A stretch of DNA of 64,000 bases, taken from positions 1,888,001 through 1,952,000 of the forward strand of contig OY762911.1 in assembly GCA_963666565.1 (NCBI GenBank), written 5' to 3'. The translations under genes were made by a program, and so were the position numbers. The notes beneath the pieces were generated by a model. That model did no database searches, had not been told where the DNA came from, and was given only the letters and a program-made list of their open reading frames with translations. Shown in pieces: positions 1-64,000 of the stretch (positions are counted from its first letter, which is position 1; each line of letters starts with the position of its first letter). This stretch comes from Thermoanaerobaculia bacterium (GTDB lineage: Bacteria > Acidobacteriota > Thermoanaerobaculia > Multivoradales > Multivoraceae).

Positions 1-1
1 G

Positions 2-745
2 AACGGGGTCTCGACGCGAGTCGAGATCCGGCCGAACCGCGTCGTCGTCACTTCTCCCGGCGGGCTGCCGGAGCCGGTGACGATCGAGAACATCCGGGAG
101 CAGAACGCGGCGCGGAACCGTGCCGTGATCGCGGCTCTGCGGCGGTTCCGTCTGGCCGAGGATGCGGGACGCGGCGTCGACGTCATGGAGGACGAGATGG
201 CTGCGAACCTGCTGGCGCCGCCGGAGTTCGCCGAGCCCGACGACGGCCGGGCGGTCGCCGTCACGCTTCGGCTCGAGGCGCCGGTCACGCGGGAAGAGAG
301 GGCCTGGGTCCACGAACTCGAGCAGCAGGGCGACTTGAAGCCCGGGGACCGTCTGCTCCTGGTGGTCGCGAAGCGCGGAGAGCGGCTCACGAACGCCAGG
401 GCGAGGGAGATCCTGAGCGTCGATGCGCTTGCCGCCCGCGCCGTCCTCCAGCGGCTCCGGGACGCGGGACTGCTGGTACAGGAGGGTGAGCGCGGCGGCG
501 CGGCCTACCGGATCAGCAGCGACCTCGACCGGCGGCACGCGCATCTCGGCGCCCAGGAAGTGGACGACCTCGTGCTGGCGATGGCCGACGAGACGCCGGT
601 CACCAACGCGCTTCTGCGGGAGCGGACCGGACTCAGCCGGCCTCAGGCGCTGGCCGTGCTGGCGCGGCTCGTTGCGAGCGGGCGCCTGGAACGCCGCGGC
701 GAGCGGCGCGGCACGCGGTACGTTCCGGCCGGCGTCGACTCCTGA
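2..745 (+). CDS. C-terminal part of an ATP-binding/RecG-C (HATPase_c_4) + winged-HTH protein, 5'-truncated by the window edge
   Basis: Frame is open from position 2: VEIRPNRVVVTSPGGLP...RNRAVIAALRRFRLAEDAGRGVDVM, typical of the HATPase_c_4 domain. Two wHTH-like segments follow (LTNARAREIL; VTNALLRERTGLSRPQA...GERRGTRY). Confidence 0.75.
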   Translation, partial: NGVSTRVEIRPNRVVVTSPGGLPEPVTIENIREQNAARNRAVIAALRRFRLAEDAGRGVDVMEDEMAANLLAPPEFAEPDDGRAVAVTLRLEAPVTREERAWVHELEQQGDLKPGDRLLLVVAKRGERLTNARAREILSVDALAARAVLQRLRDAGLLVQEGERGGAAYRISSDLDRRHAHLGAQEVDDLVLAMADETPVTNALLRERTGLSRPQALAVLARLVASGRLERRGERRGTRYVPAGVDS

Positions 746-757
746 TGAACGACGACG

Positions 758-953
758 AACAAGATCCCCATAACTTGAGCATCCTTATGGGGAGTTATGC
801 GGATCTTGTTTCTCCGGCAATCCCGAAGAACAAAGTCTCCATAACTCCGTGCGCTTATGGGCGAGTTATGCATATCTTGTTCAGGCGAGAATCCGGAAGA
901 AGAAGATCGCCATAACTATGGGCATAAGACGCCGAAGTTATGGAGATCTTGTT
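758..953. repeat. Array of three AT-richer ~53-bp imperfect palindromes with a 71-bp period
   Basis: Units start at 758, 829 and 900, each resembling AACAAGATC-CCATAACT...AGTTATG-GATCTTGTT. The 18-bp spacers end in AATCC(C/G)GAAG. The array lies between convergent genes. Confidence 0.85.
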
Positions 954-976
954 TGGCGGCTGCCTCCGGCGGCGCC

Positions 977-2014
977 TCAGTGCTCGTAGTCGCGGTGGTG
1001 CCGGGCCAGCAGATCGCGGCCGAAGTCGCCGTCGAAGTCGCGCCAGACGGTGTGGCTGTGGTTCGCGCGGTTCTGGACGTTGTCGTACTCGATGACGAAG
1101 TCCGGCGCCTGGACGCGGTAGTAGTGGGGCGCGCCGGGTTCGCCGGGGCCGATCCACGCGAAGTGGATGGCGTCGCCGGCCGCCTCGACCTGGGCGCGGC
1201 GCTTCTCGGCCAGGTCGGGCGGCACGTTGCCGGCGTACTCCTCGATCAGAGCGTCGAGCAGTTCGCGCTGGTCGGGCCGCAGCGCGCTCGCGGCCAGGCC
1301 CTGAGCCTCTTCGGGCGTCACGCGCGGCCGGTTCGAGGTGAAGATGTCGCGGGGCGCTTCGTCGCCGAGCACGGCCTGCTCTCGCTGGTCGTCGTCGAGC
1401 GAGTCGAGCAGCGCGCGGGCCAGGTCCTCCTCGCGGCCCAGGGCGCGCAGCCCTTCGCGCGGACCGCTCGGGACGCGGTGCGGATTGGCGCCCAGGAACA
1501 GGGGCGTGGAGGCGGTCGCCTCGCCGGCGACGACGGTGAAGTTGAGCGACACGTGGTGCCCCTCGAAGCTCCAGCCCCAGTCGCCGTCTTCGCTCGGTTC
1601 GCCGAAGAACGTCACGTGGTAGCGGAGCGGATCCCGCATCGAGGTGAAGCGGTTGGCGCCGGCGGCTTCCTCAAGCCTGCGCAGCACGGACTCCAGGCTC
1701 ATCACGGTGGTCGTCTTGCCGTAACCCGTGCGGCTCAGGGAGGCGCTGAGCAGGGCGTGGAGCAGGTGGTGCTGTGCCGGGTCCATGTCCAGCATGGAGA
1801 GGCCCTTGCGCTCCTTCGGGATGAAGTGCCAGTCGACGCGCTCGGCGGCGTCGAAGTCGAGCATGGCGGTCGCGCGCTGCTCGTCGCTCAGGGCGGCGAG
1901 CAGGTTGTTCGCCGCCGAGGCCATCGTGTCGGAGGTCTTCTCGGCGCCGGCTGCGCCGAGGAATCCGGCCGCGCCGGCGCAGCCCAAGGCGATCAACAGC
2001 ATGCGTGCGGACAT
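977..2014 (-). CDS. DUF3500 family secreted protein
   Basis: Signal peptide, WHFIPKERKGL, WGWSFEGHHVSLNFT, YYRVQAPDFVIEYDNVQNRANHSHTVWRDFDGDFG; RBS AGGAG upstream. Confidence 0.9.
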   Translation of the reverse strand: MSARMLLIALGCAGAAGFLGAAGAEKTSDTMASAANNLLAALSDEQRATAMLDFDAAERVDWHFIPKERKGLSMLDMDPAQHHLLHALLSASLSRTGYGKTTTVMSLESVLRRLEEAAGANRFTSMRDPLRYHVTFFGEPSEDGDWGWSFEGHHVSLNFTVVAGEATASTPLFLGANPHRVPSGPREGLRALGREEDLARALLDSLDDDQREQAVLGDEAPRDIFTSNRPRVTPEEAQGLAASALRPDQRELLDALIEEYAGNVPPDLAEKRRAQVEAAGDAIHFAWIGPGEPGAPHYYRVQAPDFVIEYDNVQNRANHSHTVWRDFDGDFGRDLLARHHRDYEH

Positions 2015-2185
2015 CGTATGTCTCCTGCGGTTCGTCGCGCGGGCGGCGCCTGACCGGACGCGCGCTCGTTGGCCGGTTCGGACGTTTCAGCGTATCGCGC
2101 ATAGGTGGGCCGCCCGTCTTCGCACGGGGCGCCCGTCCCGAGCGCATGCGTAGCGTTTCGCGGTACAAGGACCTAGGATTGCCCG

Positions 2186-3799
2186 ATGGGGTTGCTGGAC
2201 GAAAGCCGGGCGGTGTTGCCGCTCCTGTTGCGCGACAACTGGCGGCGGGGTTCGAAGGAGCGTTTCGGCCGACTCCTCGTGGCCGGCATCTCCCTGTTCG
2301 TCGGCATGCTCGCGGCGGTCGGCGTCGCGGCGACGTTCGAGTTGCAGGACGAGCGGCTGCGGCGGAACACGCTGAATCTCCTGGCGGCTCTGGGAGTCGT
2401 GTTCTGGCTGGTCGGGACGATCGTCGGCCGGCTGGAGCTGTCCCGGCACTTCGAGTTCCGGGGGCTGCTGACGCTGCCCGTCCAGTTCAGGACGCTCTAT
2501 GCGCTGCGGGTCGGCGCAGGGATGTCCGGCCCCTGGCTTGCCTTGTTCGGTCCGTCGATCGTCTACGTTCTCGCCACGCGGACCGCGGGTCTTCCGGGCG
2601 CGGTCGTCGCCCTGCTCGCGACGATGGCCCTGGTCGTCCTGCTCGGCCGCCTGGTCGCCCTCGCTCTGCTGAAGCTCGACGACCTGAACGCAAGCTGGTT
2701 GACGACGGCGGCGCTGCTGGTGCTGGCGCTGGCGGCGGCGTTCGCCGTCGAGCCCGTGATGAAGGACCGGGCCCTCGACCTGACGGAGCAGCCGGTCATC
2801 GAACTGATCGCGGACCAGGTGCGCGGGTCGCGGCTGCTGGCTGCCGCCAGCTACCTGCCGGGCGGCGTGGTGGCCGCGATCTTCGAGGCGCCGCGGGACC
2901 TCGGGGCGAACCTCGCGCGGCTGGCCGGCCTGTGGCTCGCGGCGGTCGGCTGCATGCTGCTCGAGTACCGGATTCTGAGGAACGAGCGCCGCTTCTCGTC
3001 GACGGGAGCGGGCGAAGTCGCGGGAGTCCACCTGCCGCTCGCGTGGATTCTGCGCCGGACGACACGCCTCGGGCCCTCGACCTGTCTGACCCTGATCGAG
3101 TTCGATTCCTGGATGCGCCTGAAGTGGGTCCGGGGCGTCCTGGTGCTCGGCGTCTTTCTCATTCCGTTGCTGCAGACGGGCCGGCTTCTGGGCATCGTGC
3201 AGACGCTGTTCATCGTCGGGTTCCTGCTCACGCTTCGCAACAACGTCTACGGGACGGCGCACCGCTCGATCGGGGAGCGGTTCCTCCTGCCCGTGCGCCT
3301 GGTCGACCTGACGACCGCCGGCGGAAGGGGGCTGACGCTCTTCCCGGCCTTCGTCTTCGGCGTCGCCGTGATCTGGGCTTGGCAACGGGTGGGCTGGCCG
3401 GGGTTGGGGACGTTCGTCCTGTGGTTGGCGCTCCCGGCGTGCCTCCTGATCGGCGGTCTCGGTTTCGGCGCGTACTCGTCCGCCCGCTGGCCGTATCCGG
3501 TCGACACGGGGCCCTATGCCGTCAGTATCTCGCCTTCGCCCGGCGGGTTCAGCGCCACGCTCGGCTTCGTTGCGTTCGCGATCGGGATTCCGTTTCTGCT
3601 GGAGTACCTGGCGCGGAACGTGGCCTGGGGAGCGCCGGCGGCCGCTCTCGGAGGACTGGCGCTGGTTGTATGCGCTTTGGGATCCGGCGTCCTGCTGGTC
3701 CGTGCCGCCGACCGCGTGGTGCGAGCGGATCCGTACCGGGTCCTCGACGCCTTGACCGGGCGTCGGGAAGAGGACCGAGCGTCCGGGCTCGCGGGGTGA
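2186..3799 (+). CDS. Multi-TM membrane protein, ABC-2/exporter permease-like; paralog of 12433-14024
   Basis: About 12 hydrophobic segments. Aligns with the 14024 protein (DERLRRNTLNL vs DEPLRRNLLNL; GPSIVYVLATR vs GPAALYLLATR; LEYRIL vs IEYRLL). Confidence 0.75.
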   Translation: MGLLDESRAVLPLLLRDNWRRGSKERFGRLLVAGISLFVGMLAAVGVAATFELQDERLRRNTLNLLAALGVVFWLVGTIVGRLELSRHFEFRGLLTLPVQFRTLYALRVGAGMSGPWLALFGPSIVYVLATRTAGLPGAVVALLATMALVVLLGRLVALALLKLDDLNASWLTTAALLVLALAAAFAVEPVMKDRALDLTEQPVIELIADQVRGSRLLAAASYLPGGVVAAIFEAPRDLGANLARLAGLWLAAVGCMLLEYRILRNERRFSSTGAGEVAGVHLPLAWILRRTTRLGPSTCLTLIEFDSWMRLKWVRGVLVLGVFLIPLLQTGRLLGIVQTLFIVGFLLTLRNNVYGTAHRSIGERFLLPVRLVDLTTAGGRGLTLFPAFVFGVAVIWAWQRVGWPGLGTFVLWLALPACLLIGGLGFGAYSSARWPYPVDTGPYAVSISPSPGGFSATLGFVAFAIGIPFLLEYLARNVAWGAPAAALGGLALVVCALGSGVLLVRAADRVVRADPYRVLDALTGRREEDRASGLAG

Positions 3800-3806
3800 A
3801 CCGGCG

Positions 3807-6050
3807 ATGATGGGCGCGCGGTTGCTGCCGTCGTCGTTCCGCTTGCCGGCGCCGCTCGCCCCGGCGCTCGTCGCGGCGTTCGTCGCGCCGCCGTCCGGCG
3901 TCGCCCAGGACCGGCCCAGCGTCGCGGCGCTCGGGGTCGAGCAGGCGGTTCGGGTCGACGGCGAACTGACCGACTCCGCCTGGCTGGAGGCCGAGTGGGC
4001 AGGCGGCTTCACCCAGCGCGAACCGAGCCCCGGCGCGCCCTCGACGGAAACGACGGAGTTCGCGGTCGCCTACACGCCGGACACCCTGTTCGTCGCCGTG
4101 CGCGCGAACGACCGCGAGCCGGAGAGGATCGTGGCGAAGGAGATGGAGCGTGACAGCGACCTGTTCCAGGACGATTCGATCCTGCTCATGCTGGACACGT
4201 TCCACGACCTCCGCAACGGCTACGTCCTGGTGACGAACCCGAACGGCGCCCGCGGCGACGCGCTGATCACGGACGAGGGCCGCGACGTGAACTGGGCCTG
4301 GGACGGCGTCTGGCGGGTCTCGGCGCGCCGCACGGCGGCGGGCTGGGCGGCGGAGATCGCGATTCCGGTTTCCACTCTGCGGTTCGACCCCCAGGCCGAG
4401 CGGTGGGGGCTCAACGTCCAGCGGGTCATCCGCCGGCGCAACGAGGAGACCCACTGGGCGGCGTTGCCTCTCGAAGCGAGCGTCGAAAATCTGAACCAGC
4501 AGGGGAAGATCGCCGTGTACCGCGTCTCCCTGGCGGGCGACCTGACCGGTCTTCGCGGGCTTCGGCCCTCGCGTCAGTTCGACGTGAAGCCCTACGTCAT
4601 CGGCGGCCGCACGGAGGACCCGGCCCTGGGCAGCGCCGACGACTCGGATGGCGGCATCGACCTGAAGTGGGGCCTGAGCCGCTCGATGGTTCTGGACCTG
4701 ACCTGGAACACGGACTTCGCCGAGACCGAGGTCGACGACCAGCAGGTGAACCTGACCCGGTTCTCCCTGTTCTTCCCGGAGAAGCGCGACTTCTTCCTCG
4801 AGAACGCGGGCGTGTTCGACTTCGGCCCCAGGCCCAAGGTGCCGTGGGAGAGCGCGCTGATGAGGCCGTTCTTCTCCCGCCGCATCGGCCTCGACGGAGG
4901 CCGCACGGTTCCGCTCGAGGCCGGCGCCAGACTCACGGGCCGCGCCGGGGGCTGGAACGTCGGCGCTCTCGGCGCGCGGACCGGAGCGCTCTTCGACGAG
5001 GGCGGCGGCGTGCTGGTTCCCGAGACGACCTACGGCGTGACCCGGATCACCAGGAACATCGGCGACCGCTCGACGGTCGGGGGCATTTTCACGGAGAGGC
5101 GCCGCGAGGGGTTCGAGAGCGAACGGCTCTACGGCCTCGACGTCGACTTCAAGCCGACCCAACGCCTGGAGTTCTCCGGTTTCTGGACAGTGAGCGACAA
5201 CGGAGTCGCGGATTCCGAGCAGGAGGCCAACGAATCGCGCGGGGCCGGCTTCGCCTACCAGGGGCCGGAACTCAGTCTGACGGGGGACTACGTCGAGGTA
5301 CAGCCGGACTACGAACCGGCGGTCGGATTCCTGCAGCGCCGCGACTTCCGGATGGTGAATCCACGCCTCGAGTGGCGGCCGAGGATCGAGAAGGCCGGGG
5401 TCCTCAGTTGGTGGTCCGATCTCAGCTACGAGCGCTTCGAACGGAGCAGCGACGGCCGGCTCGAGAGCCAGACGGTCGGCGTCTCGCCGCTCGGCGTGCA
5501 GACGCTGAGCGGCGAGTTCCTGTGGGGCGGCCTGAGGAGAACGAAGGAACAGTTGTTCGCCCCGTTCGAGATCTCCCCCGGCGTCGTGGTGCAGCCGGGC
5601 CTCTACGAGAACGACGGCTTCGCCGGCGGGTTCTCGACGAGCGGCAAGCGGGCCGTCTGGTTCGACAACATCACCTTCGGGGGCGGCTTCTTCGACGGCG
5701 ACTGGCTGAGAACGAACTCCACGTTGACTTTCCGCCTGTCCCGGTTCCTTCGCGTCGCGACGCAGTGGACCTACGCGGACGTCAAGCTCCAGGCCGGCGC
5801 ATTCAGCTTCGACCAGTTCGGTCAGCGGATCGACGTCTCGTTCACCCCGAACGTCCGGCTCAACCTGCTGGCCCAGTACAACACCGCCGACGAGTTGCTC
5901 GGCGTCAACGCGCGCTTCCACTGGATCTACCGGCCGGGTTCGGACCTCTTCGTCGTCTACAACGAGAACTGGACCGCCGAGACCCTCAGCCGCCGCGAGC
6001 CGCTCGGCCGGCAGTTGATCGTCAAGCTGAACTACCTGCTGCAGCGGTAG
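3807..6050 (+). CDS. CBM9-like N-terminal domain + DUF5916 (probable outer-membrane beta-barrel) protein
   Basis: VDGELTDSAW, FTQREP, DTFHDLRNGY, NTDFAETEVDDQQVNLTRFSLFFPEKRDFFLE, FFSRRIG, C-terminal VKLNYL. Confidence 0.88.
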   Translation: MMGARLLPSSFRLPAPLAPALVAAFVAPPSGVAQDRPSVAALGVEQAVRVDGELTDSAWLEAEWAGGFTQREPSPGAPSTETTEFAVAYTPDTLFVAVRANDREPERIVAKEMERDSDLFQDDSILLMLDTFHDLRNGYVLVTNPNGARGDALITDEGRDVNWAWDGVWRVSARRTAAGWAAEIAIPVSTLRFDPQAERWGLNVQRVIRRRNEETHWAALPLEASVENLNQQGKIAVYRVSLAGDLTGLRGLRPSRQFDVKPYVIGGRTEDPALGSADDSDGGIDLKWGLSRSMVLDLTWNTDFAETEVDDQQVNLTRFSLFFPEKRDFFLENAGVFDFGPRPKVPWESALMRPFFSRRIGLDGGRTVPLEAGARLTGRAGGWNVGALGARTGALFDEGGGVLVPETTYGVTRITRNIGDRSTVGGIFTERRREGFESERLYGLDVDFKPTQRLEFSGFWTVSDNGVADSEQEANESRGAGFAYQGPELSLTGDYVEVQPDYEPAVGFLQRRDFRMVNPRLEWRPRIEKAGVLSWWSDLSYERFERSSDGRLESQTVGVSPLGVQTLSGEFLWGGLRRTKEQLFAPFEISPGVVVQPGLYENDGFAGGFSTSGKRAVWFDNITFGGGFFDGDWLRTNSTLTFRLSRFLRVATQWTYADVKLQAGAFSFDQFGQRIDVSFTPNVRLNLLAQYNTADELLGVNARFHWIYRPGSDLFVVYNENWTAETLSRREPLGRQLIVKLNYLLQR

Positions 6051-6065
6051 GCGCCACCCGCTGCG

Positions 6066-7958
6066 TCAGGCGACGCTCGGGTCCGGCTGCACCGCCACCT
6101 CCCGCACGACGAACGAAGAACGCCCGCTGTTCCTCTCCCACAGGCCGACCGCCAGCCGGTAGGCGCCCGGCGGCAGGACCAGCCCGCTGCGGACGGCGAT
6201 GTACTGGCCCGCGGCCTCTTCGAGTTCGGCGACCGGCACGTTCAGTTCGAAATCCAGGTGCCGGGGCGGCATCCGGCTGCCGTCGGCGCGCTGCACCTGG
6301 AGCACGACGCGGAAGAAGCCGCTGGCGACCGGGTCGCGGGCCGCCCGCGCGGGGACGAGCGCCAGCTCGCCGATCGGCAGGCTGGCGACGACTTCGAGCG
6401 GCGTCCGTTCGGCCGCGGCGGAGCCTTCGGGCGCCGCCGTCCTCCTGACCTGGATCTCCATGCCGTGGTTGTTCTCTTCCCAGCCGAACAGCAGGGTTCC
6501 CCAGGCGCGGCTGGCCAGGTTCTGCTGGATCGTCACCGGCGCGTAGCTCGCCCGGTAGCGGAGCGAGCCGCTCCGGGCTAGAGGCCGCTGCCGCAGCCGC
6601 AGCGCGATCTCGCGGATGCCGGTGTCGCCCATCGACTCCGGCGGCGTGAAGGAGAGGGAGTAGTAGGTCGAGATGTCCGTGCGGGTCGATTGCAGGAACT
6701 CGCCGACGCCCGTGTCGGAGACGAAGGAGAGGCCGCCGGTCAGGCCGGCCAGGCTGTTCAGGCCGGAGCGGACGTTGGACAGCTCGACGATCGAGCCGCG
6801 TTCCCTGGCGCTCTCGCCGAGTTGGCTGATCGCCGGGTCGATGACCGGCGGCTTGAGCGGGTAGAACGTCACGCGGTGGGTGTTCGCGAGCGCCGCCAGT
6901 TGATCGAAGGCGTCCGCGCAGCTCAGTTCGGCGGCCATCGTCTGGAAGGCGAAGGCGCCGCCGTCATCGACCTGGACGATGTTCGTCGCGACGCCCATCC
7001 GGTCGGCCCGGTCGACGCCGAATGGCCGGTGGTTGCGGTCGTTCAGGTCGAGCGAGCCGGGCGCGCTGATCATCTCGTCGCCCTCGAGCTGCCTGGAGGA
7101 GCCCGCGAGGCGGTCGTACATCGTCTTGGCCGCGCTGTCGAGCGGGTGGCGGGGAAGGCCGTCGCTCACGAACAGGATCGCCTTGCGGCCGGGAACGAAG
7201 GCGAGCGCCTCGACCAGCGAACGCACCGCGCCGACGGTCAGCAGCGTGTCCTGGCGCAGGGCCTGGCCGAAGCTCCGCAGGTTCGCCTCCACGCTGGCCA
7301 GGGATGCCTCCCCGAGACGGTAGCGGCTGCCCCTCGCCGCCATCAGCCGCAGCGTCTCCCTCATGGCCAGGGAAGCGGAGCGCTGCTGCGAGCGCAGGGT
7401 CGTCGTCGGGATGTCCCGGTCCATCGCGGCTTCGATCGTCGTCCGCACCGCGGCGCGGTCGCGGGTCGGCGGCAGGAGCGGTTCGAGGCGCTCGCCGAAC
7501 GCTGCCGCCGCCACCCAGGTCGGGTTGGCCGCGATCTCCTCGTCGAGGGCTTCCGCGATCTCGGCCAGGGCCGCGTCGCGGTGCTTCCGCTGCAGGTGGC
7601 GTTCGTCGATGAAGAGGAGGATCGTCAGGCGGCCGGTGACCGTGGTGCGGAGGTCTTCTCCGGCCGCCACGCTCAGAATCTCGACCGGTTCGTTCTCGAC
7701 CTTGAGCTCGAAGTCGTCCTTCGTCAGGCCGGTGACCGGCCGGTCGGAGGAGTCGGTGACGACGGCGTCGAGACTGATCAGCCGGACGTCGATCGACTCG
7801 CGGAGCACGATGTCCTCTCGAATCCGCTCCTGCCGCGGTGGACGGTCCTGCGCTTCGGTCGCTGTGGGGCCCGCGAAGCTGGACGCGGCCGTGAGCGCCA
7901 TGACGGCGGTGGCGGCCAGCAGCCTCGGCGGCCGGCGGTGGCGTGCGGAACCGGTCAA
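6066..7958 (-). CDS. VWA domain protein (Acidobacterial VWFA-related type)
   Basis: Signal peptide; ISLDAVVTDSSDRPVTGLTKDDFEL, PGRKAILFVSDG, LAGLTGG, YYSLSFTP. Confidence 0.85.
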   Translation of the reverse strand: MTGSARHRRPPRLLAATAVMALTAASSFAGPTATEAQDRPPRQERIREDIVLRESIDVRLISLDAVVTDSSDRPVTGLTKDDFELKVENEPVEILSVAAGEDLRTTVTGRLTILLFIDERHLQRKHRDAALAEIAEALDEEIAANPTWVAAAAFGERLEPLLPPTRDRAAVRTTIEAAMDRDIPTTTLRSQQRSASLAMRETLRLMAARGSRYRLGEASLASVEANLRSFGQALRQDTLLTVGAVRSLVEALAFVPGRKAILFVSDGLPRHPLDSAAKTMYDRLAGSSRQLEGDEMISAPGSLDLNDRNHRPFGVDRADRMGVATNIVQVDDGGAFAFQTMAAELSCADAFDQLAALANTHRVTFYPLKPPVIDPAISQLGESARERGSIVELSNVRSGLNSLAGLTGGLSFVSDTGVGEFLQSTRTDISTYYSLSFTPPESMGDTGIREIALRLRQRPLARSGSLRYRASYAPVTIQQNLASRAWGTLLFGWEENNHGMEIQVRRTAAPEGSAAAERTPLEVVASLPIGELALVPARAARDPVASGFFRVVLQVQRADGSRMPPRHLDFELNVPVAELEEAAGQYIAVRSGLVLPPGAYRLAVGLWERNSGRSSFVVREVAVQPDPSVA

Positions 7959-8059
7959 CGGATACCCATGTTAGCGCCGGCAGGTCCGCTCTTCGCGGGA
8001 GGCGGGAGCGGGCGGTCGGGCTGCTATCCTCGCGGTTCCCGATCAGAGGAGGCAGTGTG

Positions 8060-8881
8060 ATGAAGCGGAGTCTCTCGGAACGGACGGTGTTGACGCTGCT
8101 CGCGGCGCTGGTGCTCGCGGCGGCGCCCACTGCGGCGCAGGACGCCGACTACAGGGCGCCGCGCACCCACGACGACAGGCCGGATCTCAACGGGATCTGG
8201 CAGGCGCTGGGCGCGGCCCACTGGGACATCGAACCGCACGCCGCTCGCCACGGTCCGGTGGTCGAGATGGCCGCTCTGGGCGCCGTTCCGGCCGGCCTGG
8301 GCGTGGTCGAAGGCGGAGAGATCCCCTACCTGCCGGAAGCGCTGGAGAAGCGCGACCGGAACCGGGCCGACTGGCTCGCGCTCGACCCGGCGGTCAAGTG
8401 CTACATGCCGGGCATCCCGCGCGCCAACTACATGCCCTTCCCGTTCCAGATCGTCCAGACGCCCGATCACGTCCTGATCGCCTACGAGTTCGCCAGCGCG
8501 AGCCGCGTGATCTACATGAACCGGGAGGGCTTCGAGGCTCCGTTCGACACCTGGATGGGGCACTCGATCGGGCGCTGGGAAGGGGAGACGCTGGTCGTCG
8601 ACGTGACGAGCCAGGTGCCCGATACCTGGCTCGATTCGAGCGGCAACCACCACACGGACGCGATCCACGTCGAGGAACGCTGGACGGCCATGAGCCCGTA
8701 CCACCTCCGGTACGAGGCGACGATCACCGACGAGAACGTCTACAGCCGGCCCTGGAAGATCAGCCTGCCGCTCTACCGACGGGTCGACCCGAACATGCAA
8801 CTGCTCGAGTTCAAGTGCGTCGAGTTCGCCGAGGAACTGATGTACGGTCACCTGCGCAAGGGAGCGGACTCGAGTCCCTGA
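8060..8881 (+). CDS. Conserved secreted hypothetical protein (usual DUF6152 partner)
   Basis: RBS GAGGAGG before ATG 8060; signal peptide; PDLNGIW, DPAVKCYMPGIPR, WMGHSIGRWEGETLVVD, EFKCVE. Confidence 0.85.
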   Translation: MKRSLSERTVLTLLAALVLAAAPTAAQDADYRAPRTHDDRPDLNGIWQALGAAHWDIEPHAARHGPVVEMAALGAVPAGLGVVEGGEIPYLPEALEKRDRNRADWLALDPAVKCYMPGIPRANYMPFPFQIVQTPDHVLIAYEFASASRVIYMNREGFEAPFDTWMGHSIGRWEGETLVVDVTSQVPDTWLDSSGNHHTDAIHVEERWTAMSPYHLRYEATITDENVYSRPWKISLPLYRRVDPNMQLLEFKCVEFAEELMYGHLRKGADSSP

Positions 8882-8914
8882 CCTGCCGGCGCTGGCTAGA
8901 AGAGGAGAACAGCG

Positions 8915-9340
8915 ATGAAGTTCCAGCGAATCGTCCTGACGGCGGCGGCCCTCGCCCTGGCGCTCGCCGTTCCGCTCGCCGCCCATCACGCCTTCTCGGC
9001 CGAGTTCGACGCGGACCGGCCGCTGCAGCTTCGCGGCAAGGTGACGAAGATGGAGTGGATCAACCCCCACGCCTGGATCCACCTGGAGGTCGCGAACGAC
9101 GACGGCACGTTCACCGTCTGGATGGTCGAGGGCGGCACGCCGAACACGCTCGCCCGGCGCGGCTTCACGAAGAGGTCGCTCCTGCCCGGGACGGAGATCG
9201 TCGTCGACGGCTACCAGGCGAAGGACGGCTCGAACAAGGCGAACGGCCGCGACCTGACCTTCCCGGACGGCCGCAAGCTGTTCATGGGTTCCTCCGGCAC
9301 GGGCGCGCCGCGCGACGGCCGGGACCCGACCGAGCAGTAG
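8915..9340 (+). CDS. DUF6152 family protein
   Basis: AHHAFSAEFD...GKVTKMEWINPHAWIHL...WMVEGGTPNTL; RBS GAGGAG. Confidence 0.9.
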   Translation: MKFQRIVLTAAALALALAVPLAAHHAFSAEFDADRPLQLRGKVTKMEWINPHAWIHLEVANDDGTFTVWMVEGGTPNTLARRGFTKRSLLPGTEIVVDGYQAKDGSNKANGRDLTFPDGRKLFMGSSGTGAPRDGRDPTEQ

Positions 9341-9365
9341 CCGCCGCCGGGTGCCCGACCCGCCG

Positions 9366-9437
9366 CTGGGTGCGCGGGTCTCTCTGACCCGCCGCGGCCG
9401 CCGCAGGCGGCCGGAAGCACGCGCCGGCCGGAGGCCG
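9366..9437. repeat. REP-like palindromic element copy
   Basis: CTGGGTGCGCGGGTCTCTCTGACCCGC...GCCGCCGCAGGCGGC, matching the dispersed family in this window. Confidence 0.75.
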
Positions 9438-9479
9438 CATCCGCCTTCGGCGCCGGATGAGGGGTTGGCGCCGGGCCTT

Positions 9480-9612
9480 GTTGGTCGCCATGCACAGTGG
9501 GCACGAAACGCCCTGCCTATTCGCCGCGCGCGGGGAGCGACCCAGCGCGGTGTGTCGACTGTTGTATTCGGCAGGAGACCCGGCTCGCAGGCCCACTGCG
9601 TTGACAACCAAC
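9480..9612 (-). ncRNA. Putative structured ncRNA, copy 1 (133 nt, family unknown)
   Basis: 5' GUUGGUUGUCA pairs with 3' UGGCGACCAAC, CGCAGUGGGC with GCCCACUGUG, CCUGCC with GGCAGG; apical GGG-UCGCU-CCC. G-U pairs favour the minus strand. Homologous to 14091-14226. Confidence 0.75.
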
Positions 9613-9618
9613 GGCGGG

Positions 9619-9648
9619 AAGCTACCGTGCGGGTCGCTGGCGCGTCAA
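9619..9648 (-). promoter_or_regulatory. Sigma70-type promoter for ncRNA copy 1
   Basis: TTGACG (9648-9643)-N18-TAGCTT (9624-9619)-N6-G at the first base of the closing stem. Confidence 0.7.
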
Positions 9649-9733
9649 ACCGGCTTCGCCCGCGGCGCGGCGTCTCCGCGGCGCGCGGCTCGGCGGCGTT
9701 TTCCGGTTGCCGGCCGGCCGGGCGCCATGGAGA

Positions 9734-10507
9734 CTACGGCGTCGGGATCAGGCTGGCCACGCCGGCCAGGGCGGCCAGGAAGGCCGTTGTCGCCGCCCAG
9801 AGGGTGCCGGCGATCAGAAAGCCCTTGCGTTCGGAAAGCCGAAACACGGCGGCGGCGCCGAGGCCGAGCAGAGCGACATGCCAGACGGTGAAGGGCGTGA
9901 TCCTCATCAGGACCGCTTCGAGCGCCCAGTTCCCGGTGGGAAACAGCAGGTTCAGGCCCGGCACGATCACCGCGTCCGCCAGTTCGGTGGGCGATGCGAT
10001 CCCCTCCGGGCCGCGGCCGCGCGAGAGCAGCGCGCTGACCAGACCGCCGAGCCACGCAACGACGCCTAGATGGACGGCGAGCGAGAAGGACTGTCCGAAG
10101 CTCCCTTCACCGCGGAACGCCGTTACCAGCAGCCAGACGACGAGCGCCTGGAAGAGCCAGGCGCCGATCAGGCTGAAGAGCCCGAACACGGTTCCCCCCA
10201 CGAGGATCACCGCGTTCAGACCGGGAAGCGCGTCGGCCATGTCCGCGAGAAGCGGTTCATCCGACACGCTTGGCCATGTCGCGAGGAACTGGACGGCGCT
10301 CAGGGCGAGGAGCAGCGCCGCGGCGCCGGCCCAGGGTCGATGCTCGCGGACGATCGCGAAGCTGCTTCGAGGGGAGACGACGATCCCGGCCAGGACCTTG
10401 AACCATGCCTGCCGCTCGGTTTCGGCGCCGCCGGCGTATGCGATCGGCTCGGCGCTTTCCGGACGGACGGCGGCTTCCTCTTCCATGCGCGTCGGATCCT
10501 CCACCAT
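9734..10507 (-). CDS. Yip1 family membrane protein
   Basis: LAGIVVSPRSSFAIVREHRPW, about 5 TM, ITPFTVWHVALLGLG; RBS AGGAGG before ATG 10507. Confidence 0.8.
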   Translation of the reverse strand: MVEDPTRMEEEAAVRPESAEPIAYAGGAETERQAWFKVLAGIVVSPRSSFAIVREHRPWAGAAALLLALSAVQFLATWPSVSDEPLLADMADALPGLNAVILVGGTVFGLFSLIGAWLFQALVVWLLVTAFRGEGSFGQSFSLAVHLGVVAWLGGLVSALLSRGRGPEGIASPTELADAVIVPGLNLLFPTGNWALEAVLMRITPFTVWHVALLGLGAAAVFRLSERKGFLIAGTLWAATTAFLAALAGVASLIPTP

Positions 10508-10778
10508 GACGATTCCTCCTGCCTGCCGGCGGCCTCGCTCACCGACACGGTGACGGCGGTGGCGGCCGGCGCGCCGACCCCGGTCCATCGACCGGTTCTC
10601 GATCCGCGGACCATACTGGCACAGGGGCGACGGCGGACGGGCCGCCGGGCGCCGGCACGCCGGCGGCGGCCCGTCGACCGCCGTCGACGTGGAGCGCGCC
10701 TGATCGAAGCGAGCGCTCCGGCCTCTTCACCAGGGAGCGCGAAGGTCCGTCGTTGCCGCCATGCCGGTTCCGGTTCGG

Positions 10779-11558
10779 TTACGCCGGCAGGAGTCGGGAC
10801 GCCGTGGCGACCGACGCCGCGGCGAAGGCCGTCGTTGCCGCCCAGTAGACGGCCGCGAGCAACCAGCCCTTGCGCCGGGGCAGCTCGAACACCTGGGCCG
10901 CCCCTACGGCGAGCAGTACGACGAACCAGATCGTGAAGGGGTTGACGCTGGCGTAGAAGACGTTGAGGGCCGCGTTCTCGCCGGCCAGCAGCAGGTCGAG
11001 GCCCATCTGCGCCTGCAGGTCCAGCGGCGACCGGATCGCTTCGAACCCGCGGAGGTGGAGGAGGAGGAAGTTGGTCCAGTCCTTGACGTGAAGGACCAGA
11101 GCCAGATGGACCGTCAACGAGAGGGACTGGGCAAAGCGGAGTTGCCCCTGGAGCGCGATTGCCAGCAGCCAGACGAAAACCGTCTTGAGGACGAGTCCGA
11201 TGGCGAGGACCAGCGGGCCGGCTGCCATCGCCAGCCAGCGCGCCGCTCCGGCTGTCCGCTCGACCTGCGCCATCATGAGGTCGACCTGCTCCGGGCTGTC
11301 CGGCATCGTCTCCGTCAGTTGAGCCCGCGTCGCGTGGTTGTTCAGTGGCGCCGAGGCCGAGGCCAGGGCGGCGGTACCCGCCGCGAGCACAAGGAACGGC
11401 GCCAGCCACGGGCGGCGGCGGTGGATGACCTCGAAGCTCCGTCGGGGCGACGCGAAGATGCCGACCAGCGCCTCGAGCCATGCGTGCCGGCCTGGCGAGT
11501 CTTCGCCGCCGGTCTCGGCATGGCCTTCACCTTCGATGCTGCCGAAGCGCCCAGTCAT
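10779..11558 (-). CDS. Yip1 family membrane protein (paralog)
   Basis: LVGIFASPRRSFEVIHRRRPWLAP, VNPFTIWFVVLLAVG; ATGA overlap with the ABC ATPase stop. Confidence 0.82.
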   Translation of the reverse strand: MTGRFGSIEGEGHAETGGEDSPGRHAWLEALVGIFASPRRSFEVIHRRRPWLAPFLVLAAGTAALASASAPLNNHATRAQLTETMPDSPEQVDLMMAQVERTAGAARWLAMAAGPLVLAIGLVLKTVFVWLLAIALQGQLRFAQSLSLTVHLALVLHVKDWTNFLLLHLRGFEAIRSPLDLQAQMGLDLLLAGENAALNVFYASVNPFTIWFVVLLAVGAAQVFELPRRKGWLLAAVYWAATTAFAAASVATASRLLPA

Positions 11559-12340
11559 TCCGTGCTCCTGTTCCCGATCCAGGAGAGGCGGGAGAACCTC
11601 TCGCGTCTGGAGATGCCGAGAATGAGGTTCTCAAGCCGCCCGGCGCCGTCGTCTCCTTCGGCGGCCGGCAGTTCGCGGAATTCCTCGCGGGAGCACGACA
11701 GGAGGACCTTGCCGGCCCTGATGACGGCGATGTGGGTCGACACGCGCTCGACGTAGTCGAGCATGTGGGAGGTCAGGAAGACGGCCGTGCCCTGGTCGGC
11801 CATCTGCTGCAGGATCGACATGACGGTGCGCGCGCTCAGGGCGTCCATCCCCTCGAACGGCTCGTCGAGGAACAGGACCCTGGGCGCGTGGAGGGTCGCC
11901 GCCGCCAGACGGATCTTCTTCCTCATGCCGTGAGAGTAGGTCGTGATCGGCCGCTTGCCGGCTTCTTCCAGGTCGAAAACCGTGAGCGCCTCGTCCGTCC
12001 GCTGCCCGGCGTCCTCGCGGCTCAGGCCGTAGATCCGGGCGTACGAGAGCAGCAGCTCTTCGCCGGTCAGGCTCTCGAACAGGACGCTGTGGTCCGGCAC
12101 GATGCCGAGTTGCCGCTTGAGTTCCGCGTCGTTTACGTCCACCGGCTTACCGAGAAGCCGTACCGTGCCCTTCGTGGGCGTCACGACTCCGGTCAGCATC
12201 GACCAGGTCGTCGTCTTGCCGGCGCCGTTGGGGCCGACGAAGCCCAGAATCTGCCCCTCCCGGACCTCCAGGTCGACGCCGTCGACGACGACGTTGCCCC
12301 CGTAGGACCGGGTCAGGTTCTCTGCCTTGATTGCTTCCAT
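11555..12340 (-). CDS. ABC transporter ATP-binding protein (exporter type)
   Basis: Walker A GPNGAGKTT, signature YSHGMRKK, Walker B LFLDEP, H-loop LTSH; RBS AAAGGAA before ATG 12340. Confidence 0.95.
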   Translation of the reverse strand: MEAIKAENLTRSYGGNVVVDGVDLEVREGQILGFVGPNGAGKTTTWSMLTGVVTPTKGTVRLLGKPVDVNDAELKRQLGIVPDHSVLFESLTGEELLLSYARIYGLSREDAGQRTDEALTVFDLEEAGKRPITTYSHGMRKKIRLAAATLHAPRVLFLDEPFEGMDALSARTVMSILQQMADQGTAVFLTSHMLDYVERVSTHIAVIRAGKVLLSCSREEFRELPAAEGDDGAGRLENLILGISRRERFSRLSWIGNRSTE

Positions 12341-12432
12341 GCGTGGTTGTGTTCCTTTTGGTCGTAAGGGGCAGAAGATGTGTAGGGGCGGGAGACACAA
12401 GGGGCGGGGGCCAGCTGGTGCGGAGGGTTCAG

Positions 12433-14024
12433 CTAGTGCGGAGGGTCCTTGAGCAGGAGTTCGTGCGTCCGCGACTCGATTTCGCGCCGTTGGCGCGCCG
12501 TCGACGGTCGCCACGCCAGGGCCGAAAACGTGAGAGCGACGCCGGCGGCGATCGTGGCCATGAGCCCTCCGTTCCCGGGTCGCTCCAGTATCCGCGAGAC
12601 CAGGATCGCGAGTACGAGGAACGCCATTATGGGGAGGGTGGCGACAAAGCTCACCCCCAGGTTCTCTACCTCGAACTCCGTGGCGCCTCCGATCCTGCGC
12701 TTGGGCCAGTACAGTTGAACCAGGCCGTAGACCGCGTCGGCGACCAGCAAAAGGGCGGCGACCAGGGTTACAGCCAGAACTGAGAGTGTCCAGTTGCCCG
12801 GGCCGAAGTGAGCCAAACCGACGCCTGTCGCCAGAACGACGACCGGGATCGCCAGCAGCGCAGGTGCCCTGGCCGGTGCCCGAAAGATACGGAACGGCCT
12901 TAGCGGCAATGCGAGGGACTCACGCCAGACCTGGCAACTCGGAGGCGGTTTCTCGGTCCGAACGCCGTTGAGGAGGATGACCGTTACCAGAGCGGCGGTC
13001 ATCAGGCCGAGTACAGGGTCGACGGTGGTGTAGGTGGCGTACGCGAGGCAGATGACGTAGCACCATCTGACCCCCTTGGCGCGACATAGGCACTCGAGTT
13101 CGACGAGTGTCAGACAAGCGCCCGGCGACAACCGGCGACAACGGCGCAGGAGTCCCGCCAGGGCGTAACCGTCGAGGCCGTCCGCCGGTCTCCACCCGGG
13201 CGAGAGAGGAATTGGCGGAGCAGGAGTCGGTACTCGATCCAGGCGGTCGCCGCGAGAAGACACAGCAGAACTCCCAGTCGCAGGATGTTCGGTGCGAGCG
13301 CCCCGGGCGAGTCGATGATGGCGGCGAGGAGACCGGTAGGGGTGTAGCCCAGCGCGACGAGAACCTCCGCGTCGCGGACCGAAGCGGCGACCGCTTCGAG
13401 CTCGGCCTCGCCGTCCAGGACGCCGATGCCGACGCGGAGGGCCTGAATCGCCGCGACGATCAGGATGAACAGGCCGACCAGGCCGATCGTGCTTTCGACC
13501 AGCCGGTCCACGGTCAGGATGAGAATCGCTCCAAGCCGCCCGAGCAGCAGTGCCGTGGCTGCCAGACCGACGGTCGCCAGCAGGAAATCGACCAGCCCCT
13601 GGGGTCGGGTCGCGAGCAGGTAAAGCGCCGCGGGTCCGAGCCCGATCAACCAGTAGCCAGCCAGACTGAACCCGAGCCGCAGCATGTAGAGGTCCCTGTA
13701 GGCGGCTGGGAGCGGGAGGAACGGCTCTATGTCCAGGAGCCAGTTCACCGGAAGGCGCAGGACCACCTGGGCCAGCAACCACAGGAGAGTTGCAACGCCG
13801 GTGGCGAGGTTCAGCAGGTTGCGGCGTAGCGGTTCGTCCTCGATGCCGAAGAGAAGGGAGAGCAGCGGCACCGTCGCGGCAGTGGCAACGACAAGGTAGA
13901 TCAGGGCGATGCCGACGGCAACGACTTGCGTCTGATCGCGTCGCTTCAGGGCGCCGGGAAGAGCTAGCCTACCCAGTGTCAGCAGCAGGTCCGCCCGGCT
14001 TCCGGGCTTCGTCAGTACGGCCAT
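12433..14024 (-). pseudogene. ABC exporter permease-like membrane protein split by a single-base frameshift (real, or an assembly error)
   Basis: The N half (14024-13110 ORF) and C half (end of the 13782-12433 ORF) both align to the intact paralog 2186-3799. Adding one base to the G run at 13161-13163 restores TPLAGLLRR (paralog LPLAWILRR). Confidence 0.8.
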
Positions 14025-14090
14025 TGGATCCTCGTGTCGCGGCGTCCAGTTCTGGAAGGCGGGCAGGCGCCTGGACTGGCGGCGGGCCCG

Positions 14091-14226
14091 GCTGGTTGCG
14101 GAGCACAGAGGGAACGAGACCCCCCGCCGCCTCGCCTGACGAAGGGAGCGACCCTAGGTCCCGGGGCGACGGCCAAGTCCGGCAGGGGATCCGAGTAGCG
14201 GGCCCACTGCGCCTTTGGCAACCAAC
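14091..14226 (-). ncRNA. Putative structured ncRNA, copy 2 (136 nt)
   Basis: GUUGGUUGC/GCAACCAGC, 13-bp GGAUCCCCUGCCG/CGGCGGGGGGUCU, apical GGG-UCGCU-CCC. Collinear with 9480-9612 apart from one 3-nt indel. Confidence 0.75.
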
Positions 14227-14232
14227 GGACGG

Positions 14233-14262
14233 ACGCTAGCGCGCCGGAGTGGCGTCCGTCAA
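14233..14262 (-). promoter_or_regulatory. Sigma70-type promoter for ncRNA copy 2 and possibly the transporter genes
   Basis: TTGACG (14262-14257)-N18-TAGCGT (14238-14233)-N6-G, the same geometry as 9619-9648. Confidence 0.7.
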
Positions 14263-14401
14263 ACGCACTTGCCCCGTAGAACGGGAGAGGAACGATGGCC
14301 CCGAAGGAGCCGCGTGAGATCGACCCGCTGACGGGTGCTTCGGTCTCCTTCGTTGCCATCGAAGCCTCTCCACGGTGTTCTACGGTGGTTGAATACCCGG
14401 C

Positions 14402-14695
14402 CTACTTGCAGAAGACCAGGGCAATTGGCGCGTACGCTCCGCCGATGGCGAGACCGGCGCCGCCGGTTGCGGCGCCAACACCGAGGGCGACGAAACTGAA
14501 GCCGAGGACGGCGGTGATGCACCCCAACTTCCCTCCTCCGGTGGTTGCCGCGAGAAGCGGTTCACTGGCGCGCTCGATCTCGGCCGGGGTACCGAAGTCC
14601 GGGATCCCAAGGCGAGAACCGTTGTCGCCCACCGCTGGAGCGAGAGCGAACACGAAGGTGAGGAGAAGGGTTGCGGCTACTGCTTTCTTGGACAT
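14402..14695 (-). CDS. Bacteriocin-like precursor C: Sec signal + GG-type leader + 43-aa hydrophobic two-Cys core
   Basis: MSKKAVAATLLLTFVFALAPAVG signal; DFG...ASEPLLAATTGG|GKLGCITAVLGFSFVALGVGAATGGAGLAIGGAYAPIALVFCK; RBS GAAAGGAA. Confidence 0.78.
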   Translation of the reverse strand: MSKKAVAATLLLTFVFALAPAVGDNGSRLGIPDFGTPAEIERASEPLLAATTGGGKLGCITAVLGFSFVALGVGAATGGAGLAIGGAYAPIALVFCK

Positions 14696-14767
14696 GTCGT
14701 TCCTTTCAGGTTTGGTTCAGAGTGTGTCGGTTGTTGGGTTGGGTTCTTCAGGACAGGCGGATCGCGG

Positions 14768-15103
14768 TCAGGCGAACATCGCGCAGGCGACTCCGACGAC
14801 GCCGAGGCCGATGCCGACAGGCGCCAGGACGCCGCTCAGGGCCAGGGCCAGGCCGGCTCCCGCGGCGGCGCCGCAGGTCGCCTCGACCGCCGGCCCCGAA
14901 CCCGTGGTCAGGGCAAGGCCCTCGGCGCTCATGCGATGCTGGCCGAAGTCCGTGACGCGCGACGGAGGCGACGCCGTCTGCACGGCATGGTCTCCGGCGG
15001 TGCCGAGTCGATCAGCTGTCTGGTCGACCGGGCTGTCCGGTTGACCGGCAGATGCGGCCATCAGTGCGCCGCACGTGAGAATGGAAAGAAGAGTCTTCGT
15101 CAT
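14768..15103 (-). CDS. Bacteriocin-like precursor B: Sec signal + GG-type leader + 42-aa hydrophobic two-Cys core
   Basis: MTKTLLSILTCGALMAASA signal; DFG...MSAEGLALTTGS|GPAVEATCGAAAGAGLALALSGVLAPVGIGLGVVGVACAMFA; RBS AAAAGGAG. Confidence 0.78.
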   Translation of the reverse strand: MTKTLLSILTCGALMAASAGQPDSPVDQTADRLGTAGDHAVQTASPPSRVTDFGQHRMSAEGLALTTGSGPAVEATCGAAAGAGLALALSGVLAPVGIGLGVVGVACAMFA

Positions 15104-15163
15104 GGGTGGTGCTCCTTTTCTTCGATTGGTTTTGTTTTCGGAAGAGATCGCAACTGCGCCGAG

Positions 15164-15484
15164 CTAGAACGGCACCGGACAGGGGAACGGGATCGGGAAC
15201 GGAGTCGGTAGCGGCATGGGCAGGGGAGGCCTGGGCCACGGGATCGGCATCGGACAGCCGGGCTGCGGAATGCAGCCGCAGGGCCAGTAGACGGCCAGTT
15301 CGACGTGTTCCGGCGCGATGTCCAATGCGCCGAGCGCGTAGCCGGCCGGCGCCTCGAACGACTCGAGATCCCATCCGGCCGCGAGTTCGTCGCCGCCGGA
15401 AACCGGCGCTTCGCCGGTGGTCGGGGTCGCCATCGCCGCGCCGGCGAGGAAGAGGGTTGCAAGGAAGGCGATGCGGTACTTCAT
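15164..15484 (-). CDS. Secreted precursor A: signal + acidic pro-region + Pro/Cys-rich C-terminal peptide
   Basis: MKYRIAFLATLFLAGAAMA signal; tail WPCGCIPQPGCPMPIPWPRPPLPMPLPTPFPIPFPCPVPF; RBS GAAGGAG; ATGA overlap with the C39 stop. Confidence 0.8.
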   Translation of the reverse strand: MKYRIAFLATLFLAGAAMATPTTGEAPVSGGDELAAGWDLESFEAPAGYALGALDIAPEHVELAVYWPCGCIPQPGCPMPIPWPRPPLPMPLPTPFPIPFPCPVPF

Positions 15485-16101
15485 TGTGGGTTTGCTCCTT
15501 CAGGAGTTGTGGGTTGTGGTGAAACGGACGGCGTTCCCGCCGTCCGCGAGATCGGTGAGGGGCCGCCGGTGAAGGCGAGGACGATGCCGTCCCAGGAGCG
15601 GTCGAACGTTCGTGGGCTCATCCGCAGGCGGCCGATGGACGGATCGTCGACGACGAGTTCGTCGCCGGCGGTGCGGATGACGACGAAGTGGTCGCCGTGG
15701 ACGTGGGCGATCGCCGGGAGCGGAATCTCGCCGAGGCGGTCGATCGGCAGGTGGAAGCCCTGGCTCGTCACGCCCCGCCGCTCGGCGGCTCGCTTGATCG
15801 CCAGAAGGCTGGTGCCGTCCGGTCCGGTTCCGGTGGCGGCTTCGAGTTCGGCGAGCGTCGAGTCGCCGACGCCCCAGTGGTCGAGGACCATCTTCAGCGC
15901 GGCCGGTCCGCAGTCGGTACGGTTCTGCTGGCGAACGACCTCGCCCTCGGCCGACGCCGACGGGTCGAGCGACGCGGCCCAGGCGAGCCGGTCGATCGTC
16001 GGTCCGACGGCCCGGACCGCGACCGTCGCGAGGCCGGCCGCGAGCACCAGGCCGGCGGCGGCGATGTGCCGCCGGCGAACCCTGAGTCGCTCAGCGCGCA
16101 T
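15481..16101 (-). CDS. Stand-alone C39 family cysteine peptidase with N-terminal signal/TM anchor
   Basis: QQNRTDCGPAALKMVL (catalytic Cys), GTSLLAIKRAAERRG, LPAIAHVHGDHFVV (His), VDDPSIG (Asp), WDGIVL. No ABC domains. Confidence 0.92.
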   Translation of the reverse strand: MRAERLRVRRRHIAAAGLVLAAGLATVAVRAVGPTIDRLAWAASLDPSASAEGEVVRQQNRTDCGPAALKMVLDHWGVGDSTLAELEAATGTGPDGTSLLAIKRAAERRGVTSQGFHLPIDRLGEIPLPAIAHVHGDHFVVIRTAGDELVVDDPSIGRLRMSPRTFDRSWDGIVLAFTGGPSPISRTAGTPSVSPQPTTPEGANPQ

Positions 16102-16597
16102 CGTTCGCGGCCTCCAGAAAGGAACGCCACGCGGTTTCCGGGCGTTCTCCGGTGACGACGGCGCGGACCCGGGACCGCCCGTCTACCAGGAACACGAGCG
16201 GTACGTGGATGACGCCGAAGCGCCTGGAGAGGGCGGCGTCCGGGTCGGCGACGGTGTGGGCGATGCCATCGACCTTCGGCGCTTCCTGGCCGGCCCCGGC
16301 GACGACCGCGATGAGATCGAAGGACTCGCCCCCGACCTGCGCCATGCGCCGCAGCGTCGTGATCGTGCGGTCGCAGTTGCCGCAGCCGGCCCTGGCGAAG
16401 ACGACGACCCGCGGCCGTTCTCGGGAGACCGGCAGGAGTTCGCCGTCCGCGAGTCCGGGCAGGGCCGGGAACGCCGCGCCGACCTTGGGGCGCTGAGCCT
16501 CTCGCGCGGCCAGGCTGGACTGGAACCAGATCAGGCCACCGACCGGGACGGCGACGGCGACGACGACCGCGGCGGCGGCCAGCCGGCGACGGTTCAT
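16091..16597 (-). CDS. Membrane-anchored thioredoxin-like/redoxin (CxxC) protein
   Basis: N-terminal TM; PKVGAAFPAL, VVVFARAGCGNC, VADPDAALSRRFGVIHVPLVFLVD. Confidence 0.85.
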   Translation of the reverse strand: MNRRRLAAAAVVVAVAVPVGGLIWFQSSLAAREAQRPKVGAAFPALPGLADGELLPVSRERPRVVVFARAGCGNCDRTITTLRRMAQVGGESFDLIAVVAGAGQEAPKVDGIAHTVADPDAALSRRFGVIHVPLVFLVDGRSRVRAVVTGERPETAWRSFLEAANDAR

Positions 16598-16917
16598 CGT
16601 CCGCGCCCCTGGCCGAGGCCGGCCGCTCCGGCGCGCGTTCCCGGCCGCGCCGGGGCGTAGAGCATGGAGACGAGCGGCGCGGACCGCGGCCCCAGCAGGC
16701 GGAAGGCGCGCGTCAGGCGCGCTTCGAGTGCCCCGGCCGGCGACTCGGAGAGCCGGGGGTTCCAGCCGCGCACCCGGGGGCGGGCGCGCCGCCCGGCCCC
16801 GGCCTGGATCGAGGCGGCGCCGAGCGGATTCGGAACGTTGCCGGCGGCGTCCGGCCTGTCGAGACGGGGCCGCGAGGCAGGTTGACGGAGAGTCGAGGCA
16901 AGGTTCGGGGAGGTCAT
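16594..16917 (-). CDS. Hypothetical protein, probable first gene of the peptide operon
   Basis: RBS GGAG before ATG and ATGA coupling to the redoxin start. No recognisable motif. Confidence 0.4.
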   Translation of the reverse strand: MTSPNLASTLRQPASRPRLDRPDAAGNVPNPLGAASIQAGAGRRARPRVRGWNPRLSESPAGALEARLTRAFRLLGPRSAPLVSMLYAPARPGTRAGAAGLGQGRGR

Positions 16918-16993
16918 TGTCCGCTCCAGGTGCTTCAGTCGAGGTCGGCGCCGTTGGAGTTCGGCTGCCGCGTGTATCGACTAAGACGCAAAT

Positions 16994-17027
16994 GGCCTCC
17001 GGAACCCGGTATCGGGTTCCGGAGGCC
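16994..17027 (-). terminator. Perfect 15-bp inverted repeat; probable terminator of the SNF2 gene, or an operator
   Basis: GGCCTCCGGAACCCG-gtat-CGGGTTCCGGAGGCC, followed by ATTT on the minus strand. Confidence 0.5.
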
Positions 17028-17103
17028 CTCTGGAGGCCGGCGGGCTTCTACCGTTCGCGCAGTGCTCGGCGGGTCAGAAAACCCGCGTACCCGGCGCCCG
17101 GCG

Positions 17104-20100
17104 TCAGCTCAGCAGCAGGCGCAGATCGTCGGCGGTGAGATCCCGCAGGGACGATCCGCCGCCTTCGAGGATCGCGTCGGCGATCTGCCGCTTCGAGCGC
17201 TGGAGTTCCAGCATCTTCTCTTCCACGGTGTCGCGGGCGATCAGGCGGTAGGCGAAGACAGGCTGGGTCTGGCCGATGCGGTGGGTGCGGTCGATGGCCT
17301 GCGCCTCCACCGCCGGGTTCCACCACGGATCGAGCAGGAAGACGTAGCCGGCCGCGGTCAGGTTCAGGCCGACGCCGCCCGCCTTCAGGCTGATCAGGAA
17401 GAGGTTCGTGTCCGGGTCGTTCTGGAAGAGGTCCACCACCTCGCCGCGGTTCCGGGTCTGCCCGTCGAGGTAGGCGTACGGGACGCCCCGCTCTTCCAGG
17501 TGGCGCCGGACGTAGGCCAGCAGCGACGTGAACTGCGAGAACACGAGGCACTTGTGCCCCTCGGCGAGCACCTCCGACACCTGCTCGAAGAGCGATTCGA
17601 GCTTGGCGCTGCCGGCCTCGTTCCAGGACTCGTCGATCAGCCCCGGGTGGCAGGCGACCTGGCGCAGGCGGAGCAGCGCCTCCAACACCTGCATGGCCGA
17701 GCCGCCGACTCCCTTCTCTTCCACCTGCTGCAGCAGGCTGTCGCGGTAGCCGGCCCGGAGCTGGTCGTAGATCTCCTGCTGCTTCGGGTTCAGGGTGCAC
17801 TGCAGGATCTGCTCGGTCTTCTCCGGCAGGTCCGGGAGCACTTCCCGCTTGCTGCGGCGGAGGATGAAGGGCCGCAGACCCTTGGCGACGAGGGCGAGCT
17901 CCTGCTCGCTCGGCGCCCGGCCGCCGGCCAGCACGTCGAGCGCCGGCAGCCGGCCGAGCAGGCCCGGGTTGAGGAACTCGAAGATCGAGCCGAGTTCGCC
18001 CAGGTGGTTCTCGATCGGCGTACCGGTCAGCGCCAGCCGGTGCTTGCCGGTCAGCAGGCGACAGGCCTTGGCCGTCTGCGAGGCCGCGTTCTTGATCGCC
18101 TGCGCCTCGTCGAGGATGACGGTGTCGAAGTCGACCGTCGCCAGGTAGCCGATGTCGCGGCGCACGGTGCCGTAGGTCGTGACGACCAGGTCGGCGGAGG
18201 CGATGTCGCCGCGCAGGTCCTCGCGGTCCCGGCCGGCGTACTCCAGCACCTTGAGGTCCGGCGTGAAGCGGGCGGCCTCGTCGATCCAGTTGTAGACGAG
18301 GCTGCGCGGCGCGACGACGAGGTAGGGCAGCTTCGTCGTCCGCGAGGCGGTGCGGTACATGCGGAGCAGCGCCAGGGCCTGGATCGTCTTGCCCAGCCCC
18401 ATGTCGTCGGCGAGCACGCCGCCGAGGCCGAACTCGCGCAGGAAGCACAGCCAGCCCAGGCCGAGCCGCTGGTAGGCGCGGAGCGCGCCGACGAAGCTGC
18501 GCGGCTCCTTCTTCGGCTTGATCGAGGAGAACGTGCTCAGCTTCTCGCGCAGCTCGGCGAAGGTCTTGCTGACGTTCACCGGCGGCGTCACCGCCAGCAG
18601 CGCGTCGACCAGCAGGGCCTGCGAGGGCAGGAAGCGGAGCCCCTCCTCGCTCGCGGCCTGCGCCAGTTGGCTGAGCGAGCCGTAGTTCTCCACCCAGGCC
18701 GCCGGCAGCAGGCCCTTCGAGCCGTCGTCCAGCTCGACCGAACGGCGGCCTTCCGAGATCGCCGACAGGATCTCCGAGAACTCGATGCGGTCCTCGCCGA
18801 AGTCGATCTGGCCGCTCAGCTCGAACCAGTCGACGCCGCTCTCGATGCGCAGCGCCGGCGGGCTGGGGGGCCGAATCGAAGCGCCGTGGGCCTGTACCTC
18901 CCAGCCCTCGGCGAGCAGCGGTTCGGCGACCGCCGGCAGGTCGCGCGGTTCCAGTTCCAGACCGTGGCCGGTCTTGGACGCGACCGGCTTCAGGCCGAGC
19001 TCGAGCAGGCGGACGAGCGCCGCCTGCTCGACCTCCAGGTCGCGCCGGACGAAGCGGTGCTCCTCCCAGTCGACCACCGCCGAACGCGGGTCGCCGGCGT
19101 CGACGGTCAGGCTGTCGTAGCCGAAGCTGAGCCGGGCCTCGAGCTGGGGGTTCATCCACTCCGGCGCGTCCTCCGGCTCCAACGCCAGGCGCGGCTGCGG
19201 CGCCGGGGACTCCTCCGAGAGGTAGACCTCTTCCGGCAGCTCCAGCGGCGGCAGGGCGGGCAGTTCCAGCAGGCTCGTCACCGCCGCTTCCAGGTCCTCG
19301 TCCGGGATGACCAGGTCGCCGCTGGCGCCGAGCAGGGAGTACCAGGGCTGGTCGCGCCTCGGCTCGAGGTGGAGCCGGCAGATCGAGTCGTCGAGCAGCA
19401 GCAGCGTGTTGCCGGTCTCCTCCGCGCGGGCGCCGGGCGCGACGCCGTTGCCGGCCGGGAACGGCAGCACGAGGGCCGCGCGGCTGAGCGGCGCCGTCTC
19501 GTCGCCGCGCTTGAGCAGACCGCGGAGCCGGACGCGGCTTGCCGCCGCGAGCTCCAGTTGCAGCGTGAGACGCCAGGGAGCGCCTTCGTCGAAGGTCACC
19601 GGTTGCTGTCCGGCCAGGGAGCGGCCGTCCCACCAGAAGAGGCGGCCGCTTGCGCTGAGGCGCGGCAGCAGGCGATCGACCCAGTTCAGCGGCACGAAGA
19701 CCCGCTGGATTCGGGGTCGCGCCGGCGGGCGGCCGCGGCCGGCCTTGCGCTTGCGCCCCTGGCGTTGCGGCGCCTCCGGCGGCAGCGCGGTGATCATCGC
19801 CGGCGTCGCCGCCGCGGACGCGCCGTTCGTCGACGGGTCGCCGGCGTCGAGGGACTCCGGACCGAGCAGTTCCTCCAGCTTCGCGTGGTCGAGGTTGAGC
19901 CGCTTCATCTTGCCGAACTCGCCCTGCGGATTCCGCCTGCGGCCGAAGATGTCGATCATCAGGCCGCCGGCGTTGCGGCTCGTCGCGGCGTTGATGAGCA
20001 GCCGGATCTCGGGTTCGCCGTGCCTTGCCGAAACCGGCTTCGCGGGCTGGTCCTGCTGCTCGATGTTCTCGAGGACCGAGTCGACGACCGAGCGCCAGCT

Positions 20101-20745
20101 CGTCGTCGTGGGGGCTCGCCGCCGGCGCCGGCTGCGGCCCCGGCGCGTGCGCCTGGAGGGGCGGGGGGCCTCGCTCGCGGCGGTCGCCGCCGGCTCGACC
20201 GCGTCCAGCGCCGATCCCGGCATGGACACCTGGGGCGGACGAGTCTTGCGCAGCGAGACGCGGCCGGAGCCGGCCGGCTGGCTGCCCTTCGCGCTTGCCG
20301 CGAGCTCCAGCAGCGAGGCCCAGATGTGCCCGCACGCCGTGCCGGCGACGAACTCCGGACACTCGCACACCGCGTGCAAGATGCGTTCGTCGGGCACTCT
20401 CGACCAGTCGATCTCCACGGTGGCGGCGCCGTTCGTCGACGGATCCGCCGGGGCGTCGCCGTCGGTGGCCGGCAGCGCCGGAACGGTGGCCCGGGCCGTC
20501 GTCCCGTCGACTTCCAGCTTCACGGCGCCGGCCGCGAAGACGGACTGGCCCAGTTCCCGATCCTTCGGACGAAAGTGGGACGCGCTCCGCTGGTGCAGCG
20601 CGACCGTGCGGCCCTTGCCCGCGGCCGAGCGCGGGCGGTTCCGCCGCCGACGGCGGGCCGGCCGCCTGGGGATGGCAGTTTTCCCGGTGGGGTTTTCGCC
20701 TTGCGCTTCTGGCATTCCGATGGGGTATCGACCCGTTGAGTTCAC
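17104..20745 (-). CDS. SWIM zinc finger + SNF2-family (DEAD/DEAH-like) helicase (start may be ATG 20715)
   Basis: CECPEFVAGTACGH (SWIM); LRAYQRLG, LADDMGLGKT, ILDEAQAIKN, LTGTPIEN, LVFSQF, LKAGGVGLNLT, DPWWNPAVEAQAIDRTHRIGQ. Confidence 0.95.
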   Translation of the reverse strand: MNSTGRYPIGMPEAQGENPTGKTAIPRRPARRRRRNRPRSAAGKGRTVALHQRSASHFRPKDRELGQSVFAAGAVKLEVDGTTARATVPALPATDGDAPADPSTNGAATVEIDWSRVPDERILHAVCECPEFVAGTACGHIWASLLELAASAKGSQPAGSGRVSLRKTRPPQVSMPGSALDAVEPAATAASEAPRPSRRTRRGRSRRRRRAPTTTSWRSVVDSVLENIEQQDQPAKPVSARHGEPEIRLLINAATSRNAGGLMIDIFGRRRNPQGEFGKMKRLNLDHAKLEELLGPESLDAGDPSTNGASAAATPAMITALPPEAPQRQGRKRKAGRGRPPARPRIQRVFVPLNWVDRLLPRLSASGRLFWWDGRSLAGQQPVTFDEGAPWRLTLQLELAAASRVRLRGLLKRGDETAPLSRAALVLPFPAGNGVAPGARAEETGNTLLLLDDSICRLHLEPRRDQPWYSLLGASGDLVIPDEDLEAAVTSLLELPALPPLELPEEVYLSEESPAPQPRLALEPEDAPEWMNPQLEARLSFGYDSLTVDAGDPRSAVVDWEEHRFVRRDLEVEQAALVRLLELGLKPVASKTGHGLELEPRDLPAVAEPLLAEGWEVQAHGASIRPPSPPALRIESGVDWFELSGQIDFGEDRIEFSEILSAISEGRRSVELDDGSKGLLPAAWVENYGSLSQLAQAASEEGLRFLPSQALLVDALLAVTPPVNVSKTFAELREKLSTFSSIKPKKEPRSFVGALRAYQRLGLGWLCFLREFGLGGVLADDMGLGKTIQALALLRMYRTASRTTKLPYLVVAPRSLVYNWIDEAARFTPDLKVLEYAGRDREDLRGDIASADLVVTTYGTVRRDIGYLATVDFDTVILDEAQAIKNAASQTAKACRLLTGKHRLALTGTPIENHLGELGSIFEFLNPGLLGRLPALDVLAGGRAPSEQELALVAKGLRPFILRRSKREVLPDLPEKTEQILQCTLNPKQQEIYDQLRAGYRDSLLQQVEEKGVGGSAMQVLEALLRLRQVACHPGLIDESWNEAGSAKLESLFEQVSEVLAEGHKCLVFSQFTSLLAYVRRHLEERGVPYAYLDGQTRNRGEVVDLFQNDPDTNLFLISLKAGGVGLNLTAAGYVFLLDPWWNPAVEAQAIDRTHRIGQTQPVFAYRLIARDTVEEKMLELQRSKRQIADAILEGGGSSLRDLTADDLRLLLS

Positions 20746-20934
20746 TGCGCCGCCGGCTGGCAGTTCGGTTCCTCCCGGAGGACGGATCGACGTGGTTGAC
20801 GTCTCGGGAGCTGAGCCGCGGCCGCTCTGGGCATCTGCTGGCGACAGCCGGGATGGGCGGTCCCCTGCGTCGCGGCGCCGTGAAAGCCCGGCGATTGTAG
20901 CCCAAACCCGTCACGACGCCAAGTTCCCGCGGCA

Positions 20935-21053
20935 CTGGGTGCGCGGGTCTTCCGACCCGCATCCGGCGGCCTTTGGCCGGCGGTCCTGTCGTCCGGGCTG
21001 CGCCGCTTGCGCGGCTCTGTCCGGGATGCGGGTCGGAAGACCCGCGCACCCAG
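20935..21053. repeat. Inverted pair of REP-like elements (REPIN/MITE-like, 119 bp)
   Basis: CTGGGTGCGCGGGTCTTCCGACCCGCATCC ... GGATGCGGGTCGGAAGACCCGCGCACCCAG, perfect ~30-bp arms. Confidence 0.85.
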
Positions 21054-21068
21054 CGGCACCCAGCGGCG

Positions 21069-23318
21069 CTACGCTCTTGCGTAGTAGCGGCTGTAGTCGC
21101 GGCGGTAGTACTGCGAGTAGTAGTACGGATGGGCGTTGAGGCTCACCTTGTTCAGCACGACGCCGACGACCCGCGCGCCGTCCGCCGTCAGCCGCTCGAG
21201 CGCGGCGGCGGCGGTGCGCCGGTGCGTCGACTCGGCGTCGGCGACGAACAGCACGTGGTTCACGGCGTGGCCCACGATGATCGCGTCGGGGATCGGCAGC
21301 ACCGGCGGCGTGTCCAGGACGATCCAGTCGTAGTGCTCGCGCTGCGAGGCAAGGAAGGCCTGGAAGCGCTGGGACGCGATGAGCTCGGTCGCGTTGGGGG
21401 ACCTCTTGCCCGCCGGCAGCACGGAGAGTCGCGGCTCGATCTTCCGGATCGCCTGTTCGAGGTTCGCTTGCCCGGCCATGATGTCGGTCAAGCCGGGCTC
21501 CAGTTCCTGCTTCCAGCACTTGTGCTGCGTGGCCCGTCTGCTGTCGGCGTCGATCAGCAGGGTGAACTGGCCCGACTGGGCGATGGCGGAGGCCAGATTG
21601 CACGCCAGGACGCTCTTGCCGTCGCCCGGCTCGGCGCTCGTGACCGCGACCGACCGGCAGCCTTCCTCCGCCGAGGAGAAGAAGAGGCTGGTGCGGATCG
21701 TCCTGATGGCCGCCGCGAAGTTGTCGGGCACGTCCGGCCCGACCTGGAGCAACTCGTCCTCGTCGTCCGAGTCGACCTTGGGGACCATGCCGAGGTACGG
21801 CTGGCCGAGCCCCGTCTTGATGTCGTCCGGCGTCTTCAGGCGGTCGTCCAGATGCTCCACGAAGAAGATCAGCCCGAGGGCGAGAAAGGCGCCGCCGAAG
21901 AACCCGAACAGCATCGTCCGCACCGGCCGCGGCCTGAAGGGCCGCAGCGGCACCTCCGCGGCGTCGACGATCCGGATCGTGCTGGTCTGCAGTTCGCCGG
22001 TGACGCTCGTCTCGTCCGCGCGCTGCAACAGCGAGTCGTAGATGCGGCGCACGCTCTCGGCCTCGCGCACCAGCACCCCGTACTCGATGCCCTGGCGGTC
22101 GAGCGCGAGCGCCGCCTGCGTCCGGCGGTCGAGTTCCGAGCGCAACTGCTCCTCCTCGTTGCGCGCGACCTCGTACTCCGTCCGCACCGAGTCGACGACC
22201 TTGTCGACCTCCGCCCGCAACCGGAGTTCCGCGTCCTCCACGTCGGCCCGGACGGCGATCAGGTCGGGATGAAGGTCGCCGAGCTCGCCGGCCAGCCGGG
22301 TCGCCTCCCGCTGAAGCTCCACGACGCGCGCCTTCTGCTGCTGGATGAAGGCGTTGCCGAGGATCTCCGGGAACCGGTCGAGGGCCCGCGGATCGTCCTG
22401 CGCGGACTCGATCTCGCGGTAGCGGGACTCGCGGGCGATGCGCACGGCCGCCGCCCGCGTGACGGCGCCGTTCAGGTCCGCCAGCTCCTGCGCCATGATG
22501 CTCTGGCGGTCGTTCAGCGTGACCGCGCCCTGCGTTTCCCGGTAGTTCTGGAGCGCGATCTGCGACGCTTCGACCTCCCTGCGCTGCTCCTCGATCCGCT
22601 GCTCCAGCCAGGCCGAAGCCTCCCTTGAAGACGCCTGCCGGAATCGCAGATCCTGGTCGATGTACTCCTGCGCCAGGGTGTTGGCGACCTCCGCGGTCAG
22701 GGCCGGAACCGCGGACTCGAACCGGACGTCGACGATGCGGCTGTCGCGCACGGGGACGACGTCGAGCCGGGCCATGAACCGGTTGATGGCCGCCGACTCG
22801 CCGCGGGTTTCGGGAGTCCCGCCCCGCTGCTCGGCGGGCCGCTGCCGCGGCACGAGCCTGAGCGGCGCCGTCGCGTAGCGGAGGACCAGGGACACCGGGT
22901 CGAACCGCTCCTCCTCCATGAACTCGGCACGATCCCAAAGCCCCAGCCGGTCCATCGTCGCCCGGGCCAGGGCGCGACTGCGGAGAATCTCGTACTGGGT
23001 CCGGTAGAACTCGGACCGGAACGACCGGGTACTCTCCGTGATGACCTCTTCGAAGTTGACGACGTTCGGTGCGTCCCTCTCGATCTGGAGACGCGCCGAC
23101 GCCTGGTAGATCGGCGTCGGCGTCACGGCGAAGAGGAACGCGGTCGCGACGACCAGCACGAAGGCGGTGCCGCCGAGCCAGCGCCGCCGGTAGAGGATGC
23201 GGAGGTAGTCGCCCAGGCGCCGTTCGTCGGACTGGTACGCCCACGCCTGACGGTAGCCGCCGTCTTCGCCCGCGCCCGTCGCGGGCATGCCGCCGGGATC
23301 CGGCCCGTACTCCGCCAT
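21069..23318 (-). CDS. wzc: Polysaccharide co-polymerase / BY tyrosine autokinase
   Basis: Wzz-type N-terminus (DYLRILYRRRW...TPIYQASARL), SAEPGDGKS, LLIDADSRR, IVLDTPP, C-terminal Tyr cluster YYYSQYYRRDYSRYY. ATG 23318 overlaps the wza stop. Confidence 0.95.
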   Translation of the reverse strand: MAEYGPDPGGMPATGAGEDGGYRQAWAYQSDERRLGDYLRILYRRRWLGGTAFVLVVATAFLFAVTPTPIYQASARLQIERDAPNVVNFEEVITESTRSFRSEFYRTQYEILRSRALARATMDRLGLWDRAEFMEEERFDPVSLVLRYATAPLRLVPRQRPAEQRGGTPETRGESAAINRFMARLDVVPVRDSRIVDVRFESAVPALTAEVANTLAQEYIDQDLRFRQASSREASAWLEQRIEEQRREVEASQIALQNYRETQGAVTLNDRQSIMAQELADLNGAVTRAAAVRIARESRYREIESAQDDPRALDRFPEILGNAFIQQQKARVVELQREATRLAGELGDLHPDLIAVRADVEDAELRLRAEVDKVVDSVRTEYEVARNEEEQLRSELDRRTQAALALDRQGIEYGVLVREAESVRRIYDSLLQRADETSVTGELQTSTIRIVDAAEVPLRPFRPRPVRTMLFGFFGGAFLALGLIFFVEHLDDRLKTPDDIKTGLGQPYLGMVPKVDSDDEDELLQVGPDVPDNFAAAIRTIRTSLFFSSAEEGCRSVAVTSAEPGDGKSVLACNLASAIAQSGQFTLLIDADSRRATQHKCWKQELEPGLTDIMAGQANLEQAIRKIEPRLSVLPAGKRSPNATELIASQRFQAFLASQREHYDWIVLDTPPVLPIPDAIIVGHAVNHVLFVADAESTHRRTAAAALERLTADGARVVGVVLNKVSLNAHPYYYSQYYRRDYSRYYARA

Positions 23319-24187
23319 CAGAACAACCTCTCCGGAATACGGACGATGTCGTCGGGTTGCACCGGGTCGTCGAGCTTCACCTTGATCTCCTTCTGCTCGC
23401 CGTTCACGACGCGGAGGATGCGGACGCGATTCAGCGCGGCGTACTCCGTCGTTCCGCCGGCGAGCGACAACACCTGCAGCACGACGGTGTCGTGCCGGAT
23501 GGGATAGCGCCCGGGGTTGCGAACCTCGCCGAAGACGTACACGACGTCGGCTTCGGGCACGAAGACGGTGTCGCCGTCGCGGAGGACGACGTTCTGCGAA
23601 AGGTCGCCGGTCCCCAGGGCGTCGAGATCGATCTCCAGGCTGTCGGCGACCGCGTCGTCGCCCGGCAGCGCCGGCTCGTCCCGGCCGTTTCCGCTCCGAA
23701 CGAGCACGGCCGTTCCGGAAGCCGTCGGGGTCGCCCCGCCCCCGAAGGCCAGCAGCTCGACGAGACGCATCTCTCCGCTCAGCGGGTAGGCGCCTGGCCG
23801 CCGGACCTCGCCGACGATGAAGACCCGCTGGCTGTTGTACTCCTCGACCGAGACGGTCACCCGCGGGTTGCGGAAGTAGCCGTCCGAAAGGCGGGCCACC
23901 AGCGCTTCCTCGAAGGCGCGCACGGTCGATCCGCCAGCGCCGATCCGGCCGATCAGCGGAAACGACAGGGACCCGTCCAGTTCGACCGTGTAGCTGCCGC
24001 CGAGGCTCGGTTGGTCGAACACATCGATCCGCAACGTGTCCTGCGGGCCGATGATGTAGTTGCCGTCGTCCGGCGAGGCGGCCTCGAGGCTCGCGGCGCC
24101 GGACCACGCCAGGCAGACGGCGGCGGCCGCCGCCGTCCAGACGGAAGGTATGCGCGTCGCGGCCCGGCCGCGGCTCTTGCTCTGCAT
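23318..24187 (-). CDS. wza: Polysaccharide export (OPX/Wza-like) protein with SLBB domains
   Basis: YIIGPQDTLRIDVF, DGSLSFPLIGRI, VFIVGEVRRPGAY, VQPDDIVRIPERLF. Short OPX type without a C-terminal OM helix. Confidence 0.9.
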   Translation of the reverse strand: MQSKSRGRAATRIPSVWTAAAAAVCLAWSGAASLEAASPDDGNYIIGPQDTLRIDVFDQPSLGGSYTVELDGSLSFPLIGRIGAGGSTVRAFEEALVARLSDGYFRNPRVTVSVEEYNSQRVFIVGEVRRPGAYPLSGEMRLVELLAFGGGATPTASGTAVLVRSGNGRDEPALPGDDAVADSLEIDLDALGTGDLSQNVVLRDGDTVFVPEADVVYVFGEVRNPGRYPIRHDTVVLQVLSLAGGTTEYAALNRVRILRVVNGEQKEIKVKLDDPVQPDDIVRIPERLF

Positions 24188-24309
24188 GAATGTCCCCTGG
24201 AGCCGCCGACGATGGCGGCCTCCGAATCTGGACCCGTTCCGGACGGAGAGCGAGTCTACCGGCCCGGACGTGGATCCGGCGTTGCGTTGGAAGGTCAATC
24301 TGGCGAGCC

Positions 24310-26556
24310 TCATGTTCCGTACTCGAACACGATCCCCGCCTGCAGGGCGTCGAAGCCCCGAAGCGTCGTCGACGACCGTCTCACGTCGCCGACTCGCAGA
24401 CCGATCCGGACCGACTCGTTCAGACGGTAGCCGAACGTGAGGGAGTGCTGCAGGACGACGTCCCGGCGATTCCCGGCGCCGACATAGTCGTACTCGTCCC
24501 GGGCGGCGCGGGCGCTCAGGTCGAACGGTCCGCTGCCGAGCCGCCGCCGCGCTTCCAGGCCGTACCGGGCGACGACGTAGTAGTGGTGGCGGGGACTGAA
24601 CGAGTACTCGATGTCCCGCATCGCCTCGACGGTCGCCCTCACGTCCGCGGGCAGGGAGAACCCCAGTTCCCCGCGGACCACGACCTCCGTCTCGTCGCTC
24701 ACCGCCGCGCCCAGCGCCTCGAACTGCCGCACCCCGACCTCGAAGGCGCCCGCGATGGCCGCCCGCGGCTCGAACTCGGCGCCGAGCGTCACGATGACGT
24801 TGTCGCTGTCCCGCTCGGGAGACAGGTCGAATCGCATGCGGCGGGACTCGCCCGCGAGCACGAGGGTGGAGAGCGGCGTGCGCCGCCAGCGAAAGGCCGC
24901 CCGGGCCGCGCGCTCCTCCCGGTCGAGCGTCTCGGCGAGCCGCGTTCCCTCGAAGAACTCGTCGCCGTCGAACGTCACGGTGTCCCGCGCGACCTCCAGA
25001 TCGAGCGCCAGCTTCGGCCCCAGGCCGACGCGGACGCCGCCGTTCTCCCGCGTTTCGACGCGGCGCGCCCTGAGGTCGATGTCGAACGAGGGCCGCTGGC
25101 GCGTGTCGAGCCAGCGGCCCCCCGCGAAGAAGGTCAGCGGGCCCGCCGCCAGGTCGAGGCGCGCGCTCGCGTCGGGATTGACCGAACGCTCCCCTTCGAA
25201 CTTGTGAAACCACTCGCCGCGCGCCGCCACGGTCGTCGTCAGCAGCGCCCGGCGACGGAACGGGACCCACACATCGACCGCGGGGGTCCCCGCGACCACG
25301 TAGTCCTCCTCCGGGTCGGCCGTGTTGAAGACGTTCGTGTCGATGCCCAGCCGGTCGAGCGTGAAGCGCGGCGTCAGATAGACGGACCCGAACTGCATCC
25401 GCGCCTCCGAGCGGTAGCTCTCGTCGAGCCGGTTCGTCTGGGCCCTCGCGGTTCCCGGGGACGAAGCGAGCAGCGCCAGCAGTGCCGGGAGGAGAAGGGG
25501 GATCGTCGCGGTGCGGCTGCCCCGCCAGCTTCCGCGGCGCCAGAGCGCGACCGCGAGGAGCTGGCCGGGCAGGACGGCCGCGGCGAGAACGACGCTGCCG
25601 GACACGACCGTGACGACCGCCAGCGCGCACGCGCCAGCCGTGAAGGCGAACAACTTCAGCACGGCGGCGCGTTCGCCGGCCACGGCCGCGAGCAGATAGT
25701 GCAGGTGCCGGCGGTCCGCCCGCACGACGCTCCGCATCCGGTCGACCGGACGGCGCCTCGGCGGCGCCGTGAAGCGGGCGGCCGCGACGAGCAGCGTGTC
25801 GAAGATCGGCATCCCGAGCATGACGAAGGGGGCCAGCGCCCCCGTCGCGGTGCTCGCCCCGTCCGCCAGGTTCAGCGCCAGCCACGCCAGCACGAAGCCG
25901 ATCAGCAGGGCGCCGTTGTCGCCGAGGAAAATCCGGGCCGGTCGCCAGTTCCACCGCAGAAAGCCCGCGCAGGCCGCGAACAGCGCGGCCGCGACGCCGG
26001 TCGACGCCGCGTCGCCCTGGAGGATGCCGAGCACGGCGAAGCCGCCGGCGACGATGCACGCCACGCCCGTGGCGAGACCGTCCAGACCGTCCAGGAGGTT
26101 CATCGCGTTCGTCATGCCGATCAGCCAGATCACCGCCAGGATCGAACCGGCCAGCGGCGAGATCTCCACCGGACCGAGGCGGTCGACCGGCTGGAGGGCG
26201 ACGACCAGGCCGGCGGCCGCGCCCTGCGCCGCCACCCGGTACAGGACCCGGCAGCCGCTCAGGTCCTCGAGCAGTCCGACCGCGAAGACGGCGGCGGCGG
26301 CGACGCAGAGGCTCACGATGCGGATGTCCGCCCCGTCGAACCTGCCCAGCAGGAGCGCGGCGAAGCAACCGGCGGCCAGGCCGGCGGCGACCAGGATTCC
26401 GCCGGTCAGGGGCACGGAAGCCCGGTGGCGCTTGCGGTCGCCGGGTTCGTCCAGCCAGCCCAGGCGTCTGCCCAGCCGGGCGGCGACCGGCCCGCCGGCG
26501 AGGCAAACCGCCCCGGCCAGGAGCGCGGAGATCCCTCCGATCAGGAGGCCAGGCAC
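24310..26556 (-). CDS. In-frame fusion: MraY/WecA-like polyprenyl-phosphate GlcNAc-1-P transferase + outer-membrane beta-barrel
   Basis: GTG 26556 with RBS GGGAGG. RKRHRASVPLTGG, NAMNLLDGLDGLA, IFLGDNG, ADRRHLHY, then a signal-like PLLLPALLALLASSPGTARA|Q and an amphipathic beta-strand domain (GIDTNVFN...GIVFEY) with no stop between. Confidence 0.8.
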   Translation of the reverse strand: MPGLLIGGISALLAGAVCLAGGPVAARLGRRLGWLDEPGDRKRHRASVPLTGGILVAAGLAAGCFAALLLGRFDGADIRIVSLCVAAAAVFAVGLLEDLSGCRVLYRVAAQGAAAGLVVALQPVDRLGPVEISPLAGSILAVIWLIGMTNAMNLLDGLDGLATGVACIVAGGFAVLGILQGDAASTGVAAALFAACAGFLRWNWRPARIFLGDNGALLIGFVLAWLALNLADGASTATGALAPFVMLGMPIFDTLLVAAARFTAPPRRRPVDRMRSVVRADRRHLHYLLAAVAGERAAVLKLFAFTAGACALAVVTVVSGSVVLAAAVLPGQLLAVALWRRGSWRGSRTATIPLLLPALLALLASSPGTARAQTNRLDESYRSEARMQFGSVYLTPRFTLDRLGIDTNVFNTADPEEDYVVAGTPAVDVWVPFRRRALLTTTVAARGEWFHKFEGERSVNPDASARLDLAAGPLTFFAGGRWLDTRQRPSFDIDLRARRVETRENGGVRVGLGPKLALDLEVARDTVTFDGDEFFEGTRLAETLDREERAARAAFRWRRTPLSTLVLAGESRRMRFDLSPERDSDNVIVTLGAEFEPRAAIAGAFEVGVRQFEALGAAVSDETEVVVRGELGFSLPADVRATVEAMRDIEYSFSPRHHYYVVARYGLEARRRLGSGPFDLSARAARDEYDYVGAGNRRDVVLQHSLTFGYRLNESVRIGLRVGDVRRSSTTLRGFDALQAGIVFEYGT

Positions 26557-27704
26557 GCGACCTCCCGTTCCGGCGCCCCGGCGCTCGCCCCGGCCAGCCG
26601 GGTCTCCAGAATCGACACGATTCGCTCCGCCGCGTGCCCGTCCCAGAGCGGAGGCGAACAGGGGCGCGGCGCCGGCCTCGACGCCGCCTCCCGATACGCC
26701 TCCACGATCCGGTCCGGATCGCGTCCGACGATCGCGTTGACGCCGCTCTCGACCGTCACCGGCCGCTCGGTGTTGTCGCGCAGGGTCAGGCAGGGGACGC
26801 CCAGTACCGTCGCCTCCTCCTGGATGCCGCCCGAGTCGGTCAGGCAGACGCGGGCTTCGGCCAGCAGCTTGACGAAGTCGAAGTAGCCGAGCGGCGGGGC
26901 GAGCCGCACTCCCGGCATGGCGGCGACCCGTTCGTCCGTGCCGGACCGCGCGAGCGCTTCCCGCAGCCGCGGATGCGCGGGCAGGACGACCGTCAGTTCC
27001 CGCGAAACGCGTTCGACGGCGTCGAGCAGGCCCGCCAGCATGTCGGGATCGTCCACGTTTGCCGGCCGGTGAAGGGTGAGTACGGCGTAGCGCCGTGCCG
27101 CGAGTCCCCGCGTTTCGAGAGTCCGCGACTCGGCCCAGCGCGGGCGGTAGCGTAGCAGCGCATCGACCAGGAGATTGCCCACCAGGAAGACCCGGTCCGG
27201 GTCGGCGCCTTCGCGGAGCAGGTTGTCGACCGCCGCCCGCTCCGTGCAGAACAGCAGATCGCCGATCGCGTCGGTGGCGATGCGGTTGATCTCCTCGGGC
27301 ATGGAACGGTCGCGGCTGCGCAGTCCGGCCTCGACGTGGACGAGCGGGATGCCGGCCTTGGCGGCCACCAACCCGCAGGCGACCGTGCTGTTGACGTCGC
27401 CAACCACGAGCACCGCGTCGGGACGGCGACGGAGTCCGTCCAGCGCCTCCTCGAACGCGGTCATGATGCCGGCCGTCTGCCGGGCGTGGCTGCCCGGCCC
27501 CACGCCGAGGTCGACGTCGGGCGGCGGCATGCCCAGATCGCGGAAGAAGGCGCCGCTCATCGCCTCGTCGTAGTGCTGGCCGGTATGGACCAGCAGCGGC
27601 TCGATCGCCGGCGCGGCGCGGCACGCGGCCAGAAGCGGCGCCATCTTGATGAAGTTGGGCCGCGCTCCGACCACGTGGACGATGCGCAGCGGCCGGTCAG
27701 GCAT
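26541..27704 (-). CDS. wecB: UDP-N-acetylglucosamine 2-epimerase (non-hydrolysing)
   Basis: VVGARPNFIKMAP, HTGQHYD, HVEAGLRS, MPEEINR, TDSGGIQEE, LRDNTERP. Confidence 0.95.
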   Translation of the reverse strand: MPDRPLRIVHVVGARPNFIKMAPLLAACRAAPAIEPLLVHTGQHYDEAMSGAFFRDLGMPPPDVDLGVGPGSHARQTAGIMTAFEEALDGLRRRPDAVLVVGDVNSTVACGLVAAKAGIPLVHVEAGLRSRDRSMPEEINRIATDAIGDLLFCTERAAVDNLLREGADPDRVFLVGNLLVDALLRYRPRWAESRTLETRGLAARRYAVLTLHRPANVDDPDMLAGLLDAVERVSRELTVVLPAHPRLREALARSGTDERVAAMPGVRLAPPLGYFDFVKLLAEARVCLTDSGGIQEEATVLGVPCLTLRDNTERPVTVESGVNAIVGRDPDRIVEAYREAASRPAPRPCSPPLWDGHAAERIVSILETRLAGASAGAPEREVACLAS

Positions 27705-28944
27705 GGGCCGCCGCCTTCAGTCCCGCCGTCCGCTCGACGATCGCGAGGTAGCGCGCCGCGAGCGGCCCGCGGTCGAACTCGCGCTGCACGAGCGCGACGC
27801 CCGCGGCGCCGAGGCGGCGGCGGAGCGCCGGGTCGGCGGCAAGCCGCAGAACGGCGTCGGCCAGGCCGGCGTCGTCCTCCGGCGCGAAGCAGCGAGCGCA
27901 GCCCGCCTCGTCGACGAGGCGGCGGGGGTACCCCTCGAGACCTGCGATCAGGGGCAGCCCCATCGCCGCGCCCTCGAAGATCTTGGAGGGCAGAACGGTC
28001 GCGAAGAGGGGCGCCGCCCGCAGATGGACCAGGAAGGCGTCCGCGGCCGCCAGCAGGTCCGGGATCTCGCCGTGGTCCATTTGTCCCGCGAAGATCACGT
28101 TGTCGAGCCCGCGGGCGGCCGCCTCGGCGCGCAGGGCGTCCAGCCGGGCGCCGTCGCCGGCCAGCAGGAACGCGACGTCGTCCCGGCCGCGATCGTTCAG
28201 CCGGGCCGCGGCCCGCAGCACGACGTCGAGGCCGTGGGCCATGCCGATCGTGCCGCACCAGGCCACGGTGAAGCGGTTGCCCACGCCGAGCCGTTCCCGG
28301 CGCCGCGCGTCGCGCCGCCGGGGACGGAAGACGGCGGTGTCGACGCCGTTCGTCACCACCGAGCACCGCGCCTCCTCGACGCCCCGCTCCATGAGGGCGA
28401 GCCGGTAACCCTCGCCGACCGTCACGATGTGCCGCGCCGCCCGGTACATGAGCCGCTCCAGCCGCGCGATCAGCCACAGCGCGCCCCGGTTCCGCAGGCC
28501 GCCGACGGCGGTTATCGAGGCCGGCCAGAGGTCGCGGATCTCCAGCAGCAGGGGACGGCGCCGCAGCGTGGCGACGAGTACCCCCGCCCAGCCGCAGAAG
28601 AACTGGGGCGAGGTGGCGACGACGACGTCCGGACGAGGGCCGAAGAGGCCCGATACGACCGCCGTCGTCAGGTAGGACAGCCAGCTTGCGCCGCGCCGCA
28701 CGACGCCGGCGTTGGCGGCCAGGTGGGTCGGGACCCGCACGACGCGGATGCCGTCCATCGTCTCGACCTGCCGCAACCGCCGCGTGTAGCCGGGATAGAC
28801 GACGCCCCGCGGGTGGTTCGGCACGCAGGTGATAACGGTGACGTCGTGGCCGGCCGCCGCCCAGCGGCTGCAATGCGCGTGGGTGCGGACGGCCGGCGCG
28901 TTGCCCTCCGGCGGGAAGTAGTGGGAGAAGAACAGGATGCGCAT
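27697..28944 (-). CDS. GT4 glycosyltransferase (WbuB-like)
   Basis: MRILFFSHYFPPE, VPNHPRG, TSPQFF, EIRDLWP, LPSKIFE. Confidence 0.92.
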   Translation of the reverse strand: MRILFFSHYFPPEGNAPAVRTHAHCSRWAAAGHDVTVITCVPNHPRGVVYPGYTRRLRQVETMDGIRVVRVPTHLAANAGVVRRGASWLSYLTTAVVSGLFGPRPDVVVATSPQFFCGWAGVLVATLRRRPLLLEIRDLWPASITAVGGLRNRGALWLIARLERLMYRAARHIVTVGEGYRLALMERGVEEARCSVVTNGVDTAVFRPRRRDARRRERLGVGNRFTVAWCGTIGMAHGLDVVLRAAARLNDRGRDDVAFLLAGDGARLDALRAEAAARGLDNVIFAGQMDHGEIPDLLAAADAFLVHLRAAPLFATVLPSKIFEGAAMGLPLIAGLEGYPRRLVDEAGCARCFAPEDDAGLADAVLRLAADPALRRRLGAAGVALVQREFDRGPLAARYLAIVERTAGLKAAAHA

Positions 28945-30738
28945 TCAGACGCCCTCGATGCGGATCGAAGCCCGCAAGTCGGACGCGGTTGTGGAGAACG
29001 CCAGGCACGGATTGGGCTGTTCGAGTCCGAACTCGGGGCAGTACCGGGACGGCTCTTCCGCGACCGCGTCCCAGCCCGACCAGGAGACGCGGGCGTGACC
29101 GCCGGGGAAAGCGACCGCGCACGTCCCGCCGCTCGGATCGCCGAGGCGGCAGTCCGGGTGGAAGTGCAGCCGGGCGACCGAACGGACGGGACGCGAGGCG
29201 GTGACCCGGTCCACGATGTCGAGCCGCGGGCCGCTCCGCCAGCGGAAGGTCCGTTCGTGGACCGGCCGGCCCGGAAGATGGCGGTAGCCGTCGTGCCGGC
29301 CGGAGAGCTCGAAGTCGTCCCCGCCCGCCGTCCAGCGCACGCCGCGAGGCCGGCAGCGCCGCCCGACGCGGAAGGCGGCCCACATCTCCGCGGAATCGCT
29401 GCCGCCGACCTCCACCGTGTTGTGGGCGCGCGTCGACCGGCACCAGTCGCGCGCCGCGCCCGCCTCGTAGCTGGACACGCCGCTGTCGACGACGACCCGG
29501 ACGCCCCGCAAGGACAGCTCGAACGAGAACAGGTCGGCGTGGCCGTGCCCCGGCTGGTAGTCCGGGCCGAGCGGCCCGGCGTCGCAGACGACGTAGTCGC
29601 CGGCGGCCGTGCGCGCGCCGTAACAGCCGGTCTCGGCCAGCGCGAACGGACCGTTCGCGGCCGGTGCGCCGGCGTGGAGCGCGCCGGCGACGACTTCGAG
29701 GCCCGTGTCGTCCGAGGCGGCCGCCCGCACCAGGTCCGCCGGCGCGGGCTCAACGCCGAGCGCGCTGTCGTTGAGCAGCGCGATGCCGCCGTCGGGATGG
29801 GTCAGGGCGGCCAGCGCCGCCGCCGCGGGCGCGACGTACGGGCGCGCCAGTTCGCGGAGTTCCGGCCGCCCGGCGCCGCGCAGGAGCAGCAGCAGCCAGA
29901 GAACCCGGCACTGGTACATCGGCGAGCGTTCGACGTGCCCTCCGTCCGCCAGCATCTGTTCCCGCAGCTCCCGCGCCAGGAGCTTCCGCCCCGTCTCGAA
30001 CCAGCGATCGGCACCGGCGTGGTCGAAGCAGCTTCCGGTCAGGGCCAGGGCCGCCGCGTTCTCCAGCAGGTGGTTGCCGAGGAGGCGCCATTCCAGGTTG
30101 CGCTCCAGGTGCGCCGCCTGCCGGTACACGCTCGCGCACAGGGCGTCCCGGAACGCCGGGTCGGCCAGGGTCCCGGCGCGGTGGCGCCCGAAGAACAGGG
30201 CGCACCAGTTGGTCAGCCGGAGCGAGGTCGGATACGGGTCCCATCCGGCGCGACCCGGACCGGGCGGATGGTTGGCCATCCAGTGGGTCGCGACCGCACG
30301 CGCCCGCTCGAACGGCAGATCCCACAGGTAGTCCTGGTAGTGCAGGTGGTAGAGCCAGTGGAGGGGCAGGTCGGCACGGTTCCAGTCGGGCGGGAAGCCC
30401 ACCTCCGCGGGCCGGTTCTGGAAGGTCAGGATGCCCTGCCGCAAGCCGGACTGGCTGGCCGCGGCGGGCGGCGGCAAGCCGTCCGTCGACGGCCCGCTTG
30501 GCGCCGGCTGGCCGGATCCGCCGGGGCGAGGCGGACGGAGCGGCCGCATCGAAGATGCGCGGGGGAGCCGATGCAGCGCCTGGTGGACGATCTGGCGAGC
30601 GCGGAGATGGCGGACCGTCCGCAGGAACCGGGCCGCGCCGGTGGCCCAGCCGCCGGCGCCCGGCGGTATCGCTGCGCCCGGCCGCGAACCGTCGGCGGCC
30701 GCCGACGGCATCGCGGGTTTCGGCTGCGGGCCGTTCAT
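28945..30738 (-). CDS. Heparinase II/III family protein
   Basis: WLYHLHY, WDPYPTSLR, LGNHLLEN, DGGHVERSPMY, GHGHADLFSFEL, RSTRAHNTV. ATG 30738 overlaps the upstream stop. Confidence 0.9.
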   Translation of the reverse strand: MNGPQPKPAMPSAAADGSRPGAAIPPGAGGWATGAARFLRTVRHLRARQIVHQALHRLPRASSMRPLRPPRPGGSGQPAPSGPSTDGLPPPAAASQSGLRQGILTFQNRPAEVGFPPDWNRADLPLHWLYHLHYQDYLWDLPFERARAVATHWMANHPPGPGRAGWDPYPTSLRLTNWCALFFGRHRAGTLADPAFRDALCASVYRQAAHLERNLEWRLLGNHLLENAAALALTGSCFDHAGADRWFETGRKLLARELREQMLADGGHVERSPMYQCRVLWLLLLLRGAGRPELRELARPYVAPAAAALAALTHPDGGIALLNDSALGVEPAPADLVRAAASDDTGLEVVAGALHAGAPAANGPFALAETGCYGARTAAGDYVVCDAGPLGPDYQPGHGHADLFSFELSLRGVRVVVDSGVSSYEAGAARDWCRSTRAHNTVEVGGSDSAEMWAAFRVGRRCRPRGVRWTAGGDDFELSGRHDGYRHLPGRPVHERTFRWRSGPRLDIVDRVTASRPVRSVARLHFHPDCRLGDPSGGTCAVAFPGGHARVSWSGWDAVAEEPSRYCPEFGLEQPNPCLAFSTTASDLRASIRIEGV

Positions 30739-33083
30739 GCCGGCGTTTCCACGGCGACCGGACGGCCGGTCCGCAAACTGCGAACGGCGGCGAAGCAGAC
30801 GCGGTGCGTGGCGGCGAGGCTCCGCCACGGAATCGGCCAGGCGCCGCCGTCCCGGCAGGCGTCGACGAACGCGGCCAGCGCCTCGGCGTGTCCCTTCGCC
30901 TGCCGGCCGCGCAGGTTCGGGCCGCCGCCGTGGCACTTCGTAACGCGGAAGTCGTCCAGGACGGCGCTCCGGCCGCCCGCGAACGCCTCGCAACGCTCCT
31001 TGGCCAGCCCGGGGTGCCCGACCGTGACGTACTGGATCGTCGCCAGCGACCCGCCGGCGTAACGCACGGTGACGACGGCGGTGTCGCCCGCCGCGCCCTC
31101 GGGACCGTCCGGCGCGATGCCGGCGGCCGTCACCTCCACCGGGTCGGCGTCGATCAGCGCGCCGCAGAAGTCGACGAAGTGGCATGCCTCGCCGACGAGG
31201 CGGCCGCCTTCGCGGGGGTCGTTCAGCCAGCTCCCGGGCGGAACCGGGCCCGCGTTGACCCGGTACGCGACGAACCGGGGAACGTCAGTGCCGCCAAGCC
31301 CTCCGTCCCGAGATTCCTGGCGGTGGGCCGCGGCGCTTTTGGGTGCCTGGAAGTGCCTTTTCGGGGGTGGGTGGGGGTGAGGATTCAGAGAGGACGAAAA
31401 ACAGGACCGAAGCGCCCGGGCGTGCGGCGAGAAGCGACGGTTGAAGCCGACCGTCAGACAGGGGCTCGCCCCGGCCCCGCGCGCGTCGGCCAAGGCCTGC
31501 TCGACCTCCTCCAGTTCGGCTGCCGAGACGCACAACGGCTTCTCGACGAACACGTGCTTGCCGGCCCGCAGGGCCGCCGCCGCGAGTTGCGCGTGGCTGG
31601 CGTGGTTGGTGGCGACGACGACCGCGTCGATGCCGGGGTCGGCGAGCAGCCGTTCCGGATCGCTGGTGGCCAGCGCGCAACCGAAGCGCTCGGCCGCTTC
31701 GCTTGCGCTGCGGCCGCCGCGGCTGCACACGCCGGCCAGACGGACGCCGCGCTGCTTCGCCAGGTGCGGCAGCAGAACGCCGCGCGCGAACTTGCCGGCG
31801 CCGACGATGCCCACACGGAGGTCGCCGTTGCCAGGAGCCTGCGCGGCAGAAACCGGGTGCGCCGGCGCGCTCGCGGTCGCGACCGTCTCCTGGGCCGGCG
31901 GGGCGCCGCTCCTCCCGGCTCCGTCGAGACGTACCGTCCGCTCCAGGGCCGCGGCTTCCGGGTACTCCAGCAGGATGCCGAGCGCTCGCTCCGCCCGTCC
32001 CTTCGGCTTCCGGCCGTTCAGGAGAGCGTAGGCGTCGAGGGCCTCGCCGATGGGAAGCCGGTGCGTTACCAGCGCCGCCGGCGTCACCTTGCCCTGCTCG
32101 GCCAGCCAGAGGAAGCTCTCCATGTTGCGCTGCTCGGTGAAGCGCACGTGCGCGAACGGGTAGTCGTGCCCCTGCTCTTCGTAGACGGGGTCGTAGCGGC
32201 CCGGTCCGGCGGAAGTCGACAGGCGCAGGTCGAGCTCCTTGCGGTAGAACGGTTCGCGCGGCACGTTCAGACCGACCAGGCCGACGACGACCACCCGGCC
32301 GCCGCGGCGCGACATCTCCGCCGCGGTCGCTACCGGTTCGGCGCTTGGCGTGGCGGCGGCCACGATCACGGCGTCCGCGCCGCGGCCGTCCGTGAACGCT
32401 TCGCACGCGGCGAAGCCTCCCTCGACCACCGCGACGTCGACGCCCAACCGGCGGGCCAGAGCGACTCGCTTGCCGTCGGGGTCGACGCCCAGCACCGCGC
32501 AGCCGTTCGCCTTCAGGATCTGCGCCGTCAGCAGGCCGATCAGCCCCAGGCCGATCACCGCGACCCGCTCGCCGATGCGGGGCTCGGCCTGCCGCACGCC
32601 CTGCATCGCGATGGCGCCGACGGTGGCGAACGCGCCGTCCGCCCAGGAGACGCCCACGGGGATTCGCGCGCACAGGTTGCGGGGCACGGCGTTGAACTCG
32701 GCGTGGGCGGCGTAGCCCGCGCCCGCCACCGCGACGCGATCTCCCGGCCGCAGGCCGCCCGCCTCGGCACCCGCCTCGACCACCTCGCCGGCAGCCGAGT
32801 AGCCCAGGGGAAGCACCTCGTCCAGGGTCGCCCGGACCTTCTCCGCCGTCGCGCCGATTCCCTCCGCGCGCGCCTTGCCGAGCACCTGCCGCACCAGGTC
32901 GGGGCGCGCCTTCGACTTGCCGAGAAGACTCTTGCGCGCGAGGTCGAGCACCTGCCGCTCCGTGCCGGACGACACGACGCTGCAGCGGGTCCGGACGAGC
33001 ACGCCGCCTGGTGGGCAGGCCGGCGCGGGCGTTTCCGCCAACCGCACGTCGCCGTTTCGGCGGGAGTAGACGACCTGCTTCAC
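30735..33083 (-). CDS. Bi-domain oxidoreductase (Zn-ADH-like + Gfo/Idh/MocA)
   Basis: VSSGTE, PLGYSAAGEV, GLGLIG, GPGRYDPVYEEQGHDYP, VFVEKP, VGFNRRFSP, GEACHFVD. Confidence 0.92.
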   Translation of the reverse strand: MKQVVYSRRNGDVRLAETPAPACPPGGVLVRTRCSVVSSGTERQVLDLARKSLLGKSKARPDLVRQVLGKARAEGIGATAEKVRATLDEVLPLGYSAAGEVVEAGAEAGGLRPGDRVAVAGAGYAAHAEFNAVPRNLCARIPVGVSWADGAFATVGAIAMQGVRQAEPRIGERVAVIGLGLIGLLTAQILKANGCAVLGVDPDGKRVALARRLGVDVAVVEGGFAACEAFTDGRGADAVIVAAATPSAEPVATAAEMSRRGGRVVVVGLVGLNVPREPFYRKELDLRLSTSAGPGRYDPVYEEQGHDYPFAHVRFTEQRNMESFLWLAEQGKVTPAALVTHRLPIGEALDAYALLNGRKPKGRAERALGILLEYPEAAALERTVRLDGAGRSGAPPAQETVATASAPAHPVSAAQAPGNGDLRVGIVGAGKFARGVLLPHLAKQRGVRLAGVCSRGGRSASEAAERFGCALATSDPERLLADPGIDAVVVATNHASHAQLAAAALRAGKHVFVEKPLCVSAAELEEVEQALADARGAGASPCLTVGFNRRFSPHARALRSCFSSSLNPHPHPPPKRHFQAPKSAAAHRQESRDGGLGGTDVPRFVAYRVNAGPVPPGSWLNDPREGGRLVGEACHFVDFCGALIDADPVEVTAAGIAPDGPEGAAGDTAVVTVRYAGGSLATIQYVTVGHPGLAKERCEAFAGGRSAVLDDFRVTKCHGGGPNLRGRQAKGHAEALAAFVDACRDGGAWPIPWRSLAATHRVCFAAVRSLRTGRPVAVETPA

Positions 33084-33221
33084 GGTGGGTGGGATGCTAC
33101 AGGGATTGTGACCCTAGCGGGACGATTTCATGTAGATTGAGTGCATTGCTTGCATGGAGCCGGCTGCAGCCGGAGGCAGGAGACGCGCACAGCCGGCGAT
33201 GGGCTGCGTATCATCGGCTTC

Positions 33222-34502
33222 ATGGAGCAGGGGTCGAAGAGCGCGGTGGAGAGCCCGGCGGCCGGTGCCGAACGCCGGCCGATCAGGCTGGCCACGATCG
33301 TCAGTCATCCCATCCAGCATTTCTGCCCACAGTACGCAAGCTGGGCGCGGCTTGACGGTGTCGACCCCCAAGTCTTCTTCGCGTCGCGACAGGGTCTTGA
33401 ACCGTACCACGACGCGGACTTCGCCACGAGCGTCCGGTGGCGGGATCTGGCGCTCGACTTCCCGCACGAATTCCTGCCCGGCGCGGGCGATCGGCCGGTG
33501 ACTGCGAGGCTGGACGCGCCGGAAGTGGAGGAGCGGCTCGCCGCCTTCCGGCCTCACTGCGTTCTGGTCTACGGCTACGTGCAGCGCTTGCAGCGCCGGG
33601 CCGCCCGCTGGGCCCGCAGCGAGGGCGTGCCCGTCATGATGATTTCGGACTCCGAACTCCGGCAGAAGCGAAGCTGGCCCCGGCGGGCGGTCAAGGCGCT
33701 CGCGTTGCCGCCTCTCCTGCGGCGAGTCGACCGGTTCCTGACGATCGGCGACGCGAACGAGGCCTACCTGCGCCGCTACGGCGTGGCGGACGAGAAGTTC
33801 GTCCGCTGTCCCTTCTCCATCGACGTCGCCGCGGCGGATCGGGCTCTCGCCCGCCGCGACGATCGGCGCGCCGCCGTGCGCGACCGGCATGGCATTCCCG
33901 CCGGCCACCTCGTCGTCCTGATGGCCGGCAAGCTGATTGCGAGGAAGCGGCAACGGGACCTGGTCGCCTTCTCGAACCGCGTTCGCGCGGCGCGCGACGA
34001 CGTGACCGTGATCCTGGCCGGCTCGGGTCCCGATGAGGCGAGCCTGCGGCGTCAGGCGCGGGATCACGGTCCCGGCGGCGTCGTCTTCGCCGGTTTCGTC
34101 CAGCCGCGAAGCCTGGCGCACTACTACTGCGCGGCCGACGCGTACGTCCACTGCGCCGAGAAGGACCCGCACCCGCTCGCGGTCACCGAAGCCGTCTACG
34201 CCGGGTTGCCGGTCGTGCTCTCCCATCGCTGCGGCAACCACGGGCCGGCGGACGAGGTGAGGTCCGGCCTGAACGGCTACGTCTACCGGTGCGGCGACGT
34301 GCGGGCGCTCGAAGCGGCCCTGGCGCGGATCCTCGACTCCCGCGAGCGCCGCGAGTCGATGGCGCGGGCGTCCCGGCGGATCGGCCGCGCGAACCAGCGC
34401 CTGGCGCACGGCGAAGGACTCCTGCAGGCGCTCGACAGTCTTCAGGTCGCGACGGGCGGCTGGTCGTCGCGACCTGACGGCGCGCCGATCGAGGTTTCGT
34501 GA
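33222..34502 (+). CDS. GT4 glycosyltransferase
   Basis: SHPIQHFCP, AGKLIARKRQRDL, AGFVQ, DPHPLAVTEAVYAGLPVV. Confidence 0.88.
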   Translation: MEQGSKSAVESPAAGAERRPIRLATIVSHPIQHFCPQYASWARLDGVDPQVFFASRQGLEPYHDADFATSVRWRDLALDFPHEFLPGAGDRPVTARLDAPEVEERLAAFRPHCVLVYGYVQRLQRRAARWARSEGVPVMMISDSELRQKRSWPRRAVKALALPPLLRRVDRFLTIGDANEAYLRRYGVADEKFVRCPFSIDVAAADRALARRDDRRAAVRDRHGIPAGHLVVLMAGKLIARKRQRDLVAFSNRVRAARDDVTVILAGSGPDEASLRRQARDHGPGGVVFAGFVQPRSLAHYYCAADAYVHCAEKDPHPLAVTEAVYAGLPVVLSHRCGNHGPADEVRSGLNGYVYRCGDVRALEAALARILDSRERRESMARASRRIGRANQRLAHGEGLLQALDSLQVATGGWSSRPDGAPIEVS

Positions 34503-35710
34503 ACGGGTACCCGGATCGGGCGCGCGTCCTCCCGCCCGGCGGCGCCGCTTCCGGGCCGACCGTCATCCATGTGACGCCTTCGGTGTCCCGCGAATCCAGC
34601 GGGCCGACCTACACGGTGGTCCGCCTGTGCGAGTCGATGATTGCGGCCGGCGCCGACGCCGAAGTGGCCACTCCCGACGTCGACCCGAACCGGCAGCCGC
34701 CGGCCTTCGTGCGCCAGTTCCCGCCTGGGCGCGGGCCACGGCTGCTGGGGAACTCGCCCGCACTCCGGCGGTGGTTGGGCGCCCAGGCGGGTTCAGGACG
34801 CGCCGCGATCCTGCATGCCCACGGCCTCTGGCGGATGAGCGTCGTCTATCCGGCCTGGGCCGTGCGCAAGGGCGGCGCGACACTGATCGTCTCTCCCCGG
34901 GGGACGCTCTCGCCGTGGGCGATGCGCCATCACGCCGCGTCCAAGCTGCCGTTCTGGGCCGCCCTGCAGCGGTCCGCCATGAAGCGGGCGGCCTGCTTCC
35001 ACGCCACCTCCGAACAGGAGTACGAAGACGTGCGCCGGCTCGGGTTCCGCCAGCCGGTCGCCGTCATTCCGAACGGCGTCGATCTTCCGGCCCCGGCCGC
35101 GGCGCCGCGCGGCGAGGCCAGGACCCTCCTTTTCCTGGGGCGCCTGCACCCGGTCAAGGGCGTGGACGCGCTGATCGACGCGTGGCGCCTCGTGCAGGAC
35201 CGGTTCCCGGTCTGGCGGCTCCTGATCGCCGGCAACGACATCGACGGCCGGGGCCGCAGCGGCTACGCGGACACGCTTCGGCGCCGCGTCGCCGAGCGAG
35301 GCGCGGAACGCGTGCGCTTCGCGGGCGAACTGCGCGGCGAGGCGAAGTGGGAGGCATACAGCCGGGCCGAGCTCTACGTGCTGCCGTCGCATTCCGAGAA
35401 CTTCGGCGTGACCGTCGCCGAGGCGCTGGCCTCGGCCACGCCCGTCGTCACCACGCGCGCCACGCCATGGCGTGCGCTGGAGGCCCGCGGTGCCGGCTGG
35501 TGCATCGAGACGGGGGCGGCGCCCCTCGCCGAAACCCTCCGCGATGCGCTGGCCCGCGACCCGGTCGACCTGGCCGCGATGGGGCGGCGGGGGAGGCGAT
35601 GGATGGCGGCGGACTACTCGTGGCCCGACATCGGTCGGCGGATGGTCGCCACTTGCGACTGGCTGCGGGGCGCCCGGGCGGAGAAGCCCGAGTGGGTGCG
35701 GACCGACTGA
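34499..35710 (+). CDS. GT4 glycosyltransferase
   Basis: HAHGLW, SPRGTL, FHATSEQE, LFLGRLHPVKG, LPSHSENFGVTVAEALA. Confidence 0.92.
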   Translation: MNGYPDRARVLPPGGAASGPTVIHVTPSVSRESSGPTYTVVRLCESMIAAGADAEVATPDVDPNRQPPAFVRQFPPGRGPRLLGNSPALRRWLGAQAGSGRAAILHAHGLWRMSVVYPAWAVRKGGATLIVSPRGTLSPWAMRHHAASKLPFWAALQRSAMKRAACFHATSEQEYEDVRRLGFRQPVAVIPNGVDLPAPAAAPRGEARTLLFLGRLHPVKGVDALIDAWRLVQDRFPVWRLLIAGNDIDGRGRSGYADTLRRRVAERGAERVRFAGELRGEAKWEAYSRAELYVLPSHSENFGVTVAEALASATPVVTTRATPWRALEARGAGWCIETGAAPLAETLRDALARDPVDLAAMGRRGRRWMAADYSWPDIGRRMVATCDWLRGARAEKPEWVRTD

Positions 35711-35716
35711 CGAACA

Positions 35717-35786
35717 CCGGGTGCGCGGGTCCTCTGACCCGCTGCCGCCGATGGCGGCCGGGGACCCGTGCCAGCCGGAAGGCCGG
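35717..35786. repeat. REP-like element copy
   Basis: CCGGGTGCGCGGGTCCTCTGACCCGCTGCCGCCGATGGCGGC between convergent genes. Confidence 0.8.
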
Positions 35787-35810
35787 TGCCGCTCCGGCGG
35801 CGGCTGTCGA

Positions 35811-36848
35811 TCACGAAGCCCGGAACTTCTCGACGATGACCGCGGCCCGGTGCGACCAGCGGTTTTCGCGCACGCAGCGCTCGTGCCCGGCCTCGGCGAT
35901 GCGGACGCGCTCCGCTTCGTTGTCCAGGTAGTGGCGGACCTTCTCGACCAGCTCGTCCGGACCGTCGAAGCAGGCCACTTCCCGCCCCTCCTCGAAGAAC
36001 CGGGCCAGTTCCTCCGTCCGTTGGTGCAGCATGAACCCGCCGCTGGCCGGCAAATGGAAGGTGCGGTCGGTGATGCGGTCGCCGGCACTTGCGCCGGGCC
36101 TTCTCTCCGAGAGCAAGCCGAGGTTGATCCGCGATTCGCCGATCGCCAGGGCGTAGAAGTCGCCGTAGATGGGGCCGCCCCGGACGGCGCGGCGCAACGC
36201 GGCGGATTCGGTCCGCTCCCATTCGTCCCCCCAGACGGCCAGCCTCTCCGGCCCGATGTCTTCGGCGAGGGCCGCCAGCAGCCTCTCCTTGTGGGGTGTC
36301 CGCCGGCCCAGGAACGACACGTCCGGCGCGTCGGTCAGGGTTTGGACGGAGGCGAGTGGCCGGTGGATGAGCGGGTCGGAGGCGTGCGGCAGGTACGACG
36401 CGTTCGCGAGGCCGAACCGGGTCTCGATGTCGACGACGTTGGACGAGTGAGCCCCGAAGATGTGATCGAAGAGGGGGAAGATGCCTCGGTCCAGACCCCA
36501 GTGGCCCGCCAACGAACCGTCCGGCCAGAAGTTGCACGACCAGACGCCGCGCCGATGCGCTTCGGCCATGGTTGCCGGGGCGAGCCCCGTTCCTTTGAAC
36601 ACCACCAGGAAGTCGGGCCGCAAGCGACGGACCGACTCGCGCACGCGGCGGTTGAACTGCGATCGGTACAGCGGGCTCATGGCGCGCCGAGCGGCGCGAG
36701 CGGCCGGGGAGCCGTCGACGGCGGGGAAGAAGCGGTCCCAGCCGACGAGCTCCACCGCGTGGCCGAGTTCCCGGAATCCCCGGACCAGGCCGGTGCAGTC
36801 CGAGCCGTGCCAGCTTTCGCCGACGACGACGATGCGCAGTGCAGTCAG
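35811..36848 (-). CDS. Glycosyltransferase (CgeB/YkvP-like GT-B); start uncertain, possibly CTG at 36848
   Basis: LRIVVVGESWHGS, DFLVVFKG, DVSFLG, SRINLGLL, DRITDRTFHLPASGGFMLH. Confidence 0.82.
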   Translation of the reverse strand: MTALRIVVVGESWHGSDCTGLVRGFRELGHAVELVGWDRFFPAVDGSPAARAARRAMSPLYRSQFNRRVRESVRRLRPDFLVVFKGTGLAPATMAEAHRRGVWSCNFWPDGSLAGHWGLDRGIFPLFDHIFGAHSSNVVDIETRFGLANASYLPHASDPLIHRPLASVQTLTDAPDVSFLGRRTPHKERLLAALAEDIGPERLAVWGDEWERTESAALRRAVRGGPIYGDFYALAIGESRINLGLLSERRPGASAGDRITDRTFHLPASGGFMLHQRTEELARFFEEGREVACFDGPDELVEKVRHYLDNEAERVRIAEAGHERCVRENRWSHRAAVIVEKFRAS

Positions 36849-38419
36849 GCTCGCCTCACCCTCAGCCTGGCGGGAGCGGACGGCGGACGATAGCCGAGGA
36901 CCCGCCGCGCAGCGTACTGCAGTGGTACGAAGACGATGAACAGGTAGAGGTACAGCGGGAAGCTGCCGAGCATCGCGCTCTCGAACCAGCGGAACCCTTC
37001 GTGGCACAGAATGAGGCAGCCCATCGCTGCTACCGGGTTCAGCAGCCACTGGTCGCGGAACAGCAACCAGACCAGCGCGAAGCCGCCGCCGGTCAGGGCG
37101 CACCCCAAGGCCAGCGCCGGGTAGCCGCCCCACCAGTAGTACGCGCCCTGCAGGGTGACGGCGGTGGAACTCGTGGCGCTCTCGGCGCTGCCGGCCTCGC
37201 CCAGGATCACCGTGAACTCGCGCCCGAACGAGACCTGCGGCTTGCCGGGCCAGAGGACGCGCGGCGTGACGGCCACCATGAGATCCTCGAAGAAGCTCTC
37301 CTGGCGGGTGCCGGCCACCTCCACGTGGCGGTACACCCAGGCGGTAAAGGGGGTGAGGGACATGCGCGCGATCAGTCTCCAGGCGCCGCGCGGAAACTGG
37401 TGCGTCTCGGCGAAGCCCTCCGTGCCGGGCACGGCGCCGCGGAGGGCGTCGGCCAGGAACGGCGTTACCGGCACGTCGTAGCGGAGCGCCGGCGCCTGCC
37501 CCGCGCCCGCCTGCCGCAGCGCGTCCCGGTGCGGCGGCGAGTAGGTTCCCACGACGAACAGAAAGAAGCCGGCTACCGCCACAACCGTGGCGAGCGCCCG
37601 GCGGCGGGAGAACCGCTCCCGCGACCACCTTCGCGCTCGCCGGTTGGTCGCCACCAGCACCAGCGGCAAGGCGGCGATCAGGATGTCGGACTTCATGTAG
37701 GAGTAGAGCCCGTCCACCACGTCCAGCGCCAGGAAGAGAAGCGCGACGACGGCGCGCGGCCAGGAGGGCCCTCCCTCGCCCGAGTTCATCGCGGCTACGA
37801 GCATGAGGCAGACGCCGGCGGCCACGCCGTAGTCCGGCACGAAGTTGCCCAGCCTGCCCATTCCGCTCAGCGGCAGCCAAGGTTCGGAAAGGCGCAGCGC
37901 GCCGCTCGCGGCGGAGGTGGCCAGACCCGCGGACCACACGCGCGGCCACAGGTCCGGCGCGATCGTGGCCGCCGCGGGCGGGCGGGGGCGGAACCGGGAG
38001 GCGACCAGAAAGTACCCCGCGACGACGCACCAGTCTCCCAGCAGCACCAGCCAGTGCCCTCGCATGAGGTACTCGGACACGTCCACGCGGCCAAGCGTGA
38101 AGAAACGCTGTTCTTCGGCCGCCAGCGCGACGACCAGGAAGAACGCTCCGGCGCCGAGCCGGAGGACGCAGGCGCCGAGATAGAACAGGATCGGACTGGG
38201 CCGGTAGCCGTTCCACCGGTACTCCGCGACCACGAACCAGGCGTAGAGCGCCACCGCCGCCAAGCCGCTCGAGGTCAGGACGAAGGCGTCGTAGCCCGAG
38301 TCCAGCATCAAGCCGAACCAGGCGACGTGTACGAGCTGCACCGCCGGCAGAACGAAGCGGTGCCTTGCGGTGGCGCGCGCCGGCCGGATACGGGGCCCGT
38401 TCGCACGCGGCTCGATCAC
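36845..38419 (-). CDS. Multi-TM protein, probable Wzy-like polysaccharide polymerase (copy 1)
   Basis: About 11 TM with a large periplasmic loop, SYMKSDIL, PRVLWPGKP...GREF, STAVTLQGAYYWWGG; GTGA overlap at 38416-38419. Confidence 0.7.
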   Translation of the reverse strand: MIEPRANGPRIRPARATARHRFVLPAVQLVHVAWFGLMLDSGYDAFVLTSSGLAAVALYAWFVVAEYRWNGYRPSPILFYLGACVLRLGAGAFFLVVALAAEEQRFFTLGRVDVSEYLMRGHWLVLLGDWCVVAGYFLVASRFRPRPPAAATIAPDLWPRVWSAGLATSAASGALRLSEPWLPLSGMGRLGNFVPDYGVAAGVCLMLVAAMNSGEGGPSWPRAVVALLFLALDVVDGLYSYMKSDILIAALPLVLVATNRRARRWSRERFSRRRALATVVAVAGFFLFVVGTYSPPHRDALRQAGAGQAPALRYDVPVTPFLADALRGAVPGTEGFAETHQFPRGAWRLIARMSLTPFTAWVYRHVEVAGTRQESFFEDLMVAVTPRVLWPGKPQVSFGREFTVILGEAGSAESATSSTAVTLQGAYYWWGGYPALALGCALTGGGFALVWLLFRDQWLLNPVAAMGCLILCHEGFRWFESAMLGSFPLYLYLFIVFVPLQYAARRVLGYRPPSAPARLRVRRA

Positions 38420-39999
38420 ACCGGCATCCTCCGCAGTCTGGCTGGAGGCGGCGACGGACGATAGCCGAGGACCCGCCGCGCCGCGTACTGCAGCGGCACG
38501 AAGACGATGAACAGATAGAGGTACAGGGGGAAGCTGCCGAGCATCGCGCTCTCGAACCAGCGGAAACCCTCGTGGCACAGCACGAGGGAGCCCATGGCGG
38601 CCACCGGGTTCAGCAGCCATTGGTCGCGGAACATCGCCCACACGAACGCGAAGCCCGCGCCGGTCAGGGCGCACCCCAGCGCCAGCGCCGGGTAGCCGCC
38701 CCACCAGTAGTAGGCGCCCTGCAGGGTGACGGCGGTCGAGCTCACGGCGCTGTCGACGCTGCGCGCGTCTCCGAGGATCACCGTGAACTCCCGTCCGAAC
38801 GCGACGTCCGGTTTGTCAGGCCAGACGAAACGCGGCACGATGGCCGCCAGGAGTTCCTCCAGGAAGCTCTCGTCGCGGGTGCCCGTCGTCTCCACGTGGC
38901 GGTACACCCAGGCCGCGTAGGGCGTGAGGGACATGCGCGAGATCAGCTTCCAGGCGCCGTTCGGGAAGCGGTGCGTCTCGGCGAAACTCGCGGTGCCGGG
39001 CACGGCGCTGCGCAGCGCGTTGCCGAGGTACGGCGTCACCGCCACGTCGTAGCGGACCGTCGGCGACTCCCCCACGCCGGCGCTCCGCAGCGCGTCCCGG
39101 CGGGGCGGCGAGTAGGCCGCCACGACGAACAGGAAGAAGCAGCTCGCCAGGAGCGCGGTGGAAAGGGCACGGCCGCCGAAGAAGCGCTCCGACCGCCATC
39201 GTCGGGCGCGACGGTCGGTCGCCACCAGCACCAGCGGCAACAGGGCAATCAGGATGTCGGCCTTCATGTAGGAGTAGAACCCGTCCACCACGTCGAACGC
39301 CAGGAAGGCGACCGCGACGGCGACCCGCGGCCACGACGGCCGCCCCTCGCCCGAGTTCATCGCGGCCACCAGCATGAGGCAGACGCCGGCAGCCACGCCG
39401 TAGTCCGTCGCGAAAGCGGCCAGTTGGCCCGCCCCGACCAACGTGATCCAGGTCTCCGTCGCGCGCAGCGCGACGCTGGCGCCGGCGGTGACGAGCCCCG
39501 CCGTCCACACCCGCGGCCACAGGTCCGGCGCAACCGCCGCCGCCGCGGGCGGGCGAGGTCGGAGCCGGGAAGCGACCAGGAAGTAACCCGCGACGACGAA
39601 CCAGTCCCCGAGCAGGGTCAGCCAGTGCCCCTGCATGAGGTAGTCGGACACGTCCAGTTGGCCGACCGTGAGGAAGGATCGCAAGCGGGCATTCGTCGCC
39701 GCGACGACGAACACCGCGGACGCGCCGAGGCGCAGGACGGAGGCGCCGAGGTAGAAGAGAATCGGCGTGGGCCGGTTGCCGTTCCACTGGTACTCCGCGA
39801 TCACGAACCATGCGTACAGCGCGGCCGACGCCACGCCGCTTCCGACGAGGGCGAAGGCGTCGTAGCCGGCGCTCAGCGTCGAAGCGAACCACGCGAGGTG
39901 GGCGAGCTGCAGCGCCGGCAAGACGATCCGGTGGCGCGCCGAGGCGGGCGCCGGTCGGCCGTCGTTCGCTTTCGGGCGGGCCGTGAGGCAGCGAATCAC
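38416..39999 (-). CDS. Multi-TM protein, probable Wzy-like polymerase (copy 2, tandem paralog)
   Basis: Highly similar to 36845-38419, with a near-identical C-terminus; PRFVWPDKP motif. Confidence 0.7.
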   Translation of the reverse strand: MIRCLTARPKANDGRPAPASARHRIVLPALQLAHLAWFASTLSAGYDAFALVGSGVASAALYAWFVIAEYQWNGNRPTPILFYLGASVLRLGASAVFVVAATNARLRSFLTVGQLDVSDYLMQGHWLTLLGDWFVVAGYFLVASRLRPRPPAAAAVAPDLWPRVWTAGLVTAGASVALRATETWITLVGAGQLAAFATDYGVAAGVCLMLVAAMNSGEGRPSWPRVAVAVAFLAFDVVDGFYSYMKADILIALLPLVLVATDRRARRWRSERFFGGRALSTALLASCFFLFVVAAYSPPRRDALRSAGVGESPTVRYDVAVTPYLGNALRSAVPGTASFAETHRFPNGAWKLISRMSLTPYAAWVYRHVETTGTRDESFLEELLAAIVPRFVWPDKPDVAFGREFTVILGDARSVDSAVSSTAVTLQGAYYWWGGYPALALGCALTGAGFAFVWAMFRDQWLLNPVAAMGSLVLCHEGFRWFESAMLGSFPLYLYLFIVFVPLQYAARRVLGYRPSPPPARLRRMPV

Positions 40000-40003
40000 G
40001 ATC

Positions 40004-41194
40004 TCAGTCTACGCGGATCCACTCGGGCCGCCGCGCCCGGCCGCGAAGCCAGGCGTAGGCGGCGGCGATTCGGCGCCCGGCCGCGTCCCGCACGAAGTCG
40101 GCGGCCATCCAGTCTCGTCCCGCCGACCCCATCTCACGCAGGCGCGCCGGTTCGGCGGCGAGCGCCTCCTTCAGGCAGGCGGCCAGCGCGTCGACGCCCG
40201 GGCGGATCCACCAGCCCGCGCCCCGGGCTTCCAGCTCCGGCCACGGAGAAGCGGTCGTCGTGATCACGGGCGTGCCAGCCGCCAAGGCCTCCGCCACGGT
40301 GAACCCGAAGTTTTCCGAGCGGGTCGGCAGGACGTAGAGCTGCGCCTCGGCGTAAGCCTCGTCCCGGGCGGGCCCGGTCAGCTCCCCGGCAAAGACCACG
40401 CGGTCGGCGCCGCGATCCGTCGCGTGGCGGCGCATCGCGTCCAGGTAGCCGCGTGGGTCGAAGTCGGTCCCGGCGATCACGACCCGCCACCGCGGGAAGC
40501 GGTCCTGCACCAGCCGCCAGGCGTCGATCAGCGTGTCAACTCCCTTCGTCGGATGGATCCGGGCGAGGAACAGCAGAACGCGGTCGCCTCCATCGGTGGC
40601 GTCGGGCACCGGCCGCCGCTGCGGCGGCAGGCCTACTCCGTAGGGCGAAACCGCGACCGGCTGGGAGAAGCCGAGCCGCCGGATGTCCTCGTACTCCGCC
40701 TCCGAGGCGGCGTGCCAGCAGGTGGCTCGTTCCAGCGCGGGCCGCTGCAGGACCCGCCAGAACGGCCGCTTCACCTGCGCCCGGAATCGCATGGCCCAGG
40801 GCGCCAGCGAGCCGTGTGGCGCGACGACGAAGGCGGCGCCGGCGACGCGGGCGATGGAGGCTGGCTGGACCGTGCTCATGCGCCACAGGCCGTGGACGTG
40901 GACCACGTCGGCCCGGCCGCCGCGCAGCTCCGCGGCGAGCCACCGGCGCAGCGTCGGCGAGCGGCCGAGCCGGCGCGGACCGAGGCCGCGGGGAAAGTCC
41001 CGGGCGAACGGGGGCAACGCGTTCGCGTCGCCCTCGACGGTGGCCAGGACCACGCTCTCGCCGGCGGCCCGCAGCCCGTCGCACAACTGAAGCACGGCGG
41101 CCGAGATGCCGCTCGACGCGCCGGCGATGCCCGGCGCGATCTGGATCGACGCCGCGTTCGCGGCGGCGGGAGTCGTCGGAAGAGCCACGGTCAA
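40004..41194 (-). CDS. GT4 glycosyltransferase (paralog of 34499-35710)
   Basis: HVHGLW, APHGSL, LFLARIHPTKG, LPTRSENFGFTVAEALAAG. Confidence 0.9.
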   Translation of the reverse strand: MTVALPTTPAAANAASIQIAPGIAGASSGISAAVLQLCDGLRAAGESVVLATVEGDANALPPFARDFPRGLGPRRLGRSPTLRRWLAAELRGGRADVVHVHGLWRMSTVQPASIARVAGAAFVVAPHGSLAPWAMRFRAQVKRPFWRVLQRPALERATCWHAASEAEYEDIRRLGFSQPVAVSPYGVGLPPQRRPVPDATDGGDRVLLFLARIHPTKGVDTLIDAWRLVQDRFPRWRVVIAGTDFDPRGYLDAMRRHATDRGADRVVFAGELTGPARDEAYAEAQLYVLPTRSENFGFTVAEALAAGTPVITTTASPWPELEARGAGWWIRPGVDALAACLKEALAAEPARLREMGSAGRDWMAADFVRDAAGRRIAAAYAWLRGRARRPEWIRVD

Positions 41195-41217
41195 CGCGCG
41201 AGTGTATGTTCAGCATC

Positions 41218-42201
41218 GTGTCGACTTCGCTGATCGTCCCCACCCTGAACCGGCCGGACGACGTCGTCCGCCTCCTGCGCTCGGTCGAACGGCTCGATCC
41301 CGGCTTCGACGAGATCATCCTGGTGGAGCAGGGCGACGCACGCCGCACCCGCGCCGTGGCCGACCGGTTTCCGGCCCTGGCGATCACGGTGGCCACGCTT
41401 GCCGAGCCGTCCGCCGCCCGTGCCCGCAACGCGGGCGTCGAAAGAGCCGGCGGCGACTACGTGTTCTTCATCGACGACGATACCGAGCTGCCGCCCGACT
41501 ACGTGCGTGCCGCCCTGGACGGTTTCGGGGCTCATCCGGAGGCGCTTGGCCTGACCGGAACGATGCGGCACGGCGTGCCCGTCCGGCACTCGGCGGCCAG
41601 GCGGCTCTTCCACCGCTGCCTGTACACGCTGTTGCTGGTGCAGGCATGGCGTTCGAACCGGGTGCTGCGGTCCGGCATCAACTGCTTCGCCCGGGGCGCG
41701 CCGGAACCCCCGTGCCCGGCGCACGAGGTGGAGTGGCTTCCGGGCTGCCACGCCGCGTACCGCCGGCGCGTGTTCGACGAGGGCCTCCGTTTCGACCCGG
41801 TCTTCGTCCGCTGGGGTTTCTGCAACGACACGATGCTGTCCTACCAGGTCCACAAGCGCTACGGCCCGGGTTCGCTGCGATTCGAGCCCGCCTTCGCCCT
41901 CGTACATCACGAGAGTCCGGACGGCAGCCAGTCCGCCGAAGAGGCGGTGCGGATGATGGTCGTCGACCAGTTCGTCTTCTGGCGGCGTGAGGTGTACCGC
42001 GGGTCGCCGCTGAACCTGCTGTGCTACCTCGCGGCCCAGCCCGGCTTCGTGCTGTTCCACTGGGCCGGCCGGTGCTCGACGGGCCGCCTGCGGAGTCTCC
42101 GGGCGGCGGCTTGGGCCTACCTGTTCCTGCTGCGCCGCTGGCGCGAGGTGGCCGACGGCCGCGTCGAGTACCACCGCTTCCTGCTGGACGCGAACCCATG
42201 A
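41218..42201 (+). CDS. GT2 glycosyltransferase (start GTG 41218 or ATG 41206)
   Basis: SLIVPTLNR, ARARNAG, FFIDDD, WLPGCHAAYRR. Confidence 0.9.
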   Translation: MSTSLIVPTLNRPDDVVRLLRSVERLDPGFDEIILVEQGDARRTRAVADRFPALAITVATLAEPSAARARNAGVERAGGDYVFFIDDDTELPPDYVRAALDGFGAHPEALGLTGTMRHGVPVRHSAARRLFHRCLYTLLLVQAWRSNRVLRSGINCFARGAPEPPCPAHEVEWLPGCHAAYRRRVFDEGLRFDPVFVRWGFCNDTMLSYQVHKRYGPGSLRFEPAFALVHHESPDGSQSAEEAVRMMVVDQFVFWRREVYRGSPLNLLCYLAAQPGFVLFHWAGRCSTGRLRSLRAAAWAYLFLLRRWREVADGRVEYHRFLLDANP

Positions 42202-42315
42202 AGTCGCCAATCGTGCGTCACCGGGACCGGGCGAACCGATGCCTGGGAGCGACTCATCGCGGCCGTTTGCGCCAGCGGGGCGCCGCCCGCTCGCGGGTTG
42301 CAGAAGTAGCTGGCC

Positions 42316-43341
42316 ATGAGTGAGACCGTTCGCTGGGGCATCCTCGGTCCGGGCACGATCGCCCGCAAGTTCGCGGCCGCCGTGGACGCTCTGGACGGCC
42401 ATGACGTGACGGCCACCGGCAGCCGCGACCCCGAACGCGCGCACGCCTTCAATGCCGAGCGCGGCTACGCCGCTGCCGAAGCCGGGACCTACGCTCAGCT
42501 CGCCTGCAGCGAAGCGGTCGACGCCGTGTACGTCGCCACGCCCCACTCCGGCCACCTCGAGCATGCGGCGCTGGCGCTCCGGCAGGGCAAGGCTGTCCTG
42601 TGCGAGAAGCCGCTCGCCGTCAACGCTTCGGAGGCTCGCGCGATGTGCGGCATCGCCCGACGGCACGGCGCCCCGCTCATGGAAGCCATGTGGAGCCGCT
42701 TCCTGCCGGCGACCCGCCAGGCGAACCGCTGGCTGGCCGGCGGCGTGATCGGTGAACCCCGTCGCCTCGCCTGCTCGTTCGGCTTCCACTCTCCGTTCGA
42801 CCCGAAGAGCCGGCTTTACGCCCCGGATCTCGCCGGCGGCAGTCTGCTCGACACCGGCTGCTACACGCTCTCGCTGGCCGCGCTCGTCTTCGGCGAGGCG
42901 CTGACCGGCGCCGAAGCCCCGGAGATGGAGGTCGAGGCCGAGCTGGCGCCGACCGGCGTCGACCGTCATTGCAGCGTGACGGTGCGGTTCTCGTCGGGAG
43001 CCGAAGCGCGCCTCGAGAGCTCGAAGAGCCGCGAGACCGACCACACAGCCGTGATCGTGGGCGCCGAGGGCCGCATCGAGATCCCCCGCTTCTGGCGCGC
43101 CGAGCGCGCGGTGCTGCATCGCGCCGGCGGGGGCGAGAGTGCCGAACACCCGTTCCTCGCCAACGGGTTCGAGTATCAACTGCTGGAGATGGGGCGTCTG
43201 TTGCGCGAAGGCGCGCTCGAGAGCGCCCTGCTGCCTCACGCCGAGTCGATCGCGCTGCTCGAACTGATGGACGAGATCCGCCGGCGGATGGGGGTGCGGT
43301 ACCCGTTCGAAAAGGCGATCGGCGTGACGGCGGGGGTGTAG
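42316..43341 (+). CDS. Gfo/Idh/MocA family oxidoreductase
   Basis: VRWGILGPGTIA, YVATPHSGH, VLCEKP, MEAMWSRFLP, GGSLLDTGCY. Confidence 0.93.
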   Translation: MSETVRWGILGPGTIARKFAAAVDALDGHDVTATGSRDPERAHAFNAERGYAAAEAGTYAQLACSEAVDAVYVATPHSGHLEHAALALRQGKAVLCEKPLAVNASEARAMCGIARRHGAPLMEAMWSRFLPATRQANRWLAGGVIGEPRRLACSFGFHSPFDPKSRLYAPDLAGGSLLDTGCYTLSLAALVFGEALTGAEAPEMEVEAELAPTGVDRHCSVTVRFSSGAEARLESSKSRETDHTAVIVGAEGRIEIPRFWRAERAVLHRAGGGESAEHPFLANGFEYQLLEMGRLLREGALESALLPHAESIALLELMDEIRRRMGVRYPFEKAIGVTAGV

Positions 43342-43348
43342 AGGCCCG

Positions 43349-44455
43349 CTACGCGCCTGGAGGAACGCCGCCACCGGCGGGCGAACCCGCTGGAAGGCTA
43401 TGACCGGATCCAGTACCTGTTCGAGACGCTTCCGGCCGGCCCGCATCCGGGTGCATGTAGCCGTAGCGCACCAGCTTCTCCGCGCTGACTCCGAAGGCGC
43501 GGCTCAGGTAGTCGTCCCGCAGGCCGAGCAACCGCTGCAGGCGCCGGCGCTCGTCGTCGGACGGTGCCCGGTGCCTGATCGGCTCGCGGAGGTGGACGTT
43601 GCCAACCCGCCGTCCCAGGCGCATCACCGGCGGATGGCGTTGCAGCCAGCGCCGGTAGCCGTCCAGGCCCCGCTCGTAGCGCTCGAAGGGCATCCGTCGC
43701 CGGAGGAAGTTCTTGACGACGTCCCGCAGGGTCAGCGTCGGGGAGCTCCGGCCAGCCCTTGCGCTCATGCCGACGTTGCGCGGCATGGAGGAGAACAGCC
43801 GCCAGAACTCGTCCGGTTCGGCCTCCAGGCAGGCGGCCACTCGCGACGACCAGGCGGCGGGGTCGTGCAGCAGATCCTCGTAGAGCAGCACCTCCACCCG
43901 GTCGAAGTAACGGCGCAGGAGGCGTGCGTAGGCGTCGTGGAAGTAGGCGGTCCACGGCGCCCGCGGGCCGTCCAGCCGCAGCAACTTCTCCAGGTACTTG
44001 TCCATCGTGTCGAGGACGGGGACATGCTGGAGCCGATGGACGTAGTCCTCCGCGTAGTTGGCGGCCACCAGATCGACCGGAGACCGCAGCGACACGAGCA
44101 CCGTGACCTCCACGTCGCGAAACAGCGCGCGGAGGTTGTGCAGAACGGCCCCGGCATCCGTCGGCGCGCCGTCGCCCATCGTCTCGGCGCTGATCCGCTC
44201 GTCGCTGAGCACGTTCAGACGGTCGCCGTCGAGGAGCGCGTCGACCTCCGGGCGCAGCGCGTCCAGTTCGCCGTCCGTCAGCCGGGCGCCGCGGATCCGG
44301 TGGTACACGTTGCGGAACGGAAGGTGCGTGGGGGCCCAGCACACGCCCAGGTAGTTGATGCACCCCGACCGCCACCAAGGCATCAGGACGTTAATCTGCA
44401 ACGATGTCGTCGCCGTCTTCGGCAGCCCCACATGCAGCAGCAGCCGGCAGGTCAT
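43349..44455 (-). CDS. Sulfotransferase-like P-loop protein
   Basis: LLHVGLPKTATTSLQ (5'-PSB loop), VLSDE, SLRSP, LLYEDL. Confidence 0.8.
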   Translation of the reverse strand: MTCRLLLHVGLPKTATTSLQINVLMPWWRSGCINYLGVCWAPTHLPFRNVYHRIRGARLTDGELDALRPEVDALLDGDRLNVLSDERISAETMGDGAPTDAGAVLHNLRALFRDVEVTVLVSLRSPVDLVAANYAEDYVHRLQHVPVLDTMDKYLEKLLRLDGPRAPWTAYFHDAYARLLRRYFDRVEVLLYEDLLHDPAAWSSRVAACLEAEPDEFWRLFSSMPRNVGMSARAGRSSPTLTLRDVVKNFLRRRMPFERYERGLDGYRRWLQRHPPVMRLGRRVGNVHLREPIRHRAPSDDERRRLQRLLGLRDDYLSRAFGVSAEKLVRYGYMHPDAGRPEASRTGTGSGHSLPAGSPAGGGVPPGA

Positions 44456-44457
44456 CC

Positions 44458-45579
44458 GTGGAGCCTAGCCCGGCGCCCCGACCGCCGCGTCCCCTGCACT
44501 GGGTCCTGCCGGCGAGAACGCCGTACTGGTCGTACTTTCTGGGCGCCCTGGCGGCGGACCCGGAAGTCGACCTGACGGTGCACTACGCCCAACTGTCGCT
44601 CCCGCTGTACCCGTGGCGCTCGGGTTGGGAAGACCGTTTCAAACGCCGCGCCTTCGCGAGTCCCCTCCTCGACCCGGCGATCCTCCGGCTGGCCGCCGAC
44701 CGGCGGCAGCGGCTGGTGGTCTGCGGCTGGCAGACCCCCGGCATGGCCGCGCTGCTGCTGGAGCTGGCGGCGCTCGGCCGCCCGTACCTGTTCTTCGCCG
44801 ACACGCCGGCGGCGCGCCCGCGCGCGCTGCCGAGGCGGGCGGCGCGGAACCTGATCGTGCGGACCGTGCTGCGCAGCGCGTCGATCGTGATGACCACCGG
44901 CGCGCCCGGCGTCGAGGCTCTGAAGGCGATGGGTTGCCCGGCCGGCAAGCTGGTCGACCTGCCGTACTTCTGCGATCCGGAGGCGTTCCGGCGGCCCGCC
45001 GGCCCGCCGGAAGACGGCGTGCTGCGCATCGCCTCCTGCGGCCGCCTGATCCCGGAGAAGTCGTACAACGTGGCGCTCGAGGCGGCGGCCGCGCTGAAGC
45101 GGGCCGCGCCGGACGTCCGTTTCCGCTACGACATCGCGGGCGCCGGTCCCCAGGGGCCGTCCCTGCGTTCGCTGGCCGGCCGGCTCGGCCTTGCCGGAGA
45201 CGTCCGCTTCCGCGGCTGGCTCGAGCCGGACGAGGTCCGCGGCCTCCTGGGGCGCTGCGACCTGTTCCTGCATCCGGCGTCGCGCGAGCCGTACGGCGTC
45301 GCCGTCCTCGAGGCGATGGCGGCCGGAACGACGGTGCTCGGATCGGCCGCGACCGGCGCGGTGCGCGACCGCATCGTTCACGGCGCCAACGGCCTCGTTC
45401 ATCCGGCCGGCGACGCGGAGCGTCTCGCGGCGCAGATGGTCGACCTGGCGAGGGGCCGGGAGCGGATCCGGCGGCTCGGCCGCGCGGCCGCCACGACCGC
45501 CAACGCCTGGCCCGCGTCCCGGGGCGTCGCCATCGTCAAGGAGGCCATGGCGCGGGCCTGGCCCGCTGGTCCGCCGTGA
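44458..45579 (+). CDS. GT4 glycosyltransferase
   Basis: TPYWSYF, SCGRLIPEKSY, FRGWLEP, EPYGVAVLEAMAAG. Confidence 0.88.
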   Translation: MEPSPAPRPPRPLHWVLPARTPYWSYFLGALAADPEVDLTVHYAQLSLPLYPWRSGWEDRFKRRAFASPLLDPAILRLAADRRQRLVVCGWQTPGMAALLLELAALGRPYLFFADTPAARPRALPRRAARNLIVRTVLRSASIVMTTGAPGVEALKAMGCPAGKLVDLPYFCDPEAFRRPAGPPEDGVLRIASCGRLIPEKSYNVALEAAAALKRAAPDVRFRYDIAGAGPQGPSLRSLAGRLGLAGDVRFRGWLEPDEVRGLLGRCDLFLHPASREPYGVAVLEAMAAGTTVLGSAATGAVRDRIVHGANGLVHPAGDAERLAAQMVDLARGRERIRRLGRAAATTANAWPASRGVAIVKEAMARAWPAGPP

Positions 45580-45765
45580 GGACGTACGTGGTCTTCTTCG
45601 CTCCGTCGCTGCAGGCCCGAGCGGGCGGCGCCGGCGACAGCCCGCGGTCTGCTGGCCGGACCGGACTCCCCGCTGCCGGCGCCACTACAGGGCTTTACGT
45701 TCCCGGCGAACGCCTTGTAGGGTTTCCCCGACGGACGAGATGATCTGGCGAAGGGAGGCAGGTCG

Positions 45766-46026
45766 TTGCAGAAGACACTACGCATCACGCAGGAGGATTC
45801 CCAGAGTCTTGATTCCCTGAAGGACATGTTCGGCGTGGACGAGGATCAGACGGCCATGCGTGCCGCGCTGGATCTCACCCGTGAGCTCGTCCGGAGGGCC
45901 GCCATCGGGGACAAGATCCTCATCCAGCGAGACAACGGGACGCCTCAGAAGCTCGAGCTTCACACCAGGAGCTTCAGCCGCAGGGAACTCAGGGCCTTGG
46001 AGAATCGGGTTGAGCAGCAGTCGTAA
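45766..46026 (+). CDS. Small ribbon-helix-helix (CopG-like) DNA-binding protein
   Basis: MQKTLRIT (beta strand) followed by two helices (SQSLDSLKDMFG; QTAMRAALDL); RBS GGGAGG; lower GC. Confidence 0.55.
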   Translation: MQKTLRITQEDSQSLDSLKDMFGVDEDQTAMRAALDLTRELVRRAAIGDKILIQRDNGTPQKLELHTRSFSRRELRALENRVEQQS

Positions 46027-46318
46027 CGAGGGCCCCGACGGGGACCAAGCCCTCTGGAAGATCGTCGACCGCTTGGCCTCCGCAGCCGAAAGCGACGCCA
46101 AGCGCCAACATCCGGCTTTTCTCGAGGACAGCTTCGTCTATCGGACAGCCTTGGTCACTCTCGCGGTAGTGGCCATCGGCTGTATCGTCTTCAGCGCCTT
46201 CGTGTGGCTCAATCCCGAGGACTCGGAGAGTTGCAGAGAGGTGCCGCCGTTCGCGACCGGCTTTGCGGGGGCCCGTATCGGCGCATTCACGGGTTTGTTC
46301 TACGTCGGGCGCAGCTAG
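46010..46318 (+). CDS. Small two-TM membrane protein
   Basis: TTG start with GGAG RBS overlapping the upstream gene; DSFVYRTALVTLAVVAIGCIVFSAFVW and PPFATGFAGARIGAFTGLF. Confidence 0.5.
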   Translation: MSSSRNEGPDGDQALWKIVDRLASAAESDAKRQHPAFLEDSFVYRTALVTLAVVAIGCIVFSAFVWLNPEDSESCREVPPFATGFAGARIGAFTGLFYVGRS

Positions 46319-46473
46319 GAGCCTGCGCCACAGAACGCCGCGAAGCAAGTCTGGCGCGCAGGCGCCGCGTGCGGACGGGATGGGCCGAAGCACCGAGCCT
46401 GCGAGTGGTTTCGGGGCGCCAGGAAACAGTAGTCCGCCGGGACCGCCGGCCGGCGACGATGCGGAGACGGTCT

Positions 46474-46534
46474 CCGACCGGCGCATCTTTCGGCCGCCTT
46501 CGGCGGCAGCGGGTCAGAGGACCCGCGCACCCGG
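46474..46534. repeat. REP-like element copy (reverse orientation)
   Basis: GGCCGCCTTCGGCGGCAGCGGGTCAGAGGACCCGCGCACCCGG. Confidence 0.8.
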
Positions 46535-46560
46535 CGGACCGGCTCTTGGCGCTGTTCTCG

Positions 46561-48231
46561 CTAGCGGGACAGGTGCTCGTAGGTGCCGAGGTTGAACCGC
46601 AGGATCGTCTCGAGACGTTCGGTCGACCACAGGTCGGAAGACTGCGTGACGAGGGCGAGCCGCTCGTGGAGCTCGTTCAGTTCCGGGGGCTCGATCGGGT
46701 GGCTGCGGCTCAACGCATCGAGTCTCTCCGTCGTCACGTCGGTGTTCGCCAGGAAGTCGGCGACCGCGGCTTCCACGCGGTCGAGGTAGCCCGCGGGCAG
46801 GTCGCGCCGGAAGTGGCCGATGAACCAGTTGTCGCGGTCCGCCGGAAGCCGGGCCAGCAGGGGGTCCGCGAGCGCGTTCCAGTCCACGATCGCCTTTTCG
46901 GTTCCCGCCATGTAGCCGCTCATTCCGATGGGCCCGAAGGGACGCGCCAAGTCCGGGCTGTCGCGGAAGTCGAGGCCGGATCGGGCGAACGGATGGTTCG
47001 GCCGAACGCCGTCCGCCGCGGGCCGCAAGTAACGGTTCAGGAGGTTGAGTTCCGCGTAGAAGTCGCGTTCGCGGTTCACGCGGAACAACGCCTGCGTATG
47101 TTCGACGCGGGGCCGCCAGCAGTTGACCGGCGTATGCGGGTACAGGACGGCGAAGGTCAGGGCGGCCGCACTGGCGAGAGCGGTGGCGTCGGCGACGGTC
47201 CGCGGCGAAGCGCCGGGTCGAAGTCGAGCGAGGCAGCGGGGAAGAACGACTGGAAGCCGCAGTACGCAAAGGCCCACGCCGGCCAGCGCCGAGTACGAGA
47301 GGAACCGGCCCAGCATGAAGTCGCCGCCGATCCAGACGACGTACCCGAGGTTGAGGACCATGCCCAGTCCGAGGAAGCGCCAGACGGAACCGCGCGGGCT
47401 CATTTGGCTGAGCGCCAACCCGGCCGCAATGACCGCCAGGGTCATCGGATCTCGCCGCAGCGCGGCTTCCAGGTAGCGGAAGCCCTGAGCGACGAGGACG
47501 GTGGCGTCGATCCCGGTGTTCAGCTTCGCGTAGGCCGTGTTGGGCAAGGGGAAGCCGTAGTAGAAGAGCGAGAACAGAGTCCAGACGCCCAAGGGCGTCA
47601 GGGCCGTCAGCCCGAGCGAGATCCGCTTGCGCACCGACAGGAGGTGGCGGCGGCCGGCAAGGACGAAAGCCGCGGGCGGCAGGATCAGGAGAACGAGGTC
47701 GTGCCGCGTAACGAGAATCAGCCCGAACGCGAGACAGAGTCCGAAGACGGCGCGGACCGCCGCGTCGGGACGCAGGTCTTCACGGGCGAGCCGGGCGAGC
47801 AGGAGCAGGAACCAGGAGATCAGCGCGTAGGCGAGAACGTTCTCCAGGCCGGAGGTCGTGTAGTCGAAGATCGCGGTGGACGCGACGCACAGCAGAACGC
47901 CCAGGACGAAGGCCTCGCGGCTCGGGGCGAGCCGCTGGAGATTGCGGACGGTGAGAAGCCAGAGCCCGAACGAAACGACGATGACGTTGAGGTAGACGTC
48001 GGCGGAGACGATCCGGGGGACGAGGAGCAAGCCGAACCACAACGGGCTTGTGAAGGCCTGGACCCGCTCGTGCGGATTCCAGACGGGACCGTTGCCCGCG
48101 AAGACCTGTTCGAGGCTCCTGAACACGATCCAGGCATCGTCCGCCACCCAGGCGTTCTTGAGAAACACGAAGACGGCCAATGCCCAGGCGGCGCCCGCGA
48201 GGACGACCGGGAGCCGCGGGCCGCATCTCAC
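46561..48231 (-). CDS. GT-C membrane glycosyltransferase (AftB/arabinofuranosyltransferase-like)
   Basis: WVADDAWIVFR...GNGPVWNPHERVQAFTSPLW, TSGLEN, YYGFPLPNTAYAK, GGDFMLGRF, IGHFRR. Confidence 0.8.
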   Translation of the reverse strand: MRCGPRLPVVLAGAAWALAVFVFLKNAWVADDAWIVFRSLEQVFAGNGPVWNPHERVQAFTSPLWFGLLLVPRIVSADVYLNVIVVSFGLWLLTVRNLQRLAPSREAFVLGVLLCVASTAIFDYTTSGLENVLAYALISWFLLLLARLAREDLRPDAAVRAVFGLCLAFGLILVTRHDLVLLILPPAAFVLAGRRHLLSVRKRISLGLTALTPLGVWTLFSLFYYGFPLPNTAYAKLNTGIDATVLVAQGFRYLEAALRRDPMTLAVIAAGLALSQMSPRGSVWRFLGLGMVLNLGYVVWIGGDFMLGRFLSYSALAGVGLCVLRLPVVLPRCLARLRPGASPRTVADATALASAAALTFAVLYPHTPVNCWRPRVEHTQALFRVNRERDFYAELNLLNRYLRPAADGVRPNHPFARSGLDFRDSPDLARPFGPIGMSGYMAGTEKAIVDWNALADPLLARLPADRDNWFIGHFRRDLPAGYLDRVEAAVADFLANTDVTTERLDALSRSHPIEPPELNELHERLALVTQSSDLWSTERLETILRFNLGTYEHLSR

Positions 48232-48340
48232 GTCGACTTGTCCGGGCCACCGCAAACTGGAGCGACTATAGTCGCGCCGGCGACAGGCGAACGACGGCCC
48301 GGGCGCGTCGCGCCTACCACACGGTCCTCTCGCACGGGCG

Positions 48341-49633
48341 ATGAAGATGCACTTGGCCTTCGTGATTCCGTCGCTCGGAGGGGGCGGCGGTGCCGAGCGC
48401 GCCCTGCTGGCGGTTGCCCGGGGCCTGGTCGCCCGGGGCCACGCTGTCGACGTCCTGCTGTTCGACCGCGCCGCCAGCAACCCCGAGGAGATTCCCGCCG
48501 CTGCCCGGCTGTTCCTGGCGGGTTCGGCGGCCGGGGGCGCCGGCGCGAGCGGCGAGGGTCGCCTTCGGCGAATCGACGGCGCCCGATCATCGACGCCGCT
48601 GTCGGCCCACAAGCGCGGAAGGCTGGCGCGGTTGCTGGCCCGGGGCGGCTCGCGCCTCGCGCTGAACAAGATCCTGGACCTGCTGCTCCGGGATCCGGCC
48701 GTCTACTCCCGCGTCGGCCCGATCGCCGACTACGCGAGGCGGGAACGCCCGGATTGCCTGTTGCCCGTGCTGCCGAGGGCACACCTCGCCACGCTGGCGG
48801 CGAGCGCCCGGAGAGCCTCCGGGAACACGCCGTTTCCGCCCGTCGTTCCGTGCCTGCAACTGCCGCTGACGGTCGAACGGCGGACCCGTCGCCGCCTTCA
48901 CCGCAGGCTGCTCCCGCTGGCGGCCCACACGGTGACCGTCTCGGACGGCTTGGCCGAGGAACTCGCTTCGCAGGCGGGCGTTCCGCGAGACCGCGTCACG
49001 ACGATCCACAATCCGCTCGTCCGCCCGCCGCTGGACGAGCACCGGCGGCCGCCCGTTCACCCGTGGCTGGGCGCCGCCGAACCAGCCGGGCCCCCGGTCG
49101 TGCTGGCGGCCGGCCGTTTGGAGCCCCAGAAGAACTTCCCGCTGCTGATCCGGGCGTTCCGCCGGGTGCGCTCGCGGCGTCCCGTCCGGCTCGTCGTTCT
49201 CGGCGCCGGGTCGGAGCGCGCCCGCCTGGAGCGGCTCGTCGAGCGCCTCAGCCTGCAAGACGCCGTCTCGCTGCCGGGATGGACGGCCGACCCGCAGGCC
49301 TGCATGGCCCGCGCCGCGCTGTTCGTCATGTCGTCGCGCTGGGAGGGCCTGCCGCTCGTGCTGATCGAGGCTCTGGCGGCCGGGTGCCCGGTCGTCAGCA
49401 CCGACTGTCCGCACGGTCCTGCCGAAATCCTCGACGGCGGCGCCTTCGGCCGGCTGGTCCCTCCGGGGGACGAGGCCGCGCTCGCCGAAGCGATGGAACG
49501 GACCCTCGACGATCCGCCCGCGCCGGACCTGCTGCGGAAGCGCGCGGCGTTCTTCTCGGCCGACCGAACCGTCGACGCCTGGGAACGCCTCCTCACCGCC
49601 GTCTGCCTTCCACCGCGCGCGCGGGTCCTCTGA
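48341..49633 (+). CDS. GT4 glycosyltransferase
   Basis: IPSLGGGGGAER, TIHNP, AAGRLEPQKNF, SSRWEGLPLVLIEALAAG, STDCPHGPAEIL. Confidence 0.93.
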   Translation: MKMHLAFVIPSLGGGGGAERALLAVARGLVARGHAVDVLLFDRAASNPEEIPAAARLFLAGSAAGGAGASGEGRLRRIDGARSSTPLSAHKRGRLARLLARGGSRLALNKILDLLLRDPAVYSRVGPIADYARRERPDCLLPVLPRAHLATLAASARRASGNTPFPPVVPCLQLPLTVERRTRRRLHRRLLPLAAHTVTVSDGLAEELASQAGVPRDRVTTIHNPLVRPPLDEHRRPPVHPWLGAAEPAGPPVVLAAGRLEPQKNFPLLIRAFRRVRSRRPVRLVVLGAGSERARLERLVERLSLQDAVSLPGWTADPQACMARAALFVMSSRWEGLPLVLIEALAAGCPVVSTDCPHGPAEILDGGAFGRLVPPGDEAALAEAMERTLDDPPAPDLLRKRAAFFSADRTVDAWERLLTAVCLPPRARVL

Positions 49634-49706
49634 CCCGCCCGGGTGCGCGGGTCTTCCGACCCGCTTGCCGCCAAAGGCGGCCAGAGAAACGCGCCGGCCG
49701 AAGGCG
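49615..49706. repeat. Two tandem REP-like copies; the first supplies the stop codon of the GT4
   Basis: GCGCGGGTCCTCTGACCCGC-CCGGGTGCGCGGGTCTTCCGACCCGCTTGCCGCCAAAGGCGGC. Confidence 0.8.
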
Positions 49707-49711
49707 ACAGG

Positions 49712-50917
49712 TCAGCGCGGTCGCACATCGCGGGGTGCGCCGGCGGCGCCGAACAGCTCCGGGTGGGCAGCTGCGAAGGCCTCGGCGGCGACCTCGTGGC
49801 CCACCGGCGTGAAGTGGCCGTCGAGCTCGAAGAACAGCCGCTCGCCCTCCTCGGCGGCCACACGGAACGGCGACTGCAGGTCGACGTAGCGGACGCCGTT
49901 CGCCGCGGCCCAGGCGGCCACGTTGTCGGCGAAGGTGGTCCCGGTGCGAAGGTCCGAAACGCGCAGAGCCGGGTCGCGGAACTCCCAACTGCTCGGCACG
50001 GCGGACAGCGTGAACTCGACGCCGGCCGCCCGGGCGTGCTCCGCCAGTGCGCGCAGATAGCGGCCGGTCAGCGGCGTCAGCGCCGGGTTCTGCTCCCGCC
50101 AGCGGCGGGCGGGACGGTCCGGCTCCAGCAGGTGGCCCCTTCTCCACGGCGCCGTCGCGACCGCCGCCCGGCCGCGCCAGCGGCGGTACAGCTTGTACAG
50201 GCGGCCTCGATCCTGGAACTCGGGCCGGGCGACGGAGCTCCGCCAGTACATCCGGTCGAGGTCGTCGGCTCCGCCGTTCTCGCGGTGCAGCGCGTTCTTC
50301 GTGTAGCGCCGGTCGTCGAATACGTCGTTGGGGCAGATGAGCAGCAGCAGGTGGGTCGGTTCTTCGTACGCGACCTGCCGCCGCCAGCGCACCAGGGAGA
50401 GCAACGGGCTGTAACTGGAGTTCCCGCGGTTGAGGACCTCCGTGCGCCCGGCGGAGCGGGCCTCGAGCCGCGCCACGAAGGTGTCCTCCCAGGGCACCTG
50501 GATCGCCTCGACGAACGAATCGCCCATGACGGCCATGCGGAAACGTTCGCCGGCCGGCCGGGGCCGACCGGTCCCCGGCGGAGGGGCTGGCCGGCCCGCT
50601 TCGCCGCTGGCCGCGGCCCCGTCTGGTTCGTCGCCAGCGGCGGGCCCGCTCGCTTCTCCGGCGGGCGGCGGGGCCTCGCGCCAGCCGGCGGCGTCGATGT
50701 ACACGGGGTGAGGCCCGAACTCGCCGTACTGCTCCGTCGTCCAGACGCCCGGCTGGCGCGTGTGGTGGAACGTCTCCGACTGGATGTCCGGCGGCCGGTC
50801 GAGTCCGGGCAGGAGTGGGTCGAGCAGCACGAGCAGGAGCAGGGCCACGCCCAGGCTGGCGGTGAGCAGGCCGAGGCGCGCCGCCCAGACGAGGGAGCGT
50901 CGCGGGGCGGACCCCAT
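49712..50917 (-). CDS. SGNH/GDSL hydrolase (AlgX/AlgJ-like) paralog 1
   Basis: N-terminal TM; AVMGDSFVE, VLNRGNSSYS, CPND, DGHFTPVGH. Confidence 0.88.
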   Translation of the reverse strand: MGSAPRRSLVWAARLGLLTASLGVALLLLVLLDPLLPGLDRPPDIQSETFHHTRQPGVWTTEQYGEFGPHPVYIDAAGWREAPPPAGEASGPAAGDEPDGAAASGEAGRPAPPPGTGRPRPAGERFRMAVMGDSFVEAIQVPWEDTFVARLEARSAGRTEVLNRGNSSYSPLLSLVRWRRQVAYEEPTHLLLLICPNDVFDDRRYTKNALHRENGGADDLDRMYWRSSVARPEFQDRGRLYKLYRRWRGRAAVATAPWRRGHLLEPDRPARRWREQNPALTPLTGRYLRALAEHARAAGVEFTLSAVPSSWEFRDPALRVSDLRTGTTFADNVAAWAAANGVRYVDLQSPFRVAAEEGERLFFELDGHFTPVGHEVAAEAFAAAHPELFGAAGAPRDVRPR

Positions 50918-52107
50918 CAGCGCGGTCCTTCGCCGCCGGGCTCGCCGCCGGCGCCGAACAGTTCCGGGTGGGCGGCGGCGAAGGCGTTGGCGGCGACGGC
51001 GTGGCCAGCCGGCGAGAAGTGAGGGTCCTGCCTGAAGTAGAGCGGCTGCCCCCGCCCGGCGGCCTCGCGGAAGGCCGCCTGCAGGTCGACGTAGCGGACC
51101 CCGTTCGCCGCGGCCCACGCGGCCACGTGGTCGGCGAACGTGATCGCAGCGCGAAGTTCCGCCTCCGGCACCTGGCCGGTGAACTCCCACTTGTTCGGCA
51201 CCGCCGACAGCGTGAACTCGACGCCGGTCTCCCGCGCGCGTTCCATCAATTCGCGCACGTAGCGTACGGTCAGGGGGGTCAGCTCCCGGTTGCGGCCGCG
51301 CCAGTGATGGACGGGCCGCCGCCAGCGCTGCGCCAGTGCATCCAGGTCCGGCGGGGCGTCCCTCAGCGACGCCGCGACGATCGACGCCCGGCCGTGCCAG
51401 CGGCGGTACAACGTGCGAAGACGGCTTTCCCGGTGCCGCGGCGGCCGGGCGGCCAGCGCGAGCAGCCCTCGGGACGACTGGGTTGGAGACCGCAGATTCC
51501 AGTAAAGCCGGGCAACGTCGTCTTCTCCATCTTCGCCGCCCTCGCGGCGCAGGGCGCTGTCCGTGTACTTCCGATCGTCGAGCACGTCGTTGGCGCAGAG
51601 CAGGAGCAGCAGGTGGGTGGGCCGCTCGTTCGCGACCTGCCGACGCCACCGCAACAGGGAGATCAACGGGCCGTAGCCGGAACTCCCCCGGTTGAGGACC
51701 TCCGCTCGCCCGGCGGAGCGCGCCTGCAGCCGCGCCACGAACGTGTCCTCCCAGGCCACCTCGACCGCCTCGACGAACGAATCGCCCATGACCGCCATGC
51801 GGTAGCGCACATCGGCGGGCCGGGACGCCTCGCCGGCGGCGGACGGCGGGGAATCGCGCCAGCCGTCCGCGTCGATGTACACGCGGTTGGGTCCCCACTC
51901 CCACTGCTGCGCCATCCAGACGCCGGGGACGCGGACGTGGTGGAACTCCTCCGAGGGCACGGCGGGCACCCAGTCGATGCCGGGCAGGAACGGGTCGATC
52001 AGGACCAGCAGGACGAGGGCTGCGCACAGGCCGGCGCAGAGCAGGCCGCCGCGCGCCGCCCATAAGAGAAAGCGTCGCCGCGACGGCGCGGCGGTCACGG
52101 TGTTCAC
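50917..52107 (-). CDS. SGNH/GDSL hydrolase paralog 2
   Basis: AVMGDSFVE, VLNRGSSGYG, CAND, DPHFSPAGH. Confidence 0.88.
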   Translation of the reverse strand: MNTVTAAPSRRRFLLWAARGGLLCAGLCAALVLLVLIDPFLPGIDWVPAVPSEEFHHVRVPGVWMAQQWEWGPNRVYIDADGWRDSPPSAAGEASRPADVRYRMAVMGDSFVEAVEVAWEDTFVARLQARSAGRAEVLNRGSSGYGPLISLLRWRRQVANERPTHLLLLLCANDVLDDRKYTDSALRREGGEDGEDDVARLYWNLRSPTQSSRGLLALAARPPRHRESRLRTLYRRWHGRASIVAASLRDAPPDLDALAQRWRRPVHHWRGRNRELTPLTVRYVRELMERARETGVEFTLSAVPNKWEFTGQVPEAELRAAITFADHVAAWAAANGVRYVDLQAAFREAAGRGQPLYFRQDPHFSPAGHAVAANAFAAAHPELFGAGGEPGGEGPR

Positions 52108-53231
52108 GCGCCCGCGACGCTACCAGAGCCGACCGGCCCGTCGTGGCCGTCGGCGGCAGGCGCCACGGTCCCGTGCAGGATGAAACGGCCGTAGTCGATC
52201 CGCCCTTGCGCGACCTCGCGCCAGTGCCGCATCAGGAAGCGCCAGGCGGTCCACGCCGTCCGCAGGGTCCGCCGCCTCGGGCCGGCGCTCTCGTGGAGGA
52301 GCACGACGGCGAGGCCAGCCTGGCCGAGCAGGTAGCACAGGAAGTTGAACCGCGATCCGCGGTAGACCTCGGCGTGCCAGAAGACGAAGCGATGCACGAC
52401 GATCATGCGGACCGCCGCGTCGTCCGACAGGCTCGTTTCGGGACTCTCGCGGTGGACCTGCCGGAAGTCGGGAACGAACAGCAGCGAACCGGGTCCGTAC
52501 CGCTTGCGGACCGCGTACGACAGCATGACGTCCTCGCAGTACGACCAGCGAATGAAGTCGGGGTGGAAGCGAAAGCCCTCGTCGAACACCCGCCGGCGAA
52601 AGACGCAGTGGCCGCCGTGAAGCCACTCCACGGCGTGGAGGCGCGGGCGCCGCCACGCGAGACGCAGGCCCCAGGCGCCGGACCGCAGCACCCGGTTGCG
52701 CCAGAGCGGCGAGACGAGCAAGGCCCGGTACAGGGCGGCGCGCCAGATCCGGCGAACGGCGAAGGCGGCCCGGGCCAGGAACCTGCGCGGCAGACCGGGT
52801 GCGCCGGCGTCCTCGCCGGCAGCAGGCGCGAAGCGCCGGCTTCCGGGGCCTTCCGCCGCGCTGGCGCGGAGGCGGGACTGCACCGTCATCGGACCGGTCA
52901 GGCCAACCGCCCTCGGATGGCGTTCGAAGCAGGCGCGGGCGGCGGCGATGCAGCCCCGGTCGAGCTCCGAATCGTCGTCGACGAAGAACAACAGGTCGCC
53001 GCGGGCGTGGGCGATTCCGGCGTTGCGGGCCGCCGCCGCCGACGGCTTCGGATGGGAGAGGACCGTGACCGGGAGGTCGCCGAACTGTTCGACGATTCGT
53101 CGAGTACGCGTCAGGTCGCCCTGTTCGATGACGATGACCTCGTCGAAGCCGGGTGCGGCCGCGCGGAGGCAACGGGCGACGTCGCGCGGACGGTTGAAGG
53201 TCGGAACGATGAGGGATGTGGTCGTGGGCAA
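52104..53231 (-). CDS. GT2 glycosyltransferase (start probably TTG 53231; the ORF extension upstream is REP-derived)
   Basis: SLIVPTFNR, AAARNAG, FFVDDD, CEDVMLSY. Confidence 0.85.
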   Translation of the reverse strand: MPTTTSLIVPTFNRPRDVARCLRAAAPGFDEVIVIEQGDLTRTRRIVEQFGDLPVTVLSHPKPSAAAARNAGIAHARGDLLFFVDDDSELDRGCIAAARACFERHPRAVGLTGPMTVQSRLRASAAEGPGSRRFAPAAGEDAGAPGLPRRFLARAAFAVRRIWRAALYRALLVSPLWRNRVLRSGAWGLRLAWRRPRLHAVEWLHGGHCVFRRRVFDEGFRFHPDFIRWSYCEDVMLSYAVRKRYGPGSLLFVPDFRQVHRESPETSLSDDAAVRMIVVHRFVFWHAEVYRGSRFNFLCYLLGQAGLAVVLLHESAGPRRRTLRTAWTAWRFLMRHWREVAQGRIDYGRFILHGTVAPAADGHDGPVGSGSVAGA

Positions 53232-53253
53232 GGCTGTTCCGTGGCGATGGGAC

Positions 53254-53338
53254 CGGCTTTCGGCCGGCGCGTGCTCTCTGGCCGCCTTCGGCGGCAGCGG
53301 GTCGGAACCCGGGCACCCGGCAGGTCCGCGCACCCGGC
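53254..53338. repeat. REP-like element copy (reverse, degenerate)
   Basis: CGGCCGGCGCGTGCTCTCTGGCCGCCTTCGGCGGCAGCGGGTCGGAACCC...CCGCGCACCCGG. Confidence 0.75.
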
Positions 53339-53362
53339 GGGCGGCGGTTATCGTACGGCAGG

Positions 53363-54730
53363 ATGCGGATCGCCATCGTGCTCCCGAATCTCTTCGGCGG
53401 CGGGGCCGAGCGGGTGGCGCTCGCGCTCGGCGCCGGCCTCATCGACCGGGGGCACGAAGTCGACCTGGTTCTGCTCGAACCCACCACCAACTGCGAGGAG
53501 GAGATTCCCGCGGCGGCGCGGCTGTTCCGGATCCGCGCCCGCCCGGGGAGGCCCAGCGGGCCCCTGTGCGAACGCCTCGAACGCTGCACGCCGGCCGTCC
53601 TGCCCTCGGCACCGCCGCGAGGGCGCGTCGAGCGCCTGCTGGCCCCGGGCGGCGCGCGATTGGCGCGGCACAAGGTCCTGACGTTGCTGGGGCGAGAGCC
53701 GTCCATCTTCCGGCGGGTCGATGCGGTGACGGAGTACGTGCGGCGTGAACGCCCCGACTGCCTGGTGCCGATGCTTGCCCGCGCCAAGATCGCGACGCTC
53801 GCGGCGAGTGCCGGACACGGGCGGTTCCAGCAGGCGACGAGTACCGAGGCGGCGCGGTCGACGCGGGCGGCGAGCACCGGGGCCGCGCACTTTCCGCCGG
53901 TCGTTCCCTGCGTCCACCTGCCGGTGTCGTCCCACGAGACGACCCGCCGCCGGCTGTACCGGAAGTTCCTGCCGTCGGCCGCACGCGTCGTTGCCGTCAG
54001 CCAGGGCCTCGCCGACGAGGTGGCGGCGTCCACCGGGATGCCCCGCGAGCGCGTCAGCGCGATTTACAACCCGGTCTTCGGGCCGCACCTGGACGACCGG
54101 ATGAACGCAACGCCCGACCATCCGTGGCTGGCGCCCGGCGCTTCGGACGGACCGCCGGTCGTGCTGGCGGCGGGCCGCCTGGCGCCGCAGAAGGACCTCC
54201 CGCTCCTTCTGCGAGCCTTCGCCCGCGTGCGGGTCCGGCGGCGGTTGCGGCTCGTCATCCTCGGCGCCGGACCGGAACGGGCGCGCCTGGAGGACATGGT
54301 CCGCGAACTCGAAATGGAGGAGGCCGTTTCGCTGCCCGGATGGGCGCCGAATCCGCTCGCCTTCATGGCCCGCGCCTCGTTGTTCGTCCTGTCGTCGGCC
54401 TGGGAGGGACTCGGCAACGTCCTGATCGAGGCGCTGGCCTGCGGTTGCCCGTGCGTCAGCACCGACTGTCCCCACGGCCCGGCCGAGATCCTCGGCAACG
54501 GCGACTACGGCCGCTTGGTCCCCGTCGGCGACGCGGCGGCTCTCGCCGAGGCGATGGAGCGGACGCTGGACGCGCCGCCCGGGAAGGAGGCGCTGCGCCG
54601 CCGCGCCGCGTTCTTCTCCCGCGACCGAGCGGTCGACGCCTGGGAGCGCCTCATCGCGGAGGTCTGCGAGGACCGGCACCGGACGCTCGCGGATGCAGGT
54701 AGCCGTAACGGGCGAGCTTCTCCCGGCTGA
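53363..54730 (+). CDS. GT4 glycosyltransferase (paralog of 48341-49633)
   Basis: MRIAIVLPNLFGGGAER, AIYNP, AAGRLAPQKD, SSAWEGLGNVLIEALACG. Confidence 0.93.
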   Translation: MRIAIVLPNLFGGGAERVALALGAGLIDRGHEVDLVLLEPTTNCEEEIPAAARLFRIRARPGRPSGPLCERLERCTPAVLPSAPPRGRVERLLAPGGARLARHKVLTLLGREPSIFRRVDAVTEYVRRERPDCLVPMLARAKIATLAASAGHGRFQQATSTEAARSTRAASTGAAHFPPVVPCVHLPVSSHETTRRRLYRKFLPSAARVVAVSQGLADEVAASTGMPRERVSAIYNPVFGPHLDDRMNATPDHPWLAPGASDGPPVVLAAGRLAPQKDLPLLLRAFARVRVRRRLRLVILGAGPERARLEDMVRELEMEEAVSLPGWAPNPLAFMARASLFVLSSAWEGLGNVLIEALACGCPCVSTDCPHGPAEILGNGDYGRLVPVGDAAALAEAMERTLDAPPGKEALRRRAAFFSRDRAVDAWERLIAEVCEDRHRTLADAGSRNGRASPG

Positions 54731-55670
54731 GGCCGAACTCCCGGGTCAGGTAGTCGTCCCGTGCGCCGAGCAGGCGCTGAAGGCGCTCGCGCATCGCGGC
54801 GTCGGGGAACCGGTGCTCCGTCGCCCAGGAGGCGCGCGCCGCGGCCCGGTAGAGCCGGCGCAGCGGCGGCATCCGGGCCAGCACCTCGCTCCCGGCTCGC
54901 AGCACTCGCGGCGGGAGACCGAGCAGCAGGCGCTTGCGCACCGTCACCGGCTTCGACAGCTTGCCCGCCGGCGTGTGGACGCCCACGTTGTGGCGCTCCG
55001 CCCGGAACGCCCGCTCCAGTTCGGCCGGCTCGGCCTCCAGGCAACGCCCGAGCCGGCCGAGCCAGGCCGCCCGGTCGTGGTTCAGGTCCTCGTAGAGCAG
55101 GACCTCGACCCTGGCGAACGCGCGCCGCACCGCGCGCAGCCACGCGCCGAAGTCGGGGACCAGCCACGGGGCCTCGCCGGCGCCGTCGCGCAGCAGCGCG
55201 CGGAGGAACCGGTCCAGGGTGCGGTAGCGCCGGACGGAGTGGAGCCGCCAGTGGTACTGCTCAACGTACAGCGCCAGCAGGAAGTCCACCGGCGCCCGCA
55301 GCGACACGAGCACGGTCACGTCGTCGCCGCGAAACAGCCCGGCGAGATTGCGCAGCATCGTCTCCGCGTCCGCGCCCGGGCGAACGCCGAGCGCTCCGCC
55401 GAAGCGCTCCTCGCTGAGCACGTTCAGCCGGTCCCCGTCGAGCAACGCATCGACCTCGGGCCGTAGCGCCTCGATCTCGCCGGCCCCGAGCCGCCCCGCG
55501 GCGACCGCGTCGAAGGCGTCCGCGAAGGGAAAGTGCAGCACCTCGCGGTCGTCCGCGCTGCGGCCGAGGAAGTTGACGCGCCCCTCGGCGTGCCAGGGCA
55601 TCAGTACGCCGTTCTGCAGGCTGCTCGTGGCGGTCTTCGGCAGCCCGATGTGCAACAGCAGGCGGTACAC
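54651..55670 (-). CDS. Sulfotransferase-like P-loop protein (paralog of 43349-44455)
   Basis: LLHIGLPKTATSSLQ, VLSEE, SLRAP, LLYEDL. Confidence 0.8.
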   Translation of the reverse strand: MYRLLLHIGLPKTATSSLQNGVLMPWHAEGRVNFLGRSADDREVLHFPFADAFDAVAAGRLGAGEIEALRPEVDALLDGDRLNVLSEERFGGALGVRPGADAETMLRNLAGLFRGDDVTVLVSLRAPVDFLLALYVEQYHWRLHSVRRYRTLDRFLRALLRDGAGEAPWLVPDFGAWLRAVRRAFARVEVLLYEDLNHDRAAWLGRLGRCLEAEPAELERAFRAERHNVGVHTPAGKLSKPVTVRKRLLLGLPPRVLRAGSEVLARMPPLRRLYRAAARASWATEHRFPDAAMRERLQRLLGARDDYLTREFGLSREKLARYGYLHPRASGAGPRRPPR

Positions 55671-55889
55671 GGCCTCACGATGTCACGGGCAGGATTCTCG
55701 CGTCCTCCCGGCGTGGTCCACCAGGGTGCTGGCGCCGCAATGGGCCGGTCGGCTCTGGTACGGTACCGGGCGCGTGAACCTCCGGTGCCGCTGCTATCGC
55801 GGCCGGCCTTCGGCCGGCGACCCTGTCGTGCGGGTTGCACCGCCCCGCGGCCCCCTCCGTGGGCGGATCGGAAGACCCGCGCATCCGGC

Positions 55890-57128
55890 GTGACCGCCCC
55901 GCCGGCGCGACGACGCTTCCACCTCTGGGCGGCACGCCTCGGCCTGCTCTCCGCCGGTCTGTGCGCGGCTCTCCTCCTGCTCGTACTCATCGACCCGTTC
56001 CTGCCCGGGGTCGACTGGGTGCCCGCCGCACCTTCGGAGGACTTCCACCACACGCGCCTCCCCGGCGTCTGGATGGCGCAACAGTGGGAGTGGGGTCCCA
56101 ACCGCATTCACATCGACGCCGCCGGCTGGCGCGAAGCCCCGGAGTCCGCCGGCGGCGAAAGCGTCCGCCCCGCCGGCGAACGCTTCCGCATGGCGGTCAT
56201 GGGCGATTCCTACGTCGAAGCAGTGGAAGTCGCCTGGGAGGACACCTTCGTCGCCCGGCTGCAGGCGCGCTCCGGCGGGCGCGCGGAGGTCCTCAACCGC
56301 GGGACTTCGGCCTACAGTCCGCTGATCTCCCTGTTGCGGTGGCGGCGGCAAGTCGTGCACGAGCGACCTACCCATCTGCTACTGCTGCTCTGCTCCAACG
56401 ACGTCGTCGAAGATCGGAAGTACACCGACAACGCCCTGCGCCGCGGCGGCGGCGAAGACGTCGCCCGGTTGTACTGGAGGCTGCCGCCCGGGCCGGAAAG
56501 GCGCGAGGAGGAGAATCGTCTTCGCACCATGTACCGCCGCTGGCACGGCCGGGCGGCCATCGTCGTGGCGTCGCTGAGGGAGGTCCCACCGAGGGATCCG
56601 GATGCGCCTGCCGACCGCTGGCGGTGGCCCGTCCGCAACTGGCGGCGCCAGAACCGGGATCTGCCCCCCCTGACCGCTCGCTACGTTCGCGAACTGATGA
56701 CACGCGCGCGGGAGGCCGGCGTCGAGTTCACGCTGTCGGCGGTGCCGAACAAGTGGGAGTTGGGCGGCCACGTGTCGGAGCCGGAACTGCGCGCCGCGAC
56801 CACGTTCGCCGACCATGTGGCCGCGTGGGCCGCGGCGAACGGCGTCCGGTACGTCGATCTGCAGGCGGCATTCCGCGAAGCCGCCGCCCAGGGGCAGCCA
56901 CTGTTCTTCAAAGTAGACCCTCACTTCGCGCCGGCTGGCCACGCCGTCGCGGCCGAGGCCATCGCCGCCGTCCATCCAGAACTGTTCGGCGCCGCCGGCG
57001 CGCCCCGCGACAGGTTTGGCGGCGCTAGCCGAGGCGAAGCGTCGATGGGTCCAGCGGAAGCGTCGCGAACAGGTGCTGGATCGGGTCGTAACCCTCCAGC
57101 GGGTTCGTGCGCCGGTGGCGGAGCTTGA
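55890..57128 (+). CDS. SGNH/GDSL hydrolase paralog 3
   Basis: AVMGDSYVE, VLNRGTSAYS, CSND, DPHFAPAGH; closely similar to 50917-52107. Confidence 0.88.
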   Translation: MTAPPARRRFHLWAARLGLLSAGLCAALLLLVLIDPFLPGVDWVPAAPSEDFHHTRLPGVWMAQQWEWGPNRIHIDAAGWREAPESAGGESVRPAGERFRMAVMGDSYVEAVEVAWEDTFVARLQARSGGRAEVLNRGTSAYSPLISLLRWRRQVVHERPTHLLLLLCSNDVVEDRKYTDNALRRGGGEDVARLYWRLPPGPERREEENRLRTMYRRWHGRAAIVVASLREVPPRDPDAPADRWRWPVRNWRRQNRDLPPLTARYVRELMTRAREAGVEFTLSAVPNKWELGGHVSEPELRAATTFADHVAAWAAANGVRYVDLQAAFREAAAQGQPLFFKVDPHFAPAGHAVAAEAIAAVHPELFGAAGAPRDRFGGASRGEASMGPAEASRTGAGSGRNPPAGSCAGGGA

Positions 57129-57476
57129 ACACGGGCACGGCGATCATCCTCAGCCCCGGGCGCTTCGACCGGAGGCGCTGCCAAGCGTCGTAGGACCTCG
57201 CCGCGAGTCAGCTTCCGTCCATCCGCCCGGCGGTGCGACGCTTGGAGTGCCGCCGAGTTGCTCGACCGAATGCGCCGGAAGACCGTGCAGTTTCGCCGCG
57301 GCCGCTCGATCCATCGAAGGAAGATTGTGTCAAGATCATGTTTACTAGTCAATATGTAACGAGAAGTTCGCGTTTCGTCCCGGGCAGGCGTTTCCGACCG
57401 CTGGCGCCGGCGGGTGCCGGGTGCCCGACCCGCGCACGCTGCAGAGGTGCCCTTCTCCTGCCTGTATCTTTCGCCG

Positions 57477-58814
57477 GTGGCGACTTCCCTGATCGTTCCG
57501 ACCGTTGACCGCGTCGACGACCTGGCCCGCTGCCTGGCATCCGTCGCGCGGCTGCGGCCCGGCTTCGACGAGGTGATCGTCGTGGGGCAGGGCGACGAAG
57601 GCCGCACGCGGGAGGTGCTGGCGCGGTTCCCGGATCTGCCGGTCACGCTCCTGCGTTCGGAGGCGTTGTCGCTGCCCCGGGCGCGCAACGTGGGGATCGA
57701 ACGGGCCCGCGGCGACTGCCTGTTCTTCGTTGACGACGACACCGAGCTGCCGCCCGGCTACGTCGCGGCGGCCCTGGACGCCTTCAAACGGCATCCCGAG
57801 GCCGTCGGCCTGACCGGGACCGCGGTGAGCGCCGGGGCTACTGCCAGTGCTGGCGAGGCTTCGGCTCGAACTGAGGATGCGGGGCCACGGACGCACCACA
57901 CCGGGTGCGCCGGGGTGCCATCCGGTTGCCGCCGCAGGCGGCCAGAGAACGCGCCGCGAAGCGGCCGCGTCCGCCGCTGGGCCGGCATCGGCGTCCCGGA
58001 ACGGCTGAAGCACGCCCTGTACGCCTTGCTCCTGGTGTACTCCTGGCGCCGCAACCGGGTGCTGCGGTCCGGCAGCGCCAGCTTCGCGCACGGCGCGGCG
58101 GCGGGGCAGCCGCACGAGGCGGAGTGGCTGCACGGCTGCAACTGCGTGTACCGCCGCCGCGTCTTCGACGACGGGTTCCGCTTCGACGAGGACCGCCTCG
58201 GCTGGGCCCGCGACGAGGACGTGGATCTGTCGTACCGGGTCCACAAGCGCTACGGCCGCGGCTCGCTGCGGTTCGAGCCTGCCCTGTCGCTGACGCACCA
58301 CTCCGGCGCCGACCACGCGGACCGCCTCGAGTCCCCCGAGGCGATGATCCGGATGAAGGTCGTCTACCGGTACATCTTCTGGCGCCTCGAGGTCTACGGC
58401 GGCTCGCCCCTCAACCTCCTCTGCTACCTGTGGGGCCAGCCCGGCTTCGTGCTGTTCCACCTCCTGAACCACCTGCGGGCGCGCCGCCGCTGGCGCATCC
58501 TCCGCGCCGCGGCGAGCGCCTACCTGTACCTCCTGCGGCGGCCGCGGGCGGCGGTGGAGGACCGCGCCGCCACGAACCGTTTCGTGCTGCGAGGGGCTGG
58601 CGGACGGCAGCGCGGCGGGTCGCTGGCGCCCGCCGAGAACTTCGCCGCCGAAGCCGACCGCGCGCGTCCATCCTTCCTGGCCGAGATCTGGGCGTTCATG
58701 GCCGTCAACAAGAAGTGGTGGCTGCTGCCGATCATCGTCGTCCTGTCGCTCTTCGGCGTGCTGCTGTGGCTCTCCAGCACCGCCGTGGCGCCCTTCATCT
58801 ACCCGCTGTTCTAG
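57477..58814 (+). CDS. GT2 glycosyltransferase fused to a C-terminal DUF5989 (SxtK-like) membrane peptide
   Basis: SLIVPTVDR, FFVDDD, EDVDLSY, then SFLAEIWAFMAVNKKWWLLPIIVVLSLFGVLLWLSSTAVAPFIYPLF. Confidence 0.82.
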   Translation: MATSLIVPTVDRVDDLARCLASVARLRPGFDEVIVVGQGDEGRTREVLARFPDLPVTLLRSEALSLPRARNVGIERARGDCLFFVDDDTELPPGYVAAALDAFKRHPEAVGLTGTAVSAGATASAGEASARTEDAGPRTHHTGCAGVPSGCRRRRPENAPRSGRVRRWAGIGVPERLKHALYALLLVYSWRRNRVLRSGSASFAHGAAAGQPHEAEWLHGCNCVYRRRVFDDGFRFDEDRLGWARDEDVDLSYRVHKRYGRGSLRFEPALSLTHHSGADHADRLESPEAMIRMKVVYRYIFWRLEVYGGSPLNLLCYLWGQPGFVLFHLLNHLRARRRWRILRAAASAYLYLLRRPRAAVEDRAATNRFVLRGAGGRQRGGSLAPAENFAAEADRARPSFLAEIWAFMAVNKKWWLLPIIVVLSLFGVLLWLSSTAVAPFIYPLF

Positions 58815-58828
58815 CCTCGCCCGCAGCC

Positions 58829-61114
58829 ATGTCGGCGATCCTTGGCATTTCGGCCTTTTACCACGACTCGGCGGCGGCGCTGGTGGTGGACGGCGAGATC
58901 GTCGCGGCGGCGCAGGAAGAACGCTTCAGCCGCCGCAAGCACGACGATTCGTTCCCGGCCCAGGCGATCCGGTACTGCCTGGACGAGGCGGGAATCGCTC
59001 CGGAGGAGCTCGACTACGTGGGCTTCTACGAGAAGCCGTTCCTGAAACTGGAGCGCCTGCTGGAGACCTACCTTGCGACCGCTCCGCGCGGGTTCCGTTC
59101 GTTCCTGGAGTTCGCGCCGCTGTGGGCGAAGCGGAAGCTCCACCTCCCCCGCGAGATCGGCCGCGGGCTGCCCGGCTACCGGCGGCAGATCGTCTTCGCC
59201 GAGCACCACGAGTCGCACGCGGCGAGCGCCTTCTTCCCGTCGCCCTTCGACGAGGCGGCGATCCTGACGCTGGACGGCGTCGGCGAGTGGGCGACGGCCA
59301 CGTACGGGACCGGCCGGGGCAATCGCGTCGAGCTGGCCCGCGAGGTCCGCTTCCCGCACTCGCTCGGGCTGCTGTACTCGGCCTTCACCTGGTTCACCGG
59401 CTTCCGGGTGAACTCGGGCGAGTACAAGCTGATGGGCTTGGCGCCCTACGGGACCCCGAAGTACGCGGACCGCATCCGCGAGCACCTGATCGACCTGAAG
59501 CCCGACGGCTCGTTCCGGCTCGACATGTCGTACTTCGGCTACTGCCACGGACTGCGGATGACCTCGAACCGGTTCCACGCGCTCTTCGGCGGACCGCCGC
59601 GGCGGCCAGAGTCGCCGATCGGGCAGCGGGAAATCGACATTGCCGCGTCGATTCAGGCGGTCGCCGAGGAAGCGATGCTGGCGGCGGCGCGCCACGTCCA
59701 CGCCGAGACGGGGATGCGCAACCTCGTCCTCGCCGGGGGCGTCGCGCTGAACTGCGTCGGCAACGGACGCATCCTGCGCGAAGGCCCCTTCGACGACGTC
59801 TGGATCCAGCCGGCCGCGGGCGACGCGGGCGGCGCGCTGGGGGTGGCGCTCCTCATCTGGCACCAGTTGCTCGACCGCCCGCGGCAGGCGCGGACGCCGG
59901 ACGCCCAGCGCGGGTCGCTGCTCGGCCCGCGGGCGGCAGACGACGACGTCCGGGCCTTCCTCGACGGCGCGGGCGCGGTCTACGAGGAGTACGCGGACGA
60001 CGCGTCCCTGTGCGAAGCGGTGGCCGGCCTGCTGGCGGACGAGCAGGTGGTGGGCTGGTTCCAGGGCCGGATGGAATTCGGCCCGCGCGCCCTCGGCGCG
60101 CGCAGCATCCTGGGAGACGCGCGCAGCCCCGTCATGCAGTCGGTACTGAACCGCAAGATCAAGTTTCGCGAGTCGTTCCGCCCGTTCGCGCCGTCCGTGC
60201 TCCGCGAGCGGGTCGACGAGTTCTTCGAGATGCGGCCGCGCTCGAACAGCCCCTACATGCTGTTCGTCGCTCCGGTGCGCGAGTCCCGGCGCATTGCGGT
60301 CGACGAGACGGAAACGGCCGCTCAGGGGATCGAGCGGTTGCAGGCGCCTCGGTCCGACGTTCCGGCCGTCACCCACGTCGACTACTCGGCGCGCGTCCAG
60401 ACCGTCGACGCGGACCAGCACGGGCGCTACGCCGCGCTGCTGCGGGCCTTCGAGGCGAAGACCGGCTCTCCGGTACTCGTCAACACGAGCTTCAACGTCC
60501 GGGGCGAGCCGATCGTCTGCACGCCGGAGGATGCGTGGAATTGCTTCCTCGCCACGGACATGGACGTGCTGGTGCTGGAGCGATTCGTGATCCGCAAGCG
60601 GGCACAGCCCGATGCCGACGACCCTCCGCCCGAGCTGTCGGTGCGCCGGCCTCCTGGCCGGCATCCGCCGCGACGGGTTCAGACCCGGCCGGCCTCGAAG
60701 GCCCTCCTGGAAATCAATCGGAACCCCTCGGCGCGGGAACTTCGCTGGTTCGGCCTGCTGTTGGCCGCGTTCGTCGCCGTGGCCGGCGGACTCGTACACT
60801 GGCGCCTGGAGGCCCCGGAGGCCGCGCGCATGGCCTGGGCCGCTGGCGCCGCGCTGACCGTCGTCTACGCGGCGGTCCGGCCCTGGCGTCGCTTCGTCTG
60901 GCTGGGCCTGAGCCACGCGGCGTTCCCCATCGGCTGGATCGTGTCGCACTTGGCGCTGGCCGCCAGTTACTTCCTCGTGCTGACCCCGATCGGCCTCGCG
61001 ATGCGCCCCTTCCGGCGCGACCCGCTGGCGCGGGCCCCGGACCGGTCCGCGGCCAGTCACTGGACCGCGCGCCGGCCCGTGCACGACGTGCGCCGCTACT
61101 TCCGGCAGTTCTGA
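58829..61114 (+). CDS. NodU/CmcH-family O-carbamoyltransferase fused to a C-terminal SxtJ-like membrane domain
   Basis: ILGISAFYHDSAAAL, AQEERFSRRKHD, EHHESHAASAF, GEYKLMGLAPYG, AGGVALNC, EFGPRALGARSI, NTSFNVRGEPIV, then ALLEINRNPSARELRWFG...YFLVLTPIGL...RYFRQF. Confidence 0.9.
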   Translation: MSAILGISAFYHDSAAALVVDGEIVAAAQEERFSRRKHDDSFPAQAIRYCLDEAGIAPEELDYVGFYEKPFLKLERLLETYLATAPRGFRSFLEFAPLWAKRKLHLPREIGRGLPGYRRQIVFAEHHESHAASAFFPSPFDEAAILTLDGVGEWATATYGTGRGNRVELAREVRFPHSLGLLYSAFTWFTGFRVNSGEYKLMGLAPYGTPKYADRIREHLIDLKPDGSFRLDMSYFGYCHGLRMTSNRFHALFGGPPRRPESPIGQREIDIAASIQAVAEEAMLAAARHVHAETGMRNLVLAGGVALNCVGNGRILREGPFDDVWIQPAAGDAGGALGVALLIWHQLLDRPRQARTPDAQRGSLLGPRAADDDVRAFLDGAGAVYEEYADDASLCEAVAGLLADEQVVGWFQGRMEFGPRALGARSILGDARSPVMQSVLNRKIKFRESFRPFAPSVLRERVDEFFEMRPRSNSPYMLFVAPVRESRRIAVDETETAAQGIERLQAPRSDVPAVTHVDYSARVQTVDADQHGRYAALLRAFEAKTGSPVLVNTSFNVRGEPIVCTPEDAWNCFLATDMDVLVLERFVIRKRAQPDADDPPPELSVRRPPGRHPPRRVQTRPASKALLEINRNPSARELRWFGLLLAAFVAVAGGLVHWRLEAPEAARMAWAAGAALTVVYAAVRPWRRFVWLGLSHAAFPIGWIVSHLALAASYFLVLTPIGLAMRPFRRDPLARAPDRSAASHWTARRPVHDVRRYFRQF

Positions 61115-62130
61115 TGAGGTCGGAAAGCGTCGGGACGTCGCTGGTCATCCCGACGTTTGGCCGCGTCGACTCCCTGGCAGGCTGCCTGCGCTCCATCGAG
61201 CGGGTGAAGCCGGGTTTCGACGAGATCCTCGTCGTCGCCGCCGGCGACGTGGACGGCGCGCGGCAAGCGCTCGAGCGCTTCGCCGAACTGCCGCTGACGC
61301 TCGTCGAGCATCCCGTTCGCTCGGCCGCGACGCAGCGGAATGCCGGCATCGAGCGGGCGACGGGAGACTTCGTCTTCTTCGTCGACGACGACACCGAGCT
61401 GCCGCCCGACTACGTGGCGGCGGCGCTGGCCGGGTTCGAGGCCCACCCGCGGGCGGTAGGGCTGACCGGGCCGGTGCAGGTCCCGCCGGGCCGGCCCGGC
61501 CGCCGCGGCCCGGTGTGGGTGGAGGCGTCGGACCTGCTCCTGGGGGCGCGGCCCGTCTTCCGCTCGCGGGTCCTGCGCTCGGGGTTCGCCGGGATGGCGG
61601 TGCGGCCCCTGAGACGAACGCCGCAAGCGGTGGAGTACCTCCAGGGCGAGAACGCCGTCTACCGCCGGCGGGTGTTCGACGAAGGATTCCGCTTCGAGCC
61701 CCACTTCGTCCGCTGGTCCTTCGGCGAAGACCTGATGCTGTCCTACCAGGTCCACAAGCGATACGGCCCCGGGTCGCTGCGGTGGGTTCCGGCGCTGACG
61801 CTGACGCACCATCACGACGACACGCGGAGCATCGACTACCCGGCGTCGATTCGGATGCGCGTGGTCTACCGGTTCATCTTCTGGCGGCGGGAGGTGTACG
61901 GCGGCTCGTGGTTCAACCTGTTCCGCTACCTCTGCGGCCAGGCGGCCTTCATGCTTCGGGAGGTGGCGCTCCGTCTTCCCGGCCGGCGGCGGCGGGCCTT
62001 CAGGATCGTCTGGGCGAGTTGGCGGTTCCTGCTGGCCCACTGGGACGACATCGCCGAGCACCGGATCGACTACAACCACTTCGTTCTGCACGGCGAGGCA
62101 CCGCCGGACGTGCCTCGTGGAAAAGCCTGA
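61114..62130 (+). CDS. GT2 glycosyltransferase
   Basis: SLVIPTFGR, QRNAG, FFVDDD, GEDLMLSY; TGATG coupling. Confidence 0.9.
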   Translation: MRSESVGTSLVIPTFGRVDSLAGCLRSIERVKPGFDEILVVAAGDVDGARQALERFAELPLTLVEHPVRSAATQRNAGIERATGDFVFFVDDDTELPPDYVAAALAGFEAHPRAVGLTGPVQVPPGRPGRRGPVWVEASDLLLGARPVFRSRVLRSGFAGMAVRPLRRTPQAVEYLQGENAVYRRRVFDEGFRFEPHFVRWSFGEDLMLSYQVHKRYGPGSLRWVPALTLTHHHDDTRSIDYPASIRMRVVYRFIFWRREVYGGSWFNLFRYLCGQAAFMLREVALRLPGRRRRAFRIVWASWRFLLAHWDDIAEHRIDYNHFVLHGEAPPDVPRGKA

Positions 62131-62145
62131 CCGACCCCGCATTCT

Positions 62146-62196
62146 GCGTGCGCGAGTCTTCCGACCCGCATGCCGGCGTAGCCCGGAGGCCGCCGC
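62146..62196. repeat. REP-like element copy
   Basis: GCGTGCGCGAGTCTTCCGACCCGCATGCCGGCG. Confidence 0.7.
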
Positions 62197-62215
62197 TTCA
62201 GGCATCCCGGCTTCT

Positions 62216-62965
62216 CTACCTCGTCCTGACGCCGCTACGCCGTGAAACGTCCTTCAGACGGCGCTCGAAGTAGCGCTGGAAGATCCGGTTCTCTGGATAC
62301 GAATCGGGATCGGCCCAGACCGCGCCCAAACGACCCACAAGCCCAGCGATCCAGTCGGCTGCCTGAACGGTCTGGTAGCGATGGCTCTCCAAGTGGATGG
62401 GTGGCTCGATCAAGCGCCGTCTGGGGGATTGCCCGCCGAACATGGCGCGCGCCGCGTGAGTGATCAGGGTCGGCCGCAGAGCATGCTGGTCGAGGGCAAG
62501 CAGGAAACTCGCGGGATGGACGTCGGTCGCGCAGAAGCCATCGAGTCTCTTGATCGCTTCGTCGAACACGGCTGTGTACAGCCTCTTGGAGTTGTGCTGC
62601 GCTGGCGCCAGCGTTTTCTCCGTGCCGACATAGAAGACGACGCCTCCAAGCTCGTTCAGTTCCCTGAACATTCGGTACGTGAAGTCTCGAAGCGCACGGT
62701 ACTTCTGGACGTTCTTGACCGTATAGAGACTGGACCCCTTCTTCTCCCACATCGCGGGCTGCTTGCGGGATCTCCGGATCTCGAAGTCGAGCAGGTCGCA
62801 CTTGCGCTTGAAGAACCAGGTCGCGAACCACCTCACTTGATCTGCCGGCAGGACGTAGCCGGCAAGGCCGAACACCGGACTCGTGCGGTGGTGCGGGTCG
62901 GCACGGCTCACGAACGGGCCGACATGGCCGAACTCGTCCAAGTACGCTATGTAGGTTCTCGTCAT
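62216..62965 (-). CDS. DUF3800 domain protein
   Basis: YIAYLDEFG at the N-terminus and HLESHRYQTVQAADWIAG (QxxD) at the C-terminus; lower GC than neighbours. Confidence 0.85.
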   Translation of the reverse strand: MTRTYIAYLDEFGHVGPFVSRADPHHRTSPVFGLAGYVLPADQVRWFATWFFKRKCDLLDFEIRRSRKQPAMWEKKGSSLYTVKNVQKYRALRDFTYRMFRELNELGGVVFYVGTEKTLAPAQHNSKRLYTAVFDEAIKRLDGFCATDVHPASFLLALDQHALRPTLITHAARAMFGGQSPRRRLIEPPIHLESHRYQTVQAADWIAGLVGRLGAVWADPDSYPENRIFQRYFERRLKDVSRRSGVRTR

Positions 62966-62986
62966 CTGGACAGTCCGTAGGGGCCA

Positions 62987-63062
62987 GAGACACGAAGACC
63001 CACGCCGCAGCGTGGGCCTCGGAACGAGAGCATGAAGGGTTGCGGAACCCTCCCGGCGTCTC
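62987..63062 (-). ncRNA. Putative DUF3800-associated structured RNA
   Basis: 7-bp closing stem GAGACGC/GUGUCUC enclosing hairpins AGGGUU-CCGC-AACCCU and GAGGCCCACGC-UGCG-GCGUGGGUCUU. Confidence 0.6.
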
Positions 63063-63069
63063 GGCGGAG

Positions 63070-63099
63070 AGACTACAGCCGAGGGTGACTGGTCGTCAA
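63070..63099 (-). promoter_or_regulatory. Sigma70-type promoter for the RNA-DUF3800 unit
   Basis: TTGACG (63099-63094)-N18-TAGTCT (63075-63070), 7 nt before the closing stem. Confidence 0.65.
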
Positions 63100-63175
63100 G
63101 GAGTGGGTCGGGAATTCCCGACGACCATGCCCGAGGAGGCGCCAGCCGAAGCGGAGCTGGCCTTACGGCCGGCGC

Positions 63176-64000
63176 CTACTTCTGGCCACCCGCGGCGGCA
63201 TGCGGATCGGACCCGCGCACCCAGCAGAGGGCCATGCAGGCCAGGTACAGGACCAGCGCCGCGGCGGTGGCGATGGCGGCGGCTTCGGCGCCGCCCGCAG
63301 GCACGAGCAGGAAGTTGAGGCCGACGTTCGTGGCCGCAGCCACGGCGGACGAGATCATCAGGTAGCGCGTCTTCGCGACGCCGTGGGCCGCCAGGTCGAA
63401 GCAGTACGAGATGCCCAGGCAGGCGTAGCCCAGGGCGATCCACACGAGCAGATCGGAGACGCCGTCGCGGTAGCTCTCGGCCAGGAGCAGCGCGGCGAGC
63501 AGGTCGCCCCACAGCCAGACCGCCGCTACTCCCGCCACGCCGACGGCCAGCGTCGCCGCCAGCATCGGGGCCGGAAGCGGCGACGCACCGTCGCGTCGGA
63601 TCTTGGCCGCCGTCGCCGTTGTCGTGCCCTCGCGTCGGACGCCGGCCGGAGTCGCCGTCGTCGCGCCTTCGCGTCGGACGCCGGCCGGCGTCGCCGTCGT
63701 CGTGCCCTCGCGACGGACGCCGGCCGGGGTCGCCGTCGTCGCGCCTTCACGGCGAACGCCGGCCGCCATCGCCGCCGGGTACATGATCTGCACCGCGGCG
63801 CCGGCGAAGATGACGAAGGGCGCCGACACGAGACCGTACGCGGCCGCGTAGAGGCCGACCTGCGAATCTCCGTGGTAGTGGCCCAGGATGAAGCGATCGC
63901 TCTCGTGCAGCAGCCATCCCAGACAGCCGGCGACCATGAGCGGCCACGCGAACGGCCAGGCCCCCGACGTCGAGAGGACGCCGGCGGGAGCGTCCGCCCG
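63176..64000 (-). CDS. Wzx-like oligosaccharide flippase, C-terminal part (truncated by the window edge)
   Basis: WLLHESDRFILG...QVGLYAAAYGL, AATNVGLNFLLVPAGGAEAAAIAT. Confidence 0.85.
   Translation of the reverse strand, partial: RADAPAGVLSTSGAWPFAWPLMVAGCLGWLLHESDRFILGHYHGDSQVGLYAAAYGLVSAPFVIFAGAAVQIMYPAAMAAGVRREGATTATPAGVRREGTTTATPAGVRREGATTATPAGVRREGTTTATAAKIRRDGASPLPAPMLAATLAVGVAGVAAVWLWGDLLAALLLAESYRDGVSDLLVWIALGYACLGISYCFDLAAHGVAKTRYLMISSAVAAATNVGLNFLLVPAGGAEAAAIATAAALVLYLACMALCWVRGSDPHAAAGGQK
63585..63763 (-). repeat. In-frame 39-bp tandem repeat (about 4.5 copies) in the flippase
   Basis: Encodes AGVRREG(A/T)TTATP x4 plus a degenerate AKIRRDGA. Confidence 0.9.

Follow-up and report, generated by a model that had tools for sequence, protein, structure and literature searches.

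The window, by which we mean the whole 64,000-nucleotide stretch of DNA that was analysed, carries an acidobacterial gene cluster at positions 9463 to 16917, all of it on the minus strand. In order, it encodes a small conserved ORF, a thioredoxin with a CGNC motif, a stand-alone C39 peptidase, three ORFs with signal peptides, a permease, a DrrA-like ABC ATPase and two Yip1/YknW proteins, with families assigned using Pfam and NCBIfam. Gene order and strand are those given by an earlier sequence-only reading, which had also claimed partial translational coupling. Indeed, ATGA overlaps are seen at three junctions (hyp107/redoxin, C39/sp106 and ABC ATPase/YipA) and the redoxin and C39 genes overlap by 11 nt. 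The small Arg-rich ORF, hyp107 (107 aa; 16594..16917, minus strand), matches nothing in Pfam or NCBIfam. A tblastn search found its core, RLSxPPAxALEARLxRAFRMLGARSAPLVSML, in 31 of 39 genus loci with gaps that stay in frame, and its GC3 is 0.86. It is probably a real gene, to which no role can be assigned.

The redoxin (168 aa; 16091..16597, minus strand) is a membrane-anchored protein of the thioredoxin fold that matches Pfam Thioredoxin_2 (E 3.2e-6; 27.9 bits, cut-off 27). It has an N-terminal hydrophobic anchor and the motif C72-G-N-C75 that the sequence-only reading had recognised, and a periplasmic location is predicted for its domain. NCBIfam gives weak matches to MauD, DsbE and ResA, and no relative of solved structure was found by sequence. 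CGNC is kept in 38 of 43 redoxin copies of the genus; the motif alone does not tell an oxidase from a reductase. Thioredoxin partners of distant stand-alone C39 genes match AhpC-TSA/Redoxin and carry CPHC (6/16) or CSHC (3/16). CPHC in these partners is a DsbA-type motif.

The C39 cysteine peptidase (206 aa; 15481..16101, minus strand) matches PF03412 with an E-value of 1.4e-29 and is the sole match to this family in the 4.79 Mb genome. An Arg-rich N-terminus is followed by a hydrophobic helix (residues 13-29) and the peptidase domain (~54-178); Pfam and NCBIfam detect no ABC domain. Both the N-terminal anchor and the lack of an ABC domain had been anticipated, as had an intact catalytic site. 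The protein matches LahT150 (6mpz, 6.9e-13) and PCAT1, and Gln58, Cys64, His138 and Asp153 are invariant in an alignment with these two and with 13 diverse stand-alone homologues. A C39 protein is present in all 24 other genomes of the genus. When 1.84 billion proteins were searched, 277 matches scored E <= 1e-30 and 149 of the best 150 representatives were no longer than 345 aa; C39 proteins of this family normally stand alone. The closest stand-alone models in NCBIfam are FapD (8.9e-12) and FilB (4.4e-5), and the protein stays far under the cut-offs of both (44.8 bits versus 330, and 23 bits versus 475).

On which side of the membrane this peptidase works matters for one rival explanation, a split PCAT, in which a cytoplasmic C39 protein would hand double-glycine peptides to the permease and ATPase, and the hydrophobic N-termini of the peptides would be a long leader and not Sec signals. 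The genome indeed contains no other C39 protein or PCAT. The charges around the single helix nevertheless favour a periplasmic domain: the window protein has six Lys and Arg on the N-flank and two on the C-flank, and the same excess holds for diverse homologues (11 of 13) and for distant ones (22 of 30). From these counts an N-in, C-out topology is predicted. Moreover, the anchored thioredoxin that partners the peptidase belongs to the periplasmic TlpA/ResA/DsbA type, and its counterparts at distant loci can carry CPHC.

Downstream of the peptidase lie three short ORFs on the minus strand, sp106 (15164..15484), sp111 (14768..15103) and sp97 (14402..14695). Each has a ribosome-binding site of the GGAG/AGGA type (GGAG, AAGGAG and AAGGAA, respectively), a hydrophobic N-terminus and a coding-like GC3 > GC2, as the sequence-only reading of three signal-peptide ORFs would have it. 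Its description of all three as GG-leader precursors holds for sp111 and sp97 only. In sp106 the double-glycine motif is absent, the C-terminal part is rich in Pro, Phe and Trp and contains four Cys, and neither Pfam nor NCBIfam offers a family match; its position is occupied by a Pro-rich signal-peptide ORF in 30 of 37 genus loci. In sp111, a signal peptide (~1-20) precedes a pro-region that ends in M58-SAEGLALTTG-S69 and a Gly/Ala-rich hydrophobic core with Cys77 and Cys107. Relatives of sp111 share the register LSxxxLxxxxG(A/S/T), then xxDF.C...C.(M/L)F. In sp97, a signal peptide (~1-23) and a pro-region ending in E45-PLLAATTG53-G54 are followed by a 43-aa core with Cys59 and Cys96; L47, L48, G53, C59 and C96 are invariant in an alignment of seven orthologues.

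A census of the genus covered 40 loci including the window, of which 37 were analysed and three left out at contig ends. Of the 37, 35 encode one or more peptides that combine signal peptide, leader motif and two-Cys core; there are 63 such peptides in total, sp111 being counted among them. The common plan is a signal peptide, the motif LSxxELxxIxG(G/A/S) and a hydrophobic core with two Cys; the sequences are hypervariable, with signal and leader modules shuffled among core types. It could be objected that the adjacency is fortuitous, that the small ORFs are non-genes or unrelated secreted proteins and that C39 and the redoxin act on other substrates, given that high-GC DNA gives rise to many spurious ORFs and that no family model recognises these ones. 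We hold this to be very improbable: the ORFs have ribosome-binding sites and coding-like composition, Cys and Gly positions are kept despite high divergence, and such peptides recur in nearly all genus loci and directly after C39 in 19 of 21 distant loci inspected, there too with a signal peptide, a GG motif and Cys.

The census also bears on the split PCAT. Ten of the 37 loci encode a 57-aa peptide with a classical N-terminal GG leader and no signal peptide, as that explanation would expect, and a search with the C39 query detected no PCAT in the genomes concerned. To reach a periplasmic C39 protein, such leader-only peptides would have to rely on an extra assumption, either N-tail insertion or the ABC system. 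Nearly all precursors, on the other hand, begin with a typical n-h-c signal and AXA-like sites. It should be kept in mind that Sec export and topology are inferred here from hydropathy, AXA-like sites and charge counts.

The pairing of peptidase and peptide was also modelled. Complex prediction for C39 residues 45-185 with sp97 residues 24-97 gave an ipSAE of 0.42, compared with 0.00 for the best of three controls; 66% or more of the contacts were common to the runs, and the partner had a pLDDT of 46. Of 80 solved complexes, 58 reach the ipSAE mark, as do 2 of 110 mismatched pairs; at 0.60 or under it is reached by only 7 of the 80 and by both mismatches. This pass may reflect likeness to solved complexes, because C39-substrate complexes (PCAT1 entries) have already been solved. 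We regard the prediction as weak support for a C39-sp97 pairing.

The permease that follows (12433..14024, minus strand) was listed by the sequence-only reading as a member of the run. It is present, but its reading frame appears broken in the window assembly. Contigs of four out of four runs (at most three samples of one study, possibly the source sample) have an extra G after 13160, which restores a single frame of 530 aa, and relatives have intact frames of 528-537 aa in 6/6 cases. The apparent break is a homopolymer assembly error. With this one base restored, the gene encodes a 12-TM-type ABC permease without a Pfam family; its nearest ESM Atlas clusters (12TM_1, ABC_export, DUF5687 or ABC_tran_2; scores 0.96-0.97) provide a lead only. 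The ABC ATPase (11555..12340, minus strand; start set at M-EAIKAENL) is of the DrrA/ABC-2 type, matching ABC_tran (3.3e-29) and, under the model cut-off, TIGR01188 drrA (7.9e-64), and is 79-93% identical across primary genus loci. Two Yip1/YknW-like membrane proteins complete the set, also on the minus strand and, like the ATPase, as first read: A (YipA; 259 aa; 10779..11558) and B (284 aa; 9734..10588) exceed the PF04893 cut-off of 28.6 bits with 40.1 and 57.2 bits, respectively. Their only NCBIfam match is NF052650 YknW_fam, at 65.6 and 69.6 bits and under its cut-off of 110.

The permease operon has a sigma-70-like promoter of its own (14233..14262, minus strand), TTGACG and TAGCGT separated by 18 nt, which a generic promoter scan missed because the -10 is too weak for the scan rule. 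In 24 of 24 aligned copies GTTTGACG is invariant and TAnnnT is kept, and diverged copies elsewhere have their own hexamers at equal distance, for example TTGACA-N17-TACACT. Directly upstream of the permease start codon lies IG1 (14074..14230, minus strand), a structured 5' leader RNA of ~157 nt. Its consensus fold reaches -38.4 kcal/mol on the minus strand versus -21.9 on the opposite strand, and 98.7% of cells pair versus 39-52% when slid. Among IG1 and its diverged copies both sides change in 21 of 31 pairs, and in 9 of 9 for helix 1, in an alignment fitted to the model. A second copy, IG2 (9463..9648, minus strand), is 70% identical to IG1 and consists of TTGACG (9643-9648), TAGCTT (9619-9624) and a leader RNA (9463-9616). 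Copies of IG2 at 11 genus loci share 80-92% identity. In one relative (L016), the gene of a 366-aa secreted protein, with an SD before its ATG, comes after IG2; downstream of IG2 in the window there is only a repeat and a convergent gene. IG2 is orphaned in this genome and in relatives belongs to a neighbouring gene, not to the peptide system. The two ncRNAs that the sequence-only reading had placed within the system are thus real, conserved and structured, but they are paralogous promoter-bearing 5' leaders, neither is in Rfam, and only IG1 goes with the cluster.

This module, too, speaks to the split PCAT. In the genus, an ABC permease and ATPase always stand beside C39, as a split transporter would require. 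The ATPase, however, is not of the ABC-B type of PCATs, its operon has its own promoter and leader, and Yip1 occurs without ABC in several distant loci. Together with charges, partner and signals, this leaves the split PCAT improbable in our view.

Conservation had been named as a check on the whole proposal. All 12 primary genus loci fetched are syntenic, running from SNF2 and the small ORF through redoxin, C39 and the small ORFs that follow it to permease, ABC and Yip1. In two of four paralogous genus loci the set recurs with redoxin, C39, peptides, Yip1, permease and ABC. Other phyla contributed 29 stand-alone C39 loci: 13 of them have a thioredoxin gene immediately upstream, 14 have Yip1 downstream, and 10 have a DrrA-like ABC downstream. 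A layout with C39, a thioredoxin upstream, a signal/GG peptide downstream and Yip1/ABC is also seen in Ignavibacteria, Bacteroidota, Poribacteria, Latescibacterota and other Acidobacteriota. We found no description of it in the literature. A cytoplasmic C39 protein and a lack of conserved co-occurrence were among the outcomes that would have refuted the sequence-only reading; all checks of this kind that were carried out supported it.

Genes, motifs, catalytic residues, synteny and co-occurrence across phyla are observed, by computation throughout; on this basis we consider it rather probable, if far from settled, that the cluster combines Sec export, cleavage by a periplasmic C39 protein with disulfide formation, and self-protection by ABC/Yip1 proteins, while translation, cleavage and antimicrobial activity are all inferred. 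The proposal of export by Sec, maturation by C39 and redoxin outside the cytoplasm and ABC/Yip1 immunity draws support from synteny and topology counts; a link to circular bacteriocins is not supported. Specifically, sp111, sp97 and their variable relatives would leave by Sec via the N-terminal signal peptide, which signal peptidase would remove. The remaining pro-peptide of 30-50 residues would end in the classical double-glycine motif LSxxELxxIxG(G/A/S), and C39, tethered by its N-terminal anchor to the periplasmic side of the inner membrane, would cleave after it. The co-translated anchored thioredoxin may form or proof-read a disulfide in the Gly/Ala-rich core, joining a Cys near the new N-terminus to one 2-5 residues from the C-terminus. 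The 12-TM permease, ABC ATPase and two Yip1/YknW proteins, putatively transcribed as a unit of their own from a dedicated promoter, with a structured 5' leader RNA, would clear the peptide from the producer membrane, giving immunity and possibly release. The products would be small peptides that act on membranes, are stapled by a disulfide and belong to the class II bacteriocin or microcin type, with maturation outside the cytoplasm. The label RiPP, used by the sequence-only reading, is a loose one: tailoring genes exist, but they are only a protease and a thiol-disulfide oxidoreductase. If true, export first and removal of a double-glycine leader outside the cytoplasm would be an unusual route.

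The same route could also yield products that are not antimicrobial, such as signalling peptides, membrane-resident modulators or Fap/Fil-like subunits for surface or periplasmic assembly. The only published periplasmic C39 protein that we know of, FapD, works in amyloid secretion (PMC5557850), FapD and FilB are the closest stand-alone models, and the cluster contains neither an outer-membrane export component nor a small dedicated immunity gene. Against our main reading it can also be said that sp106 has no GG motif and that peptides, permease and C39 all fall under or outside every curated bacteriocin, FapD and FilB model. We nevertheless think products without antimicrobial action unlikely, albeit a possibility to be taken seriously: the cores (~35-45 residues, hydrophobic, Gly/Ala-rich, two Cys) are hypervariable in close relatives while the enzymes are conserved, a pattern typical of bacteriocin loci; FapF-like, usher and fibre-repeat proteins are absent from the cluster by Pfam and NCBIfam; the FapD and FilB scores are far too low; and the pairing of Yip1 with ABC has a precedent in toxin protection, discussed below.

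How does this system compare with known ones? PCAT/AMS exporters (PCAT1, LahT, ComA, CvaB), in which C39 is fused to an ABC-B exporter, share the C39 fold with Gln/Cys/His/Asp, and in their substrates, too, an LSxxELxxIxGG-type motif immediately precedes a core that is rich in Gly and contains Cys. Here, in contrast, C39 stands alone behind an N-terminal anchor and is predicted to be periplasmic, the GG motif sits after a Sec-type signal peptide and not at the N-terminus, the ABC protein is of the ABC-2/DrrA type with a separate 12-TM permease, and a thioredoxin gene overlaps the peptidase gene. Class II microcins and bacteriocins with GG leaders (e.g. MccV) are, like the products proposed here, small, Gly-rich, hydrophobic and unmodified except for disulfides, and their loci are variable with several peptides. 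To our knowledge, these lack a Sec signal and depend on a PCAT for both cleavage and export; class II microcins use PCAT with CvaA and TolC. The window peptides, unlike them, match no bacteriocin model in Pfam or NCBIfam. Sec-dependent class II bacteriocins of the enterocin P type use an ordinary signal peptide for export, as proposed here; we know of none with a pro-peptide or a need for C39, whereas the window precursors have a GG pro-region between signal and core.

Ribosomal precursors bearing Sec signals have a precedent in the bufferins, MNIO-modified RiPPs (PMC12452194). Their enzymes (MNIO oxidases), however, are wholly different, and bufferins are not known to carry a GG motif or to involve a C39 protein. 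YknWXYZ pairs a Yip1-family protein with an ABC ATPase in a peptide-toxin context, as in the window, and is reported to protect Bacillus against the SDP peptide toxin (PMC4887032). The window Yip1 proteins nevertheless score under the YknW_fam cut-off, MacB-type YknZ and the YknX fusion protein are missing, and the permease is a 12-TM orphan. Lastly, the sequence-only reading had called the system an inside-out PCAT. That reading is supported but has precedent, because an active periplasmic C39 protein, FapD, has already been published, with its substrate not yet identified in that work (PMC5557850). FapD of the Pseudomonas Fap amyloid and FilB of the Acinetobacter Fil pilus locus are, like the window protein, stand-alone C39 proteins with an export signal. 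Instead of fibre subunits and a FapF-like channel, however, the window C39 has as its neighbours short peptides that are hydrophobic and hypervariable, together with a thioredoxin and Yip1/ABC proteins.

The cluster lies on the minus strand, downstream of an SNF2 helicase gene, in a window of 70% G+C from a genome assembled as a single contig of 4.79 Mb. It begins with a 107-aa Arg-rich ORF (hyp107, 16594-16917), followed by a thioredoxin-fold protein of 168 aa (the redoxin, 16091-16597) with an N-terminal hydrophobic anchor and the motif C72-G-N-C75, a C39 peptidase of 206 aa (15481-16101) and three small ORFs, sp106 (15164-15484), sp111 (14768-15103) and sp97 (14402-14695), each with a strong ribosome-binding site and a signal-like N-terminus. 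Downstream are a large membrane protein (the permease, 12433-14024), a DrrA-like ABC ATPase (11555-12340; Pfam, NCBIfam) and two Yip1/YknW-like proteins, A (10779-11558) and B (9734-10588). Overlaps of 4 or 11 nt at several junctions agree with the co-oriented, partly coupled run described in an earlier, sequence-only reading, and the gene order is as reported there. Neither Pfam nor NCBIfam gave a match for hyp107 or the permease, or anything beyond chance level for the three small ORFs (E ≤ 0.1); the redoxin had no match in a PDB sequence search, and PADLOC returned only generic ATPase matches.

The C39 protein matches PF03412 only and is the sole C39 domain of the genome. Its Cys64, His138 and Asp153 and the oxyanion residue Gln58 match LahT150 and PCAT1 in alignment and show no variation across 13 diverse stand-alone homologues, which bears out the original description of an intact peptidase without an ABC domain. 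Of the best 150 proteins from a profile search against 1.84 billion representatives, 149 were no longer than 345 aa, and 277 proteins had E ≤ 1e-30. The peptidase domain comes after an Arg-rich stretch and a hydrophobic helix, and an N-terminal export signal or anchor is so far a prediction only. Because the excess of Lys+Arg lies before this single helix (6 before vs 2 after, with an excess before it also in 11 of 13 diverse and 22 of 30 distant homologues), the protein is predicted to be N-in with its domain out, in the periplasm. This topology derives from a simple positive-inside count without a signal-peptide predictor. The same count is neutral around the anchor of the redoxin (3 vs 3), whose TlpA/ResA/DsbE-like family and CxxC motif would fit a place on the oxidising side of the membrane.

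All three small ORFs have a coding-like composition (GC3 > GC2) and typical positively charged, hydrophobic, AXA-like N-termini, in keeping with the initial call of three short signal-peptide ORFs with strong ribosome-binding sites. A GG leader had been proposed for all three precursors as well; this holds for sp111 and sp97 but not for sp106. In sp111 and sp97 the signal part is followed by a region of 30-50 residues that terminates in a double-glycine-type motif of the classical kind (M-S-A-E-G-L-A-L-T-T-G-S and E-P-L-L-A-A-T-T-G-G, respectively). The core that follows is Gly/Ala-rich and hydrophobic, with a Cys 4-8 residues in and another 2-5 residues from the end. Seven sp97 orthologues have only M1, K4, L47, L48, G53, C59, A62, G65, A83, G86, A87, P90, V94 and C96 invariant, with Gly at -2 and Leu at -7/-8 of an LSxxELxxIxGG-type motif. 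The Pro/Phe/Trp-rich sp106 has four Cys, no double-glycine motif and no proposed processing site.

For a census of such peptides in the genus of the window's organism we took 40 loci (the window and 39 others), left out three in which the contig ended before the permease, and analysed 37. At least one peptide satisfying a strict rule (a leader motif behind a signal-like N-terminus, and a core of 25-65 aa with Cys near both ends) was found in 35 of them, 63 such peptides in total, and an sp106-like peptide follows C39 in 30. A further 19 signal-peptide ORFs were mostly looser variants of the same design. The peptides are much more variable than the cluster enzymes, and the same signal/leader module can stand on different cores. 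A predicted complex of the C39 domain with the sp97 pro-peptide scored 0.42 (best of three controls, 0.00), with runs agreeing in at least 66% of contacts and a partner pLDDT of 46. Of 80 solved complexes, 58 attain the mark applied to such predictions, as do 2 of 110 mismatched pairs; scores of 0.60 or less account for only 7 of the passes among the 80 and for both mismatched ones. The prediction offers weak support, and since complexes of C39 with substrates have already been solved, the score may reflect likeness rather than binding.

Ten of the 37 genus loci, the window not among them, additionally encode a peptide of 57 aa (55-61 aa; L044-L047, L050, L053-L055, L057 and L060) in the stretch that separates the Pro-rich ORF from the next peptide gene. 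It carries a classical N-terminal GG leader (e.g. ...LIANLPEAGLATVTGG) and a 2-Cys core without a signal peptide, and its first residues resemble those of signal-bearing peptides at other loci. No PCAT was evident in the genomes that encode it. How it would be handled is unexplained; it might be inserted with its N-tail out or use the ABC system. This peptide is the main support for a split PCAT, in which C39 would be cytoplasmic and the peptides would be handed to the ABC system. We give that arrangement very little credence: the charge counts predict an outward-facing C39 domain, and nearly all precursors have signal-like N-termini.

The sequence-only reading would have been refuted by a lack of co-occurrence of these genes elsewhere. 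C39 was present in all 24 other genomes of the genus, and each of the 12 fetched primary loci kept the order SNF2, small ORF, redoxin, C39, small ORFs, permease (sometimes duplicated), ABC, Yip1. Some genus genomes have a second C39 locus, and in two of four such loci the set of redoxin, C39, peptides, Yip1, permease and ABC occurs again, at 44-56% identity. One paralogous stand-alone C39 (L083, L084) is preceded not by a thioredoxin but by an ABC/AAA-like ORF of 1613-1635 aa. In a wider sample of the order, C39 matches lay in frames of transporter-fused length (739-1051 aa) in 10 of 16 genera. Among 201 sampled genomes of the phylum, 55 had a C39 match (a tally that includes G221, with one transporter-length match); the stronger matches were mostly in transporter-length frames, and a few were in short frames that also covered the N-terminal anchor.

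Linked genes were also found in distant phyla. A pattern scan with one genome per species returned 80 loci, among them 6 ordinary PCATs and 29 stand-alone C39 genes (175-312 aa) from Ignavibacteria, Bacteroidota, Poribacteria, Planctomycetota, Latescibacterota, Aminicenantia, other Acidobacteriota and one 'Eubacteriales' MAG. HMMs made from the proteins of the genus placed a thioredoxin gene directly upstream of C39 in 13 of these 29; on the downstream side they detected Yip1 in 14 loci, within about 4-5 kb, and a DrrA-like ABC in 10. Contig ends cut several of the loci. The ORF right after C39 combined a signal-like N-terminus, a GG motif (e.g. L-S-A-G-Q-L-S-Y-A-V-G-G or L-D-S-N-E-M-Q-Q-I-S-G-G) and a Cys-containing hydrophobic core in 19 of 21 distant loci inspected. 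The partner thioredoxins there match AhpC-TSA/Redoxin, and 6 of 16 have CPHC, the DsbA motif; CGNC is found in 38 of 43 redoxin copies of the genus. Between the GG peptide and Yip1, loci of Bacteroidota and Ignavibacteria (L089, L096, L108, L109, L113-L115, L119) encode a conserved exported protein of 160-185 aa without a Pfam family, which may be an immunity or accessory protein of these distant versions.

In the window the permease appears broken, split between two frames by one base missing from a short C run. A single frame of 528-537 aa was found in all six relatives examined, and contigs from all four public runs that contain this DNA (at most three samples of one study, possibly the source sample) have an extra G after 13160. 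Since this G is present in every one of those contigs, the break is an assembly error, in a C/G run at 13153-13163 that is one base short; the gene is intact at 530 aa and a true pseudogene is ruled out. Other apparent frameshifts in this single-contig genome may likewise be homopolymer errors. The nearest ESM Atlas clusters of the permease are labelled 12TM_1, ABC_export, DUF5687 or ABC_tran_2 (scores 0.96-0.97), a lead towards a 12-TM ABC-2-type protein.

The most likely course of events, proposed from comparative genomics only, is that the precursors would be exported by Sec and cut by signal peptidase, after which C39 would cleave behind the GG motif on the periplasmic face and the co-translated thioredoxin would form a disulfide staple in the hydrophobic core. 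By analogy with the SDP toxin and YknWXYZ, the ABC-2 exporter and the Yip1 proteins would then rid the producer's own membrane of the peptide. No outer-membrane release component was found in the cluster. An antimicrobial function is inferred only, from the design, the hypervariability and the protection-type genes. The link to circular bacteriocins suggested initially was dropped: no circularisation-type genes were recognised in the cluster, and the two Cys of the cores suit a disulfide instead.

Two paralogous intergenic elements, IG1 before the permease (14074-14230) and IG2 after the second Yip1 gene (9463-9616), are 70% identical to each other and 75-92% identical across 11 of 12 fetched primary genus loci, above many flanking proteins. 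Each opens with the invariant GTTTGACG, followed by 18 nt and then TAGCGT, TAGCTT or TAACTT. The transcribed part adopts a five-helix fold closed by its own 5' and 3' ends, with a consensus energy of -38.4 kcal/mol on the operon strand vs -21.9 on the other, and 98.7% of cells pair vs 39-52% with partners slid. A covariance model matched 40 of 41 genus genomes and none of 15 genomes from 12 other genera of the family; the RNA is absent from the paralogous peptide loci. It also matched weaker full-length copies elsewhere. With these diverged copies added, both sides change in 21 of 31 pairs, and in 9 of 9 pairs of helix 1; we regard the covariation as real, with the reservation that the alignment was fitted to the model. 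Each of the diverged copies comes with sigma-70-like hexamers of its own; downstream follow a short hairpin, a Shine-Dalgarno sequence and a start codon (ATG), mostly of genes for exported proteins (e.g. an M48-PDZ lipoprotein) and once of a gene for a LuxR-like regulator. A second model run on 150 other genomes of the phylum gave three further matches (71, 48 and 35 bits).

Because of the fold, the hexamers and the position of the diverged copies before Shine-Dalgarno and ATG, IG1 is, on sequence grounds, the promoter and leader of the permease/ABC/Yip1 operon; among the public runs listed for this stretch none was of RNA. Within 9200-17200 a simple promoter scan found no promoter under its rule, and a terminator scan found one weak terminator-like site, on the opposite strand inside IG2. 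Rfam cmscan over 8500-18000 (E ≤ 1) gave no family for either element and one chance miRNA match elsewhere. The two ncRNAs first counted within the system are indeed conserved structured elements, but IG2 does not belong to it: in relatives it precedes a secreted-protein gene, and here it is orphaned. A 115-aa ORF at 14012-14359 was rejected as a gene, with GC2 about equal to GC3, gaps of 1-3 nt between IG2 and IG1, and a region that folds as RNA.

Some genomes hold several identical leader copies (nine matches in G066), and extra copies in L037, L038, L040, L042 and L043 lie within 1.5-3 kb of transposase ORFs, which we take from their N-terminal sequence to be IS1595-like. These observations suggested an RNA of a mobile element; a leader fits better because each copy directly precedes a Shine-Dalgarno sequence and ATG, and the leader may travel with its gene on mobile DNA. 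In the window's genome a third, diverged copy outside the window (G000:C1:2246505-2246668, plus strand; L036 4006-4169; 47.6 bits with the first model, R1, and 96.2 with the second, R2) precedes genes for a LuxR/GerE-like regulator of 219 aa and an exported protein of 920 aa, and a partial match lies at C1:921761-921842. Just downstream of IG2, at 9400-9456, a GC-rich element of 40-58 nt recurs at about 90 other places in the genome (78-96% identity) and looks like a REP-type intergenic repeat. Beyond it, two convergent plus-strand genes (7943-9340) encode an exported protein of 312 aa and a DUF6152 protein. The former is 36% identical over 105 residues to the product of the gene after IG2 in L016, which lies on the cluster strand; the region is rearranged between relatives.

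We consider it possible, while leaning against it as a whole, that these loci belong to a large cross-phylum class that exports first and cuts later. The GG pro-peptide would no longer be an export signal but a periplasmic safety catch: the membrane-active peptide would stay inactive up to its release and stapling by an anchored C39 together with a DsbA-like partner. In the genus, a new leader resembling a riboswitch, present before other envelope-protein genes as well, would switch the ABC/Yip1 self-protection operon. The comparative-genomic support for the system is good, and it is wholly untested at the bench. If true, it would be a second, mechanistically different use of the GG motif, behind a Sec signal and beside an exported C39 and a disulfide enzyme, and would name concrete substrates for exported C39 peptidases, a poorly understood group. 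It would also give a new genome-mining rule (stand-alone anchored C39, thioredoxin and signal+GG peptide) for diderm phyla in which, to our knowledge, few bacteriocins are known; the leader RNA, which covariation supports well, is a candidate for a new cis-regulator. Outside subscription journals and supplements, which were not covered, we found no paper that describes peptides with a Sec signal and a GG motif together with a thioredoxin and an exported C39, and none joining C39, Yip1 and bacteriocin; for stand-alone or periplasmic C39, only the Fap paper was among the matches listed.

Several known systems resemble parts of the cluster. Like FapD and FilB, its C39 is stand-alone with a (here only predicted) N-terminal export signal or anchor, but it falls below both equivalog cut-offs (44.8 against 330 for the FapD model NF058616, 23 against 475 for the FilB model NF050078), and with Pfam and NCBIfam none of the ten cluster proteins was recognised as belonging to Fap or Fil. 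By analogy, the proposed cleavage has an enzymological precedent in FapD, because an active periplasmic FapD C39 has been published (PMC5557850); in that paper its target was unknown. YknWXYZ has been linked to protection against the SDP toxin (PMC4887032). As noted in the sequence-only reading, Yip1 adjoins the ABC ATPase here, with an ATGA overlap and both Yip1 proteins above the PF04893 gathering threshold, and the pairing recurs in distant loci; against the YknW model, however, the two score only 65.6 and 69.6 bits (cut-off 110), and the best model of the ATPase is DrrA, not MacB, the type of the YknX/YknYZ partners. Leaders of sp111 and sp97, though not sp106, end in an LSxxELxxIxGG-type motif directly before the core as in class II bacteriocins and microcins, whereas the cluster peptides fall in no curated family of Pfam or NCBIfam.

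In the textbook view, double-glycine leaders are cytoplasmic signals read by transporter-fused C39 domains. The cluster C39 shares the catalytic Cys/His/Asp and oxyanion Gln of PCAT/AMS proteins but is not fused to an ABC-B transmembrane or nucleotide-binding domain, the defining feature of a PCAT, and scores 81.6 bits against TIGR03796 (cut-off 853) and 49 against TIGR01193 (cut-off 524). The inside-out version of the PCAT pathway proposed at the outset stands as a prediction, without experimental topology: the PCAT peptidase works in the cytoplasm on N-terminal GG leaders, whereas in the cluster the charge counts predict a periplasmic domain and the motif lies behind a signal peptide.

Follow-up and report, generated by a model that had tools for sequence, protein, structure and literature searches.

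The window, by which we mean the whole stretch of 64,000 nt analysed here, carries on its minus strand an operon encoding a membrane protein, an ABC ATPase and two Yip1 proteins, together with two structured elements that start at 9612 (copy 1) and 14226 (copy 2) (Table 1). Aligned collinearly, the two copies are about 70% identical (blastn gives 70% over 159 and 127 nt), and both open with GUUGGUUG, 6 nt past a -10-like hexamer; the initial annotation had placed this common start 6 nt after TTGACG-N18-TAGC[TG]T, a placement confirmed on reading the sequence. Each is predicted to fold into a bulged rod with paired ends (-70.8 and -74.2 kcal/mol; z of -5.1 and -3.2 against shuffles), whereas the plus strand folds worse (-63.1 and -64.5 kcal/mol), as expected for an RNA with G-U pairs. 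The apex GGGUCGCUCCC is invariant, and changes on both sides are found at 8 of the 9 pairs of the apical stem among 48 distant members. The earlier description of two homologous minus-strand elements, with an invariant apex and substitutions that preserve pairing, is therefore upheld. Its extent of about 135 nt has to be revised: the starts stand, but the conserved element runs about 30 nt further 3' than the proposed ends at 9480 and 14091, to about 9449 and 14060. The added part comprises GGCCCGGC-GCCA (9477-9466) or GGCCCGCC-GCCA (14088-14077) together with one more hairpin. In copy 1 this hairpin (P5), taken on the plus strand, resembles a terminator for the convergent gene.

Table 1. Minus-strand features of the two elements and of the neighbouring operon
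Feature	Position	Strand	Details
Copy 1 promoter-like region	9619..9648	-	TTGACG 9648-9643, 18-nt spacer, TAGCTT 9624-9619
Copy 1 strand A	9585..9612	-	5' outer strand of the rod, pairs with A'; from the fold and the family-wide A:A' duplex ranking
Copy 1 segment B	9577..9584	-	GCCGGGUC; 5' strand of closing stem P1, within an internal loop in the rod form
Copy 1 core hairpin	9512..9575	-	P2 CCUGCC/GGCAGG, loop GAAUACAA / GCGAAUAGG, P3, P4, apex GGGUCGCUCCC; from alignments and covariation, conserved across phyla
Copy 1 strand A'	9478..9511	-	3' outer strand of the rod; from the fold and duplex energies
Copy 1 tail	9449..9477	-	B' GGCCCGGC 9477-9470, GCCA 9469-9466, hairpin P5 GGCGCC ... GGCGCC to about 9449; from invariant alignment columns and the predicted fold
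Copy 2 promoter-like region	14233..14262	-	TTGACG 14262-14257, 18-nt spacer, TAGCGT 14238-14233; kept in the listed orthologues
Copy 2 rod	14089..14226	-	A 14226-14196, B CUCGGAUC 14195-14188, core hairpin 14187-14120, A' 14119-14089
Copy 2 tail	14060..14088	-	B' GGCCCGCC 14088-14081, GCCA 14080-14077, predicted hairpin taking in B'
Start of the first operon gene	14022..14032	-	Shine-Dalgarno (SD) GAGGA 14032-14028, ATG 14024-14022
Operon behind copy 2	9734..14024	-	membrane protein, ABC ATPase, Yip1, Yip1
Membrane protein, operon gene 1	14024-13110	-	no Pfam family
Stretch between membrane protein and ATPase	12511-13113	-	no Pfam family
ABC ATPase	12514-11555	-	Pfam ABC_tran 3.3e-29
Yip1 pair	11558-10779 and 10588-9734	-	Pfam Yip1 4.4e-10 and 2.5e-15

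Copy 2, which our covariance model (R1) scores at 93.2 bits, keeps the apex in its core and has the loop GAAUACAA/GCGAAUAGG swapped for GGACUUGG / GCGAGGCGG. The same replacement occurs in copy 2 orthologues, and the AAUACAA/GAAUA loop is present in copy 1 and in a third type. The copy 2 subtype also shows two mismatches in the closing stem P1 (C-C at one pair in the RNAalifold alignment). In the relatives shown, the first operon gene keeps its start and N-terminus, and copy 2 is, judging from sequence, most likely the leader of the membrane-protein/ABC/Yip1/Yip1 operon.

No same-strand gene follows copy 1 in this genome, as had been noted, but in 19 of the 20 relatives' loci examined a gene with a Shine-Dalgarno sequence, coding for a 365-aa secreted protein, lies between the copy 1 RNA and a convergent DUF6152 gene. 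The earlier argument for a free RNA, drawn from the missing downstream gene, does not withstand these loci. DNA homology indicates that the 365-aa gene is absent from the window genome, and at least one relative (L062) also has no ORF behind copy 1. Copy 1 is 92% identical to its orthologues. It is most likely an orphan leader whose secreted-protein gene was lost in this genome, and it may serve in a trans role.

Spread of the family and the genes behind it

R1 finds 4 matches in the window genome, which disposes of the high-copy repeat considered as an alternative in the initial annotation, and 1 to 10 copies per genome in 41 of the 42 genomes of the genus. It also matches 46 of 68 loci from other taxa, partly by construction, since these loci were picked by a 23-nt core pattern that is itself part of the model. 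Members outside the genus belong to Gemmatimonadota, Latescibacterota, other Acidobacteriota, Proteobacteria, Binatia and Dehalococcoidia. In the neighbourhoods of the hits, proposed earlier as a check along with the model search, an ORF (start codon with SD, open for at least 50 aa) is called behind 30 of 38 family representatives across phyla, typically 30-55 nt past segment B'. A hydrophobic signal-like start is present in 20 of these 30 ORFs. The downstream genes mostly encode surface or secreted proteins (CsgG-like, LRR, collagen-repeat, Tad-like, metallopeptidase-like, CARDB and TonB_C by Pfam); the Pfam assignments are diverse, most genes have no family, and no common metabolic or transport theme is apparent. 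The presence of the family before many unrelated genes in several phyla speaks against an antitoxin or free sRNA dedicated to the peptide module.

A strict sigma-70 consensus scan calls a promoter at neither window copy. The putative promoters proposed at the outset rest instead on the conserved position of the hexamer: a TAnnnT hexamer lies 7-16 nt 5' of the first paired base in 30 of the 38 representatives, against 45 of 380 control positions (12%). As anticipated for a novel RNA, the Rfam scan of the window copies and family loci returned no family at threshold. The model of 6S RNA (RF00013), a rod of about 180 nt with a central bubble, is matched neither at gathering score nor with E relaxed to 10, and the earlier suggestion of a 6S-like RNA is not supported.

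Two mutually exclusive helices in the RNA

Two pairings compete in these RNAs. One is the outer rod stem formed by strands A and A', whose cognate duplex has a mean of -31.0 kcal/mol in the 38 representatives versus -17.5 kcal/mol for non-cognate combinations, ranking best of 38 in 27 cases and among the top 3 in 36. The other is the closing stem P1, predicted by RNAalifold, in which GYCGGGUC (B) pairs with GGCCCGRC (B'). Pairing is kept in 98.4% of cells; one pair shows CG 18, UG 15, GC 8, UA 3 and AU 2, and two further pairs vary via G-U. The gap from A' to B' being merely 2-4 nt, the long A:A' helix and P1 are incompatible, and the RNA is expected to alternate between the rod and a compact form closed by P1. 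With A kept unpaired, P1 is present in the minimum-energy fold of copy 1. In these models the leader looks bistable, both the outer rod stem and P1 being supported. The predicted copy 1 rod (-107.7 kcal/mol) is far more stable than the alternative (-80.6 kcal/mol), so some factor would have to open it actively.

The tail adds a further pairing: at least 3 nt of B' are paired in its fold (P5) in all 38 representatives. B' is followed by NCC in 29 of the 38 and by NCCA in 16, and a U precedes B in 21. These features are at most indirect signs of a 5' end made by RNase P, and the NCC does not single out this enzyme, because P5 pairing also explains it.

Likeness to sRNA-Xcc1, C4 and other RNAs

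The closest known RNA is sRNA-Xcc1 (RF02221), an 88-nt RNA of Xanthomonas campestris also found in integron cassettes and genomic islands, catalogued for more than a decade and annotated in many genomes; the literature consulted treats it as a trans-acting sRNA and offers no mechanism. It shares with the family the closing stem GYCGGG.../...CCCGRC followed by NCC, a hairpin with AAUACAA and GAAUA internal-loop strands (the loop that copy 2 lacks) and a second segment ahead of the 3' strand of the closing stem. In copy 1 this stem is GCCGGGUC / GGCCCGGC-GCCA, and copy 2 has it with two mismatches. RF02221 scores the best family members at 30.6, 35.8 and 32.2 bits, in register and below its gathering threshold of 53 bits, and gives no match to the window copies at E up to 10. 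Conversely, R1 recognizes 14 of 16 Rfam-confirmed Xcc1 loci in the right place at 11-22 bits, which is sub-threshold. An SD and an ORF lie 18-122 nt downstream in 13 of the 14 true Xcc1 loci inspected. The family differs in the tip of the hairpin, which is extended (P4, apex GGGUAGCUCC/GGGUCGCUCCC) by an inserted 28-43 nt in alignments to RF02221; Xcc1 closes this hairpin with a loop of 3-4 nt. It also differs by its 5' strand A, which pairs the second segment into the rod whereas sRNA-Xcc1 has no 5' extension, and by its length (about 165 nt against 88, or about 87). The genes behind it mostly encode secreted proteins and lipoproteins, whereas the Xcc1 short forms precede mobile-element and prophage genes.

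We consider it fairly probable (about 0.6) that both window elements are promoter-proximal 5' leaders of mRNAs, with their own promoters, and that they represent a long form of the sRNA-Xcc1 type that is widespread but uncatalogued. The window RNAs would then join a much larger cross-phylum set of such leaders with an sRNA-Xcc1 core, and an orphan sRNA would become a testable cis-regulatory switch ahead of genes for secreted and surface proteins in phyla that have received little study (Acidobacteriota, Gemmatimonadota and Latescibacterota). Since Rfam misses these members, the family deserves a covariance model of its own for annotation.

In general architecture the family also resembles the C4 antisense RNA (RF01695, RF03163), from the immI region of phages P1 and P7, which likewise has, in this order on one transcript, a promoter, an upstream complementary site, a stem-closed RNA and a downstream complementary site. 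The annotation of the phage P1 record runs a1,b1 - C4 - a2,b2 - icd, and in the Rfam C4 consensus ACC follows the closing stem. The downstream complementary site of C4 lies at the ribosome-binding site of the next gene, whereas that of the family is clear in about a third of the representatives; the upstream site of the family forms one long helix with A', unlike the short loop contacts of C4. The C4 and c4-a1b1 models have no match in Rfam scans of the window region or the family loci, and because an R1 search of phage P1 does not detect C4, we treat the link as an analogy only. A possible parallel is offered by the Bartonella Brt1-9 RNAs, which are about 200 nt long, fold stably, occur in multiple copies, each directly before a gene, and for which both cis and trans action has been proposed (Tu et al. 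2016, PMC5387305). Like orphan riboswitch candidates, which are conserved 5' UTR motifs without an assigned ligand, the family lies close to promoters and combines covarying stems with invariant unpaired nucleotides and alternative pairings, but its downstream genes have no common function.

Possible modes of action

The tRNA-like closing stem, with self-complementary sites on either side of the RNA, suggests a mechanism of RNA-RNA pairing, and one like the C4 system of phage P1 is, by analogy, the most likely candidate, although we hold it tentatively. The data show the family, its place ahead of genes and the two incompatible helices; what would trigger the switch, and whether it would raise or lower expression, is inferred. 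The leader runs in the order A, B (GYCGGGUC), core hairpin, A', B' (GGCCCGRC and NCC, often NCCA) and the ribosome-binding site of the next gene, and B' can pair either with B, forming P1, or with the sequence just downstream, forming P5. Displacing or cutting off A would leave the P1-closed RNA with A' exposed and free to pair either with a site that matches it close to the start codon or with the sister leader's A strand. Copy 2 would thus gate the membrane-protein/ABC/Yip1/Yip1 operon, and copy 1 would formerly have gated the lost 365-aa gene. P1 with NCCA resembles a tRNA acceptor end and would suit RNase P, of which the C4 precursor is reported to be a substrate (Hartmann et al. 1995, cited in PMC4919922).

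A bolder form of the C4 analogy, which we regard as possible but doubtful, makes the long-form leaders tRNA-like self-targeting antisense RNAs in mRNA 5' ends, a cellular cross-phylum counterpart of C4. RNase P or another nuclease would remove strand A, and the P1-closed RNA set free in this way would use A' to silence the gene behind it or, in trans, sister leaders. Orphan copy 1 would then have been kept to regulate the ABC/Yip1 operon in trans by pairing with copy 2's A, which is nearly identical to its own; the predicted duplex of its A' with that strand (-45.5 kcal/mol) is more stable than that with its own A (-40.2 kcal/mol). If the C4-like reading is true, a phage immunity device would be a general bacterial way to gate accessory genes.

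Equally bold would be a new riboswitch class, in which P1, P2, the GAAUACAA/GCGAAUAGG loop and the apex form a small-molecule aptamer whose binding favours P1 over the rod; the ligand, which might be a second messenger or other global signal, may control secreted-protein genes. Invariant unpaired nucleotides across phyla, covarying stems, two exclusive folds in a 5' UTR and mostly surface or secreted downstream proteins would all fit, and gene sets of this kind sit behind cyclic-dinucleotide riboswitches. We nevertheless think it unlikely, given downstream genes without one ligand-linked function (Pfam diverse or empty), short-form relatives that precede mobile-element and prophage genes, and a copy 2 that is conserved as a leader despite lacking the conserved internal loop. 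Free-standing trans-acting sRNAs, acting on mRNAs or proteins of the peptide/ABC module and placed before genes incidentally, appear quite unlikely. In their favour are the conservation of a geneless copy 1, with the equally ORF-less L062, and the duplex of its A' with copy 2's A, which makes trans action conceivable. In addition, Northern blots have shown sRNA-Xcc1 relatives as separate species of about 88-100 nt (PMC2996969). Against this stand the SD-bearing gene right behind copy 1 in nearly all relatives' loci and the ORFs behind most representatives across phyla. Moreover, a search of the RNA strand detected no intrinsic terminator behind either copy, and a genome-wide search for targets of A' returned only chance-level Watson-Crick matches of 12-14 nt.

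A MITE-like or other DNA repeat, such as a recombination site or an attC-like hairpin, would account for the long imperfect inverted repeat, for identical duplicates in some genomes (10 matches with repeated scores in G026) and for one copy that adjoins an IS-type integrase gene. This is very improbable in view of the low copy number (4 in the window genome), outer arms that are wholly different between copies yet complementary, with G-U pairs, and strand-asymmetric folding. The promoter-like hexamer at a fixed distance upstream and the start codon downstream also argue for an RNA, and the terminal GUUGG/CCAAC is oriented opposite to the R''/R' boxes of the attC consensus.

As for the pairing of freed A' with the ribosome-binding site, the predicted accessibility of this site falls on blocking A in 19 of 27 representatives and rises in 2. 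Compared with shuffled A', the real A' gives lower accessibility in 18 of the 27 (p 0.014), strongly so in 10, and the effect is indistinguishable from shuffles in 17; with RNAduplex, the A'-RBS pairing reaches p <=0.05 in only 7 of 38. In copy 2 of the window, freed A' occludes the site no more than a shuffled A' (0.39 versus 0.36; 82% of shuffles as low). By the same kind of shuffle comparison, the downstream A' site of the genome's third copy is specific.

Two minus-strand elements and their surroundings

The initial annotation had recognized two homologous elements on the minus strand, copy 1 and copy 2 (starts in the table), and its description largely stands. They align collinearly with about 70% identity, both open with GUUGGUUG 6 nt past TTGACG-N18-TAGC[TG]T, and the bulged-rod fold proposed for them is recovered in both (-70.8 kcal/mol, z -5.1, and -74.2 kcal/mol, z -3.2), folding being better on the minus than on the plus strand. 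The 3' ends had been set too early: conserved sequence extends about 30 nt further, with GGCCCGGC-GCCA and a further hairpin in copy 1 and GGCCCGCC-GCCA and a further hairpin in copy 2. The annotation had not recognized the RNA family, and no Rfam model reaches threshold, the whole window giving no match at gathering score; with E up to 10, region 9350-14400 gave three chance-level matches (nhaA-II, a snoRNA and CcsR1), none of them on the elements. An attC-like recombination site was rejected because of how the terminal boxes are oriented and because of G-U pairing.

The proposal that each copy has its own sigma70 promoter is supported in part. The hexamers are present, and 30 of 38 representative family members have a TAnnnT hexamer 7-16 nt ahead of the nucleotide at which pairing in the rod begins, vs 45 of 380 control positions; transcription would thus start where the rod begins. 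A strict consensus promoter scan of the window region, however, calls no site.

Features of the window around copies 1 and 2
Feature	Position	Strand	Remarks
DUF6152 gene	8915-9340	plus	Pfam; convergent; next gene downstream of copy 1
Copy 1 P5 site	9446-9475	plus	terminator-like
Copy 1	start 9612	minus	
Yip1-domain protein	10588-9734	minus	Pfam
Yip1-domain protein	11558-10779	minus	Pfam
ABC ATPase	12514-11555	minus	Pfam
ORF	start 14024	minus	without family; start kept in relatives
Copy 2	start 14226	minus	
Peptidase_C39 gene	16101-15481	minus	E 1.4e-29; upstream of copy 2
Thioredoxin-like gene	16597-16091	minus	upstream of copy 2
SNF2-family helicase gene	17104-20745	minus	large; SNF2-rel_dom 8.8e-60, Helicase_C

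Because the thioredoxin-like and Peptidase_C39 genes lie upstream on the same strand, the setting at 14300-16600 resembles a bacteriocin-type cluster for processing and export; between these genes and copy 2 there is about 1.2 kb of small ORFs, none with a family. Further upstream, a long ORF antisense to the SNF2-family helicase gene is probably spurious.

Two predicted, mutually exclusive folds

In each proposed leader, the 5' outer strand A is followed by B, a core hairpin, the 3' outer strand A', B' and the ribosome-binding site (RBS) of the next gene, and pairing of A with A' closes the rod. These outer arms are wholly different between family members, yet complementary: the cognate A:A' duplex has a mean of -31.0 kcal/mol vs -17.5 kcal/mol for non-cognate combinations, ranking first among the 38 in 27 cases and within the top three in 36. 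This duplex test took the place of a per-pair covariation count since MAFFT is unable to align outer arms that are unrelated to each other. B (GYCGGGUC) lies in an internal loop of the rod and B' (GGCCCGRC) 2-4 nt past A'; their complementarity, predicted by RNAalifold, gives a closing stem, P1, that is 98.4% paired across 48 distant members. One of its pairs varies (CG 18, UG 15, GC 8, UA 3, AU 2) and two others vary through G-U. Since B' nearly abuts A' and B is at the other end of a helix of about 20 bp, the geometry implies that A:A' and P1 would be unable to coexist. With A held unpaired, the minimum-energy fold of copy 1 contains P1. A cis-acting, bistable 5' leader is the best-supported account of these elements.

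An alternative partner of B' is the sequence immediately downstream, with which it can form a hairpin, P5; a shuffle test of P5 discriminates only weakly (mean z -1.23; 10 of 38 representatives below -2). On the plus strand, P5 of copy 1 is one of two terminator-like sites in 9200-14400 and lies about 100 nt past the stop of the DUF6152 gene, for which it may double as a terminator.

Distribution and relation to sRNA-Xcc1

The two copies alone were found by blastn in the 4.79-Mb genome. Of 36 sampled genus genomes, 35 have a copy 1 orthologue, usually with a copy-2-type element 3.5-5.9 kb away, and many genus genomes have an element of a third type elsewhere. R1, a covariance model of the family built from 41 sequences (alignment A3), finds four copies in this genome and one to ten per genome in 41 of 42 genus genomes, and none in a class-level sample of 130 genomes outside the genus searched with stricter filters. 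Spread beyond the genus was found only via pattern scans with one genome per species. A looser first pattern yielded mostly chance loci (19 of the 80 listed have a match at E <1e-6, with 20 matches in total), and a 23-nt core pattern gave at least 119 loci, of which 80 were taken with their flanks and 68 kept after leaving out 12 with same-lineage titles. R1 matches 46 of these 68 at E <=0.01 (29.5-95.9 bits), partly by construction because the loci were picked by part of the model; the alignments span the 3' half of the motif too. The matches come from Longimicrobiales and other Gemmatimonadota, Latescibacterota, other Acidobacteriota, Alpha- and Gammaproteobacteria, Binatia and Dehalococcoidia. 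The one core-pattern match in a viral collection (18.6 bits with R1) probably represents a short-form relative.

Some of the leaders are evidently carried on duplicated or mobile segments. One genus genome (G026) has ten matches, some equal-scoring (three at 73.3 bits, two at 113.6 bits), and a third-type copy in another genome (L078) adjoins an IS-type integrase gene. A Longimicrobiales locus (L250) carries two family members in tandem (1198-1351 and 1715-1862, 517 nt apart). A 67-aa ORF comes after the first, and no convincing ORF was called after the second; this pair resembles the tandem sRNA-Xcc1 copies that a paper reports in a Xylella genomic island.

The family is treated as a probable long-form relative of sRNA-Xcc1 (RF02221) and not as a member, because the window copies fail this model; searched over the whole genome, RF02221 left all four copies without a match. 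Other family members match it below threshold in one register (30.6, 35.8 and 32.2 bits; threshold 53), while Rfam-confirmed sRNA-Xcc1 loci score 11-22 bits with R1, at the right place, and likewise have a Shine-Dalgarno sequence (SD) and an ORF downstream. According to a preprint, sRNA-Xcc1 lies upstream of symE in integron cassettes.

Downstream genes and possible modes of action

The annotated lack of a same-strand gene after copy 1 is true of the window but not of the relatives, where, 36-141 nt downstream, an SD and start codon open a gene for a secreted protein of about 365 aa; in 19 of 20 relatives' loci compared at DNA and protein level, this gene separates the RNA from the DUF6152 gene. 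In the window the RNA and the DUF6152 gene are only about 130 nt apart, and copy 1 therefore appears to be an orphaned leader. The secreted protein has no Pfam family and belongs to a large set of paralogues, at least 25 in this genome, where tblastn matches it over nearly its full length at 25 places (e.g. C1:3752347-3753306). After third-type and distant members, an SD and start codon typically lie 30-55 nt past the conserved tail. By a simple rule an ORF was called after 30 of the 38 representatives, 20 of these starting with a hydrophobic, signal-like segment, and the Pfam assignments of downstream genes are diverse (Reprolysin-like, TonB_C, CARDB, CsgG, LRR, collagen repeat, Tad-like, TylF, or nothing).

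The idea that release of A' closes the RBS is supported only in part. With A blocked, predicted accessibility at -15 to +3 falls in 19 of 27 representatives; in 18 of the 27 it is lower with the real A' than with a shuffled one (p 0.014), clearly so in 10; the effect is specific for the third copy of the genome and not for copy 2. RNAduplex of A' against the downstream 120 nt gave a mean z of -0.95, with 7 of 38 at p <=0.05. A cross-genome ranking (median rank 7 of 38) is not relied on because it is confounded by G+C content. The third copy (G000:C1:2246537-2246687, plus strand) is the most distinct three-site (A, A', A'') case encountered: a repeat of the initial 9 nt of its 5' strand falls directly on the next gene's SD-to-start-codon interval, and with A unpaired A' is predicted to pair with this repeat on the start codon.

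By analogy with C4, the antisense RNA of phage P1, the leader may act in a C4-like, processing-driven manner, to which we give a probability of about one in three. The phage record annotates a1,b1 - C4 - a2,b2 - icd, paralleling A, the P1-closed RNA with A', and the RBS-proximal site, and the Rfam consensus of C4 has a closing stem followed by ACC, where the family has B'-NCC (NCC in 29 of 38 representatives, NCCA in 16; B is preceded by U in 21). With R1, C4 of phage P1 goes undetected, and NCC also belongs to P5, so that the likeness is one of analogy, not homology. A ligand-sensing riboswitch seems improbable, and purely trans-acting sRNAs slightly more so. A' of copy 1 pairs with A of copy 2 at -45.5 kcal/mol vs -40.2 kcal/mol with its own A, making cross-talk between the copies possible. 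Across the genome the targets of A' are 12-14-nt matches alone, at chance level.

Two loci of the same genus (L080 and L081) show a second conserved stretch (SD, ATG and first codons) about 60-110 nt past the leader, which recurs behind or inside the leader and suggests that leaders recombined onto a common gene start.

Follow-up and report, generated by a model that had tools for sequence, protein, structure and literature searches.

Double-glycine-type leaders behind signal-peptide-like N-termini on candidate bacteriocin-like peptides, next to a stand-alone anchored C39 peptidase in Acidobacteriota

Introduction

How could a double-glycine leader be matured on a peptide that seems to leave the cytoplasm via Sec? 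In the textbook picture, double-glycine leaders mark peptides for export while these are still in the cytoplasm, and a peptidase domain fused to the exporter removes them; their consensus is L(-12) S(-11) x x E(-8) L(-7) x x I(-4) x G(-2) G/A/S(-1). The question is raised by two small adjacent genes in a stretch of 64,000 nucleotides from the genome of a Thermoanaerobaculia bacterium (the window; all features described below lie on its minus strand), which an initial annotation had described as precursors with both a Sec signal and a double-glycine-type leader and whose products it had likened to two-peptide (class IIb) bacteriocins. Class IIb bacteriocins like lactococcin G and plantaricins EF and JK are defined by their synergy, i.e., two different peptides are both required for full activity. 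A full-text literature search, judged mostly by titles and the openings of abstracts, retrieved neither natural peptides that combine a Sec signal with a double-glycine leader nor an anchored stand-alone C39 peptidase with such substrates.

Results

Anatomy of the two precursors

Both proposed ORFs were found exactly where they had been annotated, i.e., pepA (precursor of 111 aa) at positions 14768-15103 and pepB (precursor of 97 aa) at positions 14402-14695. The pepA precursor is composed of a predicted signal (residues 1-20), a variable linker, a leader (about residues 56-69), and a core (residues 70-111; window positions 14771-14896), with the predicted cut after G68-S69 in TDFGQHRMSAEGLALTTGS and ahead of GP. 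Similarly, the pepB precursor has a predicted signal (residues 1-21), a linker, a leader (residues 38-54), and a core (residues 55-97; window positions 14405-14533), with the predicted cut after G53-G54 in PDFGTPAEIERASEPLLAATTGG and ahead of GK. We took a basic n-region, a hydrophobic h-region of around 10 to 15 residues, and small residues at -3 and -1 as the characteristics of a Sec signal, and by eye the N-termini (MTK followed by LLSILTCGALMAASA in pepA and MSKK followed by AVAATLLLTFVFALAPA in pepB) are signal-peptide-like. The double leader of the initial annotation is present in each precursor as a signal-peptide-like segment plus a conserved double-glycine-type site. A lipoprotein signal of pepA (LTC ahead of G) was ruled out because its Cys varies among relatives.

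Cutting at these sites would release the expected 42 aa from pepA and 43 aa from pepB, and the two cores also look as the initial annotation had described them: They are nearly uncharged (one E in pepA, two K in pepB), contain GxxxG motifs (GAAAG and GIGLG in pepA; GAATG and GLAIG in pepB), and carry a single Cys close to either terminus (core positions 8 and 38 in pepA, i.e., C77 and C107; core positions 5 and 42 in pepB, i.e., C59 and C96). Both are rich in Gly and Ala and hydrophobic. The AlphaFold2 model of pepB (pLDDT 71.5) comprises helices 3-21, 38-53, 57-77, and 80-96, of which the last two fold the core into a helical hairpin (block pLDDT 86-89) that brings the two Cys next to each other. 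The model of pepA is poor (pLDDT 55; helices 3-18, 60-66, 71-89, and 94-110), so that the helical hairpin that had been suggested for both peptides is backed by modelling for pepB but not for pepA. Foldseek found nothing in the PDB for the pepB model at E <= 0.001, and its best five matches are unrelated membrane proteins with E of about 7-8. A complex prediction of the pepA core (70-111) with the pepB core (55-97), run without controls, scored 0.02. We regard the two cores as candidates for class IIb membership and heterodimer formation and infer that they could permeabilize membranes.

Conservation of leaders and cores

The initial annotation had viewed pepA and pepB as dissimilar apart from a shared motif, and homology between them is indeed rejected (hhalign probability of 7%). 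The strings that it had quoted for this motif are present in both proteins, but the DFG part is conserved in neither family. The architecture of the two precursors exceeds what would arise by chance. We found 33 relatives of pepB, among which L48 (-7), G53-G54, C59, C96, and a GAYAP motif are invariant. For pepA, tblastn gave matches in each of the 13 related loci, and G68, G70, C77, and C107 are invariant in an alignment of 18 sequences. Mean pairwise identity is 72% in the signal, 45% in the linker, 65% in the leader, and 70% in the core of pepB; for pepA, the corresponding values are 40%, 26%, 45%, and 69%. At the level of sequence, it is supported that the conserved product of both genes is their hydrophobic part.

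The match to the double-glycine consensus holds for both peptides, with S(-11), L(-7), G(-2), and S(-1) all present in pepA and invariant L(-7) and G(-2)G(-1) plus E at -10 in pepB. Across the families, the leader reads LSDxVLAxTAG[TAS] ahead of GP for pepA, which fits the register of L(-12) S(-11) L(-7) G(-2), and GExLLAxxxGG up to the cut for pepB. More distant members of the cassette described below have canonical leaders with a full match to the consensus (e.g., ELLSEEDLALVVGG and LSDSEMERVQGTG). Immediately ahead of the cut, relatives of pepA have S, T, A, or R, which is unusual for C39 substrates and counts against a bacteriocin-like reading. In eight relatives, a pepB-related core follows a classical GG leader of 15 to 28 residues with no signal peptide in front, suggesting that GG site and core form the usual pair of leader and product to which the signal is an add-on; these relatives we assume to be exported by a fused peptidase-transporter.

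A filter for the architecture of pepA and pepB, designed post hoc with both peptides already known, returned exactly 2 ORFs from all six frames of the whole 4,786,144-base genome, namely pepA and pepB. The same post hoc filter had matches at 36 of 47 stand-alone C39 loci, which are not independent since about 30 of the 47 come from one clade, compared to none of 31 loci with transporter-fused C39. No bacteriocin family model in Pfam or NCBIfam matches pepA or pepB, including Bacteriocin_IIc/Blp (PF10439), for which Pfam searches gave no match at E <= 0.1. One Atlas neighbor is labelled "Blp class II bacteriocin", with a score of only 0.82 that is often reached by shuffled sequences.

A stand-alone C39 peptidase and a thioredoxin-fold protein

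The gene for a C39 cysteine peptidase of 206 aa is found at 15481-16101 (Peptidase_C39, PF03412; 1.4e-29, 103 bits, cut-off 22). Its ORF stops after the C39 domain and has no fused transmembrane or ATPase domains, so that it is not a PCAT/AMS protein, and its score for NHLM_micro_ABC1 of NCBIfam is 81.6 bits against a cut-off of 853. The 4.79-Mb genome has no other C39 match, so that no fused peptidase-transporter was found with this query. The best relatives of solved structure are LahT150 (6mpz, 6.9e-13), PCAT1, and ComA. The catalytic Gln, Cys, His, and Asp align with those of LahT150 and PCAT1, and we take their roles as catalytic Cys/His/Asp and oxyanion Gln to be the same as in PCAT1 and ComA. 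Among 7 anchored stand-alone homologues, these residues (Q58, C64, H138, and D153-P154) do not vary. The N-terminus is rich in Arg and continues into a single hydrophobic segment ahead of the C39 domain, and in all 7 homologues a basic stretch likewise leads into a hydrophobic segment; judging from this arrangement, the C39 domain would face the outside of the cytoplasm.

The C39 gene is immediately preceded, in 13 of 13 loci, by a gene (16091-16597) whose TlpA-like thioredoxin-fold product has a CGNC motif and a membrane anchor at its N-terminus. The match to Thioredoxin_2 is borderline (3.2e-06, 27.9 bits against a cut-off of 27), those to Redoxin and AhpC-TSA are weaker, and scores for all NCBIfam equivalogs stay far under their cut-offs; together, the thioredoxin-fold match and the CxxC motif characterize the protein as TlpA/ResA/DsbE-like. 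Its position is similarly occupied at the loci L044 and L100, and the counterparts at L102 and L106 match AhpC-TSA with 3e-21 and 7e-22 (range of 1e-16 to 1e-22 for AhpC-TSA and Redoxin). The cluster further includes pepC (15164-15484), whose 106-aa product is a small secreted protein rich in Pro and Cys; tblastn matches it in 11 of 13 loci.

ABC-2 and Yip1 genes

Two polytopic membrane proteins without any Pfam match are encoded downstream of pepB. The first, mem1 (13110-14024; 13 of 13 loci), is a putative ABC-exporter permease with "putative ABC exporter" clusters (PF16962/PF16949) as its nearest neighbors in the Atlas (0.95-0.96), and the second, mem2 (12433-13170, start approximate; 13 of 13 loci by tblastn), overlaps the end of mem1. 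They are followed by an ABC ATPase of the DrrA/ABC-2 type (11555-12340; ABC_tran 3.3e-29), which matches the drrA subfamily of NCBIfam with 7.9e-64 while remaining under its cut-off. A YknW-like membrane protein with a Yip1 domain is encoded at 10779-11558 (Pfam Yip1, PF04893; 4.4e-10, 40.1 bits, cut-off 28.6) and a second Yip1-domain membrane protein at 9734-10588 (2.5e-15, 57.2 bits, same cut-off), the latter in 9 of 13 loci. Both score under the cut-off of 110 bits for YknW_fam (NF052650), with 65.6 and 69.6 bits, respectively.

Noncoding elements

The stop codon of pepB is directly followed by a long stem-loop (14272-14386; RNA fold z = -3.49) with a core stem of 14 bp (arms 14348-14361 and 14293-14306), of which one position is altered on both sides, from A-T to C-G, at L001, L006, L009, and L010. 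The stem-loop lacks a T-tract and went uncalled in the terminator scan. Ahead of the ABC/Yip1 operon lies the element E1 (14077-14264), with a promoter-like TTGACG-N18-TAGCGT at 14233-14262 and, after it, around 150 nt of folded leader RNA. E1 is almost invariant in 13 of 13 loci without codon-phase bias; a consensus fold was obtained, and the covariance model R1 gives matches. Consensus scans of 13800-17100 called no sigma-70-type promoter, including that of E1, and no intrinsic terminator, and Rfam gave nothing in 13900-14500 at E <= 1. A paralogue, E2 (9466-9650; 70% identity over 193 nt), is orphaned in this genome: In relatives, it lies upstream of a gene for a secreted protein of 387 aa that is absent at this place in the window. 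A conserved ORF of 115 aa between pepB and mem1 (14012-14359) was rejected as a gene. Its frame is open in all 13 loci, but the variable sites are spread over the codon positions without phase bias (26/70, 23/70, and 27/71), the frame that is read differs between loci, and its nucleotides form the stem with the compensatory change.

Recurrence and divergence of the cassette

All 13 syntenic acidobacterial loci have the same order of thioredoxin, C39, peptide(s), permease(s), ATPase, and Yip1, and within the genus the cassette is inherited vertically at one chromosomal place, which is less typical of bacteriocin loci. With unalignable cores, it recurs at a second locus in the same genus (L044, L100); it is also present, with unrelated cores, in other acidobacterial families (L046-L049, L051) and in MAGs labelled Ignavibacteriales (L102) and Eubacteriales (L106). 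The peptide genes are tandem pairs in most lineages, while the cassettes at L102 and L106 have one peptide only. The initial annotation had called the double leader unusual; instead, it appears as the defining feature of a wider cassette with an anchored C39 peptidase whose domain probably lies outside the cytoplasm.

The genes of the cassette diverge at very different rates. Identity across loci is 38-52% for pepA, 45-66% for pepB, 45-62% for mem1, and 36-64% for mem2, but 90-93% for the ATPase (13 of 13 loci) and 80-93% for a flanking SNF2 gene. This rapid divergence of peptides and permeases against a steady ATPase and SNF2 gene fits a diversification of toxin and immunity. Neither an outer-membrane export component nor a small dedicated immunity gene was found in the cassette, which counts against a bacteriocin-like reading.

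Discussion

A proposed route of export and maturation

It seems reasonably likely to us that pepA and pepB encode Sec-exported, bacteriocin-like hairpins that are closed by a disulfide and relieved of their leader in the periplasm, with the ABC/Yip1 proteins serving self-protection or release. The N-terminal signal would take the precursors through Sec and then be removed, and the cores of 42 to 43 residues would form helical hairpins with both ends in the periplasm, as modelled for pepB and presumed for pepA. The anchored TlpA-like thioredoxin may then join the Cys near the start of each core by a disulfide to the one at its end. The anchored C39 peptidase, if facing the periplasm, would recognize the amphipathic LSxxxLxxxxG[GSTA] leader and cut after G-S in pepA or G-G in pepB. 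Finally, the separately promoted ABC-2-type transporter and the two Yip1/YknW proteins could clear the peptides from the membrane of the producer, for self-protection, release, or both. This last role is suggested by analogy to YknWXYZ of Bacillus subtilis, which includes the Yip1 protein YknW and protects against SDP, a 42-aa disulfide peptide (PMC4887032), and to the Yip1 proteins in clusters for leaderless and circular bacteriocins (PMC11580447). That these steps add up to an undescribed and widespread toxin route, i.e., Sec export, stapling by thioredoxin, C39 cleavage at the outer face, and extraction by ABC-2/Yip1, is a more tentative proposal that we hold at slightly less than an even chance.

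Comparison to known systems

Similar to class II GG bacteriocins and microcins (the systems of PCAT1, ComA, and LahT and those of the microcin V type), the peptides described here have Gly at -2 and a hydrophobic residue at -7, the C39 catalytic residues are the same, the product is likewise unmodified, Gly-rich, and hydrophobic with a predicted disulfide, and some relatives of the pepB core have the classical short leader. Unlike in these systems, the leader comes after a signal-peptide-like segment and a linker of variable sequence, the 206-aa peptidase stands alone with an N-terminal anchor and no fused transporter, and the cluster has an ABC-2/DrrA-type transporter accompanied by Yip1 proteins. 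Class IIb bacteriocins are resembled by the two adjacent genes for unrelated small peptides, the GxxxG motifs, and the tandem pairs of most lineages, but the pair of Cys in each core, the presumed export via Sec, and the existence of single-peptide cassettes set our peptides apart.

The precursor SdpC carries a Sec signal, and its processing depends on SdpAB. SDP resembles our cores as a hydrophobic 42-aa peptide with one disulfide that is met by a Yip1-family protein and an ABC transporter, which are protective there; the system differs by having no GG leader and no C39 peptidase and by a MacB-like YknYZ with a membrane-fusion protein (PMC4887032). FapD of the Pseudomonas Fap amyloid system is a precedent for a C39 protease that itself passes through Sec and works in the periplasm on partners exported in the same way, but the Fap substrates do not have canonical GG leaders and exit via the FapF channel, unlike pepA and pepB (PMC5557850). 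The bacteroidetocins (class IIf) of Bacteroidales share a diderm producer, clusters with a GG-leader peptide and a thiol oxidoreductase, and a mature product of 42 aa with disulfides (4 Cys); in contrast to our cassette, their 15-aa leader has no signal peptide in front, their ABC transporter has a fused peptidase, and they have no ABC-2/Yip1 proteins (PMC6671954). We found no sequence similarity to bacteroidetocins.

Alternative explanations

The best surviving alternative, though in our view rather unlikely, is that the mature hairpins are not toxins but resident membrane proteins, either as accessory or regulatory subunits of the ABC/Yip1 complex or as glycine-zipper-type envelope proteins; that C39 and thioredoxin serve in hairpin biogenesis only is a part of this explanation to which we give the same low credence. 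The cores match transmembrane hairpins in hydrophobicity, the cassette is chromosomal and vertical within the genus, the cluster offers no outer-membrane exit route, and the permeases co-vary with the peptides in a manner compatible with a physical complex. Resident proteins would sit poorly with cores that are unalignable between species of one genus while C39 remains 68-78% identical (L017-L019), with the classical export leader on relatives of the same core, and with no match to a glycine-zipper family of Pfam at E <= 0.1. Moreover, ABC and Yip1 proteins are a known protection set against peptide toxins (PMC4887032).

Less probable still is that the GG-like motif is not cut by the neighboring C39 peptidase, whose substrate would be pepC or a protein from elsewhere in the genome, and that the peptides are merely secreted by Sec or inserted into the membrane. 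Most pepA relatives have no Gly immediately before the cut, and for FapD, too, the target is unclear, with Fap proteins that have no canonical sites (PMC5557850). Yet the register of L(-12) S(-11) L(-7) G(-2) persists across unrelated cores, a G-x-G or GG is invariant in both peptide families, and the peptides co-occur with anchored stand-alone C39 but not with fused C39, while pepC sequences have no conserved GG site and are not seen in distant cassettes. Finally, secreted signals (pheromones of the ComC/BlpC type) or surface-fiber subunits matured by a FapD/FilB-like periplasmic peptidase are very improbable: Pheromones also use double-glycine leaders and the peptidase has weak NCBIfam matches to the FapD equivalog (NF058616; 8.9e-12) and FilB (4.4e-05), but these reach just 44.8 and 23 bits against cut-offs of 330 and 475, the cassette has no sensor kinase, response regulator, or outer-membrane channel, and the cores are hydrophobic hairpins without amyloid-type repeats.

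Implications

Under the preferred reading of exported bacteriocin-like hairpins, the cassette puts the double-glycine tag behind a Sec signal and the peptidase probably outside the cytoplasm. If this is true, maturation of leader peptides is not bound to a dedicated ABC exporter, and the class of extracytoplasmic C39 peptidases would gain substrates; the FapD authors note that the characterization of periplasmic C39 peptidases is still to come (PMC5557850). An anchored stand-alone C39 gene beside a TlpA-like gene would then become a mining rule that reveals peptide genes missed by current family models in uncultured Acidobacteriota and other phyla. If the more tentative proposal of an undescribed toxin route holds, the cassette would represent a new class of bacteriocins in several phyla and a new cellular site for C39 leader peptidases.

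A compact gene cluster around two peptide precursors

The cluster lies on the minus strand and comprises, in this order, genes for a thioredoxin-fold protein (16091-16597) that is anchored at its N-terminus and has a CGNC motif, a stand-alone C39 peptidase of 206 aa (15481-16101), the small secreted Pro/Cys-rich protein pepC (15164-15484) and the two small precursors pepA (111 aa; 14768-15103) and pepB (97 aa; 14402-14695). After a non-coding stretch of 377 nt, it continues with the polytopic membrane proteins and putative permeases mem1 (13110-14024) and mem2 (about 12433-13170), a DrrA-type ABC ATPase (11555-12340) and two Yip1-domain proteins (10779-11558 and 9734-10588). Pfam gave no match for mem1, and the nearest Atlas clusters to this protein are "putative ABC exporter" families (at 0.95-0.96).

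The leader strings, core lengths, GxxxG motifs and cysteine positions that the initial annotation had described for pepA and pepB are each found where it had placed them; the DFG common to the two proteins of the window, which it had counted as part of a shared leader motif, is kept in neither family alignment, and no homology is detectable between the two families. A collection of 5.8 billion proteins contains 33 relatives of pepB at E <= 0.01, across which L48, G53, G54, C59, C96 and GAYAP are invariant, with the predicted cut after G53-G54. The same collection holds only 4 relatives of pepA, which tblastn detects at all 13 related genome loci; G68, G70, C77 and C107 are invariant in an alignment of 18 rows, and the residue preceding the predicted cut (after G68-S69) is S, T, A or R, which is unusual. 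In both families, the least conserved part is the linker that joins the signal-like N-terminus to the leader; these two and the core are conserved better. A post hoc filter, designed once the peptides were known and requiring that an ORF start with a signal-like segment, that its final 45 residues be hydrophobic and rich in Gly and Ala, and that one Cys fall within the final six residues and another 25-52 residues before the C-terminus, retrieves exactly two ORFs from the six frames of the 4.79-Mb genome, pepA and pepB. The architecture of these precursors is more than chance on four lines, namely the pepB relatives, the pepA loci, the better conservation of the parts other than the linker and the genome-wide filter.

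Four loci (L002:5214-5573, L005:7572-7931, L007:7572-7931 and L011:7573-7932) encode a pepA in which a signal peptide of the pepC type (MKLRIAFLS...) takes the place of the usual one, which suggests recombination between the neighbouring pepC and pepA genes. pepC itself has a conserved stretch, ELAVY.PCGC.P.PGCP.P.PWP, followed by a Pro-rich tail.

Predicted structure of the peptides

An AlphaFold2 model of pepB built on the 33-row alignment (mean pLDDT 71.5) predicts helices at residues 3-21 (signal), 38-53 (leader) and, as a hairpin, 57-77 and 80-96 (block pLDDT 86-89). C59 precedes the turn by about 19 residues and C96 follows it by about 17, so that the two would face each other in the hairpin, and C77 of pepA would lie opposite C107 around a turn at 90-93, as judged from a poor model (pLDDT 55). 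Such hairpins could also stay where they are, as resident membrane hairpins, which we regard as unlikely; our preferred reading is that the mature peptides are extracted or expelled.

The C39 peptidase and a modular leader

The peptidase of the window is matched by Peptidase_C39 of Pfam at 1.4e-29, and its nearest solved structures are LahT150 (6mpz; an excised double-glycine protease domain), PCAT1 and ComA. Its catalytic residues C64 (Cys), H138 (His) and D153 (Asp), together with a Gln six positions upstream of C64, have aligned counterparts in LahT150 and PCAT1, and all four are invariant in seven stand-alone C39 homologues with adjoining peptide genes. The N-terminus of each of the seven is basic and leads into a single hydrophobic segment, an arrangement that by the positive-inside rule would place the C39 domain outside the cytoplasm. 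At E <= 0.001 this peptidase is the only C39 match in the genome, so that no fused peptidase-transporter was found with the window C39 as query.

A profile of pepB gave 21 matches at E <= 0.001 among 1.84 billion representative proteins, of which 13 were fetched (seven long low-complexity proteins and one already known were omitted). A signal-like N-terminus is absent from three of these 13 and from five sequences found by further searches; these eight have a leader of 15-28 residues that ends in GG and stands directly before a core with the Cys...GAY.P...Cys pattern, and five of these, which are 59-60 aa long and were recovered from different sources, share a methionine at the same position. 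Because these relatives carry a short GG leader directly before the same core, the GG site and the core behave as an ordinary leader/product pair, with signal peptide and linker as a module added in front. That the GG-like motif would escape the neighbouring C39 is quite improbable in our view, and we favour cleavage of the leader by this peptidase.

Putative regulatory elements of the cluster

Directly after the pepB stop codon, a long stem-loop (14272-14386, minus strand; fold z = -3.49) has a 14-bp core stem in which one position is altered on both sides, from A-T to C-G, in four loci (a compensatory change); its role may be that of a terminator lacking a T-tract or of an end that stabilises the RNA. 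It is followed by E1, an element of about 190 nt (14077-14264, minus strand) that is almost invariant in 13/13 loci whereas the flanking proteins are 36-66% identical, and in which codon-phase bias is absent. E1 begins with a conserved, promoter-like TTGACG-N18-TAGCGT, which a consensus promoter scan did not call, and its remaining part, about 150 nt, folds as a rod-like RNA with 47 predicted pairs and many G-C/G-U exchanges. Given this stem-loop and the promoter-like start of E1, the ABC/Yip1 genes appear to form a transcription unit distinct from that of the peptide genes.

The paralogue E2 (70% identical; 9466-9650, minus strand) lies after the last Yip1 gene and has the same plan, with TTGACG-N18-TAGC.T ahead of a rod-like RNA fold that again spans about 150 nt. 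The element has no match in Rfam, and a covariance model finds it in 6/6 other genomes of the genus and 0/54 other genomes of the class. In relatives, E2 is followed by the gene of a secreted protein of 387 aa (L001:13848-15011), which shows 79-96% identity across 12 other loci and whose family is represented elsewhere in the window's genome by about 25 paralogues of 33-61% identity. The idea of E2 as a stand-alone small RNA was therefore dropped; the gene is missing after E2 in the window (9340-9466), which leaves the element orphaned there.

Conservation of the cassette

Synteny from the flanking SNF2 helicase through the Yip1 genes extends over 13/13 loci from MAGs labelled Candidatus Multivorans, Holophagales or Thermoanaerobaculia, with pepC present in 11 and the second Yip1 gene in 9 of them. 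Identity to the window across these loci is 90-93% for the ABC ATPase, 80-93% for the SNF2 helicase, 73-80% for C39, 64-71% for the thioredoxin, 45-66% for pepB, 38-52% for pepA, 45-62% for mem1 and 36-64% for mem2. Peptide pairs of three other species of the genus (L017-L019) have kept the leader, with cores that cannot be aligned to those of the window.

Across the phylum, 54/301 sampled genomes have a C39 match at E <= 1e-10 (a tally that takes in G152, flagged unpublished), mostly in long transporter-type frames. Ten short-frame loci were fetched, and in six of them (L044, L046, L047, L048, L049 and L051) C39 precedes one or two small ORFs with signal-like N-terminus, canonical leader (for example ELLSEEDLALVVGG, ELLSDADLLAVTGTG, LSDSEMERVQGTG and LTPAEMGALTGTG), Gly-rich core and Cys near both ends. 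Membrane proteins and an ABC ATPase lie downstream of these ORFs, and a Yip1 protein was detected in 4/6 (L044, L047, L049 and L051). The remaining four have a fused transporter (L050), a lipoprotein-type C39 (L052), an anchorless C39 (L053) and a truncated C39 (L045).

When 80 loci collected with an alignment of the anchored C39 were passed through the peptide filter, matches were found at 36/47 stand-alone loci (about 30 of these 47 come from a single clade), at 0/31 loci where the C39 frame extends for at least 700 residues and at 0/2 with broken or truncated C39 frames. The filter overlooks real cases such as L106 (Eubacteriales), which together with L102 (Ignavibacteriales) lies outside Acidobacteriota going by record titles; in both, a thioredoxin and an anchored C39 accompany a single Cys peptide of the signal-plus-GG type, along with permease(s), ATPase and Yip1. 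Conservation of the cassette reaches far beyond the window's genome.

Several loci differ in layout. Some genomes of the genus have the whole cassette a second time, in diverged form and with other peptides (L044, at G186:C1:369000-385500, and L100), and one genome retains only a truncated C39 remnant (L045). The mem1-mem2 pair is tandemly duplicated in two loci (L001:8685-11337 and L002:6304-9553), and about 1.6 kb separate pepC and pepA at L084:4930-6585, an apparent insertion. The distant cassette at L051:3764-7309 encodes four permease-like proteins that are small (about 206-246 aa), end in RRELDL or RRELEF throughout and give sub-threshold ABC-2 matches; two of their genes lie on each side of the ATPase gene.

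A proposed route of peptide maturation

From sequence features, catalytic residues, gene linkage and the modular leader, which form the observed basis of our proposal, we infer a series of biochemical steps. The precursor would be exported by Sec and lose its signal, the hairpin would insert into the membrane with both ends periplasmic, the anchored thioredoxin would close the disulfide, the anchored C39 would remove the leader, and the ABC-2/Yip1 system would finally extract or expel the peptide.

This proposal leans on four precedents. FapD is described as a C39 protease that is exported by Sec and acts in the periplasm on an unclear substrate (PMC5557850), and SDP as a 42-aa disulfide peptide toxin against which YknWXYZ, including the Yip1 protein YknW, protects (PMC4887032). 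Clusters of leaderless and circular bacteriocins have been noted to hold Yip1 proteins (PMC11580447), and those of bacteroidetocins are reported to encode a thiol oxidoreductase and a fused-peptidase transporter alongside a GG-leader peptide, which has four Cys and measures 42 aa in its mature form (PMC6671954). A role of the peptides as pheromone or fibre subunit seems very improbable to us. Full-text literature searches listed no paper on natural peptides that have a double-glycine leader in addition to a Sec signal, and none on an anchored stand-alone C39 acting on substrates of this kind. The pathway that we propose would be of a known kind, double-glycine peptide maturation, and its novelty would lie in the move of this process to the outside of the cytoplasmic membrane.
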